From: an uncultured Methanosarcinales archaeon | GTDB taxonomy: Archaea; Nanobdellota; Nanobdellia; Woesearchaeales; JAGWAF01 | Direction of reading: 5' to 3' | DNA: 64,000 bases | Assembly (NCBI GenBank): GCA_964414985.1 | Contig: CAYPXA010000007.1 | Coordinates: 12,233 to 76,232, forward strand | In this document: positions 1 through 64,000 of the stretch, in pieces | Layout: the number at the start of each line of letters is the position of its first letter | How positions within the stretch are numbered: the stretch's first letter is position 1 | Notes under the pieces: model-generated | What the model saw: the letters and a program-made list of their open reading frames with translations, nothing else | What the model was told of the DNA's origin: nothing | Database searches by the model: none | Position numbers and translations under genes: made by a program

Positions 1-601
1 ATTTGTGGTGCCTAACAAATTAGTTCTAAGTTCTTAACTGAATTTCTGAAAAGGCTCACTTTCCAGAAAGGCATATAGCCCAATTTGTGCAAAAAAGCAG
101 GCTAAAGCCTTCAAATTTGCCATTTCAGCAGAGGTCATGCAAAAACTGGAAAAATGCATAAAAACTTCGAAAAAAAGAAAAAATAAAGAAAAAACAAACA
201 AATTCTTGAATTATCCCAAAATCTCACTCTTTTTTGATAAGAAATTTGTATTCTGGCAAAACACCCTAAACAAACCCTCACTTTTGGGAGGGATTATTAG
301 CAGTTTAATATCTATTTTATAATAAATATATTTGAATAAGCATTTTCTAAAAGGTATTAAACAAAAACGATATTAAAATATGCATTTTAAAGGAGGATAT
401 AACACTTAAAGATAGAGGTTACAAAAGCATAATCTTTAAATATTAACATTGGTTAACCCGCGGAGTGAGTGAGACGTTTTTCGACGATAAAATCAAAAAA
501 GCTTTTTTTACTACTTTAGCGAGAAAAAGGCAACTGATTTTTGCGAAAAAATTCTCAGATTTTCATAAAAAAATAAAACCAGATTATGTGATTTTCGGAA
601 A

Positions 602-1249
602 ATGAGTGAAGAAAAAATCGAAGAAAGCCTTGAAACTTTTTTAAAACTAGACAAAAAAGCAAACAAAACACCTGAAGCTAAGCGCATTGCAGTCAGATTT
701 AATGAAACCTTAAAAAAACATGTTACCAGCGAGATAAAAGAAGGAAATGACCCTGCATATTTCACTCAAAAAAAGATGAACTATGAAGGCAATTACCTCT
801 CAATGGAGTGCATTCTGGGAGCTGAAGGCATTACAGGAAATCCTAGTGAAATATGCCGCTGTGCAATAAACGCAAATATGACTGCCCGAGAGATGGCAAA
901 TCTTTCTGAAAATGGAACAGCCTATGCTCCTGCTACTGAACCCCTTGTTTTTGGGTTTATCCTCGGAAACTGGTATGACATTTCAAGGATGAGCCAGGCT
1001 ATGGAGTTCTGCGCAACATCAAGGAATGAGAATGTTGTAAAGGATGTTTTTGACCTTAAGGCTGAAATAAGGTTTAAATACGACGGTAATGAGCCTCCTT
1101 CATCGCACCTTATCATGACAGTGTACAATGCTGCATTCCCGCAAAAATTCAGCTTTTTTGATGCCCTGGATTTAGCATATTCCAACCAGCAAAAACAGGA
1201 TAACCCTAAGTGTAAGGAATCATCCCAGAATTCGCTTAATCGTGCATAG
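602..1249 (+). CDS. hypothetical protein (215 aa)
   Basis: Long ORF after an AT-rich leader with a plausible RBS and start; no recognisable motif. Confidence 0.4.
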   Translation: MSEEKIEESLETFLKLDKKANKTPEAKRIAVRFNETLKKHVTSEIKEGNDPAYFTQKKMNYEGNYLSMECILGAEGITGNPSEICRCAINANMTAREMANLSENGTAYAPATEPLVFGFILGNWYDISRMSQAMEFCATSRNENVVKDVFDLKAEIRFKYDGNEPPSSHLIMTVYNAAFPQKFSFFDALDLAYSNQQKQDNPKCKESSQNSLNRA

Positions 1250-1756
1250 AATTGCAAATTTTGCTGTTAAACCGGGGTTGTGCGCGAAGAGCACCTCAAC
1301 CTTTTTTGTCGGAATAACCCTGGAAAAGCAGAGATTATCCCAACTACGTCGGAATAAACCCAGAATGAGCAGTTTTTCTCAAAACCAAGAAAACCCTAGT
1401 TTGTCAAAATTGTCGGGATTTTGGATGCCTGCCAGGCTTTGATGCGCAAAATTTGGCAAATTTTTAAGGGTTTAGCCATATCCAAACACCTTTTTTGAAA
1501 AAAGTCTTCTCTGAGCGCGTTTATTTGATTTTCTTTATAAAGGAAACAAAAAATCAGGCAAAAATCAGGGTTTCAAAAACGCAAAAAAACAATCGAAAAG
1601 AAATTTGATTAAAACTTTTAAGCAAAACCAAATATTTTTAATTAATTTTTTAAACTAAAAGTTACAATTAAAGCTTAAAACTTTTAAGCAAACACCACTG
1701 GACACACTGTCGGGATTATCGTAAAACTTATAAAGAACAGAAATGCAGGGATAATC

Positions 1757-2455
1757 ATGAAATTTGAACTTGAATTAACCGAACCATTGCCAGATGCGGA
1801 AACCGACGAGATAGCAAGGATTTTGCTTGCAAGATTCGGGCTCCTGCCAAGGAAAAAGGACGGCCAGGCAAAGATGCACAGCCTCCTTCTTGAACTGTAT
1901 GAGCGCAAAAAAGCTGCAAACAGGGAAAAGAAGCCTGAAGCAGCAGTCATGACTGTCGAAGACATGGGCATTTTTGCAGGCATTAAGAGGCAGACAATGT
2001 ACGATTACTTGGGCAGATGGCTGTCCCTAAGCCTTCTCAAAAAAACATCGTTTGTAGCCAGCGGAAAGGTCGTAATCGGCTATGAGCTGAACGGCACAAA
2101 CCTTGAATCTGCATTCAAAAAGGCAGAAACAACGATAAGGAGCCATGTCGAGCAGAGCCTTGAGCTTGTGCGGATGCTCCAGAATGAGGTCAAAAAGGAA
2201 AAAATCAGGCAGAATATGCCTTCTGGAGAGCAGACCCCTGCTATTGGCGCAGCTGCTGCAGAATTGGCTGGAAGCGAAGAGCCTGTCGAGCCAGAACCAG
2301 AAGAGCCCAGCCCAGACCCATTAACTCCAGAGCCTGACGAGCCAGAACCCGATAAGCCTGGCCCAGATCCTCTTCAGCCTGACATTCCCCTGGAAGAGAA
2401 GAAAATTGCAGAATGCGCTGAAAAAAAGCAGGAAAATACAGAAAAAACTGAATAA
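1757..2455 (+). CDS. hypothetical protein with C-terminal Pro/Glu-rich low-complexity tail (PEPEEPSPDPLTPEPDEPEPDKPGPDP)
   Basis: 232-aa ORF whose N-terminal half is ordinary protein-like and whose C-terminus is a PE/PD repeat. Confidence 0.4.
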   Translation: MKFELELTEPLPDAETDEIARILLARFGLLPRKKDGQAKMHSLLLELYERKKAANREKKPEAAVMTVEDMGIFAGIKRQTMYDYLGRWLSLSLLKKTSFVASGKVVIGYELNGTNLESAFKKAETTIRSHVEQSLELVRMLQNEVKKEKIRQNMPSGEQTPAIGAAAAELAGSEEPVEPEPEEPSPDPLTPEPDEPEPDKPGPDPLQPDIPLEEKKIAECAEKKQENTEKTE

Positions 2456-2472
2456 AAATCAAAAAAAGGCAT

Positions 2473-3045
2473 TCATACCCAGTATGTCAGAAGGGTGTTT
2501 ATGCCGACGATATTCTCCTTTGCCTGCAGCTCCCTGAATTCAGGCTCAAGAGTGATGTATGCCAGCTTGCTTGAGTACTTCTTTGAAATGGGTATTCCCT
2601 TCTCGACAAGGCTTGTCATGTATGAAGCAACAAGGCTTTCAGTGTAGCCAACCCTTCGTGCAACATCCTTGTAGGTTGTGTACTTGTTGTGCTCTGTAAG
2701 CACGTAAACCGCATAAAAGACCTCCTTTTCCTTTGCAGTAAGCGCCTTTATGCTGTATGCCTTTTTTTCAGCTGAAACACCGCTCTGCTGCTGGAGAATA
2801 AGCGCAAGCTTCTCGATTTTCTCATTCAGCTTGTCAATTTTGCTGTCCAGCTCGCACAAATACTCGAAATTTGACTGGATTTCGTTAGTGTTCTCGTTTA
2901 TGGCCTCAAGATGGTCCTCAAACTGCTCCTTGATCTGCTCAAAGGACTCTGAAACCTGCTCCTTTACGAGCTCAAGCTCACCCTGCTGCTTTTTGGCAAA
3001 AATGCCTACCTGTCCGTCGTTAATGTCACTTCTAATCCCAAACAC
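2473..3045 (-). CDS. coiled-coil protein with C-terminal winged-helix DNA-binding domain
   Basis: N-terminal heptad-rich region (LELVKEQVSESFEQIKEQFEDHLEAINENTNE), C-terminal HTH-like segment (YKDVARRVGYTESLVASYMTSLVEKG). Paralogous in layout to 3124..3867. Confidence 0.45.
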   Translation of the reverse strand: MFGIRSDINDGQVGIFAKKQQGELELVKEQVSESFEQIKEQFEDHLEAINENTNEIQSNFEYLCELDSKIDKLNEKIEKLALILQQQSGVSAEKKAYSIKALTAKEKEVFYAVYVLTEHNKYTTYKDVARRVGYTESLVASYMTSLVEKGIPISKKYSSKLAYITLEPEFRELQAKENIVGINTLLTYWV

Positions 3046-3123
3046 CCCCTAATTGGCTTTTTTGTTTCTGCTTAAATGGTTTTCTGTATTCCAAAATCTA
3101 TTTTGCGATTGCAAAACCTGCTT

Positions 3124-3867
3124 TCAAACTGTCCTCACAGCGTGCTTTTGGACTGCTTTGGGCAGGTAAACCTTCTCCTTGCCCCTTGCAATCATGCTTA
3201 CTGCATCCGCTGCCTCAAGCTCTTCAAGCAGCCTGTAAAACGTGCTTTTAGAGCAAAGCCCCTGCTCCTCCACAATCATCTCCCTTAGGTGGAGCGCAGA
3301 AAGCTCGTCATATCTTGCAATTGTTGAAAGTATAAGGTTTTTGATGTAGTCCTTTGAGTGCCTTGCAACCTTCCTGATGATTTTTTCCTTCAAATTGGAC
3401 ATTCCTGGTGAATGCGCTGAAGCATGGGATATCACCCTTGAAGCAGGCATTTCTTCGAGTTTTCCTGCAAATTCTCTTAGCTTGTCAAACACTGTTTTCT
3501 GGGTTTCCTCCATCATTCTTACCTGCGAATTGAGCACTGCAACCTTGTCGATGATAGGCTCAATTGTCTTGACAGAAACCCCTATTGTGTCAATCTTCTG
3601 CTCAAAATCAGAAAGCTTCCTGGTGATGTGGCTCATGTCTGGAAGCTGAAGCTGGCCCTGCTGAGACTGTGCTTTGGCAAGGTGCTCCATCTGGGCATGG
3701 ATTATCCCTATGAGCTTCTGCCTTTCAGCATCCTGCGAATAAAGATACCTTATCCAGCCGCTGACTGAAGCCATGTCCTGCCTGACTTTCTCGAATGAAT
3801 TTTCGAGGGCTGAGTCAAGCCTGGAAATCCTTGTTTCTATCTCCCCCTTTTTTCTGAACGGCCACAT
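3124..3867 (-). CDS. coiled-coil protein with C-terminal winged-helix DNA-binding domain (paralog of 2473..3045)
   Basis: Long coiled-coil followed by a wHTH-like C-terminus (STFYRLLEELEAADAVSMIARGKEKVYL). Faces the repeat-rich region 3868..5256. Confidence 0.45.
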   Translation of the reverse strand: MWPFRKKGEIETRISRLDSALENSFEKVRQDMASVSGWIRYLYSQDAERQKLIGIIHAQMEHLAKAQSQQGQLQLPDMSHITRKLSDFEQKIDTIGVSVKTIEPIIDKVAVLNSQVRMMEETQKTVFDKLREFAGKLEEMPASRVISHASAHSPGMSNLKEKIIRKVARHSKDYIKNLILSTIARYDELSALHLREMIVEEQGLCSKSTFYRLLEELEAADAVSMIARGKEKVYLPKAVQKHAVRTV

Positions 3868-3918
3868 AATCAGGACTATCCAAAAAATTCTGGTATAAAA
3901 ACCTTTCGATTCAAAAAA

Positions 3919-4091
3919 ATGGGAATGAATTAGGACATTCCCAGGAATAAAATGGGACTATTATGGGAATGAGAAAGCCTTTAAAGTCCTGAATTCATGA
4001 GTTATAGCCTTTTTTGTCATTCCCAATGGGAATGAAATGGGAACGTCCTGGGACTGTCCTGGGAATGAGATGGGAATGAAATGGGAATGAG
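3919..4091. promoter_or_regulatory. cluster of GGGAATG / CATTCCC dyad-symmetric sites (candidate operator array)
   Basis: Inverted repeat GGGAATG-N8-CATTCCC at 3921..3942 and palindrome CATTCCC-AAT-GGGAATG at 4018..4034. Five further ATGGGAATGA direct copies lie between 4038 and 4091. All sit immediately upstream of the minus-strand wHTH gene ending at 3867. Confidence 0.45.
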
Positions 4092-4099
4092 AAAAGTGC

Positions 4100-4440
4100 A
4101 AGAAAAATGGCTGAAAAAAGCCAAAAAAAGCGCAAAAAAGCAGGCCCGAAAATGCCAAAAACAAGCCCAAAAAAAGCGGCAGAAAACCCTAAAAAAGATG
4201 CAAAAAAAAGCATAAAAATCTGCCAAAAAAATGATAAAAAACAGCAAAAAAAAGCATGAAAAAATGCCTAAAAATGGCAAAAAAAATCACTTAAAATTGC
4301 CTTAAAAAACAGCCAAAATTTTGCAAAAAAAGCCAAAAAAGTGATGCCAAAATGAGGCCTAAAATCAGCCAAAAAGTAAGAAAAAAAGCTTGAAAAAAAA
4401 GCTAAAAAAAGTTCAAAAAAAGCTCAAAAGTGAGTCGGTT
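4100..4440. repeat. degenerate tandem array of roughly 12-nt A-rich units (GCnAAAAAAAGC-like)
   Basis: Read directly: gccaaaaaaagcgcaaaaaagcaggcccgaaaatgccaaaaacaagcccaaaaaaagcggc and onward. This produces the spurious K/F-rich ORFs on both strands. Confidence 0.6.
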
Positions 4441-5252
4441 AGGCACCGAAAAAATGCCCAAAAAAAGTGAGATTTGGATCAAAAACGAGGGTTGGTATAG
4501 CCTAAAAGTGCACTAAAAACAGTATATGCCACTATATATACAAGATATGTGTTCTAAGTACAGATTATGGCAAATATTATGATATATTATATCTAGCTTC
4601 TAAGTGCAGAGACACCTGCAATATTATATAGTATGCCTCTATTCCTGAAAAGTGAGAGTTTATTTTGGAAATAATATATGAAATTATGGCAAAATCCCCT
4701 AATTAATGCCCTAAAGTGAGAGTTCAAATAGCAAAAATCCAAGAAAAACAAGGCCTGCAGCCTGAAAAATGAAAGAAAAACTGGAAAAATGAGCAAAATA
4801 TATAGGAATCATATATAAAATCAGGGGAATGTGAGAAATCCTGCGCAGTATTATATAGCCCTATCTGCCAAAAACCCTCAAATCTTCCAAATGAACAAAA
4901 CAAAACAGCACGTTTAGGCTATAATCCCCTAAAAAAAGCCTAAAAGTGAGAATATGAGCTGTTGTCAGCCTGAAAAATCCGCAAAAAACATTTGAAAGAA
5001 TCTGAAAAGACCTTGAAATGACAGAAAACAGGTAATCTATATAGGAATCATATACAAGATAGATACAATCATATTACAACCCATATACTAAATAGTATAT
5101 GCCCTTTCAGAGTTTTATAATAGAACTATATGAATCTATACAAACTGCTGAAAAGTGAGTTAGGCATCAAGTGTGAAAGGCAGGATAAGCCCTAAAACAC
5201 TATATTTTATATACTCCAGCCGGTTTTGAACAGCAAAAATATCAAAAGTGAG
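4427..5252 (+). repeat. seven same-strand copies of the 8-mer AAAGTGAG plus other short dispersed repeats in an AT-rich intergenic region
   Basis: AAAGTGAG at 4428, 4464, 4648, 4713, 4943, 5152 and 5245, all on the + strand and usually preceded by CYnA. TATAGGAATCATATA occurs twice (about 4798 and 5039) and AGTATATGCC twice (about 4523 and 5093). Confidence 0.5.
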
Positions 5253-5256
5253 TGCA

Positions 5257-5895
5257 ATGCCTCAGATTAACTCAAAATCCAGCCTGGCAATAGCTCTTTC
5301 AGGCCTTAAAGGCTTTGAAAAGCCCAAAGTGAGGGAAGAGCAGTATATTACAGAGCCTGAAATCGCTGCAGACGTCATATGGATGATTCTAATGCGCGAG
5401 CAGCTTAATGGAAAGACAGTTGCAGACCTTGGCTCAGGCACAGGAATACTTGGCTTGGGCTGCCTTCTTGCAGGCGCATCAAAGGTGTTTCTCGTCGAGA
5501 AAGATGAGAATGCAATGCTCACTGCAAAGCAGAATTATGAGCTGCTCAAATCAGAAGGATACAAACTGGGAGATGCTGAATTCATCCTTTCAGACATAAA
5601 TGGCTTCAAAGAGAAGGCAGATATTGTGCTCCAGAACCCTCCGTTCGGCACAAAGGATAAGCACGCTGACAGGGAGTTTCTTGAGAAGGCATTTTCGACT
5701 GCAGGAAAGGTGTTTTCATTCCATAAAACCTCAACTGAGCAGTTTGTAAGGGCTTTTGCAGAGTCTTCAGGGTTCCATATCGAGGGAATGCTTGATTTCA
5801 AATTCCCGCTGCACCACACGCAGAATTTCCACACCCGCAGGATACACAGGATAGAAGTCACCCTTTTTGCACTCTCAAATACCAAACCTCAATAA
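5257..5895 (+). CDS. putative RNA N6-adenine methyltransferase, METTL5-like (COG2263 family)
   Basis: SAM-binding motif I VADLGSGTGILG and the catalytic NPPF tetrad (LQNPPFG). Size is about 210 aa. The ATG at 5257 is preferred over the GTG at 5248. Confidence 0.6.
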   Translation: MPQINSKSSLAIALSGLKGFEKPKVREEQYITEPEIAADVIWMILMREQLNGKTVADLGSGTGILGLGCLLAGASKVFLVEKDENAMLTAKQNYELLKSEGYKLGDAEFILSDINGFKEKADIVLQNPPFGTKDKHADREFLEKAFSTAGKVFSFHKTSTEQFVRAFAESSGFHIEGMLDFKFPLHHTQNFHTRRIHRIEVTLFALSNTKPQ

Positions 5896-5929
5896 AAATA
5901 AAAAGGTTTTTAAATGAGCTATTTATTCT

Positions 5930-6214
5930 TTGGTTAAAATGGAAATCAAGGTTCTCGAGGAAAAGAAAAACAGGATGGTAGTTTCAGTTTCAGGCGAAAC
6001 CCACACTGTGTGCAACGCGCTTGTAAAGGAGCTGTGGAACGACAGCCACGTCAAGTCAGCAGGATACAGGATAAACCACCCTCTTGCAGGAGTTCCTACA
6101 GTAATGGTTGAGACCGACGGAGAAGAGCCAAGAAAGGCTGTCAGCGCTGCAATAAAAAGGCTAAAGAAGTCAATTGACGACTTCAAAAAGGCTGCAAAGT
6201 CAATAAAAGAATGA
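5930..6214 (+). CDS. rpoL: DNA-directed RNA polymerase subunit L (Rpo11/RpoL)
   Basis: 94 aa; GETHTVCNALVKEL...GYRINHP matches the Rpb11/RpoL signature (EGHTLGNLL...Y.i.HP). Confidence 0.55.
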   Translation: MVKMEIKVLEEKKNRMVVSVSGETHTVCNALVKELWNDSHVKSAGYRINHPLAGVPTVMVETDGEEPRKAVSAAIKRLKKSIDDFKKAAKSIKE

Positions 6215-6762
6215 ATATTTCTGCAGAGGACGGAAAGAGCCTCCTAAAGATTGCACGAGACTCAATTTCTTTATGCTTTTCAGGCAAAGAGCAGGCTATA
6301 CCTTCTGAAGCCAAAAAAAAGTTCTCTGAATATGCAGGAGCGTTTGTGACTATTACAATAGACGGAGAGCTTAGGGGGTGCATCGGCTTTACAGAGCCTG
6401 TTTTCATGCTCTGGGAGGCAGTCTCATCAGCTGCAAGGGCTGCTGCATTTGAAGACCCAAGATTTCCAGAGCTTAATGAAGAAGAGCTTGCCAATGCCAA
6501 GATTGAGGTTTCTGTGCTGTCCAGGCCGGAGCTTATCGAGGAGCCTTACGAAAGCAAGATAAAGATAGGCAAGCACGGGCTTATCGCTGAAAAAGGAGAA
6601 TACATAGGCCTTCTTCTGCCTCAGGTTTTCACAGAATATTCTGCAGATGCAAAAAAGGCGCTTGAGATGACCTGCGAGAAGGCTGGGCTCAATCCCAATG
6701 CGTGGAAGGAAAGCTCGTGCAGGATTTACAGGTTTTCTGCGCAAATCTTCAGCGAGAAATAG
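6211..6762 (+). CDS. AMMECR1-domain protein
   Basis: Conserved LRGCIG motif (GELRGCIGFTEP); size about 180 aa, typical of archaeal AMMECR1 homologs. Confidence 0.6.
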   Translation: MNISAEDGKSLLKIARDSISLCFSGKEQAIPSEAKKKFSEYAGAFVTITIDGELRGCIGFTEPVFMLWEAVSSAARAAAFEDPRFPELNEEELANAKIEVSVLSRPELIEEPYESKIKIGKHGLIAEKGEYIGLLLPQVFTEYSADAKKALEMTCEKAGLNPNAWKESSCRIYRFSAQIFSEK

Positions 6763-6842
6763 CTAAAAAGCAATTAGCATCATATTAATCCCGTTATTCT
6801 GAACCCAAAGCCTTAAATACATCATGGTGCCTAACTTTTCAT

Positions 6843-7427
6843 ATGGCCTTTATAAGGGTTAAAAAAGTCAAGCAGTGGGAATATGCCTATCTCGTTGAAA
6901 ACAAATGGAAGTCCAAAAGGACAAAGCAGAAGGTAAAGCAGTATCTTGGAAGGGTCCACCAGCTTGAGAACATTGCAGGCTGCGCATTCTGCCATAACAT
7001 TGAAAAGATGAAGTTTAAAGACGCTGTAAAAGAGCTTGCAAAGTTTGAGCTTGCCAAGTCAGGGTTCAAGGCAAACGGCAATGTGCTTGAAAAGGAAGAT
7101 TTTACTGCAGATTTTGACAAAGGGGAGTTCAGGTCATGCAGTGCAAAACAAAAAAAAGCAAAGGATATTGTTTTTGAGTCAAACGAGGGGTTTATCTGCT
7201 CGCACACTTACAAGTGCCTGGTTAATTTCAAGCCAAGGGAAGACGAGGAGGAGACTGCGCTTTACCTTGCAGAAGCAATACTTGGAGCAGGAATCAGCAT
7301 TCCGCACGAGGTTTTCATAAAGCTTTATGAGAAGGTAAAAGACCCGTGCATGCCAATTATAGAGGATACGCAAAAGTTTATAAACAAGGCATCACCAACC
7401 GAAAACGATTTTGAAAGGTCGAGTTAA
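6843..7427 (+). CDS. hypothetical protein (194 aa)
   Basis: ORF with good start context; no recognisable motif. Confidence 0.35.
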   Translation: MAFIRVKKVKQWEYAYLVENKWKSKRTKQKVKQYLGRVHQLENIAGCAFCHNIEKMKFKDAVKELAKFELAKSGFKANGNVLEKEDFTADFDKGEFRSCSAKQKKAKDIVFESNEGFICSHTYKCLVNFKPREDEEETALYLAEAILGAGISIPHEVFIKLYEKVKDPCMPIIEDTQKFINKASPTENDFERSS

Positions 7428-8125
7428 TGGAAGAAAACTACCCAAAGCACATTGGAATTATTCTTGATGGAAACAGGAGATGGGCCAAGGAAAAGGGCAG
7501 ATTTGCCTGGGACGGCCACAAGGCAGGCTTCGACAAGCTGAGCGACCTTTTCAAATGGGCAAGGGAGCTTAAAATAAAGGAGCTAAGCCTCTATTGTTTT
7601 TCAACAAAGAACTTTCAGAGAGACCCGAAGGAAGTAAGCTTTTTGATGAGAATATTTGAGAAGGCTGCAAAAGACGTGCTGACAGACAAGAGCGTGCACG
7701 AAAACAGGGTAAAAATAAGGTTTATAGGCAGGCTTCACATGCTTCCAGATTCAGTGCAGAAAGCTGCAAAAGAGGCAATGGAAGCAACAAAAGAGTATGA
7801 TAATTACATTGTGAATTTCTGCGTTGCATACGGCGGAAGGGAAGAGATTGTTGATGCTGCAAACAGGGCGCTGCAGGACGCAGCTGCAGGCAGGATAAGC
7901 AGCGTTGACGAGAAAACATTCAATAATTACATGTACATACAGAGCGACCCTGACTTTATCATAAGGACTTCAGGAGAGTTCAGGACTTCAGACTTCCTGA
8001 CATGGCACGCGAGCTATTCAGAGTGGATTTTCCTGAATAAATACTGGCCTGACTTCTCAAAGCAGGATCTTGAGGATTCAGTAAAGGAATTCTTAGAAGG
8101 CAGGCAGAGACGGTTTGGGAAGTAA
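7427..8125 (+). CDS. uppS: undecaprenyl (tritrans,polycis) diphosphate synthase, cis-prenyltransferase family
   Basis: HIGIILDGNRRWAKEKG is the hallmark UppS N-terminal motif; overall length 232 aa. Confidence 0.8.
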   Translation: MEENYPKHIGIILDGNRRWAKEKGRFAWDGHKAGFDKLSDLFKWARELKIKELSLYCFSTKNFQRDPKEVSFLMRIFEKAAKDVLTDKSVHENRVKIRFIGRLHMLPDSVQKAAKEAMEATKEYDNYIVNFCVAYGGREEIVDAANRALQDAAAGRISSVDEKTFNNYMYIQSDPDFIIRTSGEFRTSDFLTWHASYSEWIFLNKYWPDFSKQDLEDSVKEFLEGRQRRFGK

Positions 8126-8160
8126 GCATAGAACTCCATTACCGTTAAGCGCATTAACAG

Positions 8161-8255
8161 CATTGCCGCCCAGCGCAGTACTCGTTTTCTGACATTCTTC
8201 AAAAGGTGACTCCTGCAAATACGCGATTCAATAATCCTCACGAAGCGCGGCAATG
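8161..8255 (+). repeat. 95-bp inverted-repeat element copy A (subtype 1), MITE-like or sRNA-like
   Basis: cattgccgcccagcgcagtact...ttcttcaaaaggtgactcctg...ttcaataatcctcacgaagcgcggcaatg; the termini CATTGCCGC/GCGGCAATG are reverse complements. Confidence 0.8.
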
Positions 8256-8262
8256 ACCTAGG

Positions 8263-8357
8263 GATTGCCGCCAAGCGCAGTACTCTTTTTTTGAGTTTGA
8301 TTAGCACGTGACTCCTTTGAAGAAGCTGTTTAATATTCTGCACGAAGCGCGGCAATG
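8263..8357 (+). repeat. 95-bp inverted-repeat element copy B (subtype 2), tandem with copy A
   Basis: gattgccgccaagcgcagtact...gagtttgattagcacgtgactcctttgaagaagc...cacgaagcgcggcaatg. Confidence 0.8.
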
Positions 8358-8392
8358 CGACAGTAAGCCTGCATCCCCACTTCTCAATCTGT

Positions 8393-9142
8393 TTGTTCGA
8401 AAACAGCAGATTTATATTCAAACAATGCAGGCTTTTTTGCATGAGCAATGATGAAAAACATAAAACTCCTGAAAAGCACAGCAGAATAATCATGCCAGGC
8501 GAAACTGAAGAGATTGAAGAAGAGCCAACAATGCTTAAAGGGCCTGTTAAGGCAGTTGCTGCCTTGTTCATCCTCATGCTTATTGTGCTTTTTGCAGTGC
8601 CTTACTACAGCATAAAGATGAGCCCTGAGCCCAAAAGCATTCCGACAATTGCAGCAGTCCAGGCGCAGATTCCTGGAATCAGCAGTGCAGAAGGCAGCGG
8701 GTGGGAAAGCATACGCGAGGCTGAAGCTGCACAAAGCATGAATGATCCGAGGATAAAGCAGGCTGCAAATATTATAGCTGCAGAAAGCTGCACTGAATCA
8801 AGGCTGTGCCATGCAAAGGCAATCTATTATTTTGTCAGGGACAGCATAAAATACATTTCAGACCCTCATTCAGGAGAATACATTGCATCGCCTGCAGAAA
8901 CCCTCAAGACAGGAGGAGGGGACTGCGAGGACGGAGCAATACTTCTTTCTGCGCTTCTGGGCGCTGTCGGCATAAAAAATGAGATTGTTTTAATCCCAGG
9001 CCACGCGCTTCTCCGTGCTGAAATTCCTGAAGCGCCGCTCAGACAGAGGGTTGGAAACTGGGTTTACATGGAATGGACGTGCAGGGTATGCAGCTTCGGC
9101 GAGATTCCTTACAGCGACATTGAGGGAGTGGCTGCAGATTGA
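8393..9142 (+). CDS. transglutaminase-like cysteine peptidase superfamily protein, membrane-anchored
   Basis: N-terminal TM helix (AVAALFILMLIVLFAV). Cys-His triad context GGGDCEDGAILLSALLGAVGI...LIPGHALL. An alternative start lies at 8441 (MSNDEK). Confidence 0.5.
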   Translation: MFENSRFIFKQCRLFCMSNDEKHKTPEKHSRIIMPGETEEIEEEPTMLKGPVKAVAALFILMLIVLFAVPYYSIKMSPEPKSIPTIAAVQAQIPGISSAEGSGWESIREAEAAQSMNDPRIKQAANIIAAESCTESRLCHAKAIYYFVRDSIKYISDPHSGEYIASPAETLKTGGGDCEDGAILLSALLGAVGIKNEIVLIPGHALLRAEIPEAPLRQRVGNWVYMEWTCRVCSFGEIPYSDIEGVAAD

Positions 9143-9307
9143 GAGGGTTGCTGCAGATTAAGCTCTTTTCGACTGAAAATAAGCTAAATCCGGCAGAAAA
9201 ACAGTAAGATTTATAAATAAACTCCAACTCTCATGAAATAAATCAATTAATCCCGTTAACTATGGGTTGCGGTTTGAAGGCTATCTTCCGTCGCTCAGAA
9301 TAGGAGG

Positions 9308-10069
9308 GTGAAATTGCACATGGATAAAGAACAATTCGAAAAAACAATACAGCTTGTACGGAAGACTTCTCCTAAAAGGAAATTCAAGCAGAGCTTTGAC
9401 CTCATTATAAATCTCAAGGATGTCAACCTGAAAGACACTTCAAACCAGATTGACTCATTTATCGCACTTCATCATTCAAAGGGAAAGAAGACAAAAATAT
9501 GCGCGCTTGTAGGCCCTGAGCTTTCAGCGCAGGCAAAAGAGGCATGCGACTTCTCTGTTGAGCAGCAGGACTTCATAAAGTATGAGAAGGAAAAGAAGCT
9601 CACAAAAAAGCTTGCAAAGGAATACGACTTTTTCATAGCGCAGGCAAACATAATGCCGGACGTCGCTAAATGCTTTGGTAGGGTTCTCGGCCCAAAAGGA
9701 AAGATGCCAAACCCAAAGGCAGGCTGCGTTGTCCCTCCAAATGCAAACTTAAAGCAGCTTTATGAAAGGCTGAAGAACATGGTGAGGATTGTTGCAAAGA
9801 CCTCGCCTTCAATCAAGGTAATGGTAGGAAATGAGGAGATGAAAGACGAGGAGGTCCTTGACAACATAATGACTGTTTTCAAGCAGGTCCTTGTGCTTCT
9901 TCCTTCAGAAAAGAACAATGTCAAGAACATATTCCTAAAGCTTACAATGGGCAAGGCATTAAAAGTGGGGTCTGAAATGCCGGCTGCTGAATCAGAAAAA
10001 GATGAGAAGCAGCAGAAGCCCAAAGCTGAAAAAAAGCAGAAGGAGCAGAAAGAAGATTCTGAGCAGTGA
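9308..10069 (+). CDS. rpl1: 50S ribosomal protein uL1
   Basis: The N-terminus (EQFEKTIQLVRKTSPKRKFKQSFDLIINL) and overall pattern are L1; a Lys/Glu-rich C-terminal extension is present. The likely start is 9320 (MDKEQ). Confidence 0.8.
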   Translation: MKLHMDKEQFEKTIQLVRKTSPKRKFKQSFDLIINLKDVNLKDTSNQIDSFIALHHSKGKKTKICALVGPELSAQAKEACDFSVEQQDFIKYEKEKKLTKKLAKEYDFFIAQANIMPDVAKCFGRVLGPKGKMPNPKAGCVVPPNANLKQLYERLKNMVRIVAKTSPSIKVMVGNEEMKDEEVLDNIMTVFKQVLVLLPSEKNNVKNIFLKLTMGKALKVGSEMPAAESEKDEKQQKPKAEKKQKEQKEDSEQ

Positions 10070-10071
10070 AA

Positions 10072-10947
10072 ATGGCACAAGTCCATAAGGCAAAAATAGT
10101 AACACAGGCAAAAAAGGATACTGTGAAGAGGCTGGTTGACCTCATTAAAAAGTACCCTATAGTCGGCTCTGTAAACCTTGAGAACCTGCCTGCAGCACAG
10201 CTCCAGAACATGAAGACCAACCTCAGGGGAAAAGTCGAGATACTCATGACCAAAAGAAGGCTCATGAAGATAGCGATTGAAAAGGCAAAGGCAGAAAAGC
10301 CAGGCATCGAAAAGCTCGAGCCATACCTCAAGGGAATGCCAGCGCTTCTATTCACAAACGACAACCCATTCTCATTATTCAAGACTATAAAAAAGAACAA
10401 GTCAACAGCTCCTGCAAAGGCAGGCCAGACAGCGCCTTCAGACATAGTTGTGAAGGCAGGCCCAACATCCTTTGCACCAGGGCCAGTCATCAGCGAGCTT
10501 GCAGGCCTCGGAATAAAGTCCAAGGTTGAAGAGGGCAAGATTGCAATAATGGCAGACACTGTTGTATGCAAGGAAGGAGGAGTAATATCTGCAAAGCTTG
10601 CAGGAATGCTCGCAAGGCTGGGAATAATGCCTATGGAAATCGGGCTTGACCTTGTTGCAGTGCTTGAAAAAGGGGACATATTCACAAAGAGCGTGCTCGA
10701 CATAGACGAGGACAAGTTCATGGCAGACCTGACAAAGGCTGCAAGATGGGCATTCAACCTCTCATGCGAAGCTGCATTCGCAACAAAGGAAAACAGGGAA
10801 TGCCTCATACAGAAGGCATTCATGGAATCAAAAGCAGTTGCGCTTTCGCAGAACATCATGGCAGATGCTGTCGTCGGAGAGCTGCTTGCAAAGGCTGAAA
10901 GGCAGATGCTCAGCGTGAAGGATGAAATGCCTGAAAAGGCAGCATAA
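10072..10947 (+). CDS. rpl10: 50S ribosomal protein uL10 (acidic ribosomal protein P0)
   Basis: [32 protein letters not shown]... matches archaeal P0 and sits between L1 and L12. The ATG is 3 nt after the L1 stop. Confidence 0.8.
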
Positions 10948-11002
10948 GGACTTCAGATTACACTCATTCGAGATTTATAATAATAAATTGGAGGGAGCAA
11001 AA

Positions 11003-11311
11003 ATGGAATACATATATGCGGCAATGCTGATTCACAAGGCAGGCGGTAAGATAGAGGAAGCAACAGTCAAGAAAGTGCTCGAGGCAGCCGGCGCAAAAGC
11101 CGACGAGTCAAGGGTAAAGGCTCTTGTTGCATCTCTTGAGGGCGTTGACATAAACGCAGCAATAGAAAAGGCTGCAATAGCCCAGGCTGCTGCACCTGCA
11201 GCTGCTGCACCATCAGGAAAGCCTGCAGGCGAAGCAAAGAAGGAAGACAAGAAAGAAGAGAAAAAGACTGAAGAGCAGGCTGCTGCCGGACTCGGAGCGC
11301 TGTTCGGATAA
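11003..11311 (+). CDS. rpl12: 50S ribosomal protein P1 (aL12 stalk protein)
   Basis: [19 protein letters not shown]...[18 protein letters not shown], the typical archaeal P1 with a flexible Ala/Glu-rich tail. A GGAGG RBS lies upstream. Confidence 0.8.
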
Positions 11312-11365
11312 ACTTGTTTTTATTTTGGGCGCTTTTAAGCCCCCATTTTAAAGACATGAAATCGA

Positions 11366-12247
11366 ATGTTAAGCGAGGAAGAGAAGAAAGGTTTGAATAG
11401 CCAGGCTAATGAGCTTAACAGCGAAATAAGGGCTTTAAGGGCAGATTTAGGTAATATTAATTCTGAAAAGGAAGCTCTCTTCAGGAAGAAGGAAGAGCTG
11501 AAGAAGCAGATAGCCAGCCTTATCTCCACTGCAAAGAGCAGCAGGACTGAAAGGGACCAGCTGACATCTACTGTGAAGGGCTCCAAGGATGAAAGAAAGG
11601 AGCTTAATGACACCATCAGGGCCAAGATTGAGGAGATAAAGAAGCTTAATGCAGAGAAGGCTGAAATCTCCAAAAAATACGGCATTGAGGGAGACCCTTC
11701 AAGGATAAAGGCTGAAATGGACCAGCTCAACTCAAAGATAGAGACTGAAGTAATGTCATTTGAGAATGAGAAGAAGCTCATGAAGAGGATAAACGAGCTG
11801 AAGAAGAAATACCAGGAGACAAAGAAGCTCAGCGACGTTTTTGAAAAGGCGCATGCGCTGTCAAAGGAGATAGACAGCCTTAAGGCAACACTTGATGACA
11901 AGCACAGGAAGGTGCAGTCAAGCGCAAAGGTAAGCCAGGAAAAGCATGAGGTCATGATGGAAGTCGGAAGGCAGATTGACACTCTCAGGGCAGAGGAGAA
12001 GGCTGCATTCGACAAGTTCAAAGAGAAGAAGGCAGAGTTCAATTCCATCAACGAAAAGCTCCAGGAAAAGCTTGCTGCAATCGCAGGAGTGAATGAGAAG
12101 CTCGGCGAGAGCAAGGTTGAAAGCAAGAGGGAGAAGGATGCGAAGAAGAAGCACACCCTTGCAGAGAAGCAGATGCTTGTGGAAGAAAAAATGAAGAAGG
12201 GCGAAAAGCTGACAACAGAAGACCTTCTCGTGCTTCAGGGAGTTTAG
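11366..12247 (+). CDS. coiled-coil protein (293 aa), function unknown
   Basis: Heptad-rich K/E sequence throughout; no catalytic motif. Confidence 0.4.
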   Translation: MLSEEEKKGLNSQANELNSEIRALRADLGNINSEKEALFRKKEELKKQIASLISTAKSSRTERDQLTSTVKGSKDERKELNDTIRAKIEEIKKLNAEKAEISKKYGIEGDPSRIKAEMDQLNSKIETEVMSFENEKKLMKRINELKKKYQETKKLSDVFEKAHALSKEIDSLKATLDDKHRKVQSSAKVSQEKHEVMMEVGRQIDTLRAEEKAAFDKFKEKKAEFNSINEKLQEKLAAIAGVNEKLGESKVESKREKDAKKKHTLAEKQMLVEEKMKKGEKLTTEDLLVLQGV

Positions 12248-12417
12248 GAAATCTTGTTCTATTTGGTTATATTTAGATAGGTTATATTAAAATTAAAAAG
12301 ATTGACTGCATTCATTGGTGCGCTCTATTGCCAGAAAAAAATAAATTATTATGCGAGTTCTGCAATTTAAATTGCACTTTGAAATCAGAAACAATCAATG
12401 AAATAAAAAAAAACAGC

Positions 12418-12603
12418 TTACTTCCGGGCAACCTTCTCCATGTAGCCGCACTTTCCGCAGGTGGTCCTGTCTTTGTGTGCAGCCATGAAGTATCCTGCAC
12501 CGCATTTTGGGCAGCACTTGTTCTTCCTCTTTGCTGTTTCGCCTTCCTTCTGGTATATCTTCCAGATTTGGTTTGATTTTGATTTCTTGTTTTTTTCAGC
12601 CAT
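12418..12603 (-). CDS. rps27ae: 30S ribosomal protein eS31 (S27ae)
   Basis: 61 aa with C4 zinc ribbon CCPKCG...CGKCG; conserved next to S24e. Confidence 0.75.
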   Translation of the reverse strand: MAEKNKKSKSNQIWKIYQKEGETAKRKNKCCPKCGAGYFMAAHKDRTTCGKCGYMEKVARK

Positions 12604-12619
12604 CTTGAATCACTTGGTT

Positions 12620-12931
12620 TTAAGCAGCCTCGCCTTCAGCTGCAGCTTTCTTCTTTGGCTCTGCAGTGAATTTCTTTGGCTCAAACTTCTTCATGTCCTC
12701 AACAGAATTGTAGATGTATGCGTTTACTTCAGCTTCTGTTGCGCCGAAAGCAGTGTAAATTCCCTTGAGCACAACAGCATTCTCATCTGCCTTTGCCTGC
12801 GAAGCAAGAGCCTTCTTCAGCTCTGCATTTGAAGGGGTTGCTCCCTGGAATGAAATCTGCGCCTTAATCTCCTTTCGAGCCAGCAATGGCTTCTCGTCTG
12901 TATGCGTTATTCTAAGCTCCATTTGTATCAC
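12620..12931 (-). CDS. rps24e: 30S ribosomal protein eS24
   Basis: MIQMELRITHTDEKPLLARKEIKAQI... is a typical S24e N-terminus; about 100 aa. Confidence 0.75.
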   Translation of the reverse strand: MIQMELRITHTDEKPLLARKEIKAQISFQGATPSNAELKKALASQAKADENAVVLKGIYTAFGATEAEVNAYIYNSVEDMKKFEPKKFTAEPKKKAAAEGEAA

Positions 12932-12932
12932 A

Positions 12933-13118
12933 TCACTTTGCTTTTATTGCGTATTCGCCGTTCGCCTTTATGCCGATTTTTGCGGCAATCTGGGAGCGCG
13001 AAAAGTCAACAACTGCAATCCTTCCCTTCCATGACTGGAGAAAGTTTGTGCTTTTGCAGATTGGGCATTCGCCGCCTTCAACAAACAGCTTGCAGTTCTT
13101 GCATATTTTTCTTTTCAT
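12933..13118 (-). CDS. spt4: transcription elongation factor Spt4 (RNAP subunit E'')
   Basis: 61 aa, Zn ribbon CKNC...CPIC followed by WKGRIAVVD; lies in the canonical position between rpoE and rps24e. Confidence 0.7.
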   Translation of the reverse strand: MKRKICKNCKLFVEGGECPICKSTNFLQSWKGRIAVVDFSRSQIAAKIGIKANGEYAIKAK

Positions 13119-13147
13119 CGTAAAACCTCGCTAATCAGAGAAGGCGC

Positions 13148-13768
13148 TCACTTCTTCTTTTTGTCAGCCTTCTGCTCCTTTGGCGCTTTCTGCTCCTTGG
13201 GCTCCTTTGCCTCTTTATCGTCCTTGGATTCCTTTGCGCCGTCATCCTCAACCCAGTCGAGCCTTCCAAGGCCTTCCTGCCTCATTGTAAGCCCTATTTT
13301 TGGGTTTGTAACATCCTTAAATGAAACTGCAATCACCCTTGCCCTGCAGCTGTCGCCAACCTTGAGCATCCTTTTTGTGTCCTTTCCTGAAAGAACTTTG
13401 TCCTTTGCAAAAGACACGAAGTCATCCATTGTCTGCGATATGTGGATCATTCCCTCGATTGGGCCCATTGTTATGAATGCGCCGAAATCAGCAATGTCCT
13501 TTATCCTGCCTGGTATTACCTCGTGCAGTTCAGGCTTGAATGTGATTATCTCAAATACAGTCTCATAGTAGGATGCGCCATCGCCGGGTATTATTACTCC
13601 TTCCTGGACTTCCTTAATCCTCTCAACATCAACAACTATGCCCAGCTCTGCGCTTATGTAGCCGTCATACTTTGACTTGATAGCCTTGAGCACTGCATCT
13701 TCCACGTCCAAATCAAAAAACTTGGGCGGTACTCTGATATGGTCCTTTAGTTCTGCCTTGTAAAACAT
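13148..13768 (-). CDS. rpoE: DNA-directed RNA polymerase subunit E (Rpo7) with KE-rich C-terminal tail
   Basis: N-terminal Rpb7-like domain plus S1 domain (GRIKDIADFGAFITMGPIEGMIHISQ). The C-terminus is a lysine/glutamate-rich extension. Confidence 0.75.
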   Translation of the reverse strand: MFYKAELKDHIRVPPKFFDLDVEDAVLKAIKSKYDGYISAELGIVVDVERIKEVQEGVIIPGDGASYYETVFEIITFKPELHEVIPGRIKDIADFGAFITMGPIEGMIHISQTMDDFVSFAKDKVLSGKDTKRMLKVGDSCRARVIAVSFKDVTNPKIGLTMRQEGLGRLDWVEDDGAKESKDDKEAKEPKEQKAPKEQKADKKKK

Positions 13769-13845
13769 ATTGATAACCCTTTTGCTATTGAAAGGATAAT
13801 GAATCCATTTTTAAAGCTTTTGCTTTTTTAAAGCAGTATTAATGC

Positions 13846-14244
13846 TCAGTCGCCATGGCAGCCAAACATTGAAAGGCTTGACTTTCCCCTAAGTGAGATA
13901 ATCCCCACTCCTTTTTCCCTAAGCCTTTTTTTAAGGCCTGAATCCTGGGTTGCCACAATAGTATCCTTTCCTGCATACTCAACAGTCATGTCATCAACAG
14001 ATAATCCTGCCTTGGATTTTATGATTTCAATGCATTTGTGCCTCACAAGCTGGAGCGCAATTGAGGCAGCAAGCTTGTCCCTTCCCTTCTGCTCCCTTGC
14101 AATCTTCTCAAGCTCGCCTACTGCAGTGTCAAACATTGCTATTTTGTGGGTGAAGCTGCACAGCCTTTCTATCTCTGAGAATATGTCAACCTTGAACTGA
14201 AAGGGTATAAGAAGAAAGTTCGTGTCAAGAATTATTTTTTTCAT
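13846..14244 (-). CDS. PIN-domain protein
   Basis: MKKIILDTNFLLIPFQFKVDIF... gives the first acidic residue (D) of a PIN nuclease. Start trimmed to 14244 because the upstream gene 14249..14629 occupies the rest of the long ORF. Confidence 0.55.
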   Translation of the reverse strand: MKKIILDTNFLLIPFQFKVDIFSEIERLCSFTHKIAMFDTAVGELEKIAREQKGRDKLAASIALQLVRHKCIEIIKSKAGLSVDDMTVEYAGKDTIVATQDSGLKKRLREKGVGIISLRGKSSLSMFGCHGD

Positions 14245-14248
14245 GCAC

Positions 14249-14629
14249 TTATTCCTGCTTTTTGCTTTTAAAAACCTTATTGTTTTCAGGAAGGCATATT
14301 CCCTTTGCAACAATAGTTTCAATGCCCCCTCCGCATTCGCAGCTCTGCTTAAAATCAACAAGGACTTCTGAAAGCGCTGAAAACACCTTGTCAGGAAGAG
14401 GGGGTGCGCTTTTAACCTCAATAATTCCTTCGTTAAGGGAAACGCTTATTTTCCTGCCCATATAGTTTATGATATACTCTTTTCCGCGATATTCAGAATC
14501 AAGATTGTTGTCAAAGTCGATTGTGCCTTCTTCCTGCGCAAAAACCCGGACTGCCTCGTCAATATAACTTCCAAGCTGGAATACTGCCATGTAAGGGCTG
14601 CTATTGTTAGCATCTGGGTTTTCTGCCAT
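14249..14629 (-). CDS. hypothetical protein (126 aa)
   Basis: ORF of unknown function in a conserved neighbourhood. Confidence 0.4.
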   Translation of the reverse strand: MAENPDANNSSPYMAVFQLGSYIDEAVRVFAQEEGTIDFDNNLDSEYRGKEYIINYMGRKISVSLNEGIIEVKSAPPLPDKVFSALSEVLVDFKQSCECGGGIETIVAKGICLPENNKVFKSKKQE

Positions 14630-14701
14630 AAAACTGATAAGGATTAATCATATTTAAAATTAATGGTCAAGAAAAACCTAAAATTAATGGAATCAACTTG
14701 A

Positions 14702-15481
14702 TTATTTAATGGATGCAAAAAGCTTCTTGCAGAGGATTGTGTCTCCAAGAGGGTCTGGGCTTTCGTTGATGACTGTGATGTCTGCATTGCTCCTCTTGAT
14801 TTCAGACAGGAGAGGAATAAAATCCTCTTTTGAAGTAAGAATGTGCCTCCTCTCTCCTTTTTCAGTGAACTCAATTCCTGAAAAGTGGGAGTGTATATGC
14901 TGCAGCTGCTTAAGCCTTGCAAAAACTTCTTTATAGTCTATTTTTCCGCTGTTCCTCGCCTTGAGGTGGGCAAAATCAACAGTCAGGCTGCAGCCAGTCT
15001 CCTTCCGCAGCATTAAAAGCTCGTCTAAATCCCCAAACTGCGATGCTTTTCCAGTTGTTTCAGGAGCAAGCTCCACATCCCACCTGCTTTTTTTAATCTT
15101 AGCCTGAAGCTCAACTACAGCCTCTTTTACAAGCAGATAAGTTTCTTCCTTTGTTCGCTTTCCGTAGAATGCAGCATGAAAAACAACATACCTTGCGCCC
15201 ATCTGGTGCGCCCTTTCGCAGCTGTCAATGATCCTCTTCTTGCTTGCCTCAATCTTTGCCTTTTCTTCAGACGCAAGGTTGATGTAATATGGAGCATGAA
15301 CGCTAAGGCTGACTCCATATTTTTTTGCAGCCTCTCCAACTTTGACTGCGGTTTCCGCAGACATCTTCACTCCGTAAGTAAACTCGATTTCTGCAGCATT
15401 TATCCCTTTTTCACCAAGAAGCTTCACTCCTTCTAATGAGCTCATTCCTGTGCCTGCAGGCCCGAATTTTACGCTGCTCAA
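14702..15481 (-). CDS. nfo: endonuclease IV family protein (xylose isomerase-like TIM barrel, AP endonuclease)
   Basis: HAPYYINLAS matches the Nfo HAPYLINLAS motif; also ...VVFHAAFY...VDFAHL. Confidence 0.65.
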   Translation of the reverse strand: MSSVKFGPAGTGMSSLEGVKLLGEKGINAAEIEFTYGVKMSAETAVKVGEAAKKYGVSLSVHAPYYINLASEEKAKIEASKKRIIDSCERAHQMGARYVVFHAAFYGKRTKEETYLLVKEAVVELQAKIKKSRWDVELAPETTGKASQFGDLDELLMLRKETGCSLTVDFAHLKARNSGKIDYKEVFARLKQLQHIHSHFSGIEFTEKGERRHILTSKEDFIPLLSEIKRSNADITVINESPDPLGDTILCKKLFASIK

Positions 15482-16731
15482 CGCCTTGCAGCTCCCTTCT
15501 CAAAATAAGAATGATATGAAGAAATAAACATTGAAAGAATGTTTGAGGCAATGAGAAGCACTGCAAAAATGCCGAGCAGAATGCCTGGCTCTCCTGGCGC
15601 AAGAGGGTGCAGGGAAATCGCAAAAGCTGCTGATGCAGCTGCAGCGCCTTTTGGCATGTTAAGCGAAATGAATATTTTTTCTTTCAGAAGAATGCCTGCT
15701 GATGATGCAAAAGCAGCTGCTGAAGATGCAATCCTTGCAGCTATGTAAACCAGAAACAATGATGCTGACAAAATCCAAAACATAGGGTCAGAAGGAAGTT
15801 CAGCCATTATTCCAATAAGCACAAAAACAAGCGCGAAGAATGCCCTTGAAAGGTGAAAGCCTGAAGCAGGAAGAAGCGCAAGCTTAAGCCCTGCAGTGCT
15901 CCTCGGAAATGCATTGCCGACAAAAAGCCCGAGGGAGGCAGATGCAACAACTCCCAGGCCGCCCATTGATTCAGCGAGAATGTATGCCAAAACAGCAGAC
16001 GCTGCAACTGCAGAATGCGAAAAAAGGCTGTCTTTTGCAATCCCCCTTATCCTAAGAAGCCTGACAAGGCAAAGCGCAACAAGAACTGCTGCGCCAATTC
16101 CTGACAAAAGCATCAGTGTAATGCTGGCTGCCCAAACCAAAAATTGCGAGCTTCCAAAAGCAGAGCTGGATGATGAAGGAGCATGCTGCAGCACAAAAAG
16201 TATTATGAAAGGAAGGGATGCTGCAACCGGCGCAGAAAATGCTGATTCTGCAGAAAGGATTGAATAATATTTTGATGCAGTGCGGCCTGCAGATGCAGCA
16301 GCTGAAGCAAATGCCTCGCTGGATGATGCAGCCATCAAAAGCGCAAGCAGGACTGCAGGAAGCATTGCCATCCATCCTGAAATGCCTGAAAATGCTGCAA
16401 ATGCAAAAACGCCTGCTGAAATGAATAAGATTGAAAGCTTAAGCGCACCATGATGGAGAGAGCCAAATCCAGCCAGCCTTATTTTTGAAGCAGCCTCAAA
16501 TGATGCAAGCGAAAGCGCAGCTGCAGCAATTATTCCCCAAGCTGCACTGCCAGGCTGGAAAAGCCCAATCTCCTGAAGAGGCAGAAGCCCAAGGCACATT
16601 CCTGCCAAGATCATCATTGTAATGCGGGGTATCCTGAATGCAGCAGAAGCAAGCCACGCAGCAGCGCAGGCTGCAGCTGCAAGCGCCAGCGACGCAATAA
16701 ACCCTGCAGGAATAATCAATGCCATTTGCAC
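15478..16731 (-). CDS. polytopic membrane transporter, possibly cation/proton antiporter-like
   Basis: 417 aa with 10-12 predicted hydrophobic helices and very Ala-rich. Overlaps nfo by 4 nt, suggesting an operon. The family assignment is weak. Confidence 0.4.
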   Translation of the reverse strand: MQMALIIPAGFIASLALAAAACAAAWLASAAFRIPRITMMILAGMCLGLLPLQEIGLFQPGSAAWGIIAAAALSLASFEAASKIRLAGFGSLHHGALKLSILFISAGVFAFAAFSGISGWMAMLPAVLLALLMAASSSEAFASAAASAGRTASKYYSILSAESAFSAPVAASLPFIILFVLQHAPSSSSSAFGSSQFLVWAASITLMLLSGIGAAVLVALCLVRLLRIRGIAKDSLFSHSAVAASAVLAYILAESMGGLGVVASASLGLFVGNAFPRSTAGLKLALLPASGFHLSRAFFALVFVLIGIMAELPSDPMFWILSASLFLVYIAARIASSAAAFASSAGILLKEKIFISLNMPKGAAAASAAFAISLHPLAPGEPGILLGIFAVLLIASNILSMFISSYHSYFEKGAARR

Positions 16732-16852
16732 CTCTTTTAGCGGAATCTTTTAGCTGAAATCAGGAAGGCAATTATTAAAATGTTTTGATTTTCAAAACTC
16801 TAAATCTGTTTTAGCAAAGCTTTTATATACTTTCAAGGATAATTTTGAAGCA

Positions 16853-18079
16853 ATGGCAGCCAGCAAAATAAATGAGATACTGAAAAAGGCAGCTTCTGAA
16901 ATCAGGCCTGAAAAGAGCGATTATAAAGAGGTTCAGGAAGTTTTGGGAGAAATTTCAGCCCAGCTCAAAAAGATGAAGGCTGATGCAAAAGTTGCGCTTG
17001 GCGGAAGCTTTGCAAAAGGCACATTCCTTAAGAATGACCATGATGTAGACATATTTGTAATGTTCGGCAAAAGGCATGCCGAAGACGACCTTAGCGGAAT
17101 TCTTGAAAAGGCTCTGAAAAAATTCAGCCCTGAAAGGGTGCACGGCTCAAGGGATTACTTCCATGTCAAGAACAGGCTTAGCTTTGAGATTATTCCTGTA
17201 ATGGAGCTGAAAAAGCCTGAAGATGCAAAAAACGTCACTGATTTTTCACCTCTTCATGTAAACTGGTTTCTCAAGAACGGCGCAAAATACAAAGAGGATG
17301 TGATGCTTGCAAAGAAATTCTGCAAATCTGCAGGAGCATACGGAGCTGAAAGCTATGTCAATGGTTTTTCAGGCCATGTGATTGACATACTTGTTGTCTA
17401 CTATAAAGGGTTTATGCCTCTGCTGAAGGCTTCTGCAAGATGGAAAAAGAAGCAGGTCATTGACTTTTACAACAGGCACAAGGGAAACGCACTTTTCGAC
17501 CTGAACAAGGCAAAGACGCAGGGAAATTTAATCGTAATAGACCCTGTGCAGCCTGACAGGAACGCAGCTGCATCGCTTTCAGATGAAAAGCTCGGCCTGT
17601 TTGTTTCAGCTGCAAAAAAATTCCTCAAAAGCCCGTCTGAAAAATTCTTCCAGGAAAAAAAGATTGACATTGAAGCGCTTTTAAAAAAAGGAGCAATCGT
17701 GATTGAGGCAGAGCCTTTAGAAGGCAAAGAGGATGTTTCAGGCGCAAAGCTTCTCAAGGCATTTGAGTTTGCCAGAAAAGGGCTTTCTGAGTTTGGCATA
17801 AATGAGTCAGGATGGCAGTGGAAGAAAAAAGGAAATGCATTGTTCTGGTATATCCCTAAAATTTCTGAACTCAGCGCTGAAAAGGAATGGCAAGGCCCTC
17901 CTGCTGAAATGAAAAAGATGGCTGATGAATTCAGGAAAAAGTACAAAAAGACATTCATAAGGGCTGGAAGGGTTTATGCAATAGTAAAAAGAAAGCACAC
18001 AAGCCCGAAATCCCTTGCAAAGGAGCTTGCTGAAGACAAATATTTCAGGGAGAGGACAGGAAAATGCTGGATGCGATAG
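16853..18079 (+). CDS. cca: CCA-adding enzyme (archaeal class I tRNA nucleotidyltransferase)
   Basis: GGSFAKGTFLKNDHDVDIFV is the polymerase-beta-like nucleotidyltransferase motif of archaeal CCA enzymes; about 410 aa. Confidence 0.7.
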   Translation: MAASKINEILKKAASEIRPEKSDYKEVQEVLGEISAQLKKMKADAKVALGGSFAKGTFLKNDHDVDIFVMFGKRHAEDDLSGILEKALKKFSPERVHGSRDYFHVKNRLSFEIIPVMELKKPEDAKNVTDFSPLHVNWFLKNGAKYKEDVMLAKKFCKSAGAYGAESYVNGFSGHVIDILVVYYKGFMPLLKASARWKKKQVIDFYNRHKGNALFDLNKAKTQGNLIVIDPVQPDRNAAASLSDEKLGLFVSAAKKFLKSPSEKFFQEKKIDIEALLKKGAIVIEAEPLEGKEDVSGAKLLKAFEFARKGLSEFGINESGWQWKKKGNALFWYIPKISELSAEKEWQGPPAEMKKMADEFRKKYKKTFIRAGRVYAIVKRKHTSPKSLAKELAEDKYFRERTGKCWMR

Positions 18080-18540
18080 AAATTATTTTTATCACGCTGA
18101 TGCCTCTTCTCGAGCTAAGGGCAGGCATACCCTACGGAATTCTTGCAAAAGGAATGGATGCCTGGCTTGTTTTCATAATATGCACAATTACAAATATTGC
18201 CCTTGCGCCTCTTGTTTACCTTTTTATTGACAAGGTTGTGCACAGGTTTTTTTTCATAAAGCCTTTCCACAGGTTCTACCACAGGAATGTGGAGAAAGCC
18301 CAAAAAAAGATGCATAAGTTTGTTGAAAAATACGGCGAATGGGGCATTGCAGTTTTTATTGCCATACCCCTTCCAGGCTCTGGAGTGTACACTGCAGCGC
18401 TCGGCTCATACCTTCTTGGGCTTGAATTGAGAAAGTTCATGATTGCATCTGTCATCGGAGTGATTATTGCAGGCGCAATTGTTACAGCAGTTACTCTTGC
18501 AGGAGTCAACGGATTCGGCATATTTGTAAAGATGATATAA
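18064..18540 (+). CDS. small membrane protein (putative small multidrug-export-like, COG2426-like)
   Basis: Four hydrophobic segments and an ELRAGIPYG motif. Weak family call. Confidence 0.35.
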   Translation: MLDAIEIIFITLMPLLELRAGIPYGILAKGMDAWLVFIICTITNIALAPLVYLFIDKVVHRFFFIKPFHRFYHRNVEKAQKKMHKFVEKYGEWGIAVFIAIPLPGSGVYTAALGSYLLGLELRKFMIASVIGVIIAGAIVTAVTLAGVNGFGIFVKMI

Positions 18541-18617
18541 GAATACAGCGATACAGCCAACTTGGGGGGACCGCAGGGATTTGCACGCTGAGCAACATCC
18601 TGTAAAAATATCTGGCA

Positions 18618-19658
18618 ATGGAAAGCAAGACAGCAGAGAGGATTATTGAAAAAATATGCAGCAGGGCAGAGCCGGCTGGAAAGCATATAGTCTTCAATTC
18701 AGAAAGCTACAGGCCTGCAGAGATACGCCCCTCAAATTTCAAAGCAATCAAAGAATCAAGGTTTAATGGAAGGATTGCATTTGTCGACGGAGGAAACATC
18801 ACTGTGGTTGAGGGGGCTGACTTCTGCCTGCAGGCTGCAAGGATATACCACACAGTTTACTTCTCAAACAAAAGGGTGAGAAGCGGAAGGGATGAGTTTT
18901 TTGCTTTTGCAGGAAAGGAAAAAGGTGAAATCTCAGTTGAGATTATAAGGGCTGAAACTGCTGATGGGCCTCATGAAAATTCTGCAAAAAAAATGTCATT
19001 CAGCCTTTATGACCCATCTCTTGCAACAAAATTCAGCAATGCAAGCCCTGCTGCAGCTGCAAATGCGGCAAGAAAGCTGGCAGAGCTGTCTCATGCGCTT
19101 GATGTTGCAGCAACCCTTGAATCAGGGGATATTCTTGCTCTTGACAGGGATTTGCAGCCTTCAGTCACAGGAGAGGATGAGCTGCTTGCAAAGATAAGGG
19201 CAAAGGCTGCTGAAAAAGGGGTTATTGTGTGCGGAATCTCAAAGACAAGCAGGCTCTGCACAGAAGAGGGCGGAAGCGCGGCAGAAGCTGTGAGAAAAAT
19301 TGAGCCTTCAGGAGAATGGCATTACCATCCTGCATGCATTCCTGAAAAGGAGAATGCTGAAATAATGCTTGCAAAGCTGCACAGCTCATCAAAGTACATA
19401 TTCAGGATTGACACATTCTCCAAATCAGCTGATGAGATTGAGCCTATGCTTTCAGCGCTCAAGGAAAACTCTTCAGACCCTGTTTTTTTTGGGTATCCGT
19501 ACGGAATGATTGAGGCAGACAGATTTGCAAGAGTCAGCAATGAAGAGGCAGAATACATGAAGGTAAGGATTATTGCAAAAGCAGGAAGCAATTCTGCAAA
19601 AATAGCAAGGCTGATGAGCTCTGTTGATGCGCACTCTGTTCTTGACAACATCTCTTGA
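18618..19658 (+). CDS. NurA-like 5'-3' nuclease domain protein (tentative)
   Basis: The ordered motifs IAFVDGGN, ILALDRDL and VCGISKTSRL resemble NurA motifs (aiDGS, llDGSL, SKTS). No herA, mre11 or rad50 are adjacent. Confidence 0.35.
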   Translation: MESKTAERIIEKICSRAEPAGKHIVFNSESYRPAEIRPSNFKAIKESRFNGRIAFVDGGNITVVEGADFCLQAARIYHTVYFSNKRVRSGRDEFFAFAGKEKGEISVEIIRAETADGPHENSAKKMSFSLYDPSLATKFSNASPAAAANAARKLAELSHALDVAATLESGDILALDRDLQPSVTGEDELLAKIRAKAAEKGVIVCGISKTSRLCTEEGGSAAEAVRKIEPSGEWHYHPACIPEKENAEIMLAKLHSSSKYIFRIDTFSKSADEIEPMLSALKENSSDPVFFGYPYGMIEADRFARVSNEEAEYMKVRIIAKAGSNSAKIARLMSSVDAHSVLDNIS

Positions 19659-19669
19659 ATTCAGGATTC

Positions 19670-20272
19670 TTAGAAATCAAGGCCTAGCTTCCTTAACGCT
19701 TTTTCAGCCTGCAAAGGGCTTTTGAAAAGTATTGAATGAATGCCCAGCTTTTCTGCAGCATCAGCATTTATTTTCCTGTCGTCTATGAAAACAGCCTCAT
19801 TTGCCTTTATCCCCATTGTTTTGAGAACGTGCCTGAAAACTTTCGGATTCGGCTTCTTCATCCTCATCTGCGTTGAAAGAAACACATAGTCAAAAATGTG
19901 GTAGTTTTCCCTTTCCTCGTTATACCTTTCGTGGGGAGGCACAGTGTCTGAAAGCACTGCAACATCATAATTCTTCTTCAGCTTTCTGACCATCGCCAGG
20001 GTTGCCTTAATCTTCTTTGAGCTTCCGCCGTATTTTCTCGTCCACAAAGACAGGCAGTTTTTTGGAAGCACGCACTTTGTAATCAGCTGGAACCTCCTCC
20101 AGTATTCAGGGTCGTTAATCATTCCTGTTTCGTAAAGCGGCTTAAGCTCTTCCTCTGCATTTTTTGCAGCAGAATAAGGAATTTTGCACGACTTGGCAAT
20201 GTCCTTTACAATAATGTCTTCGGTTTCCGCCTTGCATACTCCGCCATAGTCAAATATCACTGCTTTTATCAT
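19670..20272 (-). CDS. HAD-superfamily hydrolase
   Basis: N-terminal MIKAVIFDYGGV (HAD motif I-like); later ...YDVAVLSDTV and a C-terminal ...VFIDDRKINADAAEKLG motif IV. Confidence 0.6.
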   Translation of the reverse strand: MIKAVIFDYGGVCKAETEDIIVKDIAKSCKIPYSAAKNAEEELKPLYETGMINDPEYWRRFQLITKCVLPKNCLSLWTRKYGGSSKKIKATLAMVRKLKKNYDVAVLSDTVPPHERYNEERENYHIFDYVFLSTQMRMKKPNPKVFRHVLKTMGIKANEAVFIDDRKINADAAEKLGIHSILFKSPLQAEKALRKLGLDF

Positions 20273-20499
20273 GCTGTAAAAATACTAAATAATGTTTATA
20301 ATTCTTGCGGTAAATGCTACTTGAGATAATGCCCAATTTTATGCAGGATAAAATAAGCATGGCAAATTCAGTTAAAGCTAAATAGTCCTTAGATAGTAGT
20401 TACATACCCTAACCTTTATAAATAAGCGCCAATTAAGCATTTATCCCTTTATCATTTAGGGATATGCTTAAATCAGGGGTTTTTGAAAAACAGCAAAAA

Positions 20500-21480
20500 A
20501 TGGAAAACAATAATGAACCAGCCTCAAAAAATGACCTCCCAAGGGTTATTGTGTCTCATATTAACTACCCTGACAAGATTGCAGGATGCATAATTGGATT
20601 CGCAATAGGGGATGCGTTGGGAGCCCCAAACGAATTTTCAAAAACACCCAGAATAGTAAGAGGGTATGAGCCTTCAGTCAAAAAAGGACTTAAAGCAGGG
20701 CAGTTTACAGATGACACCCAGCACCTTGAAATTTCTTTGGACTCTCTTCTTGCAAAAAATGGGGAAATTGACCTTGAAGACAATGCAGAAAGGCTTGTCA
20801 GATGGTACAATTCAGGCGATGCAAGGTCGATAGGAAGGACTACTGAACTTGCAATACAGAATATTAAGAACGGAGCAGACTACACCCAGTCCGGGATAAA
20901 CAACGAAAAAGCATGCGGGTCCCTTGCAATTCCAAGATTAATCCCATATTCTCTTGTTTCTGCAGTAAGCGCTTATGAGCATAAGCTGCAAAGGGGCGAC
21001 ATAAAAAGAATTGTTGCTTTGACTCATGCGCACAAAAAAGTTGCACAGATAGCTGAGCTGTTCAATTATTTTATCCAGGAAGGCATGAATGGCAGGAGCA
21101 CTGAAGCTGCTGTAGATATGATTATTTTTGAAAATGATTTTCTCAACAAAAAAATCAGGCGGAAGCTCGAAAAATCAAAGGCGCTTGCCCATTCAGGCAT
21201 GGAGCCATACCAGGCAATACAGGAGATAGGAAATTCAGGTTTTATTGAGGATGTTATGTTCTCTGCAATTTACAGCACAATAAAAGGCAGCTCTTTTGAA
21301 GAGGCAGTTTTAATTGCCGCAAACGGCCTTGGAGACAGCGATTCAAGGGCGGCATTTGCAGGTGCATTGTACGGGCTGGACATAGGAGCATCAAAAATCC
21401 CTTCTTATCTCAAGGAAGGCCTTGAAAGAAAAGATGAGCTTGAAAAAAAAGCAAGGCAAGCCTACTGCATGAGAAAGTAA
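20500..21480 (+). CDS. ADP-ribosylglycohydrolase family protein
   Basis: GFAIGDALGAPNEF and GQFTDDTQ are the two diagnostic ARH/DraG motifs. Confidence 0.7.
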   Translation: MENNNEPASKNDLPRVIVSHINYPDKIAGCIIGFAIGDALGAPNEFSKTPRIVRGYEPSVKKGLKAGQFTDDTQHLEISLDSLLAKNGEIDLEDNAERLVRWYNSGDARSIGRTTELAIQNIKNGADYTQSGINNEKACGSLAIPRLIPYSLVSAVSAYEHKLQRGDIKRIVALTHAHKKVAQIAELFNYFIQEGMNGRSTEAAVDMIIFENDFLNKKIRRKLEKSKALAHSGMEPYQAIQEIGNSGFIEDVMFSAIYSTIKGSSFEEAVLIAANGLGDSDSRAAFAGALYGLDIGASKIPSYLKEGLERKDELEKKARQAYCMRK

Positions 21481-22494
21481 TTACTTCTTTTTTATAACCT
21501 TGACCAAAGGAACTTTTTCTTTTACCACGATATTCTCATACTTGCCGTAAGGCTCAACATAGGCATCATTTTCCAGCCTGAAAAAAATTAGGTTCCTGTT
21601 GCTCACATCAACATCAATCCCAAAAGTATCCTTCAGGTAATCCTTCCTCTTTTGAGTGCTCCACTTAGGGTTTAAATGGCCTGAATCGTCGAGAAAATAG
21701 CCGTGCCTTATCAGAGTCTCAATAGGAATAACCGAGATTAAAGGGCCCCTTGCCGGGTTCACCTTCATTTTGTCAAACGGAAGAAAGCCTACTTTGTCTT
21801 GCTCAGGCCACAAAGTGTCCCTTTCATTCTCCAAGCGCACATATACCCCCTTTCCAAAATCAGATTCTTTTGCCTTGTCTATGCGCTTAGGATCCATAAA
21901 CCCCTTTTCATTCTTTATTCTGCCCTTAAGCTTGTGGTAAACCTCTTCAAACCTGTGAAGGCTCTTGTCAAGGTGCTCTTTGCTTGAATTTGGGGACATT
22001 GCCTCAATGAACTGCCTGTATTTCCATTTCTCCCTGGGATCTGAGTCTGAATAAAGCCTTAGAAGGTCTGAAAGAAACTCGCTTCTGAGCGCACTCCTCA
22101 GCTCGCGGTCTGAAGATGCTTCTTTTATTTCATTAAGGGAATAAGAGTCGCCGTTATTTCCGTCAATAATGTAATAAGCATCTTCACGGGAATGCTCTTT
22201 TTTCTTTAGCATGCTTGTATGCTTGACTGCAATTTTTTCTTCAAGAGTCTTCGGCTTCTTTTTTTCATGTTCAGCTTCATGCACAGGAGCGATTAATTCG
22301 GCTGTGGCTTCTGCTGCAATAAAGAATACAGCCGAAGCAAGAAATAAGATAATGCCAAAAAGAGCGCTTAATTCACTGCCGCCAGCCTGCCCAAATGCTG
22401 CAGCGCCGGTTATTCCTGATTCAGGATTCAAAAAAAACAGGGTTCCAATCAGGAGAAGCGCAAAACCCAAAAACCTAAATGAATTTTTGTTCAT
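21481..22494 (-). CDS. membrane-anchored hypothetical protein (337 aa)
   Basis: Two N-terminal hydrophobic helices, then a charged soluble domain. Confidence 0.4.
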   Translation of the reverse strand: MNKNSFRFLGFALLLIGTLFFLNPESGITGAAAFGQAGGSELSALFGIILFLASAVFFIAAEATAELIAPVHEAEHEKKKPKTLEEKIAVKHTSMLKKKEHSREDAYYIIDGNNGDSYSLNEIKEASSDRELRSALRSEFLSDLLRLYSDSDPREKWKYRQFIEAMSPNSSKEHLDKSLHRFEEVYHKLKGRIKNEKGFMDPKRIDKAKESDFGKGVYVRLENERDTLWPEQDKVGFLPFDKMKVNPARGPLISVIPIETLIRHGYFLDDSGHLNPKWSTQKRKDYLKDTFGIDVDVSNRNLIFFRLENDAYVEPYGKYENIVVKEKVPLVKVIKKK

Positions 22495-22595
22495 TAATCA
22501 AAAAAAAGGGAAAACAGTTAAAATATTTATCGCTTTTTCAGGCATTGCTTGATTTAAGAAAAAGTTTATAAACACGATTCCTTAAAACAGGCATT

Positions 22596-23537
22596 ATGTA
22601 TGACATCATAACTTTGGGCTCAGGCACAATTGACTGCTTTGTAAACACTGGAAAGAAGCTTTTCATTGACGCAGGCAAGGGCAACATACAGATACCTTTC
22701 GGCTCAAAAATACTTGTGGATGATGTTGAATTCTATACAGGCGGAGGAGGCACAAACTGCGCAGCAAGCCTCAGCAGGCTCGGCCTCAAGGCTGCATGGA
22801 TTGGAAAATTAGGCCCTACACACAACGGAGACATAATCCTGCAGGAAATGAAAAAGGAAAAAGTAGACACCTCAATGGTTGTGAGGAGCAAAAATTCAAG
22901 GACAGGATTTTCAGTAATACTCGACGCAAAAGGCCATGACAGGACAATTCTTGCATACAAGGGAAGCAATGACGACTTGAGGTTCAGCGAGATAAAGACT
23001 GAAAAGGTGCAGGCAAAGTGGATGTACTGCTCAAGCATGCTCGGAAGGTCATTTGAGACACTGGAGAAAATGGTTGGGCTTGCCGGAAAGAATGGCATAA
23101 AGGTGGCATTCAACCCAAGCGCGTACCTTGCAAAGAAAGGCGCAAAATACCTCTCAAAAGTGCTTGCAGGAACATCAATTGCAGTTATGAACGACGAAGA
23201 AGCTTATTACCTTACAAAGGAAAAGGACATCAAGAAGTCCATGCAGAGAATTTTGATGCTCGGCCCGCAGATTGCAGTAATAACCAAAGGCTCAAGGGGA
23301 GTTGAGGCATACGACGGAAAAAGGTTCTACTCGCTCAAGGCCCACAAAACAAAGGTTGTTGAAGCAACAGGCGCAGGCGATGCATTTGCATCAGCATTCC
23401 TTGCAGGCATCATAAGGAAGAATGACATTGGCTTTGCGCTGAAGCTCGGGCTTGCAAACGCAGAATCGGTCATACAGCACAGCGGAGCAAAGAACAACCT
23501 GCTCACCTGGCAGGAAGCCATCCAAAGGATTAAATAG
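22596..23537 (+). CDS. PfkB-family carbohydrate or nucleoside kinase (ribokinase-like)
   Basis: GGGTNCAASLSRLG (motif 1) and GAGDAFASAFLAGI (motif 2). Confidence 0.75.
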   Translation: MYDIITLGSGTIDCFVNTGKKLFIDAGKGNIQIPFGSKILVDDVEFYTGGGGTNCAASLSRLGLKAAWIGKLGPTHNGDIILQEMKKEKVDTSMVVRSKNSRTGFSVILDAKGHDRTILAYKGSNDDLRFSEIKTEKVQAKWMYCSSMLGRSFETLEKMVGLAGKNGIKVAFNPSAYLAKKGAKYLSKVLAGTSIAVMNDEEAYYLTKEKDIKKSMQRILMLGPQIAVITKGSRGVEAYDGKRFYSLKAHKTKVVEATGAGDAFASAFLAGIIRKNDIGFALKLGLANAESVIQHSGAKNNLLTWQEAIQRIK

Positions 23538-23572
23538 TTCATTCCAATCATAATTCAAAAAAGAGGTGAATC

Positions 23573-24370
23573 ATGTTCAGCACTAAAATGTACAGGCTTC
23601 TCACAGGAGGGAAAGCGTTGCTTCTTGCATATGACCAGGGTCTTGAGCATGGCCCTGTTGAGTTTAACCTTCACAATATCAATCCAAATTATATTCTGGA
23701 CATAGCAGAAAAAGGCGGCTACAACGGAGTCATACTCCAGCAGGGGCTTGCCGAAAAATACTACCAGAGCTACAAGAAAAGCGTCAGGCTTGTGCTTAAG
23801 CTGAACGGCAAGACAAGCATACCAAAAACAGACCCTTATTCGCCGCAGCTCTGCTCTGTGAAAAGGGCAGTAAACCTGGGGGCTGATGCAGTGGGCTACA
23901 CAATCTACAGCGGAAGCCCGCTTGAGTCCAAGATGTTCAGCGAGTTCGGCAAAATTGTCGAGGAAGCGCATGACTTCGGCATTCCTGTAATTGCATGGAT
24001 GTATCCCCGCGGGCCTTTTGTAAAGGATGAAAATTCAACTGAAATTCTTGCATATGCTGCAAGAGTAGGCCTTGAGCTTGGCGCAGACATGATAAAGATA
24101 AAGTACAATCGTGATTTGGATGGATTCAAGTGGGCTGTGAAGGCTGCAGGCAAATGCAAAGTGCTTGTTGCAGGCGGCCAGAAGGAGAATCCTGAAGAGC
24201 TTTTCAAGGAAGCAAAGCAGGTAATGGATGCAGGAGCTGCAGGAATGGCAATCGGCAGGAACATATGGCAGCACCCAGACCCATTGAGGGTTACCAAGGC
24301 GCTTAGAAAGATTGTGATTGAAGGCGCAGGCATTGCTGAAGCAATGAAAGCATACGGCAAGCAGCCATAA
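23573..24370 (+). CDS. class I fructose-bisphosphate aldolase, DhnA family (archaeal FbaB / ADH synthase-like)
   Basis: 265 aa; LLAYDQGLEHGP, a Schiff-base lysine context (IKIKY), and overall DhnA-like TIM-barrel pattern. Confidence 0.6.
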   Translation: MFSTKMYRLLTGGKALLLAYDQGLEHGPVEFNLHNINPNYILDIAEKGGYNGVILQQGLAEKYYQSYKKSVRLVLKLNGKTSIPKTDPYSPQLCSVKRAVNLGADAVGYTIYSGSPLESKMFSEFGKIVEEAHDFGIPVIAWMYPRGPFVKDENSTEILAYAARVGLELGADMIKIKYNRDLDGFKWAVKAAGKCKVLVAGGQKENPEELFKEAKQVMDAGAAGMAIGRNIWQHPDPLRVTKALRKIVIEGAGIAEAMKAYGKQP

Positions 24371-24462
24371 AGCAATAAATTCTAAGCATGCTTAAAGCAG
24401 ATTGCCTTCTTTTATCTTCTTAAAAAACAATAAATAAAAAAGGAAAAAACAGGAAAGAAATA

Positions 24463-25011
24463 TTACTGGCGCTGGATTTCCATTAGGCGCGCAGTTAGCT
24501 TCTTCTGCTCTTCAAGCAGCTTGTCGTACTGCACTTTCTTGGCAGGGTTTATCTGGCCGTGCTCATAATCCCACTGCATTATCTTTATCTTCGGCTCAAT
24601 CTGCTCAAGCCTTTCCTTTATCTGCATCTCTTCAGGGTCTGCTGCAGGAAGCGCTGCTTTTTTCTCCTTCTTGACTTCTTCCTCGAATTCCTTTATGCCC
24701 TTTGGAGGCTCTGGAACATCAATTTCAGATTCAGGAGCAGATTCCAATTCAGGCTCTTCAGCAGGAGTTTTCCTTGCAGGAGCAGGCATTTCAGGAGCTT
24801 CAGCTGTCTCAAGCATGTCTATCTTCTCCTTCTCTGCCTCAATCCTTCTCTTGAGCTCTTCTGCTTTCTTCTCGAGCTCTTCCTTATCATGCTCCTGTGA
24901 AGCTGAAGGCATTCCAGGCATCTTCAGCTTTGGCGCTGATTTAGCTTCTTCAATAGAGCTTTCCTCAGACTCATCAATAAAATCTTCATTATTTTCCGGT
25001 TCATCAGCCAT
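24463..25011 (-). CDS. acidic coiled-coil hypothetical protein
   Basis: 182 aa, Glu/Lys-rich (EELEKKAEELKRRIEAEKEKIDMLE). Confidence 0.35.
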   Translation of the reverse strand: MADEPENNEDFIDESEESSIEEAKSAPKLKMPGMPSASQEHDKEELEKKAEELKRRIEAEKEKIDMLETAEAPEMPAPARKTPAEEPELESAPESEIDVPEPPKGIKEFEEEVKKEKKAALPAADPEEMQIKERLEQIEPKIKIMQWDYEHGQINPAKKVQYDKLLEEQKKLTARLMEIQRQ

Positions 25012-25140
25012 TATATTTCACCTATATGGTTTTTATATGCAAAGAAAGAAATAACTGATATAATAAGGTTAGGGTTTTTGAGCCTTCACAAAGCATATTG
25101 GCAAAAGCTTTAAATCCCGGATTAATAAATCCAATTATGC

Positions 25141-25214
25141 GGGGCTGTAGTCTAACTTGGTATGATTCCAGGTTCGGGACCTGGAGGTTCGGAGTTCAAA
25201 TCTCCGCAGCCCCA
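25141..25214 (+). tRNA. tRNA-Pro (anticodon CGG)
   Basis: Acceptor GGGGCTG/CAGCCCC (7 bp) with discriminator A. Anticodon arm CCAGG-TTCGGGA-CCTGG has U33, CGG at 34-36 and G37. T arm CGGAG-TTCAAAT-CTCCG. No encoded CCA. Confidence 0.65.
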
Positions 25215-25221
25215 TTTATTG

Positions 25222-26046
25222 CTACTTTTTTTGCAGGCTATAATAACCTAATTCCCAAGGTAAATGAAAGAGTCGGGGAGCTCGTTCAATAAGGTTGAAA
25301 TGCTCATTAATTCCATCCAATACTTCTTCGTGAGGAATATTAAGCCCAAACATCATTTTTACCTCCAGAGCTATATTCCTTTTGAGTACAGCGCCCCAGA
25401 GATTAGGTCTTATCAGGTAGCCATTTAATTCAAATTTGCTGCCTGCTAATTTACATATTTCTTCTTTATCAACAAAATTAAAATTGTAATAGATAGTATT
25501 ATGTTTTCTGATTACATCATCAAAAAATTTTTGAGTCTGCGTTCCTTTGGTTACATCTGCAATAACAAAATTTTGGCCGTCTTTAAGGATTCGGTGAACT
25601 TGGTCAAATATCATTTCCCGATTATTAAAACGGTGCAGACTCTGAAAAGAGAAAACCCCATCGATACTATCCGAATAAAACATCCTAAGATTTGCTTCTA
25701 AGCAAGGGTCATTGAATACTTGTGGAGAGATTCCTGAATTATAGGATAATACATCTTGACGTATATCTTTGGCAATTTCACGCAAGGGTTCTATTAAAGC
25801 CCAGCTAGATTTAATAGGAGGGTCACACCTATAAACCTTGCGAGCTATATGTTTAATGAAACTACCTTTTCCTGCGCCGAGCTCAATAAAATATTTTTGA
25901 GGGTCTAATTCATCATGTAATTCATTATGGGAATATGAATAAGAAAAAAGAGAAAAAGAATCGAGTTGCGATTCCAGTGTATCATCCCACATATTTGAGT
26001 TTAGGCAACACATTGCTTCTTCGTCAGTAAGTTTTATTTTGTTCAT
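25222..26046 (-). CDS. class I SAM-dependent methyltransferase (low-GC gene)
   Basis: Motif I IELGAGKGSF. About 35% GC against roughly 45-50% in the surrounding genes. Immediately downstream of tRNA-Pro. Confidence 0.55.
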   Translation of the reverse strand: MNKIKLTDEEAMCCLNSNMWDDTLESQLDSFSLFSYSYSHNELHDELDPQKYFIELGAGKGSFIKHIARKVYRCDPPIKSSWALIEPLREIAKDIRQDVLSYNSGISPQVFNDPCLEANLRMFYSDSIDGVFSFQSLHRFNNREMIFDQVHRILKDGQNFVIADVTKGTQTQKFFDDVIRKHNTIYYNFNFVDKEEICKLAGSKFELNGYLIRPNLWGAVLKRNIALEVKMMFGLNIPHEEVLDGINEHFNLIERAPRLFHLPWELGYYSLQKK

Positions 26047-26173
26047 TTTAATCCTCCAAGGATATTATTCCAATAATTAACTACTAATAAGTGATAATAA
26101 ATATATTAAATTTCCTGTTGCTTTTTTTGTCAAAACGAAATATTTATATAATTATAATTTATTTTGACTAATA

Positions 26174-27151
26174 ATGGAATTAAAGTTAACTCAGAAGGAT
26201 AAAGAGATTATCTGCGGGTTAGACCTAAACGCCAGAACCACCTGGTCAAAATTAGCCAGCCAGCTTAGATTGTCAAAACAGGCAGTGCGCTACAGGATTG
26301 AACAGCTTGAGAAAAAAGGGATAATACAATTTTATTATGCCCTGGTTGACGGAAATCGTTTTGGCTACAGCATTTATCTTTTGTATTTGAAGCTTCATCG
26401 CATTACTCCGGATAAGGAAAAAGAGATGGTTGCGCATTTAGAAGCCCAGCCGGAAACTATGGTCATGGTTAAAACCAATGGGCGCTGGGATTATAACCTT
26501 ATTATCTCCGCAAAAGACGCCATGCATTTCCACCAGATTTTTAACCGCATGACCCTTGATTACGTTCAATACATCAAAGAAATGATTTTTACAATTGAAA
26601 TCGAAGCTACCTATCTCAAGCCAAAATTCCTGTCTGAAAGTGCGCCCTTCAGCGTCAAAACCAGCGGAAAAATCAGCCAGGCGGACTTAGACGAAGTCGA
26701 CAGCCATATCCTCACTGAGCTGTCCAAAAATGCAAGAAAACCCCTTGTGGAATTGGCTGCGGAAACTAAATTAACTCCTAATGGAGTAAGAGAAAGAATC
26801 AGAAGATTGGAAAAAGAAAAATTTATTCTGGCATACCTGCTAAAGGTTAACTATGAATCTTTAGGCTATCTTCATTTTAGAGTCTTCCTGCACATTGACA
26901 ATTTTTCCCCCCAGCTGGAAAAAGAAATCAAAAATTTCCTTGCCCAGATGAAGCAAGTGATAAGCATTTCTAAAACAATTGGCTTTGCAGAACTGGAATT
27001 TAGGGCGTACACTAAAAGTGTCACAGAATTTTATGAGATTTTAGATAAGATACGGCAGAGATTCCAGCCGTTTATCAGAGATACCGATACTTTGCTTTAC
27101 CATGCCTGGCACAATTTCAACTATCTGCCGAGCGTTTCGATGAAAATATAA
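26174..27151 (+). CDS. tandem-duplicated Lrp/AsnC-type transcription regulator (two HTH plus two RAM-like modules)
   Basis: Two HTH_AsnC-like segments: WSKLASQLRLSKQAVRYRIEQLEKKGII and LVELAAETKLTPNGVRERIRRLEKEKFI. Confidence 0.5.
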   Translation: MELKLTQKDKEIICGLDLNARTTWSKLASQLRLSKQAVRYRIEQLEKKGIIQFYYALVDGNRFGYSIYLLYLKLHRITPDKEKEMVAHLEAQPETMVMVKTNGRWDYNLIISAKDAMHFHQIFNRMTLDYVQYIKEMIFTIEIEATYLKPKFLSESAPFSVKTSGKISQADLDEVDSHILTELSKNARKPLVELAAETKLTPNGVRERIRRLEKEKFILAYLLKVNYESLGYLHFRVFLHIDNFSPQLEKEIKNFLAQMKQVISISKTIGFAELEFRAYTKSVTEFYEILDKIRQRFQPFIRDTDTLLYHAWHNFNYLPSVSMKI

Positions 27152-27269
27152 AAACAGCAATTATTTCCTTTGCAAGAATTGAAAATATAACTCTCTTATT
27201 CTATCATTCATCAAACAAAAACCTTTAAATACCTCAACAGCGGAAAACAGCTTAAAAAGAGGTGAATAG

Positions 27270-29681
27270 ATGGACAAGTCCAAGCAGTTTGTTCTCTGGT
27301 TTGATGAGATAGGAATAGAGGATGTTGCGCTCGTTGGAGGCAAAAACGCATCCCTCGGAGAAATGTACAGGAACCTGTCCAAAAAGGGAGTCAGCATCCC
27401 GAATGGCTTTGCAATTACCGCTTATGCATACAAATACCTTCTGGAAAAGGCAGGAGTTGAAGAAGAAATAAAGCAGATTCTTTCAGACCTTGATGTAAAA
27501 GACATGAAAAACCTGCAGGATAGAGGCAGGAAGGTAAGGGAAATAATCAGGAACTGCCACTTTCCATCAGAGCTTAAGGTTGCCATAATAAGCGCATACC
27601 ACAAGCTCTGCCAGCAGTACGGAAAAGACACTGATGTTGCAGTCAGGAGCAGTGCAACAGCTGAAGACCTGCCGACTGCAAGCTTTGCAGGCCAGCAGGA
27701 AACCTACCTCAACATAAAAGGAGGGCACCAGCTGATTGAGGCGTGCAAGAACTGCTTTGCATCATTGTTTACAAACAGGGCAATGTCCTACAGGGAAGAG
27801 AAGGGATTCGGCCATTTCAAGGTTTACCTTAGCATAGGAGTGCAGAAGATGGTCAGGTCAGACATTGCATCTTCAGGAGTAATGTTCTCAATAGACACAG
27901 AATCAGGATTCAGCGATGTTGTTTTTATCACAGCTGCATACGGATTGGGAGAAAATATCGTCCAGGGAGCTGTAAATCCAGATGAATATTATGTCTTCAA
28001 GCCGACTCTTGCAAAAGGGTTCAGGCCGATAATCGCAAGAAGCGTTGGCGAGAAAAAAATAAAGATGATTTACACAGAAGAGGGAAACAAGACAACAAAG
28101 AATGTTGATGTTCCTGAAACTGAAAGAAAAAAGCTTGTCCTTTCTGATGACGAAGCCCTGAAGCTTGCCAGGTGGGCATGCATAATAGAGGAGCACTACA
28201 GCAAGAAAGCAGGAAAGCCAAAGCCAATGGACCTTGAGTGGGCAAAAGATGGCAGGACAAACGAGCTGTTCATAGTGCAGGCAAGGCCTGAAACAGTCCA
28301 GAGCCAGAAAAACGGAAATGTAATCCAGGACTATGAGCTTGTTGACAAGGGAAGGGTGCTGTGCACAGGAAGAAGCGTAGGAGACAGGATAGGCCAGGGA
28401 AAAGCCCATATCATAAAAGACGTAAAAGATATTGAGAAATTCAAGAAGGGAGAAGTTCTCGTGACAGAAATGACAGACCCTGACTGGGAGCCGATAATGA
28501 AGATTGCCTCTGCAATTGTAACAAACAAGGGAGGCAGGACATGCCACGCAGCAATCATCAGCAGGGAGCTTGGAATTCCGTGCGTTGTTGGAACAAATGA
28601 CGGAACAGAGAAGGTGAGGGATGGCCAGAACATCACAGTAAGCTGTGCAGAAGGCGAGACAGGAACTATTTACGAGGGGCTGCTCAAGTTCAGGATTAAT
28701 GAAGTAAATCTTGAAAAGATGCCTGAAACAAAAACACAGGTCATGATGAACGTCGGAAATCCCTATGAGGCTTTTGAGTTCAGGGCAAAGCCGAATTCAG
28801 GAGTCGGGCTTGCAAGGGAGGAATTCATAATCAATTCTTACATAAAAGTGCACCCGAGGGCGCTTATCGAATTCAGCAAAATAAAGGATGCAAAGCTGAA
28901 AGAGCAGATTAATGACATTACATTCAACTACAAGGACAAGAAGCAGTTCTTTGTCGACAAGCTTGCAGAAGGCATAGGAATGATTGCAGCTGCATTTTAT
29001 CCAAAAAAAGTCATTGTCAGGATGAGCGACTTCAAGACAAACGAATATGCAAACCTTATCGGCGGAAAGGCATACGAGCCTGACGAGGAAAACCCAATGA
29101 TTGGGTGGAGGGGCGCGTCAAGATACTACTCGCCGGACTACAGGGAGGCATTTGCCCTTGAGTGCGACGCAATAAAGAAGGTAAGGAATGAGATGGGCCT
29201 TGTAAACGTCAGGGTTATGATACCATTCTGCAGGACTGTTGAAGAAGGAAAAAAGGTTCTTGCTGAAATGGCAAAGAACGGCCTAAAGAAAGGGCAAAAC
29301 TCGCTTGAGGTTTATGCAATGTGCGAGATTCCATCAAACGTGATTCTTGCAGATGAATTCCTTGAGATATTCGACGGATTTTCAATAGGCACAAATGACT
29401 TAACCCAGCTTACACTCGGGCTTGACAGGGATTCTTCACTTGTTGCGCATATCTACGACGAGAGGAACGAGGCTGTCAAGTCGCTTGTTGCAAAAGTCAT
29501 TGAAGTTGCAAACAAGAAGAAGAAATACATAGGCATCTGCGGCGATGCTCCCTCCACATACCCTGAATTTGCGCAGTTCCTTGTGAAGTGCGGAATACAG
29601 TCAATATCACTTTCGCCTGATGCAGTTGTAAGGACAACGCTGAAGATTGCAGAGATGGAAAAGAAGCTCAGGCAGAAATAA
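27270..29681 (+). CDS. ppsA: phosphoenolpyruvate synthase (pyruvate, water dikinase)
   Basis: 803 aa; N-terminal VALVGGKNASLGEMY, a central phospho-His domain (GGRTCHAAIISRELGIPCVVG), and a C-terminal PEP-utilising TIM barrel. Confidence 0.85.
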   Translation: MDKSKQFVLWFDEIGIEDVALVGGKNASLGEMYRNLSKKGVSIPNGFAITAYAYKYLLEKAGVEEEIKQILSDLDVKDMKNLQDRGRKVREIIRNCHFPSELKVAIISAYHKLCQQYGKDTDVAVRSSATAEDLPTASFAGQQETYLNIKGGHQLIEACKNCFASLFTNRAMSYREEKGFGHFKVYLSIGVQKMVRSDIASSGVMFSIDTESGFSDVVFITAAYGLGENIVQGAVNPDEYYVFKPTLAKGFRPIIARSVGEKKIKMIYTEEGNKTTKNVDVPETERKKLVLSDDEALKLARWACIIEEHYSKKAGKPKPMDLEWAKDGRTNELFIVQARPETVQSQKNGNVIQDYELVDKGRVLCTGRSVGDRIGQGKAHIIKDVKDIEKFKKGEVLVTEMTDPDWEPIMKIASAIVTNKGGRTCHAAIISRELGIPCVVGTNDGTEKVRDGQNITVSCAEGETGTIYEGLLKFRINEVNLEKMPETKTQVMMNVGNPYEAFEFRAKPNSGVGLAREEFIINSYIKVHPRALIEFSKIKDAKLKEQINDITFNYKDKKQFFVDKLAEGIGMIAAAFYPKKVIVRMSDFKTNEYANLIGGKAYEPDEENPMIGWRGASRYYSPDYREAFALECDAIKKVRNEMGLVNVRVMIPFCRTVEEGKKVLAEMAKNGLKKGQNSLEVYAMCEIPSNVILADEFLEIFDGFSIGTNDLTQLTLGLDRDSSLVAHIYDERNEAVKSLVAKVIEVANKKKKYIGICGDAPSTYPEFAQFLVKCGIQSISLSPDAVVRTTLKIAEMEKKLRQK

Positions 29682-30609
29682 CATAAATCTTCTTTGACAA
29701 TGATTTGTGCAGGTAAACTGTAAATTCTGCCTCGACATTCAGGCCTGCATCCTTAAGCATCTGCCTGTTTGGAGTGAAGTCAGGAAGCCCTATTACAGCC
29801 TTTTTCTTGAGCAATTTTTTCAGCACGCTGAAGAATTTTGGGTAAAGCAGGCTTAAATCCTGAGATTTTGTAGCCTTTGCATAAGGCAGGTCTGAAGCAA
29901 GATAATTCATCTTTTTTCTTATGAGAGATGCATCCTTTTTTTCAAGCCTGCATTCTATGCCAAACGACTTAAGGTTTTTCCCTGCCATTTTCAGCATTTC
30001 ATCGTCGATATCAGACCCCTCGGGAGCAAGGCCCATAAGCCCTGCCTCAAGCAGGATGCCGCCTGTGCCGCAGAATGGGTCGATGATTTTGCCGCTCTTT
30101 ATTCCTGTGAGGTTGACAAAAGCCCTTGCGAGCTTTGGATGGAGAGATGAAGGATGCATTTCAGGCCTTAGGTGGGGCCTTCTTGCCTCCAGCTCTGAAT
30201 GGCATATTTCCTTAATAAGCCTTGCAGCAAACATTCTGCCATTCTCAAAGAAGAAATGGAATTCTGAATCTGGGTTTCTAAGGCAGACTTTCGGGCTTTC
30301 CAAAGTTTTCCAAACTATGTCTGCAAATTGTTTTTCCTTTTCCTTGGGAGCATTGTGAACCCTTGTGCAGAACGAGCCTTTGCAGAATTTCTGCCAGCCG
30401 AAAGATGCTGCCTTTGATTCAGCATCTTCTGCGCTGCACTCAAAGAGAAGCTCATAAGCTGCCTTTGTGAATGCAAGCCTTCCAAAATCAATGAATGAAG
30501 AATCCAAAAGAAGAATGCCTCCTTCAAGCCTTCCTTTTCCGAACAGCGCTTCAGCCTCTGCTTTTGCAAGCTCAAGGTTTGATTTCAGCAGCTCAAGCAA
30601 TAGTTTCAT
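29668..30609 (-). CDS. THUMP-domain tRNA (guanine-N2) methyltransferase, Trm-G10/Trm11-like (UPF0020)
   Basis: DPFCGTGG SAM motif followed by a ...DIDD... catalytic region; the N-terminal region is THUMP-like. Confidence 0.6.
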   Translation of the reverse strand: MKLLLELLKSNLELAKAEAEALFGKGRLEGGILLLDSSFIDFGRLAFTKAAYELLFECSAEDAESKAASFGWQKFCKGSFCTRVHNAPKEKEKQFADIVWKTLESPKVCLRNPDSEFHFFFENGRMFAARLIKEICHSELEARRPHLRPEMHPSSLHPKLARAFVNLTGIKSGKIIDPFCGTGGILLEAGLMGLAPEGSDIDDEMLKMAGKNLKSFGIECRLEKKDASLIRKKMNYLASDLPYAKATKSQDLSLLYPKFFSVLKKLLKKKAVIGLPDFTPNRQMLKDAGLNVEAEFTVYLHKSLSKKIYVISA

Positions 30610-30687
30610 AACACTTAAATTCTCAGTAGAGGTTATTAAATCTTATTATTTCTTTTCTATAGTGAAACAAAAAACTTATAAACCCCA

Positions 30688-31032
30688 TTGCGCAGATTAA
30701 TCCCCATGAAAAGGGGTAGGCCAACAAAGTCTGCAATCAGGCAGAATATCGTCGATATTCTGTTCTTCATGAAGAAAGGCTACGGCTATGACATCTACAA
30801 GGCGTATGCATCAATCTTCCCAAAGCCAACGCTGAGAGTCATCTACTACCACCTCAAAAAAGGGCTCCAGCTTGAGGAGTTCAAGGTTGCTGAAATCAGG
30901 CAGGAAAAAGGAGACTACAGCTGGGGCGCAGATGCAGAGAAGATATACTACAGCCTCGGCAAGAATGCAAAGCCTACGGCAAGCGCAAGAGCAAGGAAAT
31001 ATTTTGAGAAGAAAAATTCTGAACTGAATTAG
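30688..31032 (+). CDS. small PadR-like winged-helix protein (tentative)
   Basis: About 110 aa; NIVDILFFMKKGYGYDIYKAY resembles a PadR recognition helix region. Confidence 0.35.
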   Translation: MRRLIPMKRGRPTKSAIRQNIVDILFFMKKGYGYDIYKAYASIFPKPTLRVIYYHLKKGLQLEEFKVAEIRQEKGDYSWGADAEKIYYSLGKNAKPTASARARKYFEKKNSELN

Positions 31033-31048
31033 GCAGGCATTTATTCTA

Positions 31049-31720
31049 TCAAACAAGCTTTCTCAAGAATCCCATCAACGCAAATGCCTCCCTCTTTGTA
31101 AGGAAGCTCTTTGACACCATCTTCTTCCAGACAAGAACCTGCGTCTTTTTCTTTTCAGGAGTGCTGAAATCCATCTTTGACATTGCCTGCTTCAGAAGCT
31201 TCATGACCTGCTCCTTGTCCTGCCTGGCTGCAGGCTGTATGTGCGAAAGTATGCTTTCCCTTTTCTTTGCAAGCTCATAAAGGATGACAGCAGCAGCATG
31301 GCTCAAATTAAGGACAGGGTATTTTTTTGAGGATGGGATTGATGCAGAAAAATCGCATTCTGAAATCTCCTCATTTGTAAGGCCGTGGCTTTCCCTTCCG
31401 AAGACTATGCCTGCATTTGCTGCTGCAGGAATCATTTCAGCAAGCTGGCAGGGAGTTACTGCACATCTGCTGATGTTGTACTCTGTCCCTACCTTTCCTG
31501 TTGTCGCAACAAGAACATCCATCTTGGGCAGCCTTTTCACAACCTTTGCATTTTTCAGCACATCCTGCGCCCACTTTGCCCTGTTCCTTGCAGCCTGCGA
31601 AAGATGATTGCATTTTGGGTTTACAAGCACAAGGGAAGAAAAGCCGAAATTTGCCATTGCCCTTGCAACAGCTCCAACATTGCCTGAGTTCCTTGGCTCG
31701 ACAAGTATTACAGAAATCAT
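31049..31720 (-). CDS. SpoU/TrmH-family RNA 2'-O-methyltransferase (TrmJ-like)
   Basis: MISVILVEPRNSGNVGAVARAMANFGF is the SPOUT N-terminal signature. Start trimmed to the Met at 31720. Confidence 0.65.
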   Translation of the reverse strand: MISVILVEPRNSGNVGAVARAMANFGFSSLVLVNPKCNHLSQAARNRAKWAQDVLKNAKVVKRLPKMDVLVATTGKVGTEYNISRCAVTPCQLAEMIPAAANAGIVFGRESHGLTNEEISECDFSASIPSSKKYPVLNLSHAAAVILYELAKKRESILSHIQPAARQDKEQVMKLLKQAMSKMDFSTPEKKKTQVLVWKKMVSKSFLTKREAFALMGFLRKLV

Positions 31721-32907
31721 CTTACAAAAGGCAGCACAATGCTTGCAACAATTATTGCAAGGAAGACAAAGCTTACAAACTTCCATATGCCTGCTGCAAT
31801 GTCCTCCCTAAGGTACCTTTCAAGTATTGCCTTGAGCATTCTTCCGCCGTCAATAGGCCCGAGAGGGACAAGATTGAAAAGCCCGATGCCAAGGTTAAGG
31901 ACATAAAGCCAGTAGAAAAGGCCTATCACCCATATCAATGATGAAGTGGCAATAACCCCATATTTTTCCTGGAAGCTTTCCCTTATCTCATTGTTCTGCT
32001 GGAGATAAATTCCCATGTAGGACCTGTTTGAATCTTCAGGGTCTGATACAAGTGTTAAAGTGTATGATGAAACATTTGTCTGAAGGACAATTGAGTCGCC
32101 AGGATTCTTTGAGTTGAGCACTGAAGTAAAATTGTCAATCAACTGAACAGGATTTCCGTCAATAGCTGTTATTATCTCCCCTTTTGCTATTCCTGAAGCC
32201 TCTGCAGGGTAAGTCGTGTTGTCATGCCCCCTTATGTATCCTGCAACCTCTACTCCTGAAGGCTCGAAGATTGCATTGCCCAGAGGCATGAACAAAAGCC
32301 AGAATATGAGCGCAACAACTGCTGCAAATACTATGTTTGAGAAAGGCCCAGCAGCATAAACTGAAAGCTTGGTGCCTGTCTTTTTCTTCTGGAGCTCGTC
32401 CTCATCAGGCTCTACAAAAGCAAGAGGGAGTATCGGCGCAATTATTGCAAGGAAGCCGAATCCGCTTGATTTTATCTTGACTCCGTGAGCCCTTGCAATT
32501 ACTCCGTGCGAAAACTCATGCACAACTGCAAGAAGGAAGATGGATATTATCCAGTAAAAGAATGGGACATAAAAGCTGCCCTTGACCTTGAAAGGAAGCA
32601 CAAGCGCAACCCCCGATGTTGCAGCAGGCGTAATAAACATCTTTACAATGTTCATGACAAGAGAGTATGAAATGAATGCCATGCCTAGAAGAGCAACTGA
32701 TACTCCTGCATACCCTGCCCACTTTACCAGCCTCGGGAATTTTCCTGAAACCTTGTTCATAAAACCAAGGCCTATCTTGGTCTTGTACATTGCAAAATAA
32801 AGGATTGGAAACGCAATCTTCTGGATTGAAATCCTGGCCCAGTTCCTGAAGATGAAATAAGCCATCAGAAAAATAAAGACGATAGTTGCTATAGTCTGGA
32901 CATCCAT
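31717..32907 (-). CDS. site-2 protease (M50 metalloprotease) with PDZ domain
   Basis: HEFSHG (HExxH) in a TM helix, multiple TM segments, and a central PDZ-like insert (GIAKGEIITAIDGNPV). Confidence 0.7.
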   Translation of the reverse strand: MDVQTIATIVFIFLMAYFIFRNWARISIQKIAFPILYFAMYKTKIGLGFMNKVSGKFPRLVKWAGYAGVSVALLGMAFISYSLVMNIVKMFITPAATSGVALVLPFKVKGSFYVPFFYWIISIFLLAVVHEFSHGVIARAHGVKIKSSGFGFLAIIAPILPLAFVEPDEDELQKKKTGTKLSVYAAGPFSNIVFAAVVALIFWLLFMPLGNAIFEPSGVEVAGYIRGHDNTTYPAEASGIAKGEIITAIDGNPVQLIDNFTSVLNSKNPGDSIVLQTNVSSYTLTLVSDPEDSNRSYMGIYLQQNNEIRESFQEKYGVIATSSLIWVIGLFYWLYVLNLGIGLFNLVPLGPIDGGRMLKAILERYLREDIAAGIWKFVSFVFLAIIVASIVLPFVR

Positions 32908-32980
32908 TTTTTCTATACAGCCTCTTTTTTAAAACAATGCAAAAATGAATATAAAAATGTTGCTAATTAAAAATAAAATT

Positions 32981-33142
32981 TTATTTCTTCCTTTTTGGCC
33001 TTAATGCGTGCGACTTGCACATCCTGCAGGTTATCTTGCCTGCAATGACATCAAGGTTGGATGCCTTGACTACGCTTTTGCATCTCCTGCATACAAATTT
33101 CCTGTAAAATAATCTTGCGTCTGCTTCTGGAAACTTAACCAT
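32981..33142 (-). CDS. rpl40e: 50S ribosomal protein eL40 (not in ORF track, 53 aa)
   Basis: Reverse-complement translation gives MVKFPEADARLFYRKFVCRRCKSVVKASNLDVIAGKITCRMCKSHALRPKRKK. This matches the archaeal L40e pattern M.RFPEAEAR.F..K.C.RC...N....KCRKCG...LRPK. Confidence 0.65.
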   Translation of the reverse strand: MVKFPEADARLFYRKFVCRRCKSVVKASNLDVIAGKITCRMCKSHALRPKRKK

Positions 33143-33152
33143 TTTAACCTCA

Positions 33153-33551
33153 TTACTTAAGCTGCTTCATTACCCTTTCTGTAAGCACAAGCCAATAAAG
33201 GACCGAAGACCCCTCTACAACCTGGCCTTTGAGCTCTTCCGGTATTGGAAGGTCAAAAGTCTCAAATGTCTCTGAGTCCATTACGTTTGCAACATCTCCT
33301 GTAATTGAAAGGACCTGTGCAGTCTTTTTCTCAATGATTGGAACCTCAACGCTTTCATGGCCAGGCATGACAGTATCCCTTTTCTTGCCGTCGAGAAGCC
33401 CTATAGTCAGCAATCTTACTTTTGCGTGGCCGTGCTTTCCAGGCTTGGATGTCTGTGTGTCCAGCACCTTTGAAGCTACTCCTTCAATAATGACATAACT
33501 GCCCTTCTGAAGCGAAGTTACACCTGCAATTTTTGTATGCCCTTCTGCCAT
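33153..33551 (-). CDS. eif5a: translation initiation factor 5A (aIF-5A)
   Basis: Hypusination loop SKPGKHGHAK; 132 aa. Confidence 0.85.
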   Translation of the reverse strand: MAEGHTKIAGVTSLQKGSYVIIEGVASKVLDTQTSKPGKHGHAKVRLLTIGLLDGKKRDTVMPGHESVEVPIIEKKTAQVLSITGDVANVMDSETFETFDLPIPEELKGQVVEGSSVLYWLVLTERVMKQLK

Positions 33552-33728
33552 TCATAATCACCTGTCTCGCAAATATTAAGCAAAAAACAGCTTAAATCTG
33601 TTTGTGCACCTTGGGAATTTGGGGGATTTATAAAAGTTTCGGCATTTTTAGGCTTTTAATATGCAAAACAGCTGCCAAAGCCAATTAAGCAATTTAGACA
33701 ATCGCTTAAAGCTATGCAGACAATCGCT

Positions 33729-34409
33729 TCAGAAAATCCTGAAGAAAGGAAACCTGCGCAGAGGTGAAGCCTGCTTTTTTGCCCTTCTGCCAACATGCCT
33801 GAGCTTCTGCTCAATCTCATTAGAGTTCGGGAAAGATTTTTCCATCTCCCTGAACTCTCTTGTGTGGTAGCGCAGCTTTCCGTTTTTTGAGCTGAACTTG
33901 TTCTTTTTATGGAGCATCTCGTGGTACATGACATAGTCCATAAGCTCGCTGGGCTCGCCCTTAAGAGATGTGTTTATTGTAATTGTGTCAGAGCCGTAGT
34001 CATAGCTTCCGAGCCTGGACTTTCCGGAATTCCATTTAAAGTTCGGCTTTTCAAGCATTCCTGCAAAGAACAAGGAGTTTACCCTGTCAAATGACTGCTC
34101 GATTTCAGGCTCTGACTTTGTCTTGGGGACTGCAATGTGCACCTTCTGTATGAATATGTGGTAAAGGTCTATGTTTTGAGTTGACTTCTTTTCCTTGAAA
34201 ATCCTTGCAAGAAGCTCCTGCATAAGCCCCATCTTTATGTCGCTGCTTATGCCCCTCCAGTTTCTGCTCATGCTGAATGTTATTTTTGAGCCTGACATCC
34301 TTATGTTTGCATTGTAGCCTTTGAACTTGCCTGAATATTTCAGAAAGAACTCATGCCGGATTTCCTTTTCAGGCCAAAGGCCCCTGAATGCATCTTCTGC
34401 AATTCCCAT
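33729..34409 (-). CDS. DUF45/YgjP-like (SprT-like) zinc metallohydrolase
   Basis: MDYVMYHEMLHKK...YHTREFREMEKSFP matches the HExxH...H...F pattern of the YgjP/WLM fold. Confidence 0.5.
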   Translation of the reverse strand: MGIAEDAFRGLWPEKEIRHEFFLKYSGKFKGYNANIRMSGSKITFSMSRNWRGISSDIKMGLMQELLARIFKEKKSTQNIDLYHIFIQKVHIAVPKTKSEPEIEQSFDRVNSLFFAGMLEKPNFKWNSGKSRLGSYDYGSDTITINTSLKGEPSELMDYVMYHEMLHKKNKFSSKNGKLRYHTREFREMEKSFPNSNEIEQKLRHVGRRAKKQASPLRRFPFFRIF

Positions 34410-34410
34410 T

Positions 34411-35511
34411 TTAGGCAGACATTTCGTACCTTAGTATTGCTGCAATCTTCCCAAGGTCCCTTAGCTGGACTCCTTCCCTTGTCTCAGTTGAGATTATCAT
34501 TACTTCAGCATTTGTCTTTTTTGAGATTTCCTCAAACTCTGTTATCTTCTCTTCAGGAAGGTCCTCTGAAAGAAGCAGCAGGCTGACTGCTCCAAGGTCA
34601 AGCGCCTTCCTCGCCTCAAATTCTCCGTAAGTGACAAGACCTGGGTTTTTGGCAAGCAGGTTGAGGAACTTCTGGACTGCTTCCTTTTCAGCAGCAACCT
34701 CCTCTTCTGCAAGCACGTCGCTGCTCCTGTCAAGAAGCTCCTGCAGGCCGAACTCGCCTGTGTAGCTCAAGTCCTTTACTGCAATGACCCTCTTGAGGAC
34801 ATCAGCAGTCAGGTATTCCTTGCCCATAAATTCTGTTGTAGTAACGCTCGGGCCTCCCAGAAGTATTCCCTTGACTTCCTTGTTGTGGAGAAACTGCTCC
34901 TTCATGTATTCGGCAATCTTCTTGAAGTGGTCCTTTTTGGCGCCGTCCCTCAGCCTCTCAAACCTTTGGGATGACTGTCCTCCAGCCCTTGTCTTTCCCG
35001 GAACTTCAGAATGCGTGCTTACCACGGGAACAATTGTCTTTCCCTTAAGGAATGCTATTGTTGCATCTCTCCTGTCAAGAACAACCATGCCGTAGATTTC
35101 CTTTGTTGCAAGCATCTCCTCAAGTATGTCAAGCACAAAAGCCTTGTCGCACCTGTAAATCCTTGTCTTAAGCGGGATTGGAGGCTCAATCGACCAAACC
35201 CTGACATCAGACATGCCATCCCTTTCAGAGACATTTCCTGAAAATGCAGCAAGCCCGTTCGGAGGAGTCTGGCTGTAGAGCTTAAGGTGCTGAACCATTT
35301 TTTCCAGAGCATCAATCACATTCTTCCTTGTTGCTGTGGACTTTATGTTTGTGGCAGTGCCCTGCTCCTGCTTGATGTGGTTTACAACCTTGTTCATTTC
35401 ATAGCCTGAAGGAACATAAACTGAAACAAGCTCCGTATGCCTGCCCCTGTGCTTGCTGAGCTCATTTACAAATTTCTTAAGCTCAAACCTCTGCTTTGAC
35501 GTTATTGCCAT
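34411..35511 (-). CDS. prf1: peptide chain release factor aRF1
   Basis: NIKS motif (TNIKSTATR) and GGQ motif (TRAGGQSSQRF); Pelota would lack both. Confidence 0.8.
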   Translation of the reverse strand: MAITSKQRFELKKFVNELSKHRGRHTELVSVYVPSGYEMNKVVNHIKQEQGTATNIKSTATRKNVIDALEKMVQHLKLYSQTPPNGLAAFSGNVSERDGMSDVRVWSIEPPIPLKTRIYRCDKAFVLDILEEMLATKEIYGMVVLDRRDATIAFLKGKTIVPVVSTHSEVPGKTRAGGQSSQRFERLRDGAKKDHFKKIAEYMKEQFLHNKEVKGILLGGPSVTTTEFMGKEYLTADVLKRVIAVKDLSYTGEFGLQELLDRSSDVLAEEEVAAEKEAVQKFLNLLAKNPGLVTYGEFEARKALDLGAVSLLLLSEDLPEEKITEFEEISKKTNAEVMIISTETREGVQLRDLGKIAAILRYEMSA

Positions 35512-35530
35512 TGCTAACCCAATTTGATAC

Positions 35531-35547
35531 AGGTTTATAAAAGTTTG
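35531..35547 (-). promoter_or_regulatory. conserved promoter element AGGTTTATAAAAGTTTG (BRE/TATA) upstream of aRF1
   Basis: TATA-like TTTATAAAAG about 25 bp upstream of the ATG, implying a leaderless transcript. The same 17-mer recurs at 37976 and, partially, at 33625. Confidence 0.45.
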
Positions 35548-35610
35548 TCAAAAACCTGTGCGCGGCCTATCGAAACCTTTAAAAACAAACTCATTTTCTC
35601 ATAGGCAAAA

Positions 35611-35729
35611 GGGGCTATGGGGTAGCTTGGCTTATCCTTTCTGGTTTGGGACCAGAAGACCCCGGTTCAAACCCGGCAGCCTTATTTGCAAAAATGAATA
35701 GGACTCTGGTGAAAGTCCGGGTAGCCCCA
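35611..35729 (+). tRNA. tRNA-Pro(UGG)-like gene with a roughly 44-nt insertion in the T-arm (putative non-canonical intron)
   Basis: Acceptor GGGGCTA (35611-17) pairs with TAGCCCC (35722-28), discriminator A. Anticodon arm TCTGG-TTTGGGA-CCAGA has U33, UGG and G37. T-stem half CCCGG and loop TTCAAAC (35661-72). The complementary CCGGG follows only at 35717-21, after an intervening 44 nt (35673..35716). Confidence 0.45.
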
Positions 35730-35774
35730 TTTTATCGATAAAAAAAATCAACCAATGCACGGAAGGAAAATCAA

Positions 35775-36197
35775 ATGGCAGTTGAAAAAAAGCTTGCAGG
35801 AGTGAAGAGGTTCGGCCCAAGATACGGCAGGAGCCTAAAGCAGAAATTCATCAAAGTAGAGTCAGAGCACAGGAAGACCCACAAGTGCCCGTACTGCAGC
35901 GGCATAAAGGCAACAAGGGTAAGCGTAGGAATATGGAGCTGCGCAAGGTGCGGTGCAAAGTTCACCGGAAGGGCATATACAATACCCAAGAAGCTCATAA
36001 TCAAGGAGTCTGCACTCAAGGAAGCAGCTGAAACGATTGAAGAAGCTGATGAAGGCGCATCTGAAGAGATTGCTGAAGAGGAGAAGCCGCAGAGATACAA
36101 GGAAAAGATGCAGGAGACTGCTGAAGAGCAGCAGCCTGAAGAAGCAGCAGAGCAGGAAGAGGAGCAGGCAGAAGAAAAAGAAGAGGAAGAGCAATAA
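35775..36197 (+). CDS. rpl37ae: 50S ribosomal protein eL43 (L37ae) with long acidic C-terminal extension
   Basis: N-terminus GPRYGRSLKQKF..., C4 ribbon CPYCS...CARCG; the last 50 or so residues are Glu-rich low complexity. Confidence 0.75.
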   Translation: MAVEKKLAGVKRFGPRYGRSLKQKFIKVESEHRKTHKCPYCSGIKATRVSVGIWSCARCGAKFTGRAYTIPKKLIIKESALKEAAETIEEADEGASEEIAEEEKPQRYKEKMQETAEEQQPEEAAEQEEEQAEEKEEEEQ

Positions 36198-36198
36198 A

Positions 36199-36336
36199 AT
36201 GGTTAGCTACAAGTGCTTTTACTGCAACAAGAAAATATCAGACCAGCTTATGGGCAAGAGGGTAAGGTGCCCTTACTGCGGCAGCAAGATGATATTCAAG
36301 CCAAGGTTGACTTCAACCAAGGTAAAAGCAAGGTAA
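36199..36336 (+). CDS. rpoP: DNA-directed RNA polymerase subunit P (Rpo12), 45 aa, not a separate entry in the ORF track
   Basis: MVSYKCFYCNKKISDQLMGKRVRCPYCGSKMIFKPRLTSTKVKAR carries a CxxC...CxxC zinc ribbon. The ATG is 2 nt after the L37ae stop, in the conserved L37ae-RpoP arrangement. Confidence 0.65.
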   Translation: MVSYKCFYCNKKISDQLMGKRVRCPYCGSKMIFKPRLTSTKVKAR

Positions 36337-36337
36337 A

Positions 36338-36571
36338 ATGGATTATAGTGCTGAAATAACAGCAAGAAAAGGCGCTGACAGCATCTACAAGTGCATTTCA
36401 GCCGAAAGCATCAGCAGGGAAAGGTCGACTCTAAATCTTGAGAAAAAAGGAAGCACGCTGGTGATAAAGGCAGAGGCAAAGGACGCAACTGCATTAAGGG
36501 CTACGCTCAATGCAGTGATGCAGATTATAGCTGTCTGCGAAAAGATGGAAGAGGCATCCGGCAAAAAATGA
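36338..36571 (+). CDS. pcc1: KEOPS complex subunit Pcc1
   Basis: 77 aa; RSTLNLEKKGSTLVIKAEAKDATALRATLNAVMQIIAV parallels archaeal Pcc1 (...DFKLEGKKIILDIKATDSSALRGTVNSYLRWI...). Confidence 0.55.
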   Translation: MDYSAEITARKGADSIYKCISAESISRERSTLNLEKKGSTLVIKAEAKDATALRATLNAVMQIIAVCEKMEEASGKK

Positions 36572-36900
36572 ATGAAGGCGCTGAAGAGAAGATAAGCAGA
36601 ATGCAGGCGATTGAGCAGAACATCCAGAATCTTATGATGCAGAAGCAGCAGCTTCAGGCTCAGCTTGTTGAAGCAACTTCTGCGCTGGAAGAGCTCGGCA
36701 AGACCGACACTGCATACAAGATTATAGGCAACATAATGGTTCTTTCTGAAAAGCAGCCGCTAAAGGCTGAAATTGAGACAAAAAAGGAAATGACTGAGCT
36801 TAGGATAAAGGCTATAGAGAAGCAGTCTGACGACTTGAGGGCAAAGGCAAAAAAGATGCAGGATGAAGTCATGGCTGAAATGGACAGGAAGGGGCAGTAA
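36568..36900 (+). CDS. pfdB: prefoldin beta subunit
   Basis: 110 aa; two coiled-coil arms flanking a beta hairpin (LEELGKTDTAYKIIGNIMV), with a typical N-terminus QAIEQNIQNLMMQKQQLQAQL. Confidence 0.7.
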   Translation: MNEGAEEKISRMQAIEQNIQNLMMQKQQLQAQLVEATSALEELGKTDTAYKIIGNIMVLSEKQPLKAEIETKKEMTELRIKAIEKQSDDLRAKAKKMQDEVMAEMDRKGQ

Positions 36901-36901
36901 A

Positions 36902-37150
36902 ATGGACAGCGAAGCAAAGGAAAATATTCTTTCAGCGCTTGGGGAGCTGGCTGATGACACAACAGTGCCCAAGAACATAAAGGCAAAAATTGAAAATATG
37001 ATTGCACTCCTTAATACCAATATGGACGACTCAATAAAGATTGACAAGGCTCTTGACGAGATGGAAAGCATGACAGAGGACTGCAACATGCAGCCATACA
37101 CAAGAACGCAGATATTCAGCGTTGTAAGCCTTCTTGAGACAGTCAAATAA
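36902..37150 (+). CDS. UPF0147-family protein
   Basis: ILSALGELADDTTVPKNIKAKIENMIALL...NMQPYTRTQIFSVVSLLE matches the UPF0147 pattern (...VPRNVRR...MP.HTRT.IWN.VS.LE). Conserved partner of pfdB. Confidence 0.55.
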   Translation: MDSEAKENILSALGELADDTTVPKNIKAKIENMIALLNTNMDDSIKIDKALDEMESMTEDCNMQPYTRTQIFSVVSLLETVK

Positions 37151-37225
37151 ATGTTTTTTCTGCAAAATAATTAAATTAAAAAGATTGATCAATGCCCAGC
37201 TCCAAAACTCAATTTGGATTTAATG

Positions 37226-37319
37226 CATTGCCGCGCTCCGTGAAGATTATTGAACCGCTTCTTCAAAGGAGTCACGTGCAAATCAATGTCCAGAATAAGT
37301 ACTTCGCTGGGCGGCAATG
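37226..37319 (-). repeat. 95-bp inverted-repeat element copy C (subtype 2)
   Basis: cattgccgcgctccgtgaagattattgaaccgcttcttcaaaggagtcacgtgcaaatcaatgtccagaataagtacttcgctgggcggcaatg is the reverse complement of the subtype-2 consensus. Confidence 0.8.
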
Positions 37320-37386
37320 ATTATTAAGAATCTTTTAGTTTTTAATGCACTTTGCAGAAATTCCAAGATTATTATTATTATAATTC

Positions 37387-37956
37387 TTATTTTGACTTCT
37401 TCTTCAGCTTTGCAAAGCCTTCCTTGGAAAGAAGCGAGTTTGGTATGAAAAGTATGTCTCCCTTTTTTGTCATTATCTTTGTTTCTGCAATCTCCATCCT
37501 GACAACTTTTCCTTCAGCTCCCCTGAACTTTATCAGGTCTCCTTCGCCAAGCATTGACTTTCTGCTTAGATGAAATCCTGCAATCATGTTTGGGATGAAG
37601 TCCTTGATGCCCAGCACAAAAGACAGCACAACAACCAGCAAAACTGCTGCTGCAATCATATGAAGGATTGTTGTTGTAAGCCCAAGCTGGCTTAGAGCTG
37701 CAATTATCGCTATAAAATAAATGAAGAATGCAACAAACTTTGAAAATGCCTTTTCAACGCTGAATTTGACATTTGCAGCCTGCCTTGCAACCTTGTCAAT
37801 ATCAAGCTCGTGAAGCACCCTGTATGAAAGCCTGCCAAGAAGCCTGCCTATAATAAACCCTATCAGTATTATGATTACTGCAATAATCAGGCGGTTCATA
37901 ATTCCTGAAAGCATGCCAGAAGCATAATTCCACCAGCTGTTCAGCGCTTCAATCAT
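37387..37956 (-). CDS. small-conductance mechanosensitive channel (MscS family)
   Basis: 189 aa; three N-terminal TM helices then the beta-domain (DLIKFRGAEGKVVRMEIAETKIMTKKGDILFIPNS). Confidence 0.65.
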   Translation of the reverse strand: MIEALNSWWNYASGMLSGIMNRLIIAVIIILIGFIIGRLLGRLSYRVLHELDIDKVARQAANVKFSVEKAFSKFVAFFIYFIAIIAALSQLGLTTTILHMIAAAVLLVVVLSFVLGIKDFIPNMIAGFHLSRKSMLGEGDLIKFRGAEGKVVRMEIAETKIMTKKGDILFIPNSLLSKEGFAKLKKKSK

Positions 37957-37975
37957 GCAGATGATTTCCCAAAGC

Positions 37976-37992
37976 AGGTTTATAAAAGTTTG
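37976..37992 (-). promoter_or_regulatory. conserved promoter element AGGTTTATAAAAGTTTG upstream of mscS-like gene
   Basis: Identical 17-mer to 35531..35547, positioned about 20 bp upstream of the start codon. Confidence 0.45.
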
Positions 37993-38058
37993 CGTTTGCA
38001 GGCTGGATTCAGGCTTGGGGGATTAAGTTTTTAAACTGGCGCTCCAAACATCCGGAGT

Positions 38059-39195
38059 ATGAGCCACCAGAAGCCGGACAAGGCAAAAGATGAATCTGCA
38101 GGCGACAGCTCCTCAAAAATAAAGGAGTTTGAGGCAGAGCTTTCAAAGACAAAGTACAACAAGAGAACACAGTACCATATAGGCCTTGTCAAGGCAAAGA
38201 TTGCAAAGCTGAAAGAGGCTGATGAGAGAAAGGCAAGGGGCCAGGGAAAGACCACAGGCTATTCCATAAAGAAGTCAGGCGATGCAACAGTCGTAATCCT
38301 CGGGTTTCCTTCAGTCGGAAAGTCAACTCTTCTTAACAAGATTACAAATGCAGAAAGCAAGACAGGCGCATACGACTTCACAACACTTGATGTTATTCCT
38401 GGAATGATGGATTACAAGGGCGCAAAGATACAGATATTTGATGTTCCCGGCATTGTAAAGGGAGCTGCATCCGGCTCTGGAAGGGGCAAGGAAGTGCTTT
38501 CAGTCATAAGGAGCGCAGAGCTTATCATGATTCTTGTTGATGTTTTTCACCCAGGCCATTACGACATACTGCAGAATGAGGTTTATGAGTCTGGAATAAG
38601 GCTGAACCAGAAAAAGCCTGACGTAAAAATAACAAAAAAGCCTTTCGGCGGAATAGGGGTTGGAGCTTCTGTAAAGATGACCTGGCTTGACGCAAAGACA
38701 ATAAAGGACATGTGCAGGGAGCTCGGGCTGATAAATGCAGACCTGCTGATAAGGAACGACATAACGCCTGAACAGCTTATTGATGCAGTTGAGGGCAACA
38801 AAGTGTACATTCCCGGGCTTGTAGTGCTGAACAAGATTGACGCAGCAAACGACCAGAAGATAATGGAAGTGTCAAAAAAGATAAAGCCTGATGTTGCAAT
38901 ATCTGCAGAGACAGGCCTCAACATAGAGCATCTCAAAGAGATGATTTTCAGGCGCCTTGGAATAATGCGGATTTACCTTAAGGAAGTCAACAAGAAGCCT
39001 GACATGAACGAGCCTTTGATAACAAAGGAGGGTTCAACACTGGGAGATATCTGCTCAAAGCTCCACAGGGATTTTGTAAACAAATTCAGGTTTGCAAGGG
39101 TGTGGGGAAAAAGCGCAAAATTCCCAGGCCAGGCAATAAGGAACCTTGAGCACAAGCCTGCTGACTGCGACGTGATTGAAATCCATCTCAGGTGA
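38059..39195 (+). CDS. developmentally regulated GTP-binding protein (DRG/Obg-like GTPase with C-terminal TGS domain)
   Basis: G1 GFPSVGKST, G3 DVPG, G4 NKID, and a C-terminal TGS-like region (IYLKEV...DCDVIEIHL). Confidence 0.75.
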   Translation: MSHQKPDKAKDESAGDSSSKIKEFEAELSKTKYNKRTQYHIGLVKAKIAKLKEADERKARGQGKTTGYSIKKSGDATVVILGFPSVGKSTLLNKITNAESKTGAYDFTTLDVIPGMMDYKGAKIQIFDVPGIVKGAASGSGRGKEVLSVIRSAELIMILVDVFHPGHYDILQNEVYESGIRLNQKKPDVKITKKPFGGIGVGASVKMTWLDAKTIKDMCRELGLINADLLIRNDITPEQLIDAVEGNKVYIPGLVVLNKIDAANDQKIMEVSKKIKPDVAISAETGLNIEHLKEMIFRRLGIMRIYLKEVNKKPDMNEPLITKEGSTLGDICSKLHRDFVNKFRFARVWGKSAKFPGQAIRNLEHKPADCDVIEIHLR

Positions 39196-39599
39196 TTCTA
39201 ATGGTGTCATTCAGCGCCTTCGGGCACAGGAATATAAGGGCTTCCCACAAAAATACCCTTGAATTTACAAAAGACAAAGAAGTGAATGTTTCAGGAGACT
39301 GCATTCTTGGAGTGAACTCTGATTTTGACGCTGATTCAATAAAAAAATTTCTGAATGAAGCCAAAAGCGCTGAAAAAATGAAATGCAGGATTGAAGCCTG
39401 CGGGATTTCTGACGAATTTGAATTTGAAATTAATCCAAAATTCAATGGCAGCCATGAGATTGTGTTCAGGCTTGGAGAGTTTGCTTCTGAAAGGACTTTA
39501 GGGGTAAGGGCTTCAAAATCTGCAGGGATGATTAAGAGGGAGATTGCAGAAGCGATGAGAAATCCTGAAACAGTAATGCATATTTATATTACTAAATAG
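39192..39599 (+). CDS. conserved archaeal hypothetical protein (135 aa; possibly DUF371-like)
   Basis: Overlaps the DRG stop by 4 nt, suggesting an operon. The family guess is weak. Confidence 0.35.
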   Translation: MILMVSFSAFGHRNIRASHKNTLEFTKDKEVNVSGDCILGVNSDFDADSIKKFLNEAKSAEKMKCRIEACGISDEFEFEINPKFNGSHEIVFRLGEFASERTLGVRASKSAGMIKREIAEAMRNPETVMHIYITK

Positions 39600-39650
39600 T
39601 AGTTACAATACCCAAACATTTATAAATCCTTAATCTTATTAAAATGCATA

Positions 39651-40595
39651 ATGGAAAACCAAAACGGATACAGCGAAGCGTTCATGGATTTCTTTAGCTT
39701 CAGGCATACAAACCCTAACAATGAAAATCAGGAATTTGGGTACAGCAAGGAAGTTGCTGCCTACAATTTTATCCAGGAAAATGCAGATTATCCCGGGCAG
39801 GATTTGTTTGAACTCCAGAAGACCGGAAATTACGAGGTCCTTGTTCCTGTAAACTTCAAAAGAAAAGACAAAGTGCTTCCAAAGCTCTGCAGGACTGCAG
39901 CAGCGCTTTACAGCCTTGACATGAATGACAAAATAGCAGTCCAGAAAGTTGAAAGGCATGATGCGTGCAACACAAATCCTTTTAAGATTACCTGCAGCGT
40001 AAACAATGCAGAAAAAGTATTTTACCTGAAAAAGCCAGACACAAGAAGGGCGATAGGCAAGGCATTCTACAACATTCTTTCAAACGGAAAATTTGTAACC
40101 TACAAATTCAATGAAAACGGATTTGCAGCAGACGCTGTTCCCGGAAAGGAAATAGAAGACAATGAAAAGGACAGCCTTGCAGAAAACAGGCATTTTGTCG
40201 AGGAGCTGGTAAGGCTGAATGTGTTTACCAACCTGTTCATGCTTGACGACATCCTGAAGCAGACAAATTCAAACTGCGCATACAGCAGGAAAAATGGAAT
40301 TTGCCTGTTTGATTTTGACGGATTTTTCAGGGAGGGGTCATACCATGTCCTTTCAAACTTCAAGAAAATCAGGGAAATGATTGACATCAAATCAATTGAA
40401 AAAGATGAAAAATTCATGATCCACCAAAACCTCAGGAAAAACAGGAGCATGATAGAAAAGCTGATAACAGCTGCGTCAGAAAACATTGAGGAAACAGAAA
40501 ATCTCGCATGGTCCAGGGACGAAGATGATATTGGCGGGCTTTTGAGAAAAGAGCTTTCAAAAATAGGCGAGTGGTCAAATAAAAACTGCCAATAA
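39651..40595 (+). CDS. hypothetical protein with possible protein-kinase-like catalytic motifs
   Basis: NLFMLDDILKQTNSN (catalytic-loop-like D...N) followed by ICLFDFDG (DFG-like). No glycine-rich loop identified. Confidence 0.3.
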   Translation: MENQNGYSEAFMDFFSFRHTNPNNENQEFGYSKEVAAYNFIQENADYPGQDLFELQKTGNYEVLVPVNFKRKDKVLPKLCRTAAALYSLDMNDKIAVQKVERHDACNTNPFKITCSVNNAEKVFYLKKPDTRRAIGKAFYNILSNGKFVTYKFNENGFAADAVPGKEIEDNEKDSLAENRHFVEELVRLNVFTNLFMLDDILKQTNSNCAYSRKNGICLFDFDGFFREGSYHVLSNFKKIREMIDIKSIEKDEKFMIHQNLRKNRSMIEKLITAASENIEETENLAWSRDEDDIGGLLRKELSKIGEWSNKNCQ

Positions 40596-40603
40596 TCCTG
40601 ATC

Positions 40604-41053
40604 CTACTGCCCTATCCTTCTTGTCTTTGGCACAAAATTAAGTATTCTTCCGCCGCTGGCAGCCCTTCCTGTGCCTAAAAAGTCACTGCCTTGCCTTAGT
40701 ATCACAAATGACGAGATGCCTGTCTCCTTTTCAAGGTCTTCGCCCTTCATCCACCTGACAGCCTCTTCGCTGCTGATATCAACAACATTCTTTGATGCCT
40801 TTGGCCCTACAATCTGGCTTCCCTCAATGCTCAGCCTTATGCCGTTCTCTGTTTCTGCAAAGTACAGCCCAATGGAATTAATCTTAACCTTTGACAGGTC
40901 TATGCCGAAAACATCCTTTTTTGCAAGGTATATCTTTCCGCTTTCAGCCTCGATGAATGCGTAGTCAAGCTCTTCAGAAAATCCCCAGGTCTCATTGAGC
41001 ATTGCAAGAATCTTCTTGGATTCCTTTCTGTTGAGGATTTTTGCCTTCTGCAT
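40604..41053 (-). CDS. Nip7-like pre-PUA/PUA domain protein (UPF0113)
   Basis: About 150 aa; C-terminal PUA-like VILRQGSDFLGTGRAASGGRILNFVPKTRR. Start overlaps the aIF5B stop (TGATG). Confidence 0.45.
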   Translation of the reverse strand: MQKAKILNRKESKKILAMLNETWGFSEELDYAFIEAESGKIYLAKKDVFGIDLSKVKINSIGLYFAETENGIRLSIEGSQIVGPKASKNVVDISSEEAVRWMKGEDLEKETGISSFVILRQGSDFLGTGRAASGGRILNFVPKTRRIGQ

Positions 41054-42837
41054 CAGACACCCCACACCGGGCTCTTTTTTCTCATTATTTCTGCAATCTC
41101 CTTGAGAAGCGCCTTCTGCGGGCCTTCAACCAGGTGCTTGTGCTCCTTATACTGCCTGAAGTCCTGCTCTGAAACTGCTGAATAAAGGACATCCTCCTCC
41201 TTTATCTGCCTTCCGACAGTGACTCCTGGAAGAGAAATTGCAATTTCATCGCCCTTGACAGCCTTTTCAACTGTCTTCTGCTCCTTCTGCATGCTCTTGA
41301 CTGTTGCAACAATCTCGCCTTCAGGATTCATAAGCTGGGCGTCAGACCTTAGCTCGCCTTCAAGGACATGGACTCCCACAACAGCAGGATTGTTCTGCCT
41401 GAAGACATAGCCTTTGAGAATCTCAATCTTGCACGGCTTTGCAAGCATATCAAGCACTTTTGCCTCCTGCCTCTTGGTCTCCTCAATCTTCCAGGCCTCA
41501 TACTTGTCAAGCAGGTCATAGATGATGCTGCTGGTTATAATCTTGACATTCTCGTTCTTAAGCTCGTCTGGAACAGAAACATTAAATCCAAGGACTGCAG
41601 ACATAAGAGGGTCTTTGGCCATCATTGACTGCGCATCTATAATGTCTTTTTTTGAGATGTCTCCGATAAGCGCCTTTCTGATGGGTATGCCCCTGTCCTT
41701 AAAGATGAAGATGAGCGCCTCAAGCGAGCCCAGCGAATCTGCCTTTATAATTAATCCGTCCTTTTCAGTCTCGATAAGGACTTCTCCGACATCCTGCTGG
41801 ACTTCCTGCTTTGCAGAATCAATGCTTCCTGCGCCTGATGCTGAAATTATCGGCATGCCTGCAATTGCATCTTCAGCGCCTGGCGCAGATATCTTGATGC
41901 CTGTGGCAGCAACAGCCTGCTTTACAGGAGAAAATCTTGCCTTTTTGGTCCTCATCTCTGCAAGAGGGGCAGGCTCAAACATTGCCTTGACCTTTGCAAC
42001 AATCGGCTCGCCTATGTTGCCTATGACAACCTGGTCTCCGACATTAAGCGTGCCGTCGTAAATTATGACATCCATTGTTTTGCCAAGGCCTTTCTCCTCC
42101 TTGACTTCAAGTATTGTGCCTTTTGCAGGCCCATCAACATTGCATTCAAGGCACTGCTCAAGGTATTTCTGCGCAAGCCCTGTAAGAACCATCAAAAGCT
42201 CTGCAAGCCCCTCGCCGGTCTTGGCTGATATGGGGACTATTGCAACCTGCTTGGTGTAGTCTGAAACCCTGTCAAACCGCTCTGCTTCCATTTTGAACTT
42301 CTCGTAAAGCTGGCCTACAATAGAATACATTTTCTCCTCGAAAAGCCTCTGCGTATCTTCAGCCTGCATGCCTATGTCAGGAAGGACATTCTTGGAAGAC
42401 TGGCGCCATGTGCCTACAAGGTCTATCTTGTTTGCTGCAATCACAAAAGGTGTTTTGCTTGCCCTTAGGAACTCAATAGCCTCCTCTGTCTGCGGCTTAA
42501 ATCCATCATTTATGTCAACAACAACTATGCCAATATCTGCAAGATTGCCTCCCCTTCTCCTAAGGCTGGTGAATGCAGCGTGGCCTGGAGTGTCGATTGC
42601 AAGAATCCCAGGTATTGTAATATCAAGCTTAAGCGAGTCAAGAAGATGGCCGCATATCTTTTTAATAACCTCAATTGGTATGATTGATGCACCTATCGCC
42701 TGAGTGATAAGCCCTGCCTCTCCTGCTGTAACAGAGGTGCCCCTGATTTTGTCAAGCAGGCTGGTCTTTCCGTGGTCAACGTGGCCTACAACTGTAACAA
42801 GTATCTGCCTTATCCTCTTATTCTGCTGGATAGCCAT
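41053..42837 (-). CDS. infB: translation initiation factor aIF-5B (IF-2 homolog)
   Basis: VTVVGHVDHGKTSLLDKIRGT (G1) ... DTPGH ... NKID; 594 aa. Confidence 0.85.
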   Translation of the reverse strand: MAIQQNKRIRQILVTVVGHVDHGKTSLLDKIRGTSVTAGEAGLITQAIGASIIPIEVIKKICGHLLDSLKLDITIPGILAIDTPGHAAFTSLRRRGGNLADIGIVVVDINDGFKPQTEEAIEFLRASKTPFVIAANKIDLVGTWRQSSKNVLPDIGMQAEDTQRLFEEKMYSIVGQLYEKFKMEAERFDRVSDYTKQVAIVPISAKTGEGLAELLMVLTGLAQKYLEQCLECNVDGPAKGTILEVKEEKGLGKTMDVIIYDGTLNVGDQVVIGNIGEPIVAKVKAMFEPAPLAEMRTKKARFSPVKQAVAATGIKISAPGAEDAIAGMPIISASGAGSIDSAKQEVQQDVGEVLIETEKDGLIIKADSLGSLEALIFIFKDRGIPIRKALIGDISKKDIIDAQSMMAKDPLMSAVLGFNVSVPDELKNENVKIITSSIIYDLLDKYEAWKIEETKRQEAKVLDMLAKPCKIEILKGYVFRQNNPAVVGVHVLEGELRSDAQLMNPEGEIVATVKSMQKEQKTVEKAVKGDEIAISLPGVTVGRQIKEEDVLYSAVSEQDFRQYKEHKHLVEGPQKALLKEIAEIMRKKSPVWGV

Positions 42838-42999
42838 ATTAATCAGGATTAAAATGCGCCCGTTTATTTAGGTTTCTATTGTATGCGTTTATTTTTGCCA
42901 CTCATAGATAGCAAATGCTTCATAACCTTTAAATACAACCTATACTTCTTAGTGGTAACAAAATATACATCTATCGTAACAATCATAGGGGGTTTAAAC

Positions 43000-43965
43000 A
43001 TGAGAAAAGCAAAAAGTGCATTTGCCATAATGATGGTATTGATATGCTCAGTCCTGTCAGCAGGTTTTGCTGCTGCAGCGCCGGTCCCAGTAACACTGGA
43101 GAGGGTATGGATTGACGGAAACGCAGTTTCTGACATAATGGATTTTGAAAAGGGCGGAAACATTGAAATCAAGGTCAAGCTTGAAGCTCACGACGATGCA
43201 AAAAACGTGCAGGTCGAAGCAGAGCTGAAAGGATTTGAATATGATGACAAGTTCAAGACAGAAGATACAACACACGTATTTGATGTCGAGGAAGGCATAG
43301 AATACATAAAATACCTTGCTCTTGAAGTTCCTGACAAGATGGAAAACGATGAGTACCAGCTTAGGATAACAATCACAGACAGGGACAATGATGAGAGGGT
43401 ATATTCCTATACAATCAAGGTAAGCTCAGAAAGGCACAGCCTTCAGATAAGGGATGTTGATTTTACACCAGCATCAGGCGTTGAGGCTGGAAAGTCGCTC
43501 TTAACAAAGGTAAGGATAAAGAACATAGGCCAGAAGGACGAAGAGTCTGTGAAGGTCACTGTTGCAATTCCAGACCTTGGCGTAAGCGCATCAAGCTACA
43601 TTGATGAAATTGAAGCTGATGACACAGAGTCAAGCGAAGAGATGTGGATAAGGGTTCCTGAATGCGCAGAGGCAGGAGTTTATCAGGCAGTAGTCAGGGT
43701 AATGTATGACGAAATGTTTGAGACTGTCTACGCAGCAAAGAGCATTGAAATTGTCTCAGGAGACCTCTGCCCAGCAGATGCTGAAGAGGAAGAAGAAGAG
43801 GCAGCCCCAATCATAGTGCCAGCAGCACCAGCTCCAAAGCAGGACGAAGGAAAGGAAATGCTGAGGAGTGCGCTTGAAGTCGGCCTTGTCGGCCTGCTTG
43901 TTGCACTTATCATAATTGCGCTTGTCGCAGGAATGGTTGCGCTTAGGAAGAACAAGGGCTACTAA
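43000..43965 (+). CDS. secreted surface protein with N-terminal signal peptide and C-terminal TM anchor
   Basis: MRKAKSAFAIMMVLICSVLSAGFAAAAP is a signal peptide. An acidic beta-rich body follows. C-terminal helix LVGLLVALIIIALVAGMVAL plus KNKGY. Confidence 0.5.
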   Translation: MRKAKSAFAIMMVLICSVLSAGFAAAAPVPVTLERVWIDGNAVSDIMDFEKGGNIEIKVKLEAHDDAKNVQVEAELKGFEYDDKFKTEDTTHVFDVEEGIEYIKYLALEVPDKMENDEYQLRITITDRDNDERVYSYTIKVSSERHSLQIRDVDFTPASGVEAGKSLLTKVRIKNIGQKDEESVKVTVAIPDLGVSASSYIDEIEADDTESSEEMWIRVPECAEAGVYQAVVRVMYDEMFETVYAAKSIEIVSGDLCPADAEEEEEEAAPIIVPAAPAPKQDEGKEMLRSALEVGLVGLLVALIIIALVAGMVALRKNKGY

Positions 43966-44066
43966 GCCCTTATTTTTATTTTTTTAATAATTTATTTCTG
44001 ATTTAATAATTAATTTTCAGCTTGCAGTTCTGGATTTTGTATTTTAAAACTTGGAGTATGGCTCTG

Positions 44067-44160
44067 CATTGCCGCCAAGCGAAGTACTTGTTTTGGAGGT
44101 TCTTCAAAAGGTGACTCCTGTCAAGAAGCGGTTCAATAATCCTCACGGAGCGCGGCAATG
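44067..44160 (+). repeat. 95-bp inverted-repeat element copy D (subtype 1)
   Basis: cattgccgccaagcgaagtacttgttttggaggttcttcaaaaggtgactcctgtcaagaagcggttcaataatcctcacggagcgcggcaatg. Confidence 0.8.
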
Positions 44161-44260
44161 TTCAATCAGTAGTTCATTGAGTTTTGGCTTTAAGCAAAGC
44201 AATGCTTATGCACTGCTCCAAAACATAAGATTTTTAATTACAGGCTTTAATCTTTAGGCT

Positions 44261-46786
44261 ATGCCCACAGACAAGGAGCTGAAAAAGGAGTTCAAGAAAA
44301 AGGCATCGCAGGAGCCTGACAAATACTATCCTACTGCTGTCCTCAAGAAGGCAGGCTTTGAAAGGAGGAAGTGCAGCTGCGGGACATACTTCTGGGCAGC
44401 AAGCAAGGACCAGAAGACATGCGGGGATGGAGCATGCTCAGGAGGATTCAGGTTCTTCGGAAATTCATCATCAAAAAACAAGATGAGCTACATTGACGTC
44501 TGGAAAAAGTTTTCCCAGATGTTCGCAAAGCTCGGCTACACTCCAATAAAAAGGTATCCGGTTACTGCAAGGTGGAGGGATGACATGGAATTTGTCATCG
44601 CAAGCATAGCAGACTTCCAGCCTTATGTTGTATCCGGAGAAGTCGAGCCTCCTGCAAACCCCCTTGTAGTGCCCCAGTTCTGCCTAAGGTTTGGGGACAT
44701 AGACAATGTAGGCATTACAGGAAGCCACATGACCTGCTTCATAATGATAGGCCAGCATATGTTTGTAAAGCCTGAAGAATGGAACCAGGAAAAGGTCTTC
44801 AGCGACATAAAAAAATGGCTGAACGAAGGCCTTATGATACCTGACAGCGAGATAACATTCCATGAGGATGCATGGGCTGGCGGAGGGAATTTCGGGCCGT
44901 GCATGGAATTCTTCTCAAAGGGAGTTGAAATCGGAAACCAGGTCTACATGCTCTACCAGCAGACAGATGAAGGGCCCAAGGAGCTAAGCCTTAAAGTGCT
45001 TGACATGGGCATGGGCATGGAAAGGTGCGCATGGTTCAGCCAGGGAACTCCAACAATATATGATGCAGTGTTTCCTGCAGTCATGAAAAAGCTTGCAAAG
45101 GCAGCAGGCATAACTCCCAACGAAGAGCTCATAAGGAAATATGTGCCTTATGCAGGCATACTTAATGTTGATGAGACAGACGACCTTGAAAAGGCATGGC
45201 TGGATGTTGCCAAAAAAGCAGGAGTTGAGCCTGCAAAGCTGAAAAAGGAGATTCTGCCAATGGCTGCGCTTTATTCAGTTGCAGAGCATGCGAGAAGCCT
45301 GCTTGTTGCGTTGAGCGACGGAGCATTGCCTTCAAATGTTGGAGGAGGCTACAATCTTAGGATTCTTGCCAGAAGGGCGTTTGCATTTATTGACGAATAC
45401 AATTGGAGCATAGACCTTGCAGAAGTTGCAAAATGGCATGCTGAAGAGCTGAAGCCATTGTTTCCTGAGCTTAGCGGAAGCCTTGAGGATGTAAAGAAGA
45501 TAATTGAGGTTGAAAAGCAGAAATATGCTGCAACAAAGCAGAAGTCAGCTGCAGCTGTAGGCAAGATAATCGGCAAGGAGATAAGCGAGAATGAGCTTCT
45601 TGAACTTTATGACAGCCAGGGAATAAGCCCTGAAATGGTAAAGGAAGAGGCTGCCAAAATGGGCAAGAAAGTCGAGGTTCCTGCAGATTTCTACACAAAG
45701 GTTGCGGCAATGCACGAGAAGAAGGAGCAGGTGCACGCAACAAAAAAGGCAGGCGGGCTTGACCTTGGCGGAGTGCCTGAAACAAAGGCGCTTTACTTTG
45801 ATGACTATTCGCTTGCAGAGTTTACTGCAAAAGTGCTTAAGGTTATAGGAAAGAACGTTGTTCTGGACAGGACAGCATTCTACCCGACATCAGGAGGCCA
45901 GCTGCACGACGAAGGAACAATATCAGGCAGGAAGGTTGCAGACATATTCAAGCAGGGCAATGTCATTGTCCATGCAATGGAATCCGAGCCAGAGTTCAGG
46001 GTGGGCCAGGAAGTTTCAGGAAAGATAGACTTTGAGACAAGGCTGCAGCTTGCGCAGCACCACACTGCAACCCATATTGTGAATGCAGCTGCAAGAAAAG
46101 TGCTGGGAAGCCACATAAACCAGGCAGGTGCAAAGAAGACTCTTGAAAAAGCGCACCTTGATGTAACGCATTACCAGAGCATTTCTGAATCAGAGCTCAA
46201 AAAGATTGAGGACGAGGCAAACAGGATAATAAAAGCCAAGGCAAAGGTAAACACATTCTTCTTGCCCAGGTCTGATGCTGAAAAGAAGTACGGCATGGCT
46301 TTATACCAGGGCGGTGCTGTTCCAGGAAAGATGATAAGGGTTGTTGAGGTTGAAGGGCTTGACGTGGAGGCATGCGGAGGCACACATGTAAAGAGCACTG
46401 CAGATGTCGGCAAGATAGTCATCCTAAAATCAACAAAAATATCAGACTCAATTGTAAGGATTACATTCACTGCAGGCGCTGCAGCAGAAAAAGAGGCAGA
46501 GGCTGAAGGAGGAATCCTGAAGGAGACTGCCAAAATTCTGGGCGTAAAGGAGAGCCAGGTTCCTGCAAGGGCTGCAGAGCTTTTCAGCAAGTGGAAAAAG
46601 GCGTGCAAGGCTGCAAAGAAAGGAGACTTAAAAGCCTGCGACCTTGACTTGACCTGCACTGACGACTGCGAAGGAGACCTTCTTGCAAAGACTGCAGAAG
46701 TATTCAGGACGCAGCCGGAGCATGTTGCCAAGACTGCACAAAGATTTCTGTCTGAGCTGAAAAGCATCAAAAGCGGAAAAAAGTGA
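44261..46786 (+). CDS. alaS: alanyl-tRNA synthetase (archaeal type)
   Basis: 841 aa; N-terminal catalytic domain (WAGGGNFGPCMEFF), editing-domain HxxxH (AQHHTATHIV), and C-terminal CxxC region. Confidence 0.85.
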   Translation: MPTDKELKKEFKKKASQEPDKYYPTAVLKKAGFERRKCSCGTYFWAASKDQKTCGDGACSGGFRFFGNSSSKNKMSYIDVWKKFSQMFAKLGYTPIKRYPVTARWRDDMEFVIASIADFQPYVVSGEVEPPANPLVVPQFCLRFGDIDNVGITGSHMTCFIMIGQHMFVKPEEWNQEKVFSDIKKWLNEGLMIPDSEITFHEDAWAGGGNFGPCMEFFSKGVEIGNQVYMLYQQTDEGPKELSLKVLDMGMGMERCAWFSQGTPTIYDAVFPAVMKKLAKAAGITPNEELIRKYVPYAGILNVDETDDLEKAWLDVAKKAGVEPAKLKKEILPMAALYSVAEHARSLLVALSDGALPSNVGGGYNLRILARRAFAFIDEYNWSIDLAEVAKWHAEELKPLFPELSGSLEDVKKIIEVEKQKYAATKQKSAAAVGKIIGKEISENELLELYDSQGISPEMVKEEAAKMGKKVEVPADFYTKVAAMHEKKEQVHATKKAGGLDLGGVPETKALYFDDYSLAEFTAKVLKVIGKNVVLDRTAFYPTSGGQLHDEGTISGRKVADIFKQGNVIVHAMESEPEFRVGQEVSGKIDFETRLQLAQHHTATHIVNAAARKVLGSHINQAGAKKTLEKAHLDVTHYQSISESELKKIEDEANRIIKAKAKVNTFFLPRSDAEKKYGMALYQGGAVPGKMIRVVEVEGLDVEACGGTHVKSTADVGKIVILKSTKISDSIVRITFTAGAAAEKEAEAEGGILKETAKILGVKESQVPARAAELFSKWKKACKAAKKGDLKACDLDLTCTDDCEGDLLAKTAEVFRTQPEHVAKTAQRFLSELKSIKSGKK

Positions 46787-46836
46787 ATTGAATAATGCAA
46801 ATTGATTAAATAAATTAAATAATATTATTCTCAAGA

Positions 46837-47121
46837 TTATTCTCCCTGAGAAATTGAATACCTTCCCTCCTCAATCCCCTCGCTTCTGCATTTCGGGCAC
46901 TTTGTAGGAGCCTTCAGCTTCAAGCGCTCCTTGAAGACAAAGCCGCACTGCCTGCAGAAAGGAGGCGAGAACCTAAACCTTAAAGGAAGCTGAGTGCTTC
47001 TCCTGACATGCTCAAGATCTGCAATAATCTCTGACATCTCTGCAAAGAAATGCGATGCAAGCTCCTTAGGAGTCCATGCCCTCTGCCTCAAGAGCATTGA
47101 GATTTCCTTTCTTCGGGTCAT
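46837..47121 (-). CDS. transcription regulator with HTH fused to Zn ribbon (COG3357-like)
   Basis: 94 aa; N-terminal HTH-like region and a C-terminal CRQCG...CPKC zinc ribbon. Overlaps the upstream gene by 4 nt. Confidence 0.5.
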   Translation of the reverse strand: MTRRKEISMLLRQRAWTPKELASHFFAEMSEIIADLEHVRRSTQLPLRFRFSPPFCRQCGFVFKERLKLKAPTKCPKCRSEGIEEGRYSISQGE

Positions 47122-47873
47122 TTTTGGATTTCTTGCCTGAAAATCTTCTCAAGGATATCAAGCGTGTAAAGAATCATTGCCTGCGCCTGCTCCCTTGAAG
47201 GCATAAAAGCCTGCTGCTGGAAATGCACAGATGAAATCCGCACATTATTGATAAGATGAATCTGCTGCATAAGCCCTGGGTCAAGCTCAACCTTTTCTTC
47301 TGAAAGCTTTGCAACAATCTTGCCAAGCCCTATTCCAGGGGATTTCTCAAGCAAATCAACTCCTGTGATTTCAAAATACTTCCTGTGAAGGCAGACCTCA
47401 AGAAGCCTTGCGCACAGTATTGCAGACGACCTGAAGCCTCCTGCATTGAATACCTTCTGAAGCTCGTCGATGTCTGCATAGACGTCAAGCCTTATTTCTG
47501 CAGGGATTCCTGAAGGCTTTTTCAGGTCATTTGACTTTGGCTCGCTGAGCATTGCGCACATGTCAAGGACTTTTGAAAGCACACTATCCTTGTTTTCCTC
47601 GATGTCAAGCCTTGAGACAGCATCCCTTATCTTTTCAACAGCAGAGGCGTTTGACGGGTCGTAGCATACAAGGTTGAGGAGCATTGCAGACTTTGATTTT
47701 ACCTGCTGGATTCCGACACGAACTGCATTCTTGTAGTACTCTTCCTTGCTCTTGCTGAAGTCAAACAGCCTGCTTTCTCCGAGCGGCTTGCTAAGGTCAA
47801 TGCCTTTTGCAGCAGCATTCCCAATTGCAGCTCTAAGCTCAACAACTGCCTTTGTAAATTCATTAAGCGCCAT
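47118..47873 (-). CDS. hypothetical protein with C-terminal HEPN-like Rx4H motif
   Basis: 251 aa; ...IHLINNVRISSVHFQQ contains R-x4-H, the HEPN RNase signature, and the C-terminal region is predicted helical. Confidence 0.4.
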   Translation of the reverse strand: MALNEFTKAVVELRAAIGNAAAKGIDLSKPLGESRLFDFSKSKEEYYKNAVRVGIQQVKSKSAMLLNLVCYDPSNASAVEKIRDAVSRLDIEENKDSVLSKVLDMCAMLSEPKSNDLKKPSGIPAEIRLDVYADIDELQKVFNAGGFRSSAILCARLLEVCLHRKYFEITGVDLLEKSPGIGLGKIVAKLSEEKVELDPGLMQQIHLINNVRISSVHFQQQAFMPSREQAQAMILYTLDILEKIFRQEIQK

Positions 47874-47946
47874 AACACCAATTAATCTGCCCCTCTTTTA
47901 TATTTTTCTGTTAAAATTTATATATTTGAGCGCAAAAAACAGTTGA

Positions 47947-48405
47947 ATGATAAGAAAAATATACATCTCAGGGCCTTGGGGAACAAACGCTGAAAGCAGA
48001 AAATTCCTAAAGAGCGAGCTGGAAGAGTCTGTTCAAAAATACGGGATTCCTGTCCATTCTCTTGTATTCATAAACTCTGACTGCATTGCCCAGGCTGAAA
48101 AAAAGCAGGATGAAAGGGAAAAGATAGCTGAATGGCTTGGGATTTCGCACGCATTCTCAAATTATTCAAAGAAAGCCATGAACTTAAGCAGCTGCCTTGT
48201 AGCAGTTCTTGACGGAACAGATTCAGACATTGTTACAGTGCAAGACATGCACTATTTTCAAAGCCTGGACAGGCCGATGATTGCATACACAGGTCTTGTA
48301 AAGCCAGGCTTATTGCCTAATTCAAATGCATTGGGAATTGCAAGAGCGCAGGCAAAATCCATAAACGACCTTGAGAAGCACCTGGGATATTATTTTCCAG
48401 CTTAG
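47947..48405 (+). CDS. nucleoside 2-deoxyribosyltransferase-like (NDT/SLOG-fold) protein, tentative
   Basis: N-terminal KIYISGPW (Rossmann-like start) and LVAVLDGTDSDIVTVQDMHYF, resembling the NDT-family ...DG.D.GT..E.GY motif. Confidence 0.35.
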   Translation: MIRKIYISGPWGTNAESRKFLKSELEESVQKYGIPVHSLVFINSDCIAQAEKKQDEREKIAEWLGISHAFSNYSKKAMNLSSCLVAVLDGTDSDIVTVQDMHYFQSLDRPMIAYTGLVKPGLLPNSNALGIARAQAKSINDLEKHLGYYFPA

Positions 48406-48409
48406 AAAA

Positions 48410-49651
48410 TTAGAGAAACTGGGTCAGCTTTTTCTGCTGCTTAATCTCCTTCAGAAGAATGCTGCTTCCAGTGATATTCTCGAGATTATACCTGTATTTT
48501 TTTGCAGCAAGCGCATTTGCATATTTCAGCATTAAGCTCATGTCTGAAAATTCTATCGGCTTTGAAGACAATGCCTTCCTTACTGCCTCCCTCACAACCC
48601 AGACTCCAAGAGGGACTGCATATTCTCCTGTGATAAACCTCAAGCATAACACGCTCGCCTGCCTCTTCATCGACTTGAGCTTTTCAAGTATTGGAAGCCT
48701 TGCAGCATAATACCCTCCTGCGCAGTTCTCTGCATAATCCCTTCTTCCTGAATAGCTTTCATAGTCAGTTGTAAACTGGACATTTTCAGTCATGTTCCAG
48801 CTTGCCTTTGGCATGTAAGACTCAAAAAGCTCGTAGCTCCAGACTCCTGGAAAGAAAAGTATAAGGTAATAATTTCCAAGGTATCCTCCAAAAAACGCAG
48901 TGTTCTCTGATTCAGGCATTCCCCTTATTTCAGAAATAATGTTTTTTCCAAGCGCATCATCAACTGCTGTTATGCTCCATCTTGTGGGAACAAGCTTCCT
49001 GTCCTTTCCAATCCCCAGGTTTCCAACAGAGAGAAGCTTTGAAAGAAAGTTCTCATCAAATCCGCTTTTGAAAAGAGATATGAGCGCAGGAATCGACTTT
49101 AGGTCTGTGTCTGAAACAGCCCTCTCAACCTTTGTATGGATTTTGGGATTTGAGGTTATATCCGCCTTTTCTATTGCAGCGTTCGGGCCTGTCGGAGCTG
49201 CATGGCTGTCAGTATTAAGCCTGAACTTCGGCTTCTGCTTAAGGCTTATCTCAACCTCGACAGGAGCAGATGCCATTCCAACCTCCCTGGAGATTTCAAG
49301 AAGCCTGCTGCTCTTCTGCTTGATGTAAGAATTGAATCTTGAGTTGATTAATGCAGACCTGAAATCAACAATTTGAGGAATGGAATAGTTGCTTCCAGCC
49401 CAGTGCCTCGGCGCATCATACTCCCATGCATTCTCATCTGCATTTGGCGGGCTTAGAATTCCTACATTGACATAAGGATAGCCGAACCTGCCTACAAAAG
49501 GCGCAGGCGAAGACCCAAAAAAGTCATTGCCCTGCATTGAGCCGATAATATCCCTTGCCTTGAAAGCTGACTCTGACTTTGCGATAATCGGGCAGAAGCT
49601 TTTTCCGCAAAGCATGCTTGAGCCTTTGCACTTAATGCACTTTATGTCCAT
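48410..49651 (-). CDS. Nre-family protein (archaeal DNA repair protein NreA-like, COG1602), tentative
   Basis: N-terminal Cys cluster CIKCKGSSMLCGKSFCP, typical of Nre N-termini; about 410 aa. Confidence 0.45.
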   Translation of the reverse strand: MDIKCIKCKGSSMLCGKSFCPIIAKSESAFKARDIIGSMQGNDFFGSSPAPFVGRFGYPYVNVGILSPPNADENAWEYDAPRHWAGSNYSIPQIVDFRSALINSRFNSYIKQKSSRLLEISREVGMASAPVEVEISLKQKPKFRLNTDSHAAPTGPNAAIEKADITSNPKIHTKVERAVSDTDLKSIPALISLFKSGFDENFLSKLLSVGNLGIGKDRKLVPTRWSITAVDDALGKNIISEIRGMPESENTAFFGGYLGNYYLILFFPGVWSYELFESYMPKASWNMTENVQFTTDYESYSGRRDYAENCAGGYYAARLPILEKLKSMKRQASVLCLRFITGEYAVPLGVWVVREAVRKALSSKPIEFSDMSLMLKYANALAAKKYRYNLENITGSSILLKEIKQQKKLTQFL

Positions 49652-49756
49652 AACTTCAGGAGTGGTTTTGGATTTATATAGGTTTTCAGCAAATGTCTAG
49701 TGCATCCTGCCAATTGACTCAACAATTAATCCTAACAAGAACCCTAACAATTGAAT

Positions 49757-50257
49757 TTAATTCAGAATGAAAATTGCAAAATTAAGCACTGACGCAAATG
49801 AAACCCACAAAATGTAGGGGATGAAAAGCAGGCCTGCAGGCCTTGAGATTTTATAAAACAAAACCGATGCTGTGATTATTGACGCCAAAAGCAGTATTAT
49901 GCAGATGAATGCTCCAAAAATCTGGTGCATTCCAAAGAACAGGATTGACCACATTGCATTAAGAAAAAGCTGGATTCCAAAAATTATGTAGGCATTCCTG
50001 CTGTTCTCTGCATTCTTTTTCCACACAAGGTAGAGCGAGACTCCCATCAAAATGTAAAGAAAAGTCCACACAGGCCCAAAAATCCAGCCAGGAGGATTGA
50101 AGAAAGGCTTTGCAAGCGATGAATACCAGCTGCCCTCTCCTGAAACAGTGAATGCAGAGCCGATAGCTGCAGCTGCAAAAGGAAGCGCAAGCGAAACCGC
50201 GAGCTTGTACCAATCCCTAAACTTATCCTCGTTTGACTTTTTCATTTTCAACTTCAC
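49757..50257 (-). CDS. tspO: TspO/MBR tryptophan-rich sensory protein
   Basis: Five TM helices; W-rich motifs (FNPPGWIFGPVWTFLY, WKKN, ILWVSFASVLN). Confidence 0.75.
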   Translation of the reverse strand: MKLKMKKSNEDKFRDWYKLAVSLALPFAAAAIGSAFTVSGEGSWYSSLAKPFFNPPGWIFGPVWTFLYILMGVSLYLVWKKNAENSRNAYIIFGIQLFLNAMWSILFFGMHQIFGAFICIILLLASIITASVLFYKISRPAGLLFIPYILWVSFASVLNFAIFILN

Positions 50258-50745
50258 AGTTTTCTTATGAGGCTTACTGAATCGTCCATAAATCCCCAGT
50301 GGTTGTAGATTGCCTTTGCATCAGGATTGTCAGCGCGGACAGCAATTGTAGTGTACTTGAGCCCTTTGCTTTTGAACCATTTGAATGATTCATCCTTAAA
50401 CATTGTGCTTATGCCTTTTCCATGAAACTTGTTCCTGACAAAAAGGTCGCTTAAGTATCCAACCTTGCCTATTTTGAATATAGGGTTGTAATCCTTGATG
50501 AATGAGAGGCAGTAGCCTGCAGGAACACCGCCTTCCTCTGCAATGAAAACAACTGCATTCCTTGCCCTGAGCTTTTTTGAGATGAACTTCCTGAAAATTT
50601 CAATGTAGTTTTCCTTTTTCTCCAAAAACTCAGCTGCTGCAGGATTCCTTTTGATGAGCACTTCCTCATGGTATTTCATAAACTCTTCAAACAATGAAAC
50701 TACTATGTCTGCATCATCCTTTTTTGCCCTTCTTACCTGAATCAT
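50254..50745 (-). CDS. GNAT-family N-acetyltransferase
   Basis: Motif A region RNKFHGKGISTMF; about 160 aa. Confidence 0.65.
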   Translation of the reverse strand: MIQVRRAKKDDADIVVSLFEEFMKYHEEVLIKRNPAAAEFLEKKENYIEIFRKFISKKLRARNAVVFIAEEGGVPAGYCLSFIKDYNPIFKIGKVGYLSDLFVRNKFHGKGISTMFKDESFKWFKSKGLKYTTIAVRADNPDAKAIYNHWGFMDDSVSLIRKL

Positions 50746-51863
50746 AAAAACTCAACCTCTATTTCAGTGGCATCCCAAGTGGGGTATTCTGTCACAATAG
50801 CAGCAGAAAGGCCTTCCTCCTTTATTTTCTTTGCGATTTTTGCAGAAGTGATAAGCCTCATCTTTTTTTCATCAATTTTAAGCACAGATGAGCTTAGCCT
50901 GTATTTTTTAAGTATTAATTCCCTTGCCTGCTTCAGCTTGAGCAATGCATCGCTCCTTTCCTTGTCATTCATTGACTCAAGAATCCTTCTGTAGCCAAAG
51001 CCTGGCTTCAATGAATCAAGGTAGACTGAACCCCTCACAAGCAGGCCTTCATCTGTTATGATGTCAAACTTTTCTGCAGCATTCTTAGCCCTGATTTTTA
51101 TCCTGTTTGCCATCTGCACTGCATCCTTCAGCCTTGTTGTGCAGTAGTGCACAGGAATCCTGCTTTCGTATTTTGCCCCAAGCATTAGCGCAAGCTCGTG
51201 GCTTCCCTCGACAGAGTAGTCAAGCATTGACTTTGCCTTCAGCCCTCGCTTGGCCATTTCATCCATGTTTGTGTCAGACTGCTCGAGCTCGTTTAAGTTC
51301 AGAAATTTGATGAAAGGAAGGAAATAGTCTATTGCCTTTTCAGTCTCATTCCCAAGCTGGGGAATGACTGGAATCTCCATGCCCACGACCCAGCCAAATG
51401 ATGCGATAGTCTTAATTCGTTCCCAGTATTTGCCTGATTCAAGGTCAGGATGGATTCTTATTTCGTCAAGCCCTGCATCATAAAGAAGCTTAAGATTGTC
51501 AGGAGTTGCATGCTCCAAAGTAATGTACATGTGGATATGGAATTTCTTTCCAAACCTTGCTTTTAGAGCCTTTATGTATTCAACACACCTTTCAACCCTA
51601 AGAAGAGGGTCTCCGCCTGTTATGCCTGCGCCTTCTGCCTCGCAGAGCTCTGCCTCCCTTATTATATCCTTAATGCCTGAAGTTTTCCATTCATTTGCAA
51701 AAACAACATCAAGGTTCTTCTTTGCGTCTGAAAGCGGGCAGTACCAGCAGTCCCTGCTGCAGATGCCTGTAACAAAAAGCACGAGCTTTTTTCCCTGCAC
51801 GCACATTGCACAGCCTTCTGAAAGGCCTCCTGACTTCCATGAGCAGAATTTTGTTGGCTCCAT
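50742..51863 (-). CDS. radical SAM domain protein (PflA-like, COG2108-like)
   Basis: CSRDCWYCP is the CxxxCxxC cluster, preceded by an additional Cys pair (CAMC); 373 aa. Confidence 0.55.
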   Translation of the reverse strand: MEPTKFCSWKSGGLSEGCAMCVQGKKLVLFVTGICSRDCWYCPLSDAKKNLDVVFANEWKTSGIKDIIREAELCEAEGAGITGGDPLLRVERCVEYIKALKARFGKKFHIHMYITLEHATPDNLKLLYDAGLDEIRIHPDLESGKYWERIKTIASFGWVVGMEIPVIPQLGNETEKAIDYFLPFIKFLNLNELEQSDTNMDEMAKRGLKAKSMLDYSVEGSHELALMLGAKYESRIPVHYCTTRLKDAVQMANRIKIRAKNAAEKFDIITDEGLLVRGSVYLDSLKPGFGYRRILESMNDKERSDALLKLKQARELILKKYRLSSSVLKIDEKKMRLITSAKIAKKIKEEGLSAAIVTEYPTWDATEIEVEFL

Positions 51864-51934
51864 AACAGTTTTGAGTTCTGGGTTCTGTATATATAAAAGT
51901 TAGTTTTATTAACCCTGTAAAATTCCCAAAATCC

Positions 51935-52537
51935 ATGAAGCTGATAATTGCAAGGCATGGGCAGACAGATGCAAATGTCTTGAAGATAATGCAGGGCTGG
52001 ACAAACAGCAATCTTACACCCTTGGGGGAAGAGCAGGCAAAGAAGCTTGCACTGCGGCTTAAGGATGAGAAGATTGATGCAATCTACACTTCAGACCTGA
52101 CAAGGACTTTGCACACTGCAAAAGAGATTGCAAAATACCATCCTAAATCAAAGTTTGTAGTTACAGAAAAGCTTAGGGAGCTTGGAAGAGGGGAATGGGA
52201 AGGCAAAACACGAAAGGAAGCAGGGCTTGAAAACTTTCCTGCAGACAAATTCTGGCCGATTCCAAAAGGAGGGGAAACCCACGAGCAGCTTAAAAAAAGG
52301 GCAAAGGAAATAATTGATGAGGCCTACGCCAAGCACAAGAACAGCACAGTTTTGTTTGTAACTCATGCAGCAACAAAGAATGCGCTTGCTGCAATAATAA
52401 CTGGAATAAAGATTGAGAGCCCGCTGCAGCTGATTCAATTCAAGAACACTGCAGTGAGCATATTTGAGATTTTTGAGGACAAAAGCCACAAGGTTCACTG
52501 CCTGAACTGCACAAAGCATCTTGAGCAAAACACTTAA
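51935..52537 (+). CDS. histidine phosphatase family protein (phosphoglycerate mutase-like)
   Basis: LIIARHGQTDAN (catalytic RHG) and a later ...VTHAATK. Confidence 0.7.
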   Translation: MKLIIARHGQTDANVLKIMQGWTNSNLTPLGEEQAKKLALRLKDEKIDAIYTSDLTRTLHTAKEIAKYHPKSKFVVTEKLRELGRGEWEGKTRKEAGLENFPADKFWPIPKGGETHEQLKKRAKEIIDEAYAKHKNSTVLFVTHAATKNALAAIITGIKIESPLQLIQFKNTAVSIFEIFEDKSHKVHCLNCTKHLEQNT

Positions 52538-52603
52538 ATACTCCTAAGATTAGCTGAATTTAAGGCATGTTTGTTTAGGATTTTTTTTGTCTAGGTGAAA
52601 TAA

Positions 52604-53635
52604 ATGCTTCCAGAAGAACAGATAAAACAGATTCAAGATGAAATCAGGCACTGCAAAAAGCCAGTCTTTTTCTTTCACGATGACCCTGACGGGCTTTGCT
52701 CTTTCCTTCTGATGTACAGGCTGATTGGCGAGGGAAAAGGCATAGTTGTCAAGACAAAGCCGAACATAGGCACAATGTTTGCCAGAACAGTAAAGGAATA
52801 CGGCGCAGACAAGGTATTTGTCCTGGACATTGCCATGGTCGAGCAGGATTTCATAGACGAAGTTAAAATTCCTGTAGTCTGGATAGACCACCATGGGCCC
52901 TACCAGCGCGAAAGGGTGAAATACTTCAATTCAAGGCTTCAGGGAGAAAACATACCTCCTTCAGAAGTCTGCTATCATGTTTCTGAAAAAGACCTGTGGA
53001 TTGCAATGGCAGGCTGCATAGGAGACTGGTACATCCCGACTTTCAAGGACAAGTTCTGCGAGCAGTACCCTGACCTGATGGGCAAAGAGGTAACAAAACC
53101 TGAAGACGCGCTTTTCAAGACAAAATTGGGAGAGCTTGTCAAGATAATGTCCTTCAACCTGAAAGGCACAACGCAGGAGGTCATGAAGTCTGCAAAAATA
53201 TTCACAAGGATTGAGACTCCTTATGAAATCCTGAACCAGACAACATCGAGAGGGGCGTTCATCTACAAGAAATATGAGAGAGTCAAGCAGGAGTATGACA
53301 GCCTGCTGAAGAGGGCTGCAGAAAAGAAGACAAAGGACAAAATCCTCCTTTATACTTATCATCAGGATGTTTTAAGCCTTACAAAAGAGCTATCAAACGA
53401 GCTACTGTTCATGTTTCCAAACAAGATAATAGTCATTGGAAGGGAAAAGTCAGGAGAGATGAAGTGCAGCATAAGGTCAGGCCCAAAAGTAATGCTCAAC
53501 CAGGTTCTTGAGAAGGCGCTTGAAGGAATAAGCGGGTATGGCGGAGGCCATGAGCATGCCTGCGGAGCTGTTATCAAAACTGAAGACTTTGAAAAGTTCC
53601 TTGAGAACATGCGAAAGTTCCTGAAAAAGCAGTGA
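52604..53635 (+). CDS. DHH/DHHA1 phosphoesterase (NrnA-like nanoRNase/pAp phosphatase)
   Basis: FFFHDDPDGLCS (motif I/II), WIDHHGP (DHH) and GGGHEHACGA (GGGH of DHHA1). Confidence 0.7.
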   Translation: MLPEEQIKQIQDEIRHCKKPVFFFHDDPDGLCSFLLMYRLIGEGKGIVVKTKPNIGTMFARTVKEYGADKVFVLDIAMVEQDFIDEVKIPVVWIDHHGPYQRERVKYFNSRLQGENIPPSEVCYHVSEKDLWIAMAGCIGDWYIPTFKDKFCEQYPDLMGKEVTKPEDALFKTKLGELVKIMSFNLKGTTQEVMKSAKIFTRIETPYEILNQTTSRGAFIYKKYERVKQEYDSLLKRAAEKKTKDKILLYTYHQDVLSLTKELSNELLFMFPNKIIVIGREKSGEMKCSIRSGPKVMLNQVLEKALEGISGYGGGHEHACGAVIKTEDFEKFLENMRKFLKKQ

Positions 53636-53643
53636 TTTCTTGA

Positions 53644-53661
53644 ATAGTCTAATGGCTATGA
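53644..53661 (+). repeat. 18-nt duplicate of the 5' part of the downstream tRNA-like gene
   Basis: atagtctaatggctatga is identical to 53816..53833. Confidence 0.6.
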
Positions 53662-53809
53662 AATTAACAGGTTTTTCAAAGAAATCCGGCCGTCAAACAT
53701 GAAGCACAAAAAGAAGTATTGGCACTATTTGAAGCATAAAATCGTGCCTCTTACCCAAGAACTTCTTAAGCGTTAGGTTTATATATAACATGGTGATTCA
53801 TCAGTTTAC

Positions 53810-53948
53810 GCGCTGATAGTCTAATGGCTATGAGTTCTTGATGTTGGCAGTTCAATATCAGAGCTAGCAAATACCGGCCTTCCATAATGGAAAGGAAGCT
53901 AACCATTGACGAGAGCCGATGGTCCGGGTTCGAATCCCGGTCAGCGCA
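53810..53948 (+). tRNA. unusually long (139-nt) tRNA gene with one or more introns; anticodon uncertain (UCC-Gly fold preferred, GUU-Asn possible)
   Basis: Acceptor GCGCTGA (53810-16) with TCAGCGC+A (53941-48). Canonical T arm CCGGG-TTCGAAT-CCCGG. Candidate anticodon arm CCGGC-CTTCCAT... with the intron TAATGGAAAGGAAG complementary to the exon CCTTCCA (BHB-like). About 38 extra nt lie between the D region and the anticodon stem. Confidence 0.4.
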
Positions 53949-53967
53949 TTTAATATTCTAAACCAAA

Positions 53968-54309
53968 ATGGACAAGCCAAAAGTATACCTGTTTACGTCT
54001 GCTGGATGCCCGCACTGCCCTCCTGCAAAGAGGTTCATAGCTGAATTTATGCAGGAGAGGAATGATTTTGAACTAATCCATTTGGTTTCAGGGACTTATG
54101 CAGCTTCACAAAAGGCAAAAGAGTTTGATGTCATTTCAGTCCCAACATTTATCATACAGGGCCCTGCAATAGACTACAATATAGGCGCAAAAGGCACTCC
54201 ATCCAAGGAAGCGATGAACAAGTATCTGGACATGGCTTTGGGCACATACAAGGAAAAGGAGAAAAAGCCAAGAGAGTTCGGGATTGGCAGGTTCAAAATT
54301 AAGTTCTAA
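53968..54309 (+). CDS. thioredoxin/glutaredoxin-fold protein
   Basis: Active site CPHC (FTSAGCPHCPPAK); 113 aa. Confidence 0.65.
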   Translation: MDKPKVYLFTSAGCPHCPPAKRFIAEFMQERNDFELIHLVSGTYAASQKAKEFDVISVPTFIIQGPAIDYNIGAKGTPSKEAMNKYLDMALGTYKEKEKKPREFGIGRFKIKF

Positions 54310-54313
54310 GTGA

Positions 54314-54406
54314 TATTGCCGCGCTCCGTTACTATTATTGAACCGCTTCTGGTCAGGAGCCACCCTTTGAATAATCTCAAAAAACGAGTACTGCGCTTGG
54401 CGGCAA
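54314..54406 (-). repeat. 95-bp inverted-repeat element copy E (subtype 1, termini slightly eroded)
   Basis: atattgccgcgctccgttactattattgaaccgcttctggtcaggagccaccctttgaataatctcaaaaaacgagtactgcgcttggcggcaa. Confidence 0.7.
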
Positions 54407-54446
54407 CAAACCAAATCTTTTAATACCCAGAAACAGAATCAGGCAT

Positions 54447-55397
54447 ATGATATCATTAGGAAGCCTGAAGCTGAAAAACAGATTCCTTCTCGCGCCGATG
54501 TCAATGTATTCAGACATAGGGTTCAGGAAGCTGTGCGAAGACTACGGCTGCGCATACACCTTTACAGAGCAGATTTATGCTTCGGATTTTATAAAAAAGA
54601 CTGAAGAGACTGCAAGAAAGCTTGACCTTTTCGAGCCCTGTGGAATCCAGTTCCTGTCAAACTCTGCAGAAGAGCTGAAAAAAGCAGTTCTGATGATAAA
54701 CAACAGGGAGCACTACAAAAACCTTGACAAGATAAAGTCAATTGACTTGAACCTTGGATGCCCTGCAAAGGAAGTAATTGAAAAAAATCTGGGCGCAGCG
54801 CTCCTAAAGAACGCAAATCTGGTTGAAAGCCTGCTTACAACAATGAAAAAGCATTCTGACCTGCCTGTTTCTGCAAAGATAAGGCTTGGGATAAACGCAA
54901 AGCACAAGAAAAGCAAGCCTTACTTGAGGATTGCAAAGGCTGCTGAAAATGCAGGCATTGATTTCATTACAATCCACGGAAGGACTGCATCGCAGATGTA
55001 TGAAGGCAGCATAGATTTGGATGCAATAAGGGAAGCCAAAGAGTCGGTAAGCATTCCTGTTGTCGGAAACGGGAACATAACAGATTCAGAAAGCGCAGAA
55101 AAAATGCTTGAGTTCTGCAGTGCTGTGATGGTTGGAAGGCAGGCATTGAAAGAGCCGTTCATATTTGGGGAGATGCAGGGCAAAAGCTACATCAAAGAAG
55201 ATGAAAAAATAAAATGCATTAAAAAATACCTTGAATACGCAGACAAGTTCAGCATAGGCTTCCAGCACATCAAGATACACTGCCAGGCGCTCCTGAAAGG
55301 CACAGATTATGAAGATTATGTCAGCAGGCTTACGCATACGAGGAGCAAAGATGAAGTTTTGAGGATGATACTCCCCTTAATTGGAGCTAAGCCATAA
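54447..55397 (+). CDS. dus: tRNA-dihydrouridine synthase (Dus family FMN oxidoreductase)
   Basis: FLLAPMSMYSD..., a catalytic Cys (IDLNLGCPAKE), ...KIRLG; TIM-barrel Dus pattern. Confidence 0.7.
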   Translation: MISLGSLKLKNRFLLAPMSMYSDIGFRKLCEDYGCAYTFTEQIYASDFIKKTEETARKLDLFEPCGIQFLSNSAEELKKAVLMINNREHYKNLDKIKSIDLNLGCPAKEVIEKNLGAALLKNANLVESLLTTMKKHSDLPVSAKIRLGINAKHKKSKPYLRIAKAAENAGIDFITIHGRTASQMYEGSIDLDAIREAKESVSIPVVGNGNITDSESAEKMLEFCSAVMVGRQALKEPFIFGEMQGKSYIKEDEKIKCIKKYLEYADKFSIGFQHIKIHCQALLKGTDYEDYVSRLTHTRSKDEVLRMILPLIGAKP

Positions 55398-55476
55398 TTA
55401 TACTACTTCGAAGTGGTTAAAAACAAAACATTTATATACCTGTAATACCATTTAAACATCTGTTCTAAGGTGCTGT

Positions 55477-56265
55477 ATGGATGAACACACGAATGGCAAA
55501 AGGACTGCTGTAGGCATGATAAGGATGGGGCTAGACCCATCTTTAGATTCTGAAGGGATTATAAACGTTGTTGGAGGAAAGTATGCAGGAGCCTACCCTA
55601 TTATAACAACCAAAAGCAGGAAGTTTATAGGGGGAATTTCAATAGGCGCAACTCCCAGGCCTGCAATTCTTGTGGATGACAGCCATCTTCTTGCAGATTT
55701 TTACAAGGAAGCTTTAAGCTCGTTCAGGTGCCTTGCAGCAAACTCCTTTAAGAAAGATGAGGCTTATAAAATATGCAAAAAAAGCCCGATTGAAACCCTC
55801 AAAGAGGCCATTGATTTTAGGCAGGCAGTGGATTTATACGACTGCACCAAAAAAGCAGTCAACCTGGCAGCATTTTTCGAGCATATTTCAAACAAGGCCC
55901 GGTGCAAAATGGGCGGCAGCTCATATGACAGCTTTGAGTACAAGAAAGATGCAGAGGCCTGGAACCAGTCAGAGAAATACGCTCTTGAAAATGGAATTGC
56001 AAACGGAAAAGATGTGGTGCTTCCGCTCTCATTTTTTATTGAACAGGGCAAAGGGGTATGCATCCACCGGAGCCTGCTTATGGCATCAGCCCTTGAAAAG
56101 ATGGTGCAGGACAATATTATCGGCGGGCAGATAAAAGTCGCAAGATTTGAAATAGGGAACACGGCGCATGCATTTGTCCAATACTGCAGCGGAAACGAAG
56201 TATACAATCTTGATGCGACGTGGAGCGAAAGCTGCTCAAAAGAAGCCCTGAAAGGCCAGTTTTGA
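55477..56265 (+). CDS. hypothetical protein with transglutaminase-like Cys-His-Asp core
   Basis: GKGVCIHRSLLMASALE...NTAHAFVQY...NLDATW, in the order Cys, then His-aromatic, then Asp, typical of the transglutaminase/papain-like fold. Confidence 0.35.
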   Translation: MDEHTNGKRTAVGMIRMGLDPSLDSEGIINVVGGKYAGAYPIITTKSRKFIGGISIGATPRPAILVDDSHLLADFYKEALSSFRCLAANSFKKDEAYKICKKSPIETLKEAIDFRQAVDLYDCTKKAVNLAAFFEHISNKARCKMGGSSYDSFEYKKDAEAWNQSEKYALENGIANGKDVVLPLSFFIEQGKGVCIHRSLLMASALEKMVQDNIIGGQIKVARFEIGNTAHAFVQYCSGNEVYNLDATWSESCSKEALKGQF

Positions 56266-56316
56266 AATTCCAAGTTCTTGAAAACCTTTAAATAACAGCC
56301 TTCTTTAAGCCGGAAC

Positions 56317-56982
56317 ATGGCAAAGAAAAAGGAAACAGTCATGGTCATATGCGGCCACAACGACGACCAGATTATAGGAGTTGGCGGCACAATCGCAAAA
56401 TATGCCCAGGAAGGAATCAAGGTCTACACAGTAATTGCATCCTACGGAGAGCTAAGCCACCCCCACCTAAAGCCTGAAATAATCACTAAAAAAAGGGTCA
56501 AGGAATCAAGGGAGTCTGACAAGGTGCTTGGAGGCGCAGGAGTGTTCTACCTCGGCATGAGGGAAAAAGAATTTTTGGACAAGGCAAAGGATGAAGATGA
56601 AAGGGAAAAAATAAAGCACGTGCTGAAAGAGCTTATTGAAAAATACAAGCCGTCAAAGATATTCACCCATTCAGGAGACGACCCACATATAATCCATAGA
56701 AAGCTCCACGGCATAGTCATGGAGATTGTGGATGAAACAATAGAAAAGGAAGAAGTCTATTCATTTGACGTATGGAACCCCATCAAGGTAAAGGAGAGGG
56801 TTGCGCCAAAAATGGTTGTGGACATCTCAAAAACATTCAGCAAAAAGATTGAGGCGCTGAAGCTGCACGAAAGCCAGAAGATGACTATGATGAGCCTGCT
56901 TTGGCATATCTACCTTAAGGCAATCATGAACGGATGGTCAAACAGCTGCAGATATGCAGAGGTTTTTTACAGGCTGAACTAA
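56317..56982 (+). CDS. PIG-L/LmbE-family N-acetylglucosaminyl deacetylase
   Basis: VMVICGHNDDQIIGVGGTIAKYAQEGIKVYTV matches the LmbE AHPDDE...GG...G..V motif block. Confidence 0.6.
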   Translation: MAKKKETVMVICGHNDDQIIGVGGTIAKYAQEGIKVYTVIASYGELSHPHLKPEIITKKRVKESRESDKVLGGAGVFYLGMREKEFLDKAKDEDEREKIKHVLKELIEKYKPSKIFTHSGDDPHIIHRKLHGIVMEIVDETIEKEEVYSFDVWNPIKVKERVAPKMVVDISKTFSKKIEALKLHESQKMTMMSLLWHIYLKAIMNGWSNSCRYAEVFYRLN

Positions 56983-56983
56983 A

Positions 56984-58129
56984 ATGAGGAAAAAGCTGCT
57001 TATCTCAACAGACAGCTTCCTTCCCAGGTGGGATGGAGTTGCAAGATTCCTTTCTGAGATAATACCCCTTCTAAAAGAAAAGTATGACATAACAGTTGCA
57101 GCCCCTAAATTTGAGGGAAAAATACACAGGATTCCTGGCGCAAAAATAGTGAGGATACCTCTTTCAGGCGCAAAATACGGGGATTACCCTCCTGCAAAAT
57201 TCCAGTACCAGAAAATAAACCGCCTCGTCATGGAAAGCGACATAATCTTCAACCAGACATTAGGGCCTATCGGGTTTTTGGCGGCACTTTCAGCAAAAAG
57301 GCACAAAAAGCCGGTTGTTTCATACATCCATTCGATAGAGTGGGAGCTTTTCCCAAAGGCGGTAAAAAATTTCAGGCCGGTTGTAAAGGCTGCAGCTGCA
57401 ATTATGGCAAGGCATGCATACAACAGCTGCACAACAATTATTGTGCCTGCAGATGAGACTGAAGAAAAGATGAGGGCAAACAGGATAAGGACCAAGGCAG
57501 CTGCTGCACGGCTTGGGACAAACACAAAAAAGTTCAAGCCTGCGCCAAGCAAAGAAAAGGCAAAGACTGCAGCAGGCATAAGCCCAAAAACAAAAGTCAT
57601 AGGCTACTGCGGAAGGATTGCAAGGGAAAAAGGGATTCCAACGCTCCTCAAGGCATTCATAAAGGTAAACAAAGAAGACCCTGAAACAATGCTGCTTATA
57701 GTCGGAAGCGGAGTAAAGGATGTTGAAGATATGCTCCGTAAAAGCAAAAATGTGATTGTTACAGGCTCAACAGACAATGTGGTGCCCTACCTGCAGGCAA
57801 TGGATGTTTATGTGCTGCCCTCCCTGACAGAAACAACATCAATCTCAACGCTTGAGGCAATGTCCTGCGGCAATCCAGTCATTGTTACTCCTGTAGGATA
57901 TGCCCAAAAATACGTGAAGGAAGGCAGGAACGGAATGTTTTTCCCGAAAGGGAATGCTGATGCGCTTGCAAAAAAGATAAAGATTCTGCTGGGAAATGAA
58001 AAAATGAGAAAAGAGATGGGCGCAGAGGCAAGAAAGACTGTTGAAAAAGATTTTAGATGGGCAGATACTGCAAAAGCAATAATCCGAGTTCTTGACGCTG
58101 ATTTGAAGAATGCAAAGAAACAGAAGTAG
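56984..58129 (+). CDS. GT4-family glycosyltransferase (glycosyl transferase group 1)
   Basis: C-terminal GT1 domain (LPSLTETTSISTLEAMSCGNPVIVTPVGY...EGRNG). Start is 2 nt after the PIG-L stop. Confidence 0.7.
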   Translation: MRKKLLISTDSFLPRWDGVARFLSEIIPLLKEKYDITVAAPKFEGKIHRIPGAKIVRIPLSGAKYGDYPPAKFQYQKINRLVMESDIIFNQTLGPIGFLAALSAKRHKKPVVSYIHSIEWELFPKAVKNFRPVVKAAAAIMARHAYNSCTTIIVPADETEEKMRANRIRTKAAAARLGTNTKKFKPAPSKEKAKTAAGISPKTKVIGYCGRIAREKGIPTLLKAFIKVNKEDPETMLLIVGSGVKDVEDMLRKSKNVIVTGSTDNVVPYLQAMDVYVLPSLTETTSISTLEAMSCGNPVIVTPVGYAQKYVKEGRNGMFFPKGNADALAKKIKILLGNEKMRKEMGAEARKTVEKDFRWADTAKAIIRVLDADLKNAKKQK

Positions 58130-58158
58130 GATTTGGCGCCAGAACTCAATTCTTTTAA

Positions 58159-58253
58159 CATTGCCGCGCTTCGTGAAGATTATTGAACCGCTTCTTTGCA
58201 GGAGCCACCTTTTGAAGAATGCCAAACAAGAAGTACTCCGCTTGGAGGCAATG
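58159..58253 (-). repeat. 95-bp inverted-repeat element copy F (subtype 1)
   Basis: cattgccgcgcttcgtgaagattattgaaccgcttctttgcaggagccaccttttgaagaatgccaaacaagaagtactccgcttggaggcaatg. Confidence 0.8.
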
Positions 58254-58256
58254 CAG

Positions 58257-58351
58257 CATTGCCGCGCTTCGTGAGAATTATTGGACCGATTCCTCAAAGG
58301 AGTCACGTGTTAATCAAACTCAAACAAGAAGTACTGCGCTCGGCGGCAATG
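58257..58351 (-). repeat. 95-bp inverted-repeat element copy G (subtype 2), tandem with F
   Basis: cattgccgcgcttcgtgagaattattggaccgattcctcaaaggagtcacgtgttaatcaaactcaaacaagaagtactgcgctcggcggcaatg. Confidence 0.8.
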
Positions 58352-58382
58352 CTGGAATCCATAACTTAGAAATTTCAGAGCT

Positions 58383-58973
58383 TTATTTGTAGTACTTCTT
58401 TTCCTTGTCGAGCTTCAGCACGCTTAACATCCTTGACTTTATGTCCTCCCTGCCTTCAACTTCAAGCGCCCTGTCAATCTGCTCCCTTACTGTGCCTGCC
58501 GAAACTATATAGTCCTGCACGCTCTTTTCCTTCTTTGATGCTGAAACATGCATTTCTGCTGCCTTGAACTTGTGCTCTATCCCCTCATCAGCCATTCCGA
58601 GATTTTTTCTCATAATGTTTCTGTCTGCAAACTCGCGCTCTGCCTGCGCCTGGCTTTTTTCATCCTCTGCCATAAGCTTCTTCATCTTTCTTTCTTCTGC
58701 AGCAAGAAATTCCTGTATGCCTATGCCTTTTGCAGGATTGGCTGAAGGCAAAGTGTCTTTTTCTGCAGAATCCCCTGGCTTATAGTCAGCTTTTGCAGAA
58801 AGCGCTGCAATCTCGTTTTTTGTCTTTTCGGAAAGCGATGAAAAGTCAGAAAGGTCTTTTTCAAGGTCTATTTTTATTTCATCTTTTGGAAGGCTTGCGT
58901 AGTCAAACTTGGACATAAGCCCTATCAGCTCGTCTTTTGTCCCTTCCTTGAGCTCTTTGAATTTTTTTTGCAT
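58383..58973 (-). CDS. hypothetical charged protein (196 aa)
   Basis: K/E-rich ORF with no motif. Confidence 0.35.
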   Translation of the reverse strand: MQKKFKELKEGTKDELIGLMSKFDYASLPKDEIKIDLEKDLSDFSSLSEKTKNEIAALSAKADYKPGDSAEKDTLPSANPAKGIGIQEFLAAEERKMKKLMAEDEKSQAQAEREFADRNIMRKNLGMADEGIEHKFKAAEMHVSASKKEKSVQDYIVSAGTVREQIDRALEVEGREDIKSRMLSVLKLDKEKKYYK

Positions 58974-59057
58974 GCCAGTTGTCCAATAGGCTCAGAAGTT
59001 TATAAAATTATGCTGAAAACAGGCTTTGCAGGATTCAGAACCTCGTATTAAAGCTGT

Positions 59058-59369
59058 TTACTGCTTGAACCTGTGCTGGATTTCCCTTTCAATGTTGTTG
59101 AATGACTTGTGGAGCGTCCTTGCAAGGTCCCAGTCAGAGTCGCTGTTCGACTCAAAAACCTGCGTTGGCGCCAGCGCCCTAACGTGTATTGAGTACTTTT
59201 TCCTCTGGCCGTCCTTTCCGTGTGTCTTGACATGAATAGCAAGGGATGTTATGTTGTTTAATGCCCTCTTTATCTTGTCATAGTACTCTGCGGACAGCTT
59301 TTTCACAGTCTCCTGCTCTTCTTCAAGCAGCTCATTCACTCCTATAAATTGGATTACTTCGGTTTTCAT
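59058..59369 (-). CDS. ribosome hibernation factor-like protein (HPF/RaiA/YfiA family), tentative
   Basis: 103 aa; the layout MKTEVIQFIGVN...LAIHVKTHGKDG..KYSIHVRA...WDLARTLHKSFNNIEREIQHRFKQ parallels bacterial HPF (…VVLKVEKVTH…LHVNGGEIHASA…YAAIDGLIDKLARQLTKHKDKL). Confidence 0.4.
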   Translation of the reverse strand: MKTEVIQFIGVNELLEEEQETVKKLSAEYYDKIKRALNNITSLAIHVKTHGKDGQRKKYSIHVRALAPTQVFESNSDSDWDLARTLHKSFNNIEREIQHRFKQ

Positions 59370-59446
59370 GGCATTTATCCTGCTTGTCTGCGTTTATATA
59401 TTTTTCCATCAAAAGCATTAAATACCTAAATCCCCCCTCTTGGCTT

Positions 59447-60103
59447 ATGGCATTAATTGCAGGCATTGAGGAGGCTGGAAGGGGTCCTGTCATAGGCCCG
59501 ATGGTCATGTGCGGAGTGCTTATCGATGAGGAAGACCAGGAAAAGCTTAGGTCTATAGGCGCAAAGGACTCAAAGCTCCTTACTCCAAAGACAAGGGAGA
59601 TGCTTTTTGGCCAGATAACAGCAATGGTCAAAAAATATGAGCTGGTTGTTGTCAGCCAGAAGGAAATTGACAATGCGCTTCTTGACCCTGCACTAAACCT
59701 CAACAAGCTTGAGGCAATTACCTCTGCAAAAATCATTAACAAGCTGAATCCTGACAAAGTCCTTGTTGACTGCCCAAGCAACAACACTAAGGCGTATGCA
59801 TCCTATTTAAGGGAGCATCTTGCAAACAAGAGCATGGAGATTATTGCAGAGCACAAGGCTGATGTCAAATACCCTGTTGTTTCTGCAGCTTCAATCCTTG
59901 CAAAGGTCACAAGGGACAGGGAGATAGAAAAGATAAAGGAAAGGATAGGCATTGACTTCGGCTCAGGCTATCCTTCAGATGAGAAAACCCAGCTTTTCCT
60001 AAGGAAGAACTGGGACAGGTTTCCAGAGATTTTCAGGCAGACATGGGCGTCCTACAAGACAGTTGCCTCAAAAAAGCAGCAGAAAAGCCTCGGCGAGTTC
60101 TAA
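59447..60103 (+). CDS. rnhB: ribonuclease HII
   Basis: MALIAGIEEAGRGPVIGPMV contains the catalytic DEAGRGP motif. Start trimmed to the Met at 59447. Confidence 0.8.
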   Translation: MALIAGIEEAGRGPVIGPMVMCGVLIDEEDQEKLRSIGAKDSKLLTPKTREMLFGQITAMVKKYELVVVSQKEIDNALLDPALNLNKLEAITSAKIINKLNPDKVLVDCPSNNTKAYASYLREHLANKSMEIIAEHKADVKYPVVSAASILAKVTRDREIEKIKERIGIDFGSGYPSDEKTQLFLRKNWDRFPEIFRQTWASYKTVASKKQQKSLGEF

Positions 60104-60152
60104 ACATTATTGCAAAATATTTATATATGGATTGGCTATATTCTAAAGCAAA

Positions 60153-63100
60153 GTGACGAAGATAACCAAAATAGTAATGAACGGATTCAAGTCTTTCGGG
60201 AAAAAGACTGAAATTCTTTTTGGAGACCAGTTCAATGTAATCCTTGGCCCGAACGGCTCCGGAAAGTCAAACGTGCTTGATGCGCTCTGCTTTGTTCTTG
60301 GAAAAGGCTCTGCAAAAGGCCTTAGGGTTGAAAAAAGCTCAAACCTTATTTACAACGGCGGAAAGACCAAAAAGCCTGCAAAAGAGGGCGAAGTCAGCAT
60401 ATTCTTTGACAACACAAAAAAGATTTTTCCGACAGAGGAGGAGTCAGTCAAGATTTCCAGGATAATAAAGCCGAACGGCCAGAGCAAGTACAGGATAAAC
60501 AACAAGACAAGGACAAAGCAGCAGATACTTGACCTTTTGAGCCTTGCAAGGATAGAGCCTGACGGCTACAACATAATACTTCAGGGAGACATAATCCGGT
60601 TTGTTGAGATGCATCCTGTTGAGAAGAGGCAGATGGTTGAGGAGATTGCAGGAATCTCTGTTTACGAGGACAAGAAGCAGAAGGCGCTTGGCGAATTAGG
60701 CAAGGTTGACGAGAAGCTGGGAGAGGCTGAAATAGTCCTCAAGGAAAGGCAGACCTACCTCAAGGAGCTGAAAAAGGACAGGGACCAGGCTCTCAAGTAC
60801 AAGACGCTTAATGATCAGATAAAGCAGAACAAGGCATCATACCTCAAGAGGCAGCTTGACAGGAAGGAAGATGCATCCTCAAAGTTTCAGGAGAAGATTG
60901 ACAGGAAAAAGTCAAAGCTTGACCATTACAGGGAGCAGAGCTCAAAGCTGAAGGAGGCAATTGCGAAGAGGAAGGAGGAAATAAAGAGAATCTCCAAGGA
61001 GGCTGAAGAGAAGGGGGAAGTTGAGCAGGTTGCACTCCAGAAGGAGATTGAGAAGCTTAGGATAGATCTTGCAACTTCCAAGACAAGGATATCCAGCTGC
61101 AGCAATGAGATTGCAAGGATAGGCCAGAGGAGAAGCCAGCTTTCGCAGAACCTTTCAGAAATTGAGGAGAAGATAAGCTCGCTTACAGCGCAGAAGTCAG
61201 ACCTTGAGGGAAGAAGGTCTGCCATAGACGAGCAGAGGGAGAAGCTCGAAAGGACAATTTCAGAATTCAAGAAGAAGAACAAGATGGGGGATGACACAGA
61301 CCTGAGCAAGGAGCTTGACGAGCTTGACAGGAAGGCTGATGAAAAGCAGTCTGAAGTCCAGAAGCTCAGGGAGGCCCAGCAGGAGCTGCTTAGGGAGCAG
61401 GACAGGCTTGGAGTCCAGATACAGATGATGGACGAGAGGATTGCAAAGGTCCTTGAGGTCGAAAAGGCGCACAAGGCAGAGCTTGACAGCCTGAAGCAGA
61501 AGAAATCAGAGTTCAAGAAGGCGACAGTCGAGCTCAACGAGCTTCTCAATAGGGACAGCGAGCTTGCTGCAGGCATTGCAGAGGAGAGGCAGAGGCTCAT
61601 AAAGCTGACAGAAGACATTGCAAGGCTTGAGGCAAAGAACATAAGCGCCAAGGAGAAGGCTGCAGAAAGCATTGCAGTAAAAAAGATTCTTGAGAACAGG
61701 TCTAAATTTGGAGGGCCTGTCTACGGCACTGTCAGCGAGCTTGGAGAAGTTAATGCAAAATACTCTGATGCGCTTGGCGTTGCTGCAGGCAGGAAGATAA
61801 ACAGCATTGTTGTCGAGAATGACTCTGTTGCTGCAAAATGCATAAAATTCCTGAAAGACTCAAAGCTGGGAGTCGCATCATTCCTGCCATTGAACAAGAT
61901 AAAGCCTGAAGATGAAAAAAAATCCTTAGTCAAGCCAGGCCCTGGAATACACGGCACTGCCATAAGCCTTATTGAGTTTGACCCTAAATTCAAGAGCGTG
62001 TTCAGGTATGTTTTTGGAGACACTCTTGTTGTGGACAGCATTGAGGTTGCAAGGAAAGTGGGGATAGGCACTGCAAAAATGGTGACTCTTGACGGAGACC
62101 TTGCAGAGCAGAGCGGAGCAATGATTGGCGGATACAGGCAGAAGAAGGCTGTTTCAGTGTTCAGGGAGAAGGAGCTTTCAGGAGACATTGAAAAGGTCAA
62201 TGCAAAGATTTCAGATTCAAGGTCATCACTTTCATCGCTTGAGAAGCAAAAGCAGGAAAACGAGGACAAAATAACCTCTTTGAGAGAGTTCAAGGCAGGG
62301 CTTGAGGGAGACATAATCAAGGTTGAGAAAGGGCTTCATCTCGAGTCAGGCGACCTTGAGGCTTCAAAGGCAATAAAGGAGCAGTCCCAGAAGAGGATTG
62401 CAGAGGTCTCAAAGCAGATTGATGATGTAATGTCCAATATTTCTGAAATAAATCGGGAGCTTGCCTCGCTGAAAATTGCAAAGCAGAAGCTGAAAGACCA
62501 GTTCAATGACCTTAGGAAGCCTACGCTCATAGCAGAGCTGAACTCATTTGAGGAGAAGAAGAGGCAGCTTACCGAAGAGCTTCTAAAGATGGAATCAGAA
62601 TGCAAGAACATTGACATGCAGGTAAAGGAAATCCTTGGAAGGGACAGGGACAATACTGCAAGAATCCTGAAGGACCTTGACAGGGAGGAAGACGCATTTT
62701 CTCACGAGTCTAAGGACCTGGAGGATATAGTCTCGCAGAAGGAGTCAGTCCTTAAAGGAATGGATGCAAAGCAGAAGGAGTTCCAGACAAGGTTCAAGGG
62801 CCTTTTTGAGTCCATCAACCAGCTGAATGAGAAGAATTCAGAGTCTGAAGCTGAGCTTTACAAGGTTGATGATCTAAGCAGGAAGGAGGAGCTTGAGATG
62901 AACACGCTTTCACTCGAGCAGGCAAAGGTCAGGGCAGAGCTTGCAGGCATAAAGGAAGACTTTGCGCAGTACGAAGGAATTGAGCTTGACATGCAGAAGC
63001 CTGAAGAGCAGCTCAAGAAGGAGATTTCAGACTTTGAAAAGATGAAGGAGAACATCGGCTCTGTCAACATGAGGGCTCTTGAGATTTACGAGTCTGTCGA

Positions 63101-63644
63101 AAAGGAGTACAACAGCCTGCTTGAGAAGAAGGAAAGCCTGAAGAAGGAGAAGGATGACGTTGTTGGGCTTATTGCAGACATTGACGGCAGGAAAAAGGAC
63201 CTTTTCATGAATACTTATAATATTGTCTCAAAGAATTTCCAGGACATATTCTCATCGCTTTCCAAGAAGGGAGAGGCGCATCTCACTCTTGAAAACACTG
63301 AAAGCCCATTCGACGGAGGCCTTAATGTCAATGTCAAGCTTACAGGCAGCAAGTTCCTTGACATAAGGAGCCTTTCAGGAGGGGAAAAGACTCTTACAGC
63401 CCTCGCATTCATATTTGCAATACAGGAGCACGAGCCTGCATCATTCTACATACTTGACGAAGTTGACGCTGCGCTTGACAAGCACAACAGCGAGAAGCTT
63501 GCAAAGCTCATAAGGAAGTATTCAGACAGGGCGCAATACATCATAATCTCGCACAATGACTCAATAATATCTGAAGGCGACACGCTTTATGGAGTCAGCA
63601 TGGACGAGACAAGCACCAGCAATGTTGTCAGCCTCAAGATTTAG
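60153..63644 (+). CDS. smc: chromosome segregation protein SMC
   Basis: 1163 aa; Walker A (GPNGSGKSN), long coiled coils, a central hinge (GTVSELGEVNAKYSDALGVAAG), a C-terminal signature (LSGGEKTLTALAFIFAIQ) and Walker B (FYILDEVDAALD). Confidence 0.9.
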   Translation: MTKITKIVMNGFKSFGKKTEILFGDQFNVILGPNGSGKSNVLDALCFVLGKGSAKGLRVEKSSNLIYNGGKTKKPAKEGEVSIFFDNTKKIFPTEEESVKISRIIKPNGQSKYRINNKTRTKQQILDLLSLARIEPDGYNIILQGDIIRFVEMHPVEKRQMVEEIAGISVYEDKKQKALGELGKVDEKLGEAEIVLKERQTYLKELKKDRDQALKYKTLNDQIKQNKASYLKRQLDRKEDASSKFQEKIDRKKSKLDHYREQSSKLKEAIAKRKEEIKRISKEAEEKGEVEQVALQKEIEKLRIDLATSKTRISSCSNEIARIGQRRSQLSQNLSEIEEKISSLTAQKSDLEGRRSAIDEQREKLERTISEFKKKNKMGDDTDLSKELDELDRKADEKQSEVQKLREAQQELLREQDRLGVQIQMMDERIAKVLEVEKAHKAELDSLKQKKSEFKKATVELNELLNRDSELAAGIAEERQRLIKLTEDIARLEAKNISAKEKAAESIAVKKILENRSKFGGPVYGTVSELGEVNAKYSDALGVAAGRKINSIVVENDSVAAKCIKFLKDSKLGVASFLPLNKIKPEDEKKSLVKPGPGIHGTAISLIEFDPKFKSVFRYVFGDTLVVDSIEVARKVGIGTAKMVTLDGDLAEQSGAMIGGYRQKKAVSVFREKELSGDIEKVNAKISDSRSSLSSLEKQKQENEDKITSLREFKAGLEGDIIKVEKGLHLESGDLEASKAIKEQSQKRIAEVSKQIDDVMSNISEINRELASLKIAKQKLKDQFNDLRKPTLIAELNSFEEKKRQLTEELLKMESECKNIDMQVKEILGRDRDNTARILKDLDREEDAFSHESKDLEDIVSQKESVLKGMDAKQKEFQTRFKGLFESINQLNEKNSESEAELYKVDDLSRKEELEMNTLSLEQAKVRAELAGIKEDFAQYEGIELDMQKPEEQLKKEISDFEKMKENIGSVNMRALEIYESVEKEYNSLLEKKESLKKEKDDVVGLIADIDGRKKDLFMNTYNIVSKNFQDIFSSLSKKGEAHLTLENTESPFDGGLNVNVKLTGSKFLDIRSLSGGEKTLTALAFIFAIQEHEPASFYILDEVDAALDKHNSEKLAKLIRKYSDRAQYIIISHNDSIISEGDTLYGVSMDETSTSNVVSLKI

Positions 63645-63680
63645 TTCTGGTTTCTGCACGGAGCTCGATTCAAGTTCAGT

Positions 63681-63726
63681 CATTGCCGCCCAGCGCAGTA
63701 CGCATTCTCACGAAGCTCGAGCAATG
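63681..63726 (+). repeat. internally deleted (46-bp) copy H of the inverted-repeat element
   Basis: cattgccgcccagcgcagtac|gcattctcacgaagctcgagcaatg keeps both terminal arms and lacks the central roughly 50 bp. Confidence 0.65.
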
Positions 63727-63790
63727 AAAATGAGATAAATTTAAATATACAGGCAGGGAAATCACTGCTATAATTGGAGGGGTGTTAGAC

Positions 63791-64000
63791 ATGAAGAAAG
63801 GGGCAAAAATAGGCCTTATTATAGGCGGGATTGCAGTTATAGCAATTGCGATAATTGTGTACAGCGCAGTTTTCACAACAGCAACAAGGACTGCATACCT
63901 CATGGTGGAAGGTTCAGGAGTTGAAGTTGACTCCGGCAAAGGATGGGGGCCTGCAGGGGATATGATGGATTTGTCTCTTGACGACAAAATAAGGACAAAT
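63791..64000 (+). CDS. partial membrane protein (N-terminal TM helix), continues beyond the window
   Basis: MKKGAKIGLIIGGIAVIAIAIIVYSAVF...; truncated by the window end. Confidence 0.35.
   Translation, partial: MKKGAKIGLIIGGIAVIAIAIIVYSAVFTTATRTAYLMVEGSGVEVDSGKGWGPAGDMMDLSLDDKIRTN

What the first reader, a model, noticed from the sequence alone, without database searches (positions are those of the whole stretch)
35611..35729. 119-nt tRNA-Pro(UGG)-like gene with an insertion in the T-arm rather than at 37/38
A perfect 7-bp acceptor stem, an anticodon stem-loop (U33, UGG, G37) and a T-loop TTCAAAC are all present, but the 3' strand of the T-stem (CCGGG) lies 44 nt downstream of where it should be. 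The implied intervening sequence sits at about position 59/60, not the canonical 37/38. Non-canonical intron positions are known from some archaeal lineages and require a relaxed-specificity splicing endonuclease. This gene would be a concrete test case, and automated tRNA finders often miss or mis-call such genes.
Basis: partly seen in the sequence, partly recalled or inferred. Interest (0 to 1): 0.55.

Follow-up and report, generated by a model that had tools for sequence, protein, structure and literature searches.

The report
tRNA-Pro gene with T-loop intron
This is a real proline tRNA gene from a tiny uncultured archaeon (Woesearchaeota), interrupted by a 44-base intron in the T-loop instead of next to the anticodon; this kind of intron is already known in archaea, and standard tRNA finders get the gene wrong.

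Summary
Window 35611..35729 (+) is a tRNA-Pro(UGG) gene with a 44-nt intron (35672..35715) between tRNA positions 59 and 60.

The junctions form a strict 3-4-3 helix-bulge-helix-bulge-helix motif in the minimum-energy fold. Splicing there gives a 75-nt tRNA with a perfect 7-bp acceptor stem, a 5-bp T-stem and the T-loop UUCAAAU.

ARAGORN and Rfam instead call a defective 74-nt gene (35611..35684, 35.2 bits). It ends on a decoy 3' end inside the intron. Intronless orthologues score 55-62 bits.

The host is a Woesearchaeota (DPANN) archaeon. Relatives carry the same gene between aRF1 and L37Ae. I found 112 distinct introns of 17-50 nt at this site:
- The central-helix 3' strand is NGAA in 104 of 112.
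- The outer intron helix covaries.
- Acceptor position 7 pairs with the distal position 66 in 82 of 82 genes.

The kind is known. Position 59/60 is a listed archaeal intron site, and ARMAN-2 (also DPANN) has 59/60 introns in tRNA-Cys and tRNA-Pro(GGG). This is a new member of a known kind, of modest interest. The splicing endonuclease is not in the window, and no RNA data were available.

The parts
35571..35585 (+). Putative archaeal promoter: BRE-like CGAAACC followed by TATA box TTTAAAAA, centred about 30 nt upstream of the mature 5' end
   Evidence: Read from the sequence. The same GAAAsCTTTAAAAA element lies upstream in L001 and L002. TTTAWA starts between -42 and -24 in 50 of 82 family genes, peaking at -34. 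Function is inferred.
35611..35671 (+). Exon 1, tRNA positions 1-59: acceptor 5' strand, D-arm, anticodon arm (UGG at 35647-35649), 4-nt variable loop, T-stem 5' strand and T-loop bases 54-59
   Evidence: It differs at only 2 positions from L001 and L002.
35672..35715 (+). 44-nt BHB intron between tRNA positions 59 and 60
   Evidence: BHB register. The 59/60 register is the only one that gives the conserved T-loop UUCAAAU. Relatives have 112 distinct introns at this site.
35716..35729 (+). Exon 2, tRNA positions 60-73: U60, T-stem 3' strand CCGGG, acceptor 3' strand TAGCCCC and discriminator A73. No CCA is encoded.
   Evidence: Position 66 here pairs with position 7 in 82 of 82 distinct genes (G:C 51, A:T 31).
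35661..35665 (+). BHB outer helix h, 5' strand (the T-stem 5' strand); pairs with 35717-35721
   Evidence: Pair table of the minimum-energy fold.
35666..35669 (+). BHB central 4-bp helix H, 5' strand (U54 U55 C56 A57); pairs with UGAA at 35710-35713
   Evidence: In relatives the partner strand is TGAA in 76 and NGAA in 104 of 112 introns, and only at this register. 92.9% of cells pair.
35670..35672 (+). 5' bulge AAC; predicted cleavage between 35671 and 35672
   Evidence: Unpaired in the minimum-energy fold. The cleavage register follows the BHB description in PMC4090602 and the comparative register test.
35673..35684 (+). Decoy 3' end inside the intron (CCGG-CAGCCTT-A). It lets tRNA finders close a 74-nt gene. 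Bases 35673-35676 are also the 5' strand of helix h'.
   Evidence: ARAGORN and Rfam end their call at 35684. This decoy is absent from most relatives.
35706..35709 (+). BHB helix h', 3' strand (CUGG); pairs with 35673-35676
   Evidence: All four h' pairs show changes on both sides across 92 sequences, with 0 of 500 shuffles reaching the observed covariation.
35710..35713 (+). Central helix H, 3' strand (UGAA)
35714..35716 (+). 3' bulge AGU; predicted cleavage between 35715 and 35716
   Evidence: The bulge is AG|T in 57 and AA|T in 26 of 112 introns.
35717..35721 (+). Outer helix h, 3' strand (the T-stem 3' strand CCGGG)
35730..35733 (+). TTTT run directly after the discriminator base; likely transcription stop
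   Evidence: Read from the sequence. TTT occurs within 10 nt of the distal 3' end in 56 of 82 family genes. Function is inferred.

Best explanation
Window 35611..35729 is a functional tRNA-Pro(UGG) gene of a Woesearchaeota (DPANN) archaeon, interrupted by a 44-nt protein-spliced (BHB) intron between T-loop positions 59 and 60.

Proposed mechanism:
1. The gene is transcribed from a BRE/TATA promoter about 30 nt upstream and ends at the T-run after A73.
2. In the precursor, T-loop bases U54-A57 pair with the intron's UGAA to form the central 4-bp helix. The T-stem is the outer helix h. The ends of the intron form helix h'. Two 3-nt bulges (AAC and AGU) are left exposed.
3. The archaeal splicing endonuclease EndA cuts after the second base of each bulge, at 35671|35672 and 35715|35716.
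4. An RtcB-type ligase joins the exons, and the CCA-adding enzyme encoded at 16853..18079 adds CCA.
5. Only after splicing can the T-loop fold, take its modifications and dock with the D-loop.

Shown here: the gene anatomy, the BHB, the exact register, and conservation and covariation. Inferred: transcription, cleavage, ligation and the order of steps.
For: Structure:
- The minimum-energy fold of the 119 nt is a cloverleaf with a strict 3-4-3 hBHBh'.
- The spliced product is a clean 75-nt tRNA-Pro(UGG). Its T-loop UUCAAAU matches the window's tRNA-Pro(CGG) and the intronless orthologues.
- The Rfam tRNA model gives 55-62 bits to intronless orthologues with near-identical exons, but only 35.2 bits to the 74-nt call.

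Conservation:
- The gene lies between aRF1 and L37Ae in relatives. 9 of 14 such genes have an intron at the same site with divergent sequence.
In total there are 112 distinct introns of 17-50 nt.
- The four bases before the 3' bulge are NGAA in 104 of 112. They pair 4/4 with UUCA in 81 of 112, against at most 6 at any other offset and 2.3% by chance.
- h' of at least 4 bp occurs in 79 of 112 introns, against a mean of 19 after shuffling.
- In the formal count H is 92.9% paired, all four h' pairs change on both sides, and 0 of 500 shuffles reach the observed covariation.
- Acceptor pair 7:66 across the intron is G:C 51 and A:T 31, with no mismatches.
- The base before CCGGG is T in 9 of 9 unconstrained genes, while the first intron base varies.

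Context:
- A second tRNA in the window, tRNA-Gly(UCC), has a D-stem intron and a canonical intron.
- The window encodes a CCA-adding enzyme.
- 59/60 is a known archaeal intron site, and an ARMAN-2 59/60 intron was cleaved in vitro (PMC4090602, PMC3239211).
Against: - There is no RNA-level evidence of transcription or splicing.
- No endA or rtcB gene lies in the window or in 863 kb of relatives' contigs that I fetched. The enzyme type for this genome is unknown.
- A strict BHB motif alone occurs about once per 3.7 kb here by chance.
- Only 16 of 47 single-intron relatives show helix H in their minimum-energy fold, and 11 show the full strict motif. The partner of A57 is unpaired in 24 of 92. 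Many family members therefore depend on a tolerant enzyme.
- The metagenome set was selected with fixed exon sequences. Only the intron, position 66 and the 5' half were free to vary.
Confidence: 0.93

Rival explanations
1. The real gene is the intronless 74-nt tRNA-Pro(UGG) called by ARAGORN and Rfam (35611..35684). On this view the downstream TCCGGGTAGCCCCA is an unused leftover copy of the 3' end.
For: Both programs report it above threshold (35.2 bits against a gathering score of 29). A T-rich stretch (TTATTT) overlaps and follows its 3' end.
Against: - It needs a 4-bp T-stem, an A:C mismatch at 7:66 and two G:U pairs at the top of the acceptor stem.
- It scores 20-27 bits below intronless orthologues.
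- The proximal end is not conserved. ARAGORN finds it in only 6 of 82 relatives, and L002, L004, L028, L042 and L044 lack it.
- The distal end is invariant and covaries with position 7 in 82 of 82 genes.
Confidence: 0.03
2. The locus is a decaying pseudogene. A tRNA gene was broken by an insertion and is no longer used, and another tRNA-Pro(UGG) elsewhere does the work.
For: Only 64 kb of the genome is visible, so a second copy cannot be excluded.
Against: - The exons are almost invariant across relatives whose aRF1 is only 55-78% identical, while the intron diverges freely in sequence and length.
- The BHB elements are kept and covary.
- The promoter element and synteny are conserved.
- An insertion under no selection would not keep NGAA plus a 3-nt bulge at a fixed register in 104 of 112 lineages.
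Confidence: 0.02
3. The intervening sequence is the scar of a duplication or an integration: a mobile element or tandem duplication copied the tRNA 3' end, and the proximal copy then decayed into the start of the intron. It is now spliced as a BHB intron, so this is a rival account of origin only, not of present function.
For: In the window, L001 and L145 the intron starts, in phase, with CCGG-CAGCC(C). This resembles tRNA positions 61-71 (CCGGG-YAGCCCC). Many introns of the family start with (N)AGCCC.
Against: - Across 82 genes the first 12 intron bases are no more similar to the gene's own exon 2 than shuffled introns are (mean score -4.9 against -5.3).
- The intron's copy does not track the 7:66 allele of its own exons.
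- No integrase or element remnant lies nearby.
- The D-stem intron of tRNA-Gly shows no such signature.
- The resemblance may come from a single shared ancestral intron sequence.
Confidence: 0.08
4. The intron carries a functional small RNA, for example a box C/D guide RNA as in archaeal tRNA-Trp introns, and that is why it is kept.
For: At 44 nt it is longer than the 12-25 nt median of archaeal tRNA introns quoted in PMC4090602.
Against: - The intron (printed) has no RUGAUGA or CUGA box.
- Nothing inside it is conserved. Family introns range from 17 to 50 nt with unrelated cores.
- Rfam finds no family in it.
Confidence: 0.02

Closest known systems
[quoted passage not shown] 2011, PMC3239211)
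   Same: A DPANN host, intron site 59/60 in the T-loop, a proline tRNA, and a strict hBHBh' motif in the tRNA-Pro case. EndA cleavage of a 59/60 intron was shown in vitro for the tRNA-Cys.
   Different: A different phylum (Woesearchaeota) and isoacceptor (UGG). This gene has a single 44-nt intron. The ARMAN-2 enzyme is the three-unit epsilon2 type, whereas other DPANN lineages are reported to have alpha4 enzymes with an L3 loop (PMC5829648). The enzyme here is unknown.
Non-canonical BHB introns of Crenarchaeota and Thermoproteales, e.g. Pyrobaculum islandicum tRNA-Pro(UGG) with introns at 25/26, 37/38 and 56/57 (reviewed in PMC4090602)
   Same: The same mechanism class: protein-spliced BHB introns at positions other than 37/38, with up to three per gene. 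59/60 is among the listed positions. The family found here also reaches three introns per gene.
   Different: Those hosts are TACK archaea with (alpha-beta)2 EndA carrying the Crenarchaea-specific loop. Here the host is a small-genome DPANN archaeon.
Canonical archaeal tRNA intron at 37/38
   Same: The same 3-4-3 bulge-helix-bulge geometry and the same predicted chemistry (EndA cleavage, RtcB ligation). Relatives L007 and L008 have a 37/38 intron in the orthologous gene.
   Different: The central helix is built from T-loop bases 54-57 instead of anticodon-loop bases 32-35. The outer helix is the T-stem instead of the anticodon stem. The precursor therefore cannot form the T-loop or the T-loop/D-loop elbow before splicing.

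Membership tests
Archaeal BHB (EndA-spliced) tRNA intron | Joining the exons gives a canonical cloverleaf tRNA | tested here: met
   The 75-nt product has a 7-bp acceptor stem, a 5-bp T-stem, a 7-nt T-loop UUCAAAU, U33, UGG, G37 and A73. Near-identical intronless orthologues score 55-62 bits on RF00005.
Archaeal BHB (EndA-spliced) tRNA intron | The exon-intron junctions lie in two 3-nt bulges separated by a 4-bp helix and flanked by helices h and h' | tested here: met
   The minimum-energy fold and an explicit scan give h of 5 bp, H of 4 bp, h' of 4 bp, and bulges AAC and AGU.
Archaeal BHB (EndA-spliced) tRNA intron | The motif is conserved or covaries in homologues while the intron core diverges | tested here: met
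   112 distinct introns. The H partner is NGAA in 104 of 112, at one register only. h' covaries, with 0 of 500 shuffles reaching the observed score.
Archaeal BHB (EndA-spliced) tRNA intron | The genome encodes the splicing endonuclease EndA and an RtcB-type ligase | not testable with these tools
   Neither gene is in the 64-kb window. This rests on phmmer with an EndA query verified as identical to PDB 1A79, and on Pfam scans of 47 ORFs. Neither is in 863 kb of relatives' contigs. The rest of the genome is not available.
Archaeal BHB (EndA-spliced) tRNA intron | A spliced mature tRNA (and an excised or circular intron) exists in the cell | not testable with these tools
   No transcriptome data can be reached.
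Non-canonical intron, position class 59/60 | The intron lies between Sprinzl positions 59 and 60 | tested here: met
   The BHB register puts the cuts at 35671|35672 and 35715|35716. Only this register gives A59 and U60 as in intronless orthologues. T precedes CCGGG in 9 of 9 genes, while the first intron base varies.
Intronless tRNA (the 74-nt ARAGORN/Rfam call, 35611..35684) | A regular 7-bp acceptor stem and 5-bp T-stem closed by the proximal 3' end, conserved in orthologues | tested here: not met
   It has an A:C mismatch plus two G:U pairs and a 4-bp T-stem, and scores 35.2 bits against 55-62. The proximal end is absent in most relatives.
Intron-encoded box C/D sRNA (tRNA-Trp type) | C (RUGAUGA) and D (CUGA) boxes and a conserved guide inside the intron | tested here: not met
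   No boxes in the intron sequence, no conserved core among 112 introns, and no Rfam match.
Split or permuted tRNA gene | The tRNA halves are encoded apart or in permuted order | tested here: not met
   Both exons are contiguous, collinear and on one strand within 119 nt.

The most novel reading that the evidence does not exclude
The 59/60 intron of tRNA-Pro(UGG) may be an ancient, mostly vertically inherited feature of Woesearchaeota/Nanoarchaeia. That would make it one of the largest families of orthologous non-canonical tRNA introns. It would be processed by an alpha4-type EndA (with the DPANN L3 loop) that tolerates relaxed motifs at a non-canonical site, which runs against the older rule that alpha4 enzymes cut only strict motifs at 37/38. 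In a few lineages, including this window, the intron begins with an in-phase copy of the tRNA's own 3' end. That could be a trace of how the intron arose (by duplication or integration), a process whose mechanism is still unknown.
Probability: 0.15. Interest if true: 0.5.

Novelty: new member of a known kind. Interest (0 to 1): 0.3.

Why it matters
In practice this is an annotation trap. The default ARAGORN and Rfam calls give this genome a defective 74-nt tRNA-Pro(UGG), and ARAGORN's default mode misses the window's tRNA-Gly(UCC) altogether. Across the family ARAGORN got none of 82 genes right. tRNA complements of DPANN genomes assembled from metagenomes will look incomplete unless an intron-aware archaeal search is used.

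In biology it adds a large, well-sampled set of introns at one orthologous site: 112 sequence variants, alongside intronless, canonical-intron and multi-intron alleles. That set could be used to study how tRNA introns are gained, lost and drift, and to define what the DPANN splicing endonuclease will accept.

It does not reveal a new mechanism.

Tried and rejected
- **Exact look-up of the window's aRF1 and its 100% match** found no contig. Relatives were reached through P0002 and P0006 instead.
A single 20-50 nt gap was used, so introns shorter than 20 nt or longer than 50 nt are under-sampled.
- **EndA search.** phmmer with M. jannaschii EndA (checked as identical to PDB 1A79) found nothing in the window or in 178 loci. 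Pfam on 47 window ORFs found no tRNA_int_endo or RtcB domain. I ran no further search on lineage-level EndA architecture, because it could not be tied to this genome and PMC5829648 already covers DPANN.
- **Origin by duplication of the tRNA 3' end.** The resemblance is real in the window, L001 and L145, but it is not general, so I kept it only as a low-probability origin scenario.
- **Box C/D RNA in the intron:** rejected, as there are no boxes and no conservation.
- **BHB as stand-alone evidence:** rejected as insufficient, because 35 chance motifs of equal quality occur in the window.
- **Thermodynamic folding as a family-wide test:** weak. Only 16 of 47 genes show helix H in the minimum-energy fold.
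- **Rfam e-value mode on 53700..54050** returned nothing, although the gathering-mode scan finds the tRNA there. I put this down to a filter effect.
- **The weak snoR22 hit at 35730..35788** (21 bits against 50, E = 2.2) is chance.
- **The supplement of PMC5829648** is not held, so I could not check whether its Woesearchaeota tRNA list includes this intron.

Full report
**What is there**

ARAGORN and the Rfam tRNA model do not report a 119-nt gene. Both call a 74-nt tRNA-Pro(UGG) at 35611..35684, and Rfam scores it at 35.2 bits against a gathering score of 29. That model closes the acceptor stem on CAGCCTT. It needs an A:C mismatch, two G:U pairs and a 4-bp T-stem. So two gene models had to be told apart.

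**Structure**

The minimum-energy fold of the 119 nt (-48 kcal/mol) is a cloverleaf that uses the distal 3' end. Its T-arm is a textbook 3-4-3 bulge-helix-bulge:
- h: 35661-65 with 35717-21 (the T-stem)
- H: 35666-69 (UUCA) with 35710-13 (UGAA)
- bulges: 35670-72 (AAC) and 35714-16 (AGU)
- h': 35673-76 with 35706-09

The published geometry is a 4-bp helix flanked by two 3-nt bulges, with the first two anticodon bases inside the helix for a 37/38 intron (PMC4090602). Cleavage therefore falls after the second bulge base. Here that gives exon 1 = 35611..35671, intron = 35672..35715 (44 nt) and exon 2 = 35716..35729, which is position 59/60.

The spliced 75-nt RNA has a perfect acceptor stem, a 5-bp T-stem and the T-loop UUCAAAU. 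This matches the window's tRNA-Pro(CGG) at 25141..25214.

**Chance**

A strict BHB alone proves little. With G:U pairs allowed, 35 motifs with h of at least 5 and h' of at least 4 occur on the two strands of the window. Only the site 35671|35716 restores a tRNA. The case rests on that coincidence and on comparison with relatives.

**Host and relatives**

The neighbouring genes are aRF1, aIF5A, L37Ae, L40e and prefoldin. The best aRF1 matches are Woesearchaeota, a DPANN lineage. In relatives the same tRNA lies between L37Ae and aRF1. Among 55 genome loci fetched through aRF1, together with the two metagenomic relatives L001 and L002 and the window, 14 have the gene at this place:
- 9 have an insertion at the same T-loop site with divergent sequence: window, L001, L002, L004, L008, L028, L042 (17 nt), L044 and L055.
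- 3 are intronless: L015, L031 and L033.
- L007 has only a canonical 37/38 intron.
- L008 has both a canonical and a 59/60 intron.

Together with the genome loci it gave 112 distinct introns.

**Comparative tests**

- **Central helix H.** The four intron bases before the 3' bulge are TGAA in 76 and NGAA in 104 of 112 introns. They pair 4/4 with UUCA in 81 and at least 3/4 in all 112. At every other offset the count is at most 6, and the chance rate is 2.3%.
- **Helix h'.** At least 4 bp are present in 79 of 112 introns, against a mean of 19 (maximum 32) after shuffling.
- **Formal pair count.** On a gapless 37-column BHB-core alignment of 92 sequences, H is 92.9% paired. All four h' pairs show changes on both sides, with all six pair types. 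There are 136 doubly changed cells against 64 ± 8 after shuffling, and 0 of 500 shuffles reach the observed score. Pairing is highest at slide 0.
- **Acceptor stem.** Position 7 and the distal position 66 are G:C in 51 and A:T in 31 of 82 distinct genes, with no mismatch.
- **Splice register.** In the 9 genes where it was not fixed by my pattern, the base before CCGGG is always T, as in the intronless orthologues (A59 T60). The first intron base varies.
- **Rfam scores.** Intronless orthologues score 62.5, 61.0 and 55.4 bits. The 74-nt calls in the window and L001 score 35.2 and 34.1. The other intron-bearing genes are not detected.

These results reject the 74-nt model and the pseudogene reading.

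**Caveats**

Many relatives are relaxed rather than strict. The partner of A57 is not a standard pair in 24 of 92 sequences. Only 16 of 47 single-intron genes show helix H in their minimum-energy fold, and 11 show the full motif. The window's copy is one of the clean ones. No RNA data were available. No endA or rtcB gene is in the window or in the fetched contigs. The window does encode a class-I CCA-adding enzyme at 16853..18079, which fits a gene with no encoded CCA.

**Signals at the gene ends**

A BRE-like CGAAACC plus TTTAAAAA lies at 35571-35585 and is conserved in L001 and L002. TTTAWA peaks at -34 in the family. A TTTT run follows A73 directly. These are sequence observations, and their function is inferred.

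**Mechanism**

The precursor presents the BHB. EndA cuts both bulges. An RtcB-type ligase joins exons 1 and 2, and CCA is then added. T-loop bases 54-57 are locked in helix H. T-loop folding, T-loop modification and the D-loop/T-loop elbow must therefore wait for splicing. The structure is shown here; the enzymology is inferred from the established archaeal pathway (PMC4090602, PMC3239211).

**Comparison with what is known**

Position 59/60 is listed among known archaeal non-canonical intron sites (PMC4090602). In ARMAN-2, also a DPANN archaeon, a tRNA-Cys 59/60 intron was cleaved in vitro by the epsilon2 EndA, and a tRNA-Pro(GGG) carries 53/54 and 59/60 introns in a strict hBHBh' (PMC3239211). 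Kaneta et al. predicted tRNA genes for a Woesearchaeote. They report that DPANN lineages pair alpha4-type EndA carrying an L3 loop with many disrupted tRNA genes, and that some DPANN tRNA sets remain incomplete (PMC5829648). The present gene is a new member of this known kind.

This is borne out. ARAGORN's default mode missed 76 and mis-called 6 of 82 family genes, and got none right.

**Origin idea considered**

In the window, L001 and L145 the intron begins, in phase, with CCGG-CAGCC(C). This looks like a decayed copy of tRNA positions 61-71, and it is the reason the 74-nt call exists. Across the family the start of the intron is no more like the gene's own exon 2 than shuffled introns are. 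This stays a low-probability hint about origin.

**Verdict**

It is a new member of a known kind, of modest interest, mainly as an annotation trap and as a large comparative data set.

Noticed in passing
window 53810..53948 (+): A second disrupted tRNA, tRNA-Gly(UCC), with two introns. One is 38 nt at D-stem position 23/24 (53833-53870; H 4/4, h only 2 bp, h' 5 bp). The other is 29 nt at 37/38 (53885-53913; one U:C mismatch in H). Removing both gives a clean 72-nt cloverleaf. ARAGORN's default mode misses the gene, and with introns enabled it calls 'tRNA-Pyl(cta)'.
   Followed up: partly
window 16853..18079 (+): A class-I (archaeal) CCA-adding enzyme, with Pfam tRNA_NucTransf2, NTP_transf_2 and CAA_C domains. 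This fits tRNA genes that do not encode CCA.
   Followed up: no
window 29668..30609 (-), 31049..31786 (-), 40604..41065 (-), 54375..55394 (+): Several genes of RNA/tRNA-modification type are scattered around the two disrupted tRNA genes: a UPF0020 (Trm11-like) methyltransferase, a SpoU-family methylase, a PUA-domain protein and a dihydrouridine synthase.
   Followed up: no
window 35775..36197 (+): Ribosomal protein L37Ae has a highly acidic C-terminal tail of about 50 residues, rich in E, A and Q. It is 140 aa here and 122-124 aa in L001 and L002.
   Followed up: no
loci L059-L176 and L004-L058 (tRNA-Pro(UGG) family): 35 of 82 family genes carry further insertions besides the 59/60 intron. About 26 are at or near 37/38 and about 12 are in the D-loop (positions 19-21), with up to three introns per gene. 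Positions come from an alignment and are approximate.
   Followed up: partly
L042, '-' strand, positions 1772-1863 of the reverse complement: A mini-intron of only 17 nt at 59/60 (TGAGTAAATTCTGAAAG) that still keeps UGAA, the AG|U bulge and a 3-bp h'.
   Followed up: no
L055, '-' strand, positions 3222-3396 of the reverse complement: This orthologue has a 50-nt 59/60 intron and a large extra insertion in its 5' half. The 5' end I picked for it (GAAGCTG...) is uncertain.
   Followed up: no
window 35673..35684 (+); also L001 and L145: The intron starts with an in-phase look-alike of the tRNA's own T-stem and acceptor 3' strands (CCGG-CAGCC). It causes the false 74-nt call. The feature is not general in the family.
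   Followed up: yes
window 602..1249, 1757..2455, 3124..3867, 6843..7427, 9942..10859, 18618..19658, 21481..22494, 24463..25011, 39651..40595, 42883..43965, 47118..47873, 47947..48405, 55477..56265: Thirteen ORFs of 150-360 aa have no Pfam match at the cut-off used for each (E <= 0.01, E <= 1e-5).
   Followed up: no

What the first reader, a model, noticed from the sequence alone, without database searches (positions are those of the whole stretch)
53644..53948. 139-nt tRNA-like gene with at least two insertions and an upstream 18-nt duplicate of its 5' region
Acceptor ends GCGCTGA/TCAGCGC+A and a textbook T arm (CCGGG-TTCGAAT-CCCGG) define a tRNA, but about 65 extra nucleotides are present. 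One plausible fold gives anticodon UCC (Gly) with a 29-nt intron whose AATGGAAAGGAAG segment is complementary to the 5' exon CCTTCCA (BHB-like), plus a second roughly 38-nt insertion between the D region and the anticodon stem. An alternative fold gives GUU (Asn). The segment GCGCTGATA...TATCAGAGC (53810-53864) can also form a 9-bp helix, reminiscent of the leader pairing of split tRNA halves. The 18-nt stretch atagtctaatggctatga occurs again 172 bp upstream (53644-53661); this could be an integration footprint (att-like duplication) or a decayed tRNA fragment.
Basis: seen in the sequence. Interest (0 to 1): 0.55.

Follow-up and report, generated by a model that had tools for sequence, protein, structure and literature searches.

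The report
Two-intron tRNA-Gly with homing-endonuclease relic
This is a real archaeal glycine tRNA gene interrupted by two spliceable introns, and the upstream 18-base duplicate is the orphaned front end of the original gene, left when a selfish homing-endonuclease cassette (intact in relatives, almost wholly deleted here) inserted into it; this points to a testable route by which archaeal tRNA genes gain introns.

Summary
Window 53810-53948 (+) is a tRNA-Gly(UCC) gene with two bulge-helix-bulge (BHB) introns: 38 nt in the D arm (position 23/24) and 29 nt at the canonical 37/38. Splicing in silico gives a 72-nt tRNA that matches intron-less orthologues next to the same DHH gene in related Woesearchaeota-like contigs, except for one compensatory pair. 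The 18-mer is exactly repeated (53644-53661 and 53816-53833) and is not chance. The DNA between the copies holds the last 38 codons and stop of a LAGLIDADG homing endonuclease gene (HEG), followed by the tRNA's TATA box. Ten distinct related loci have an intact ~290-aa HEG at this position. At least eight of them show the layout 5' tRNA-Gly fragment, HEG, promoter, tRNA-Gly(UCC), and eight of the ten tRNAs carry a D-arm BHB intron. Three HEG-free orthologous loci have neither fragment nor D-arm intron. The best reading is a decayed HEG cassette that inserted into the tRNA gene and brought a replacement 5' exon, promoter and D-arm intron. That the intron shields the gene from the HEG is inference. 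The Asn, split-tRNA and integrase-att readings are rejected. The closest precedent is Caldiarchaeum tRNA-Thr (Sugahara 2012). It is a new variant of a known kind.

The parts
52604..53635 (+). DHH/DHHA1 phosphoesterase gene. It is the conserved upstream neighbour of tRNA-Gly(UCC) in related genomes and serves as the synteny anchor.
   Evidence: Pfam DHHA1 52 bits and DHH 30 bits. Orthologues of 55-73% identity lie directly upstream of tRNA-Gly(UCC) in L019, L020 and L038, and DHH C-terminal coding sequence is also seen there in L018 and L039.
53644..53661 (+). Orphaned 5' exon fragment of tRNA-Gly(UCC), tRNA positions 7-24. It starts 8 nt after the DHH stop codon and lacks positions 1-6 and a promoter.
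   Evidence: It is an exact 18-nt copy of 53816-53833. Equivalent fragments sit at the same place upstream of the HEG in L019, L025, L026, L027, L029, L031, L035 and L039, with a degenerate one in L036. HEG-free loci have the promoter and intact tRNA at this place instead.
53660..53776 (+). Remnant of a LAGLIDADG homing endonuclease gene: the last 38 codons (EINRFFKEIRPSNMKHKKKYWHYLKHKIVPLTQELLKR) plus the TAG stop at 53774-53776. About 0.8 kb (HEG promoter and codons 1 to ~252) has been deleted.
   Evidence: tblastn of family members against the window gives 60-74% identity over 38 aa, E about 1e-12. The C-termini align. The DNA is collinear with the intact locus L039 from HEG codon ~252 onward, and the deletion junction shows GAAA microhomology.
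53778..53787 (+). Archaeal-type TATA box (TTTATATATA), centred about 28 nt upstream of tRNA position 1. It directly follows the HEG stop codon.
   Evidence: Read from the sequence. The same CGTTAG + (a/g)tttatata arrangement is conserved in L019, L025, L026, L031 and L039, with a variant CGTTAA + ctttataaaa in L027.
53810..53832 (+). tRNA-Gly(UCC) exon 1 (tRNA positions 1-23).
   Evidence: Rfam tRNA hit, BHB scan, and match to intron-less L020.
53833..53870 (+). Intron 1, 38 nt, in the D arm at position 23/24. It forms a strict hBHBh' motif: central helix GCUA/UAGC, bulges UG|A and AA|A, and inner helix GUUCU/AGAGC continuing into an 8-bp hairpin.
   Evidence: It is the only D-arm candidate with a 4/4 central helix, a 5-bp inner helix h' and a 2-bp outer helix h. 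Homologous introns occupy the same position in L026, L027, L029, L031, L032 and L039. Central helix and h' are 100% paired with compensatory changes. The intron is absent from HEG-free orthologues.
53871..53884 (+). tRNA-Gly(UCC) exon 2 (positions 24-37, including anticodon UCC).
   Evidence: In-silico splicing gives ARAGORN tRNA-Gly(tcc). The sequence is identical to L020 and L039.
53885..53913 (+). Intron 2, 29 nt, at the canonical position 37/38. The BHB central helix CUUC/GACG has a U.C mismatch at U33; the bulges are CA|U and AG|A; the inner helix h' is AAUGG/CCAUU.
   Evidence: BHB scan. The homologous intron in L039 has the same 3' end (CATTGA[C/T]GA[G/A]) and, by my own reading, a U33.U mismatch at the same position. 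Canonical introns are also present in L018, L026 and L027.
53914..53948 (+). tRNA-Gly(UCC) exon 3 (positions 38-73, discriminator A73; no encoded CCA).
   Evidence: Rfam alignment. The 3' 25 nt are identical to those of tRNA-Gly genes of Methanospirillum and Hermodarchaeota.
53968..54309 (+). Thioredoxin-like ORF. It marks the downstream boundary; no 3' tRNA repeat lies between it and the tRNA.
   Evidence: Weak Pfam Thioredoxin_3 hit. There is no second copy of CCCGGTCAGCGCA in the window.

Best explanation
The locus is the tRNA-Gly(UCC) gene of a Woesearchaeota-like (DPANN) archaeon. It is transcribed from its own TATA box as a 139-nt precursor. The archaeal splicing endonuclease would remove two BHB introns (38 nt at 23/24 in the D arm, 29 nt at 37/38) to give a 72-nt tRNA. 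The gene is the right-hand end of a decayed mobile cassette. In relatives the cassette is HEG promoter, a ~290-aa HTH + double-motif LAGLIDADG homing endonuclease, tRNA promoter, replacement exon 1 and D-arm intron. It sits inside the resident tRNA-Gly gene at about position 24/25. The resident 5' exon is left stranded upstream; this is the 18-mer at 53644-53661. In the window a ~0.8-kb deletion between GAAA microhomologies removed the HEG promoter and codons 1 to ~252. The orphan exon also lost its promoter and nucleotides 1-6. Shown here: the gene structure, the splice junctions, the HEG remnant, the recurrent architecture, and the absence of fragment and D-arm intron in HEG-free orthologous loci. 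Inferred: (i) the endonuclease cuts intron-less tRNA-Gly(UCC) DNA in the D-arm/anticodon-stem region and spreads by double-strand-break repair, with the stranded 5' fragment and exons 2-3 acting as homology arms; (ii) the D-arm intron interrupts the recognition site, so the rebuilt gene is immune while the RNA stays functional because the intron is spliced. That would be an archaeal BHB version of collaborative homing.
For: Gene and splicing: tRNA model hit of 40.2 bits. Strict BHB for intron 1 and a near-strict BHB for intron 2. The spliced product is called tRNA-Gly(tcc) by ARAGORN; it equals the intron-less L020 and spliced L039 tRNAs except for a compensatory U5-A68 versus C5-G68 pair. Hermodarchaeota tRNA-Gly genes show the same UCU...UGAU D stem with a U13.U22 mismatch. 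BHB helices are 100% paired in 8 loci, with double changes at all 11 pairs and 0 of 500 shuffles reaching the observed value. Relic: the 38-aa C-terminal match to the LAGLIDADG family has E about 1e-12, and the window is collinear at DNA level with the intact locus L039. Recurrence: ten distinct loci (L019, L025, L026, L027, L029, L031, L032, L035, L036, L039) have the HEG immediately upstream of tRNA-Gly(UCC) on the same strand; clear 5' fragments precede the HEG in eight of them, a degenerate one in L036 and none in L032. A D-arm intron is present in 9 of 11 HEG or relic loci and in 0 of 3 HEG-free orthologous loci (L018, L020, L038); a hand-calculated Fisher test gives p about 0.03. HEG-free loci carry the promoter and tRNA exactly where the window has the orphan fragment. 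Enzyme: LAGLIDADG_3 Pfam hits of 39-52 bits against a cut-off of 22.5; both catalytic motifs (GDG, DTDG) are invariant in 26 diverse members. Mobility: HEG identities of 60-66% exceed those of the adjacent DHH gene (35-55%), and the rankings are incongruent: L019 versus L035 is 53% for DHH but 39% for HEG.
Against: No cleavage specificity is known for this endonuclease family; the target site and the immunity role of the intron are inference. Two HEG-bearing loci (L035, L036; HEG only 40-41% identical) have intron-less tRNA-Gly genes, which needs the extra assumption that their divergent D arms are resistant or that those enzymes have another specificity. The constant position next to one tRNA gene could also reflect old vertical inheritance or a host function of an HTH-LAGLIDADG protein. 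Whether the stranded fragment is the resident exon or travels with the cassette is not settled: in L025, L027 and L029 the fragment resembles the A7-U8-A9 type rather than the local G7-U8-G9 exon. The perfect 18/18 identity in the window, against 3 differences in L039, needs gene conversion or a recent event. Intron 2 has an imperfect central helix. No splicing endonuclease gene was looked for in the window, and no RNA data are available. The sample of loci is small and was selected through the HEG.
Confidence: 0.78

Rival explanations
1. The 18-mer pair is an att core duplication left by a site-specific integrase (SSV- or pNOB8-type) of a plasmid or virus that integrated into the tRNA gene. 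The HEG is mere cargo, and the extra intron came in with attP, as in the Sugahara 2012 model.
For: Direct repeats of a tRNA 5' part flank an inserted segment whose ORF abuts the tRNA on the same strand. That is the layout described for Caldiarchaeum tRNA-Thr (PMC3293823). tRNA genes are classical archaeal att sites.
Against: In the 10 distinct loci with an intact HEG the segment between the fragment and the tRNA is only about 1.0-1.1 kb. Its only gene is the LAGLIDADG ORF. No integrase or recombinase Pfam family appears among the neighbours. The flanking genes are ordinary housekeeping genes with conserved synteny (DHH, His_Phos, TspO, Nre).
Confidence: 0.08
2. The HTH-LAGLIDADG protein is a domesticated, vertically inherited host factor (WhiA-like DNA binder or regulator of the tRNA-Gly locus). 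The fragment and intron are old neutral scars, and the window simply lost a dispensable gene.
For: The position next to tRNA-Gly(UCC) is constant across proteins down to 40% identity. An N-terminal HTH is present, and there are weak LAGLIDADG_WhiA hits. The HEG C-terminus overlaps the tRNA promoter.
Against: The distribution among close relatives is patchy: absent in L018, L020 and L038, and decayed in the window. Both catalytic Asp motifs are invariant, unlike WhiA. HEG and DHH divergence are incongruent. The association with a stranded exon and an intron at the junction is typical of an insertion event.
Confidence: 0.1
3. The upstream 18-mer is a functional alternative or trans-spliced 5' tRNA half (split-tRNA-like), or the whole 53644-53870 stretch is one giant intron.
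For: The fragment ends at the intron-1 boundary and could form the same central helix (GCUA/UAGC) with the intron's 3' end. Split and tri-split tRNA-Gly genes are known in Caldivirga (cited in PMC10714607).
Against: The fragment lacks positions 1-6, having TTCTTG instead of GCGCTG, so it cannot pair with TCAGCGC. It starts 8 nt after the DHH stop codon, with no TATA box in between. The sequence after it (AAUU...) cannot form the inner helix h'. A complete, promoter-equipped gene lies 150 nt downstream.
Confidence: 0.02
4. The repeat is a chance match of a common D-arm sequence, or a fragment of some other tRNA.
For: The same 18-mer occurs in unrelated tRNAs: phage tRNA-Glu in L011, L012 and L021, and a tRNA-Ala in L022. 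It also occurs in apparently unrelated (possibly coding) DNA in metagenomes.
Against: None of 100 shuffles gave two copies. Equivalent fragments at the equivalent place in nine related loci, and the HEG remnant between the copies, tie the repeat to tRNA-Gly(UCC).
Confidence: 0.01

Closest known systems
Caldiarchaeum subterraneum tRNA-Thr(GGU) disruption locus (Sugahara et al. 2012, PLoS One, PMC3293823)
   Same: A 5' tRNA fragment (positions 1-27) lies upstream of a complete tRNA that has gained an extra BHB intron at 24/25. The 1.87-kb insert between them carries an 813-bp ORF directly next to the tRNA on the same strand. Intron-less and insert-less alleles exist in the population.
   Different: There the ORF was called a putative recombinase, and the event was modelled as pNOB8-type attP x attB integration. 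Here the ORF is a LAGLIDADG homing endonuclease, the cassette recurs in many Woesearchaeota-like genomes and always at tRNA-Gly(UCC), and in the window it has decayed to a 38-codon stub. Whether the Caldiarchaeum ORF is also LAGLIDADG could not be tested, because its sequence is not held.
Collaborative homing of a free-standing homing endonuclease with an ORF-less intron (cyanophage S-PM2 psbA / F-CphI; T4 mobE / I-TevIII; see PMC6083498 and PMC2790892; details from my own knowledge)
   Same: The endonuclease gene lies beside, not inside, an intron-containing gene. Intron-less alleles are the presumed targets. The intron is proposed to interrupt the recognition site, so intron and HEG are inherited together.
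   Different: Those cases involve self-splicing group I introns in phage protein genes. Here the intron is a protein-spliced BHB intron in an archaeal tRNA gene. The cassette also carries a duplicate 5' exon with its own promoter and leaves the resident exon stranded. Cleavage has not been demonstrated here.
Archaeal rRNA BHB introns encoding LAGLIDADG homing endonucleases (I-DmoI, I-PorI type; from my own knowledge; background in PMC4496867 and PMC6125680)
   Same: A LAGLIDADG enzyme is combined with a BHB intron in a stable-RNA gene of an archaeon, with presumed homing.
   Different: In those cases the ORF is inside the intron. Here the short introns (24-41 nt) have no ORF, and the HEG sits upstream of the gene between a stranded exon fragment and the rebuilt gene.
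Multi-intron tRNAs with non-canonical BHB introns (Thermoproteales, ARMAN and others; PMC4090602, PMC3239211, PMC12397907)
   Same: Two introns, one at 37/38 and one in the D arm, each with a BHB motif. Standard tRNA finders miss the gene.
   Different: Nothing differs for the tRNA itself: it is an ordinary member of this class. The linked HEG relic is the added feature.

Membership tests
Archaeal intron-containing tRNA (BHB-spliced) | Removing the proposed introns yields a canonical cloverleaf tRNA. | tested here: met
   The spliced 72-mer is called tRNA-Gly(tcc) by ARAGORN. It equals the intron-less L020 tRNA (67 bits) except for one compensatory pair.
Archaeal intron-containing tRNA (BHB-spliced) | A bulge-helix-bulge motif (two 3-nt bulges, 4-bp helix) lies at each exon-intron boundary in the right register. 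| tested here: met
   Intron 1 has a 4/4 central helix, inner helix h' of 5 bp and outer helix h of 2 bp. Intron 2 has a 3/4 central helix (U33.C), h' of 5 bp and h of 4 bp. Eight loci show covariation.
Archaeal intron-containing tRNA (BHB-spliced) | The host encodes a splicing endonuclease and ligase able to process non-canonical positions; the RNA is actually spliced. | not tested
   No EndA gene was searched for in the 64-kb window, and no RNA data are available. The archaeal host is inferred from the TATA promoter and from homologues named Candidatus Woesearchaeota.
tRNA-Gly identity | Anticodon UCC in a 7-nt loop with U33 and purine 37; discriminator A73; G1-C72, C2-G71 and G3-C70 (archaeal Gly identity set, from my own knowledge). 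| tested here: met
   The loop is CUUCCAA, position 73 is A and the acceptor starts GCG. The 3' 25 nt are identical to tRNA-Gly genes of other archaea.
LAGLIDADG homing endonuclease gene | Sequence homology to the LAGLIDADG family. | tested here: met
   The window stub at 53660-53773 matches family C-termini at 60-74% identity, E about 1e-12. Full-length relatives hit PF14528 at 39-52 bits.
LAGLIDADG homing endonuclease gene | An intact ORF with two LAGLIDADG motifs and catalytic acidic residues. | tested here: not met
   In the window only the last 38 codons remain, so it is a pseudogene stub. In relatives both motifs are invariant.
LAGLIDADG homing endonuclease gene | Site-specific cleavage of the HEG-less, intron-less allele, followed by homing. 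| not testable with these tools
   This needs a biochemical assay. Indirect support comes from the patchy distribution and the HEG/DHH incongruence.
Integrase-mediated integration at a tRNA att site | A tyrosine or serine recombinase gene within the element bounded by the repeats. | tested here: not met
   No such gene lies between or beside the repeats in the 10 related loci with an intact HEG (Pfam lists). The window interval is 154 nt.
Integrase-mediated integration at a tRNA att site | Direct repeats of part of the tRNA flank the insert. | tested here: met
   An 18-nt exact repeat.
Split / trans-spliced tRNA half | The 5' half has a complete acceptor strand, its own promoter and a leader complementary to the partner. 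| tested here: not met
   Positions 1-6 are replaced by TTCTTG. The fragment starts 8 nt after a stop codon with no TATA box. No complementary leader is present.
Collaborative homing (free-standing HEG + protective intron) | The HEG is adjacent to an intron-containing gene, and intron-less alleles occur where the HEG is absent. | tested here: met
   Nine of 11 HEG or relic loci have the D-arm intron. None of the 3 HEG-free orthologous loci has it.
Collaborative homing (free-standing HEG + protective intron) | The intron insertion site lies inside the endonuclease recognition site and blocks cleavage. | not testable with these tools
   Positional evidence only: the introns at 20/21 or 23/24 and the fragment end at 24/25 fall within a few nucleotides of each other.

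The most novel reading that the evidence does not exclude
A family of free-standing HTH-LAGLIDADG homing endonucleases in Woesearchaeota-like archaea specifically attacks the intron-less tRNA-Gly(UCC) gene. It spreads as a compact cassette that carries a replacement promoter, a replacement 5' exon and a short BHB intron that makes the rebuilt gene uncuttable. This would be a natural cleave-and-rescue or collaborative-homing drive. It would also be a direct, repeatable mechanism for the gain of non-canonical introns, and of stranded tRNA fragments, in archaeal tRNA genes. The Caldiarchaeum tRNA-Thr case may be the same phenomenon.
Probability: 0.5. Interest if true: 0.8.

Novelty: new variant of a known kind. 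Interest (0 to 1): 0.66.

Why it matters
How archaeal tRNA genes acquire introns at non-canonical positions, and how tRNA fragments and split genes arise, is still open. Reviews state that the mechanism of acquisition is unknown (PMC3218864, PMC4390854). The one population-level example (PMC3293823) invoked an unidentified recombinase.

Here a defined enzyme family, with invariant catalytic motifs, is tied to one tRNA gene, to a stranded 5' exon and to a D-arm BHB intron. The link holds in eleven loci, and three HEG-free orthologous loci serve as the 'before' state. That makes the question experimentally testable: synthesise the endonuclease and test whether it cuts the intron-less gene but not the intron-containing one.

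It also shows that a tRNA gene which standard finders miss can be recovered by comparison with orthologues, and it explains short tRNA-like duplicates near such genes. For the window itself the practical result is a corrected annotation: one functional two-intron tRNA-Gly(UCC), one HEG pseudogene stub and one orphan exon fragment.

Tried and rejected
- **Asn(GUU) fold.** The GUU lies in the loop of the intron-1 hairpin. No cloverleaf results, and orthologues show Gly(UCC).
- **ARAGORN.** The default run finds nothing in the precursor. With -i it returns a spurious 'tRNA-Pyl(cta)' with a 53-nt intron; rejected.
- **Sub-threshold Rfam hits** in 53600-54000 (snoR17, TYMV_upPK, mascRNA, ROSE_2) all have E > 1; chance.
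- **Generic BHB scan.** It gives many chance candidates. Only 23/61 and 75/104 give a product that matches orthologues.
- **Exon-3 25-mer against GTDB genomes**. It found only Methanospirillum and Hermodarchaeota tRNA-Gly(GCC). This was useful for identity and the D-stem pattern, but these are not relatives.
- **18-mer against viral contigs**. Only a phage tRNA-Glu; no attP-like element.
- **18-mer against metagenomes**. Of 12 hits, 3 were informative (L018, L019, L020). The rest were other tRNAs or apparently unrelated hits.
- **tblastn alignments running on into the DHH gene**. They add only a few bits and are in the same frame by coincidence; judged spurious.
- **PDB sequence search of the HEG**. 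Only intein endonuclease domains of V-ATPase subunits (E 1e-7); no close characterised enzyme.
- **11-mer TGAtTTCTTGA / TGAgTTCTTGA** flanking the two copies. A permuted or circular origin was considered. No mechanism or parallel was found in other loci. The left copy is largely the DHH stop codon plus the start of the native spacer (TTTC, as in L038); treated as probable coincidence.
- **Caldiarchaeum ORF 'b'.** Its sequence is not in the held supplements.
- **P0122 locus** (closest DHH relative, 74%). No DNA could be fetched.
Full report
**1. Observation**

The Rfam tRNA covariance model matches window 53810-53948 (+) end to end at 40.2 bits against a gathering score of 29. It places two large insertions, one in the D region and one in the anticodon loop. 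ARAGORN does not call the gene.

The 18-mer ATAGTCTAATGGCTATGA occurs exactly twice, at 53644-53661 and 53816-53833. None of 100 shuffles produced two matches, even with three mismatches allowed. An independent Logan assembly (L001) is identical over the 441 nt compared, window 53560-54000.

**2. The tRNA**

I scanned the 139-nt precursor for bulge-helix-bulge (BHB) geometry: two 3-nt bulges on opposite strands, separated by 4 bp and cut after the second bulge nucleotide.

- **Intron 1.** The D-region candidate with a perfect 4-bp central helix and helices on both sides cuts after precursor positions 23 and 61. The central helix is GCUA/UAGC, the bulges are UG|A and AA|A, and the inner helix is GUUCU/AGAGC. 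This is window 53833-53870, 38 nt, tRNA position 23/24.
- **Intron 2.** At the canonical site, cuts after positions 75 and 104 give intron 2 (53885-53913, 29 nt). The central helix is CUUC/GACG with one U.C mismatch, the bulges are CA|U and AG|A, and the inner helix is AAUGG/CCAUU.
- **Spliced product.** Joining the exons gives GCGCUGAUAGUCUAAUGGCUAUGAUACCGGCCUUCCAAGCCGAUGGUCCGGGUUCGAAUCCCGGUCAGCGCA, 72 nt. ARAGORN calls this tRNA-Gly(tcc).

Independent confirmation came from public data. A metagenome contig (L020) carries an intron-less tRNA-Gly(UCC) scoring 67 bits. It is identical to the predicted spliced product except for C5-G68 in place of U5-A68, a compensatory pair. It lies directly downstream of a DHH gene 66% identical to the window's. 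L018 has the same tRNA with only a canonical intron.

The unusual D stem (GUCU/UGAU, with a U13.U22 mismatch) recurs in Hermodarchaeota tRNA-Gly genes that share the window's 3' 25 nt. A TATA box, TTTATATATA (53778-53787), is centred about 28 nt upstream of position 1.

The Asn(GUU) alternative and the split-tRNA analogy are not supported.

**3. What lies between the two 18-mers**

A third contig (L019) has a DHH orthologue (55% identity). Three nucleotides after its stop codon comes a tRNA-Gly 5' fragment, GCGCCGATAGTCTAATGGCTATGAT (positions 1-25). An ORF of about 290 aa follows, then a TATA box, then a complete tRNA-Gly(UCC) with a 41-nt D-loop intron.

The ORF belongs to the LAGLIDADG_3 family (PF14528, 39-52 bits, cut-off 22.5). 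It has an N-terminal helix-turn-helix. Both catalytic motifs (GDG and DTDG) are invariant in 26 diverse members.

The window's spacer translates in frame as EINRFFKEIRPSNMKHKKKYWHYLKHKIVPLTQELLKR*. This matches the C-termini of family members at 60-74% identity over 38 residues, with E about 1e-12. So 53660-53776 is the 3' stub of such a homing endonuclease gene (HEG).

**4. Recurrence**

I looked up the genomic context of family members ranging from 71% down to 40% identity. Including L019 (section 3), ten distinct loci (L019, L025, L026, L027=L028, L029=L030, L031, L032-34, L035, L036=L037, L039) have the HEG immediately upstream of tRNA-Gly(UCC) on the same strand.

- **Stranded fragment.** Eight loci show a clear tRNA-Gly 5' fragment just upstream of the HEG or its promoter. 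L036 has a degenerate one, and none is visible in L032.
- **D-arm intron.** Eight of the ten have one. It is either 'type A' (cut 23/24, GGCUA...CUAGCAA|A, as in the window: L026, L027, L029, L031, L032, L039) or 'type B' (cut 20/21, central helix AUGG/CCAU: L019, L025).
- **Covariation.** Across the eight introns tested (L039 not included), the central and inner helices are 100% paired. All 11 pairs show double changes, and 0 of 500 shuffles reached the observed score. The caveat is that I extracted the segments in BHB register.
- **Exceptions.** L035 and L036 carry the most divergent HEGs (40-41%). Their tRNA-Gly genes are intron-less and have different D-arm sequences.

**5. The 'before' state**

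Three HEG-free orthologous loci are available: L020, L018 and L038. L038 has the same synteny as the window (Nre-TspO-His_Phos-DHH), with DHH 73% identical. In these loci the DHH stop codon is followed by a conserved promoter (ttccaaaatatttataaa). About 24 nt further on comes a tRNA-Gly(UCC) without a D-arm intron and without any fragment.

The D-arm intron is therefore present in 9 of 11 HEG or relic loci and in 0 of 3 HEG-free loci. A hand-calculated Fisher test gives p about 0.03.

In the window the orphan fragment sits exactly where the native gene should be. After the stop codon comes TTTC, as at the start of the native spacer, followed directly by tRNA position 7. The native promoter and nucleotides 1-6 have therefore been deleted. 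L019 and L039 have similar promoter deletions, and in L026 the TATA box is mutated.

**6. The intact counterpart**

L039 carries the HEG closest to the window's stub. Its order is DHH C-terminus, 10 nt, fragment ATTAGTCTAATGGTCATGA, HEG promoter, 290-aa HEG, CGTTAG-atttatatata, then a tRNA-Gly(UCC). That tRNA has both introns homologous to the window's, and its exons are identical to L020's.

The window aligns collinearly with L039 from HEG codon ~252 to the tRNA's 3' end. At the junction L039 reads ...AGGAAGAAATTGACAGA... inside the HEG and ...CATGAAAAATA... after its fragment, whereas the window reads ...CTATGAAATTAACAGG.... This fits a single ~0.8-kb deletion between GAAA microhomologies. 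That step is inference from sequence.

**7. Mechanism**

Shown: an insertion into the resident tRNA-Gly(UCC) gene at about position 24/25. It stranded the resident 5' exon and supplied a new promoter, a new exon 1 and a short BHB intron. The only protein gene it carries is a LAGLIDADG endonuclease.

Inferred: the enzyme cuts the intron-less gene near the insertion point and spreads by double-strand-break repair. The stranded fragment and exons 2-3 would serve as homology arms. The D-arm intron would split the recognition site, so the rebuilt gene is immune while the tRNA still matures through BHB splicing.

Support for mobility:
- The distribution among relatives is patchy.
- HEG identities (60-66% among L019, L025, L026 and L031) exceed those of the adjacent DHH gene (35-55%).
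- The rankings are incongruent: L019 versus L035 is 53% for DHH but 39% for HEG.

These are pairwise identities, not trees.

**8. Comparison with known systems**

The tRNA itself is an ordinary member of the multi-intron BHB class (PMC4090602, PMC12397907).

The locus architecture matches the Caldiarchaeum tRNA-Thr case (PMC3293823): a 5' fragment, a 1.87-kb insert with an 813-bp ORF abutting the tRNA, and a new intron at 24/25. That case was explained by pNOB8-type integration. Here no integrase is present and the ORF is a homing endonuclease.

The proposed logic parallels collaborative homing of free-standing HEGs with ORF-less group I introns in phages. It also recalls LAGLIDADG-bearing BHB introns of archaeal rRNA genes.

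Full-text searches found no paper that links a LAGLIDADG HEG to BHB intron gain in an archaeal tRNA gene. The held library is incomplete, so this is absence of evidence only.

**9. Verdict**

The 18-mer is the orphaned resident exon of a decayed homing-endonuclease cassette. The window's copy is a relic, but the family it reveals is a new variant of a known kind and offers a testable mechanism for tRNA intron gain.

Noticed in passing
L018 ~169-235; L038 3635-3700; also L026, L027/L028, L029, L035 downstream of the tRNA: The last 10-16 nt of tRNA-Gly(UCC) (for example GGTCGGCGCA or ATCCCGGTCGATGCA) are repeated 47-130 nt downstream of the gene. The inserts in L018 and L038 are homologous and contain a perfect hairpin (GCTGAAC-TT-GTTCAGC). 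This looks like a second, ORF-less insertion at the 3' end that is independent of the HEG, since it occurs in HEG-free loci. The window has no such repeat.
   Followed up: partly
L032 about 2945-3040 (also L034): This tRNA-Gly(UCC) has, besides the D-arm intron, a ~95-nt insertion inside the T loop (GGTTCGAAT | ... | TCCCGG). It may be a third intron. Its BHB was not worked out.
   Followed up: no
L035 1930-2929 (GCA_016215315.1): The HEG reading frame runs into the tRNA: its last codons (HRWRNG*) are encoded by tRNA positions 1-22, and the stop TAG lies in the D loop. This tRNA-Gly is intron-less and has a different D stem (GCGU/GCGU). Upstream of the HEG a decayed tRNA-like stretch keeps both a D-arm piece (ATAGTATAATGGCTAT) and a T-loop piece (GGTTCGAAT).
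   Followed up: partly
window 53633-53643 and 53831-53841: An 11-mer, TGAtTTCTTGA, directly precedes the upstream 18-mer. A near-identical TGAgTTCTTGA overlaps the end of the downstream copy, so the arrangement looks circularly permuted. No parallel was seen in other loci. The upstream copy includes the DHH stop codon and the start of the native spacer. It is probably coincidence but remains unexplained.
   Followed up: partly
window 53636-53643; L019 1072-1074; L039 ~49-58; L026 2395-2436: The stranded 5' exon has lost its promoter in several loci. It is deleted in the window, L019 and L039, and the TATA box is mutated in L026. In L031 a TATA box lies directly upstream of the fragment, which abuts the HEG start codon. 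This may reflect silencing or re-use of the orphan promoter.
   Followed up: partly
L025, L027, L029 left fragments versus their own exon 1: The stranded fragments carry A7-U8-A9 (ATAGTCTAATGG), like the L020 and window type of tRNA-Gly. The functional exon 1 in the same loci has G7-U8-G9. So the fragment may travel with the cassette rather than being the local resident exon. In the window the two copies are 18/18 identical, against 3 differences in L039, which suggests gene conversion or a recent event.
   Followed up: partly
L006-L009 (Hermodarchaeota): These Asgard tRNA-Gly(GCC) genes share the window tRNA's last 25 nt exactly. Three of the four carry a canonical-position intron of about 30 nt.
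   Followed up: no
window 25141-25214 and 35611-35684: Two uninterrupted tRNA-Pro genes (CGG and UGG) are the only other tRNAs detected in the 64 kb.
   Followed up: no
window 53816-53831: ATAG...CUAU within the 18-mer can pair (A7-U, U8-A, A9-U, G10-C). Together with further 5' exon nucleotides this forms the 5' hairpin in the minimum-free-energy fold of the precursor, competing with the cloverleaf D stem and with the BHB. The BHB/cloverleaf-compatible structure is 15.6 kcal/mol less stable than the MFE in the nearest-neighbour model.
   Followed up: no
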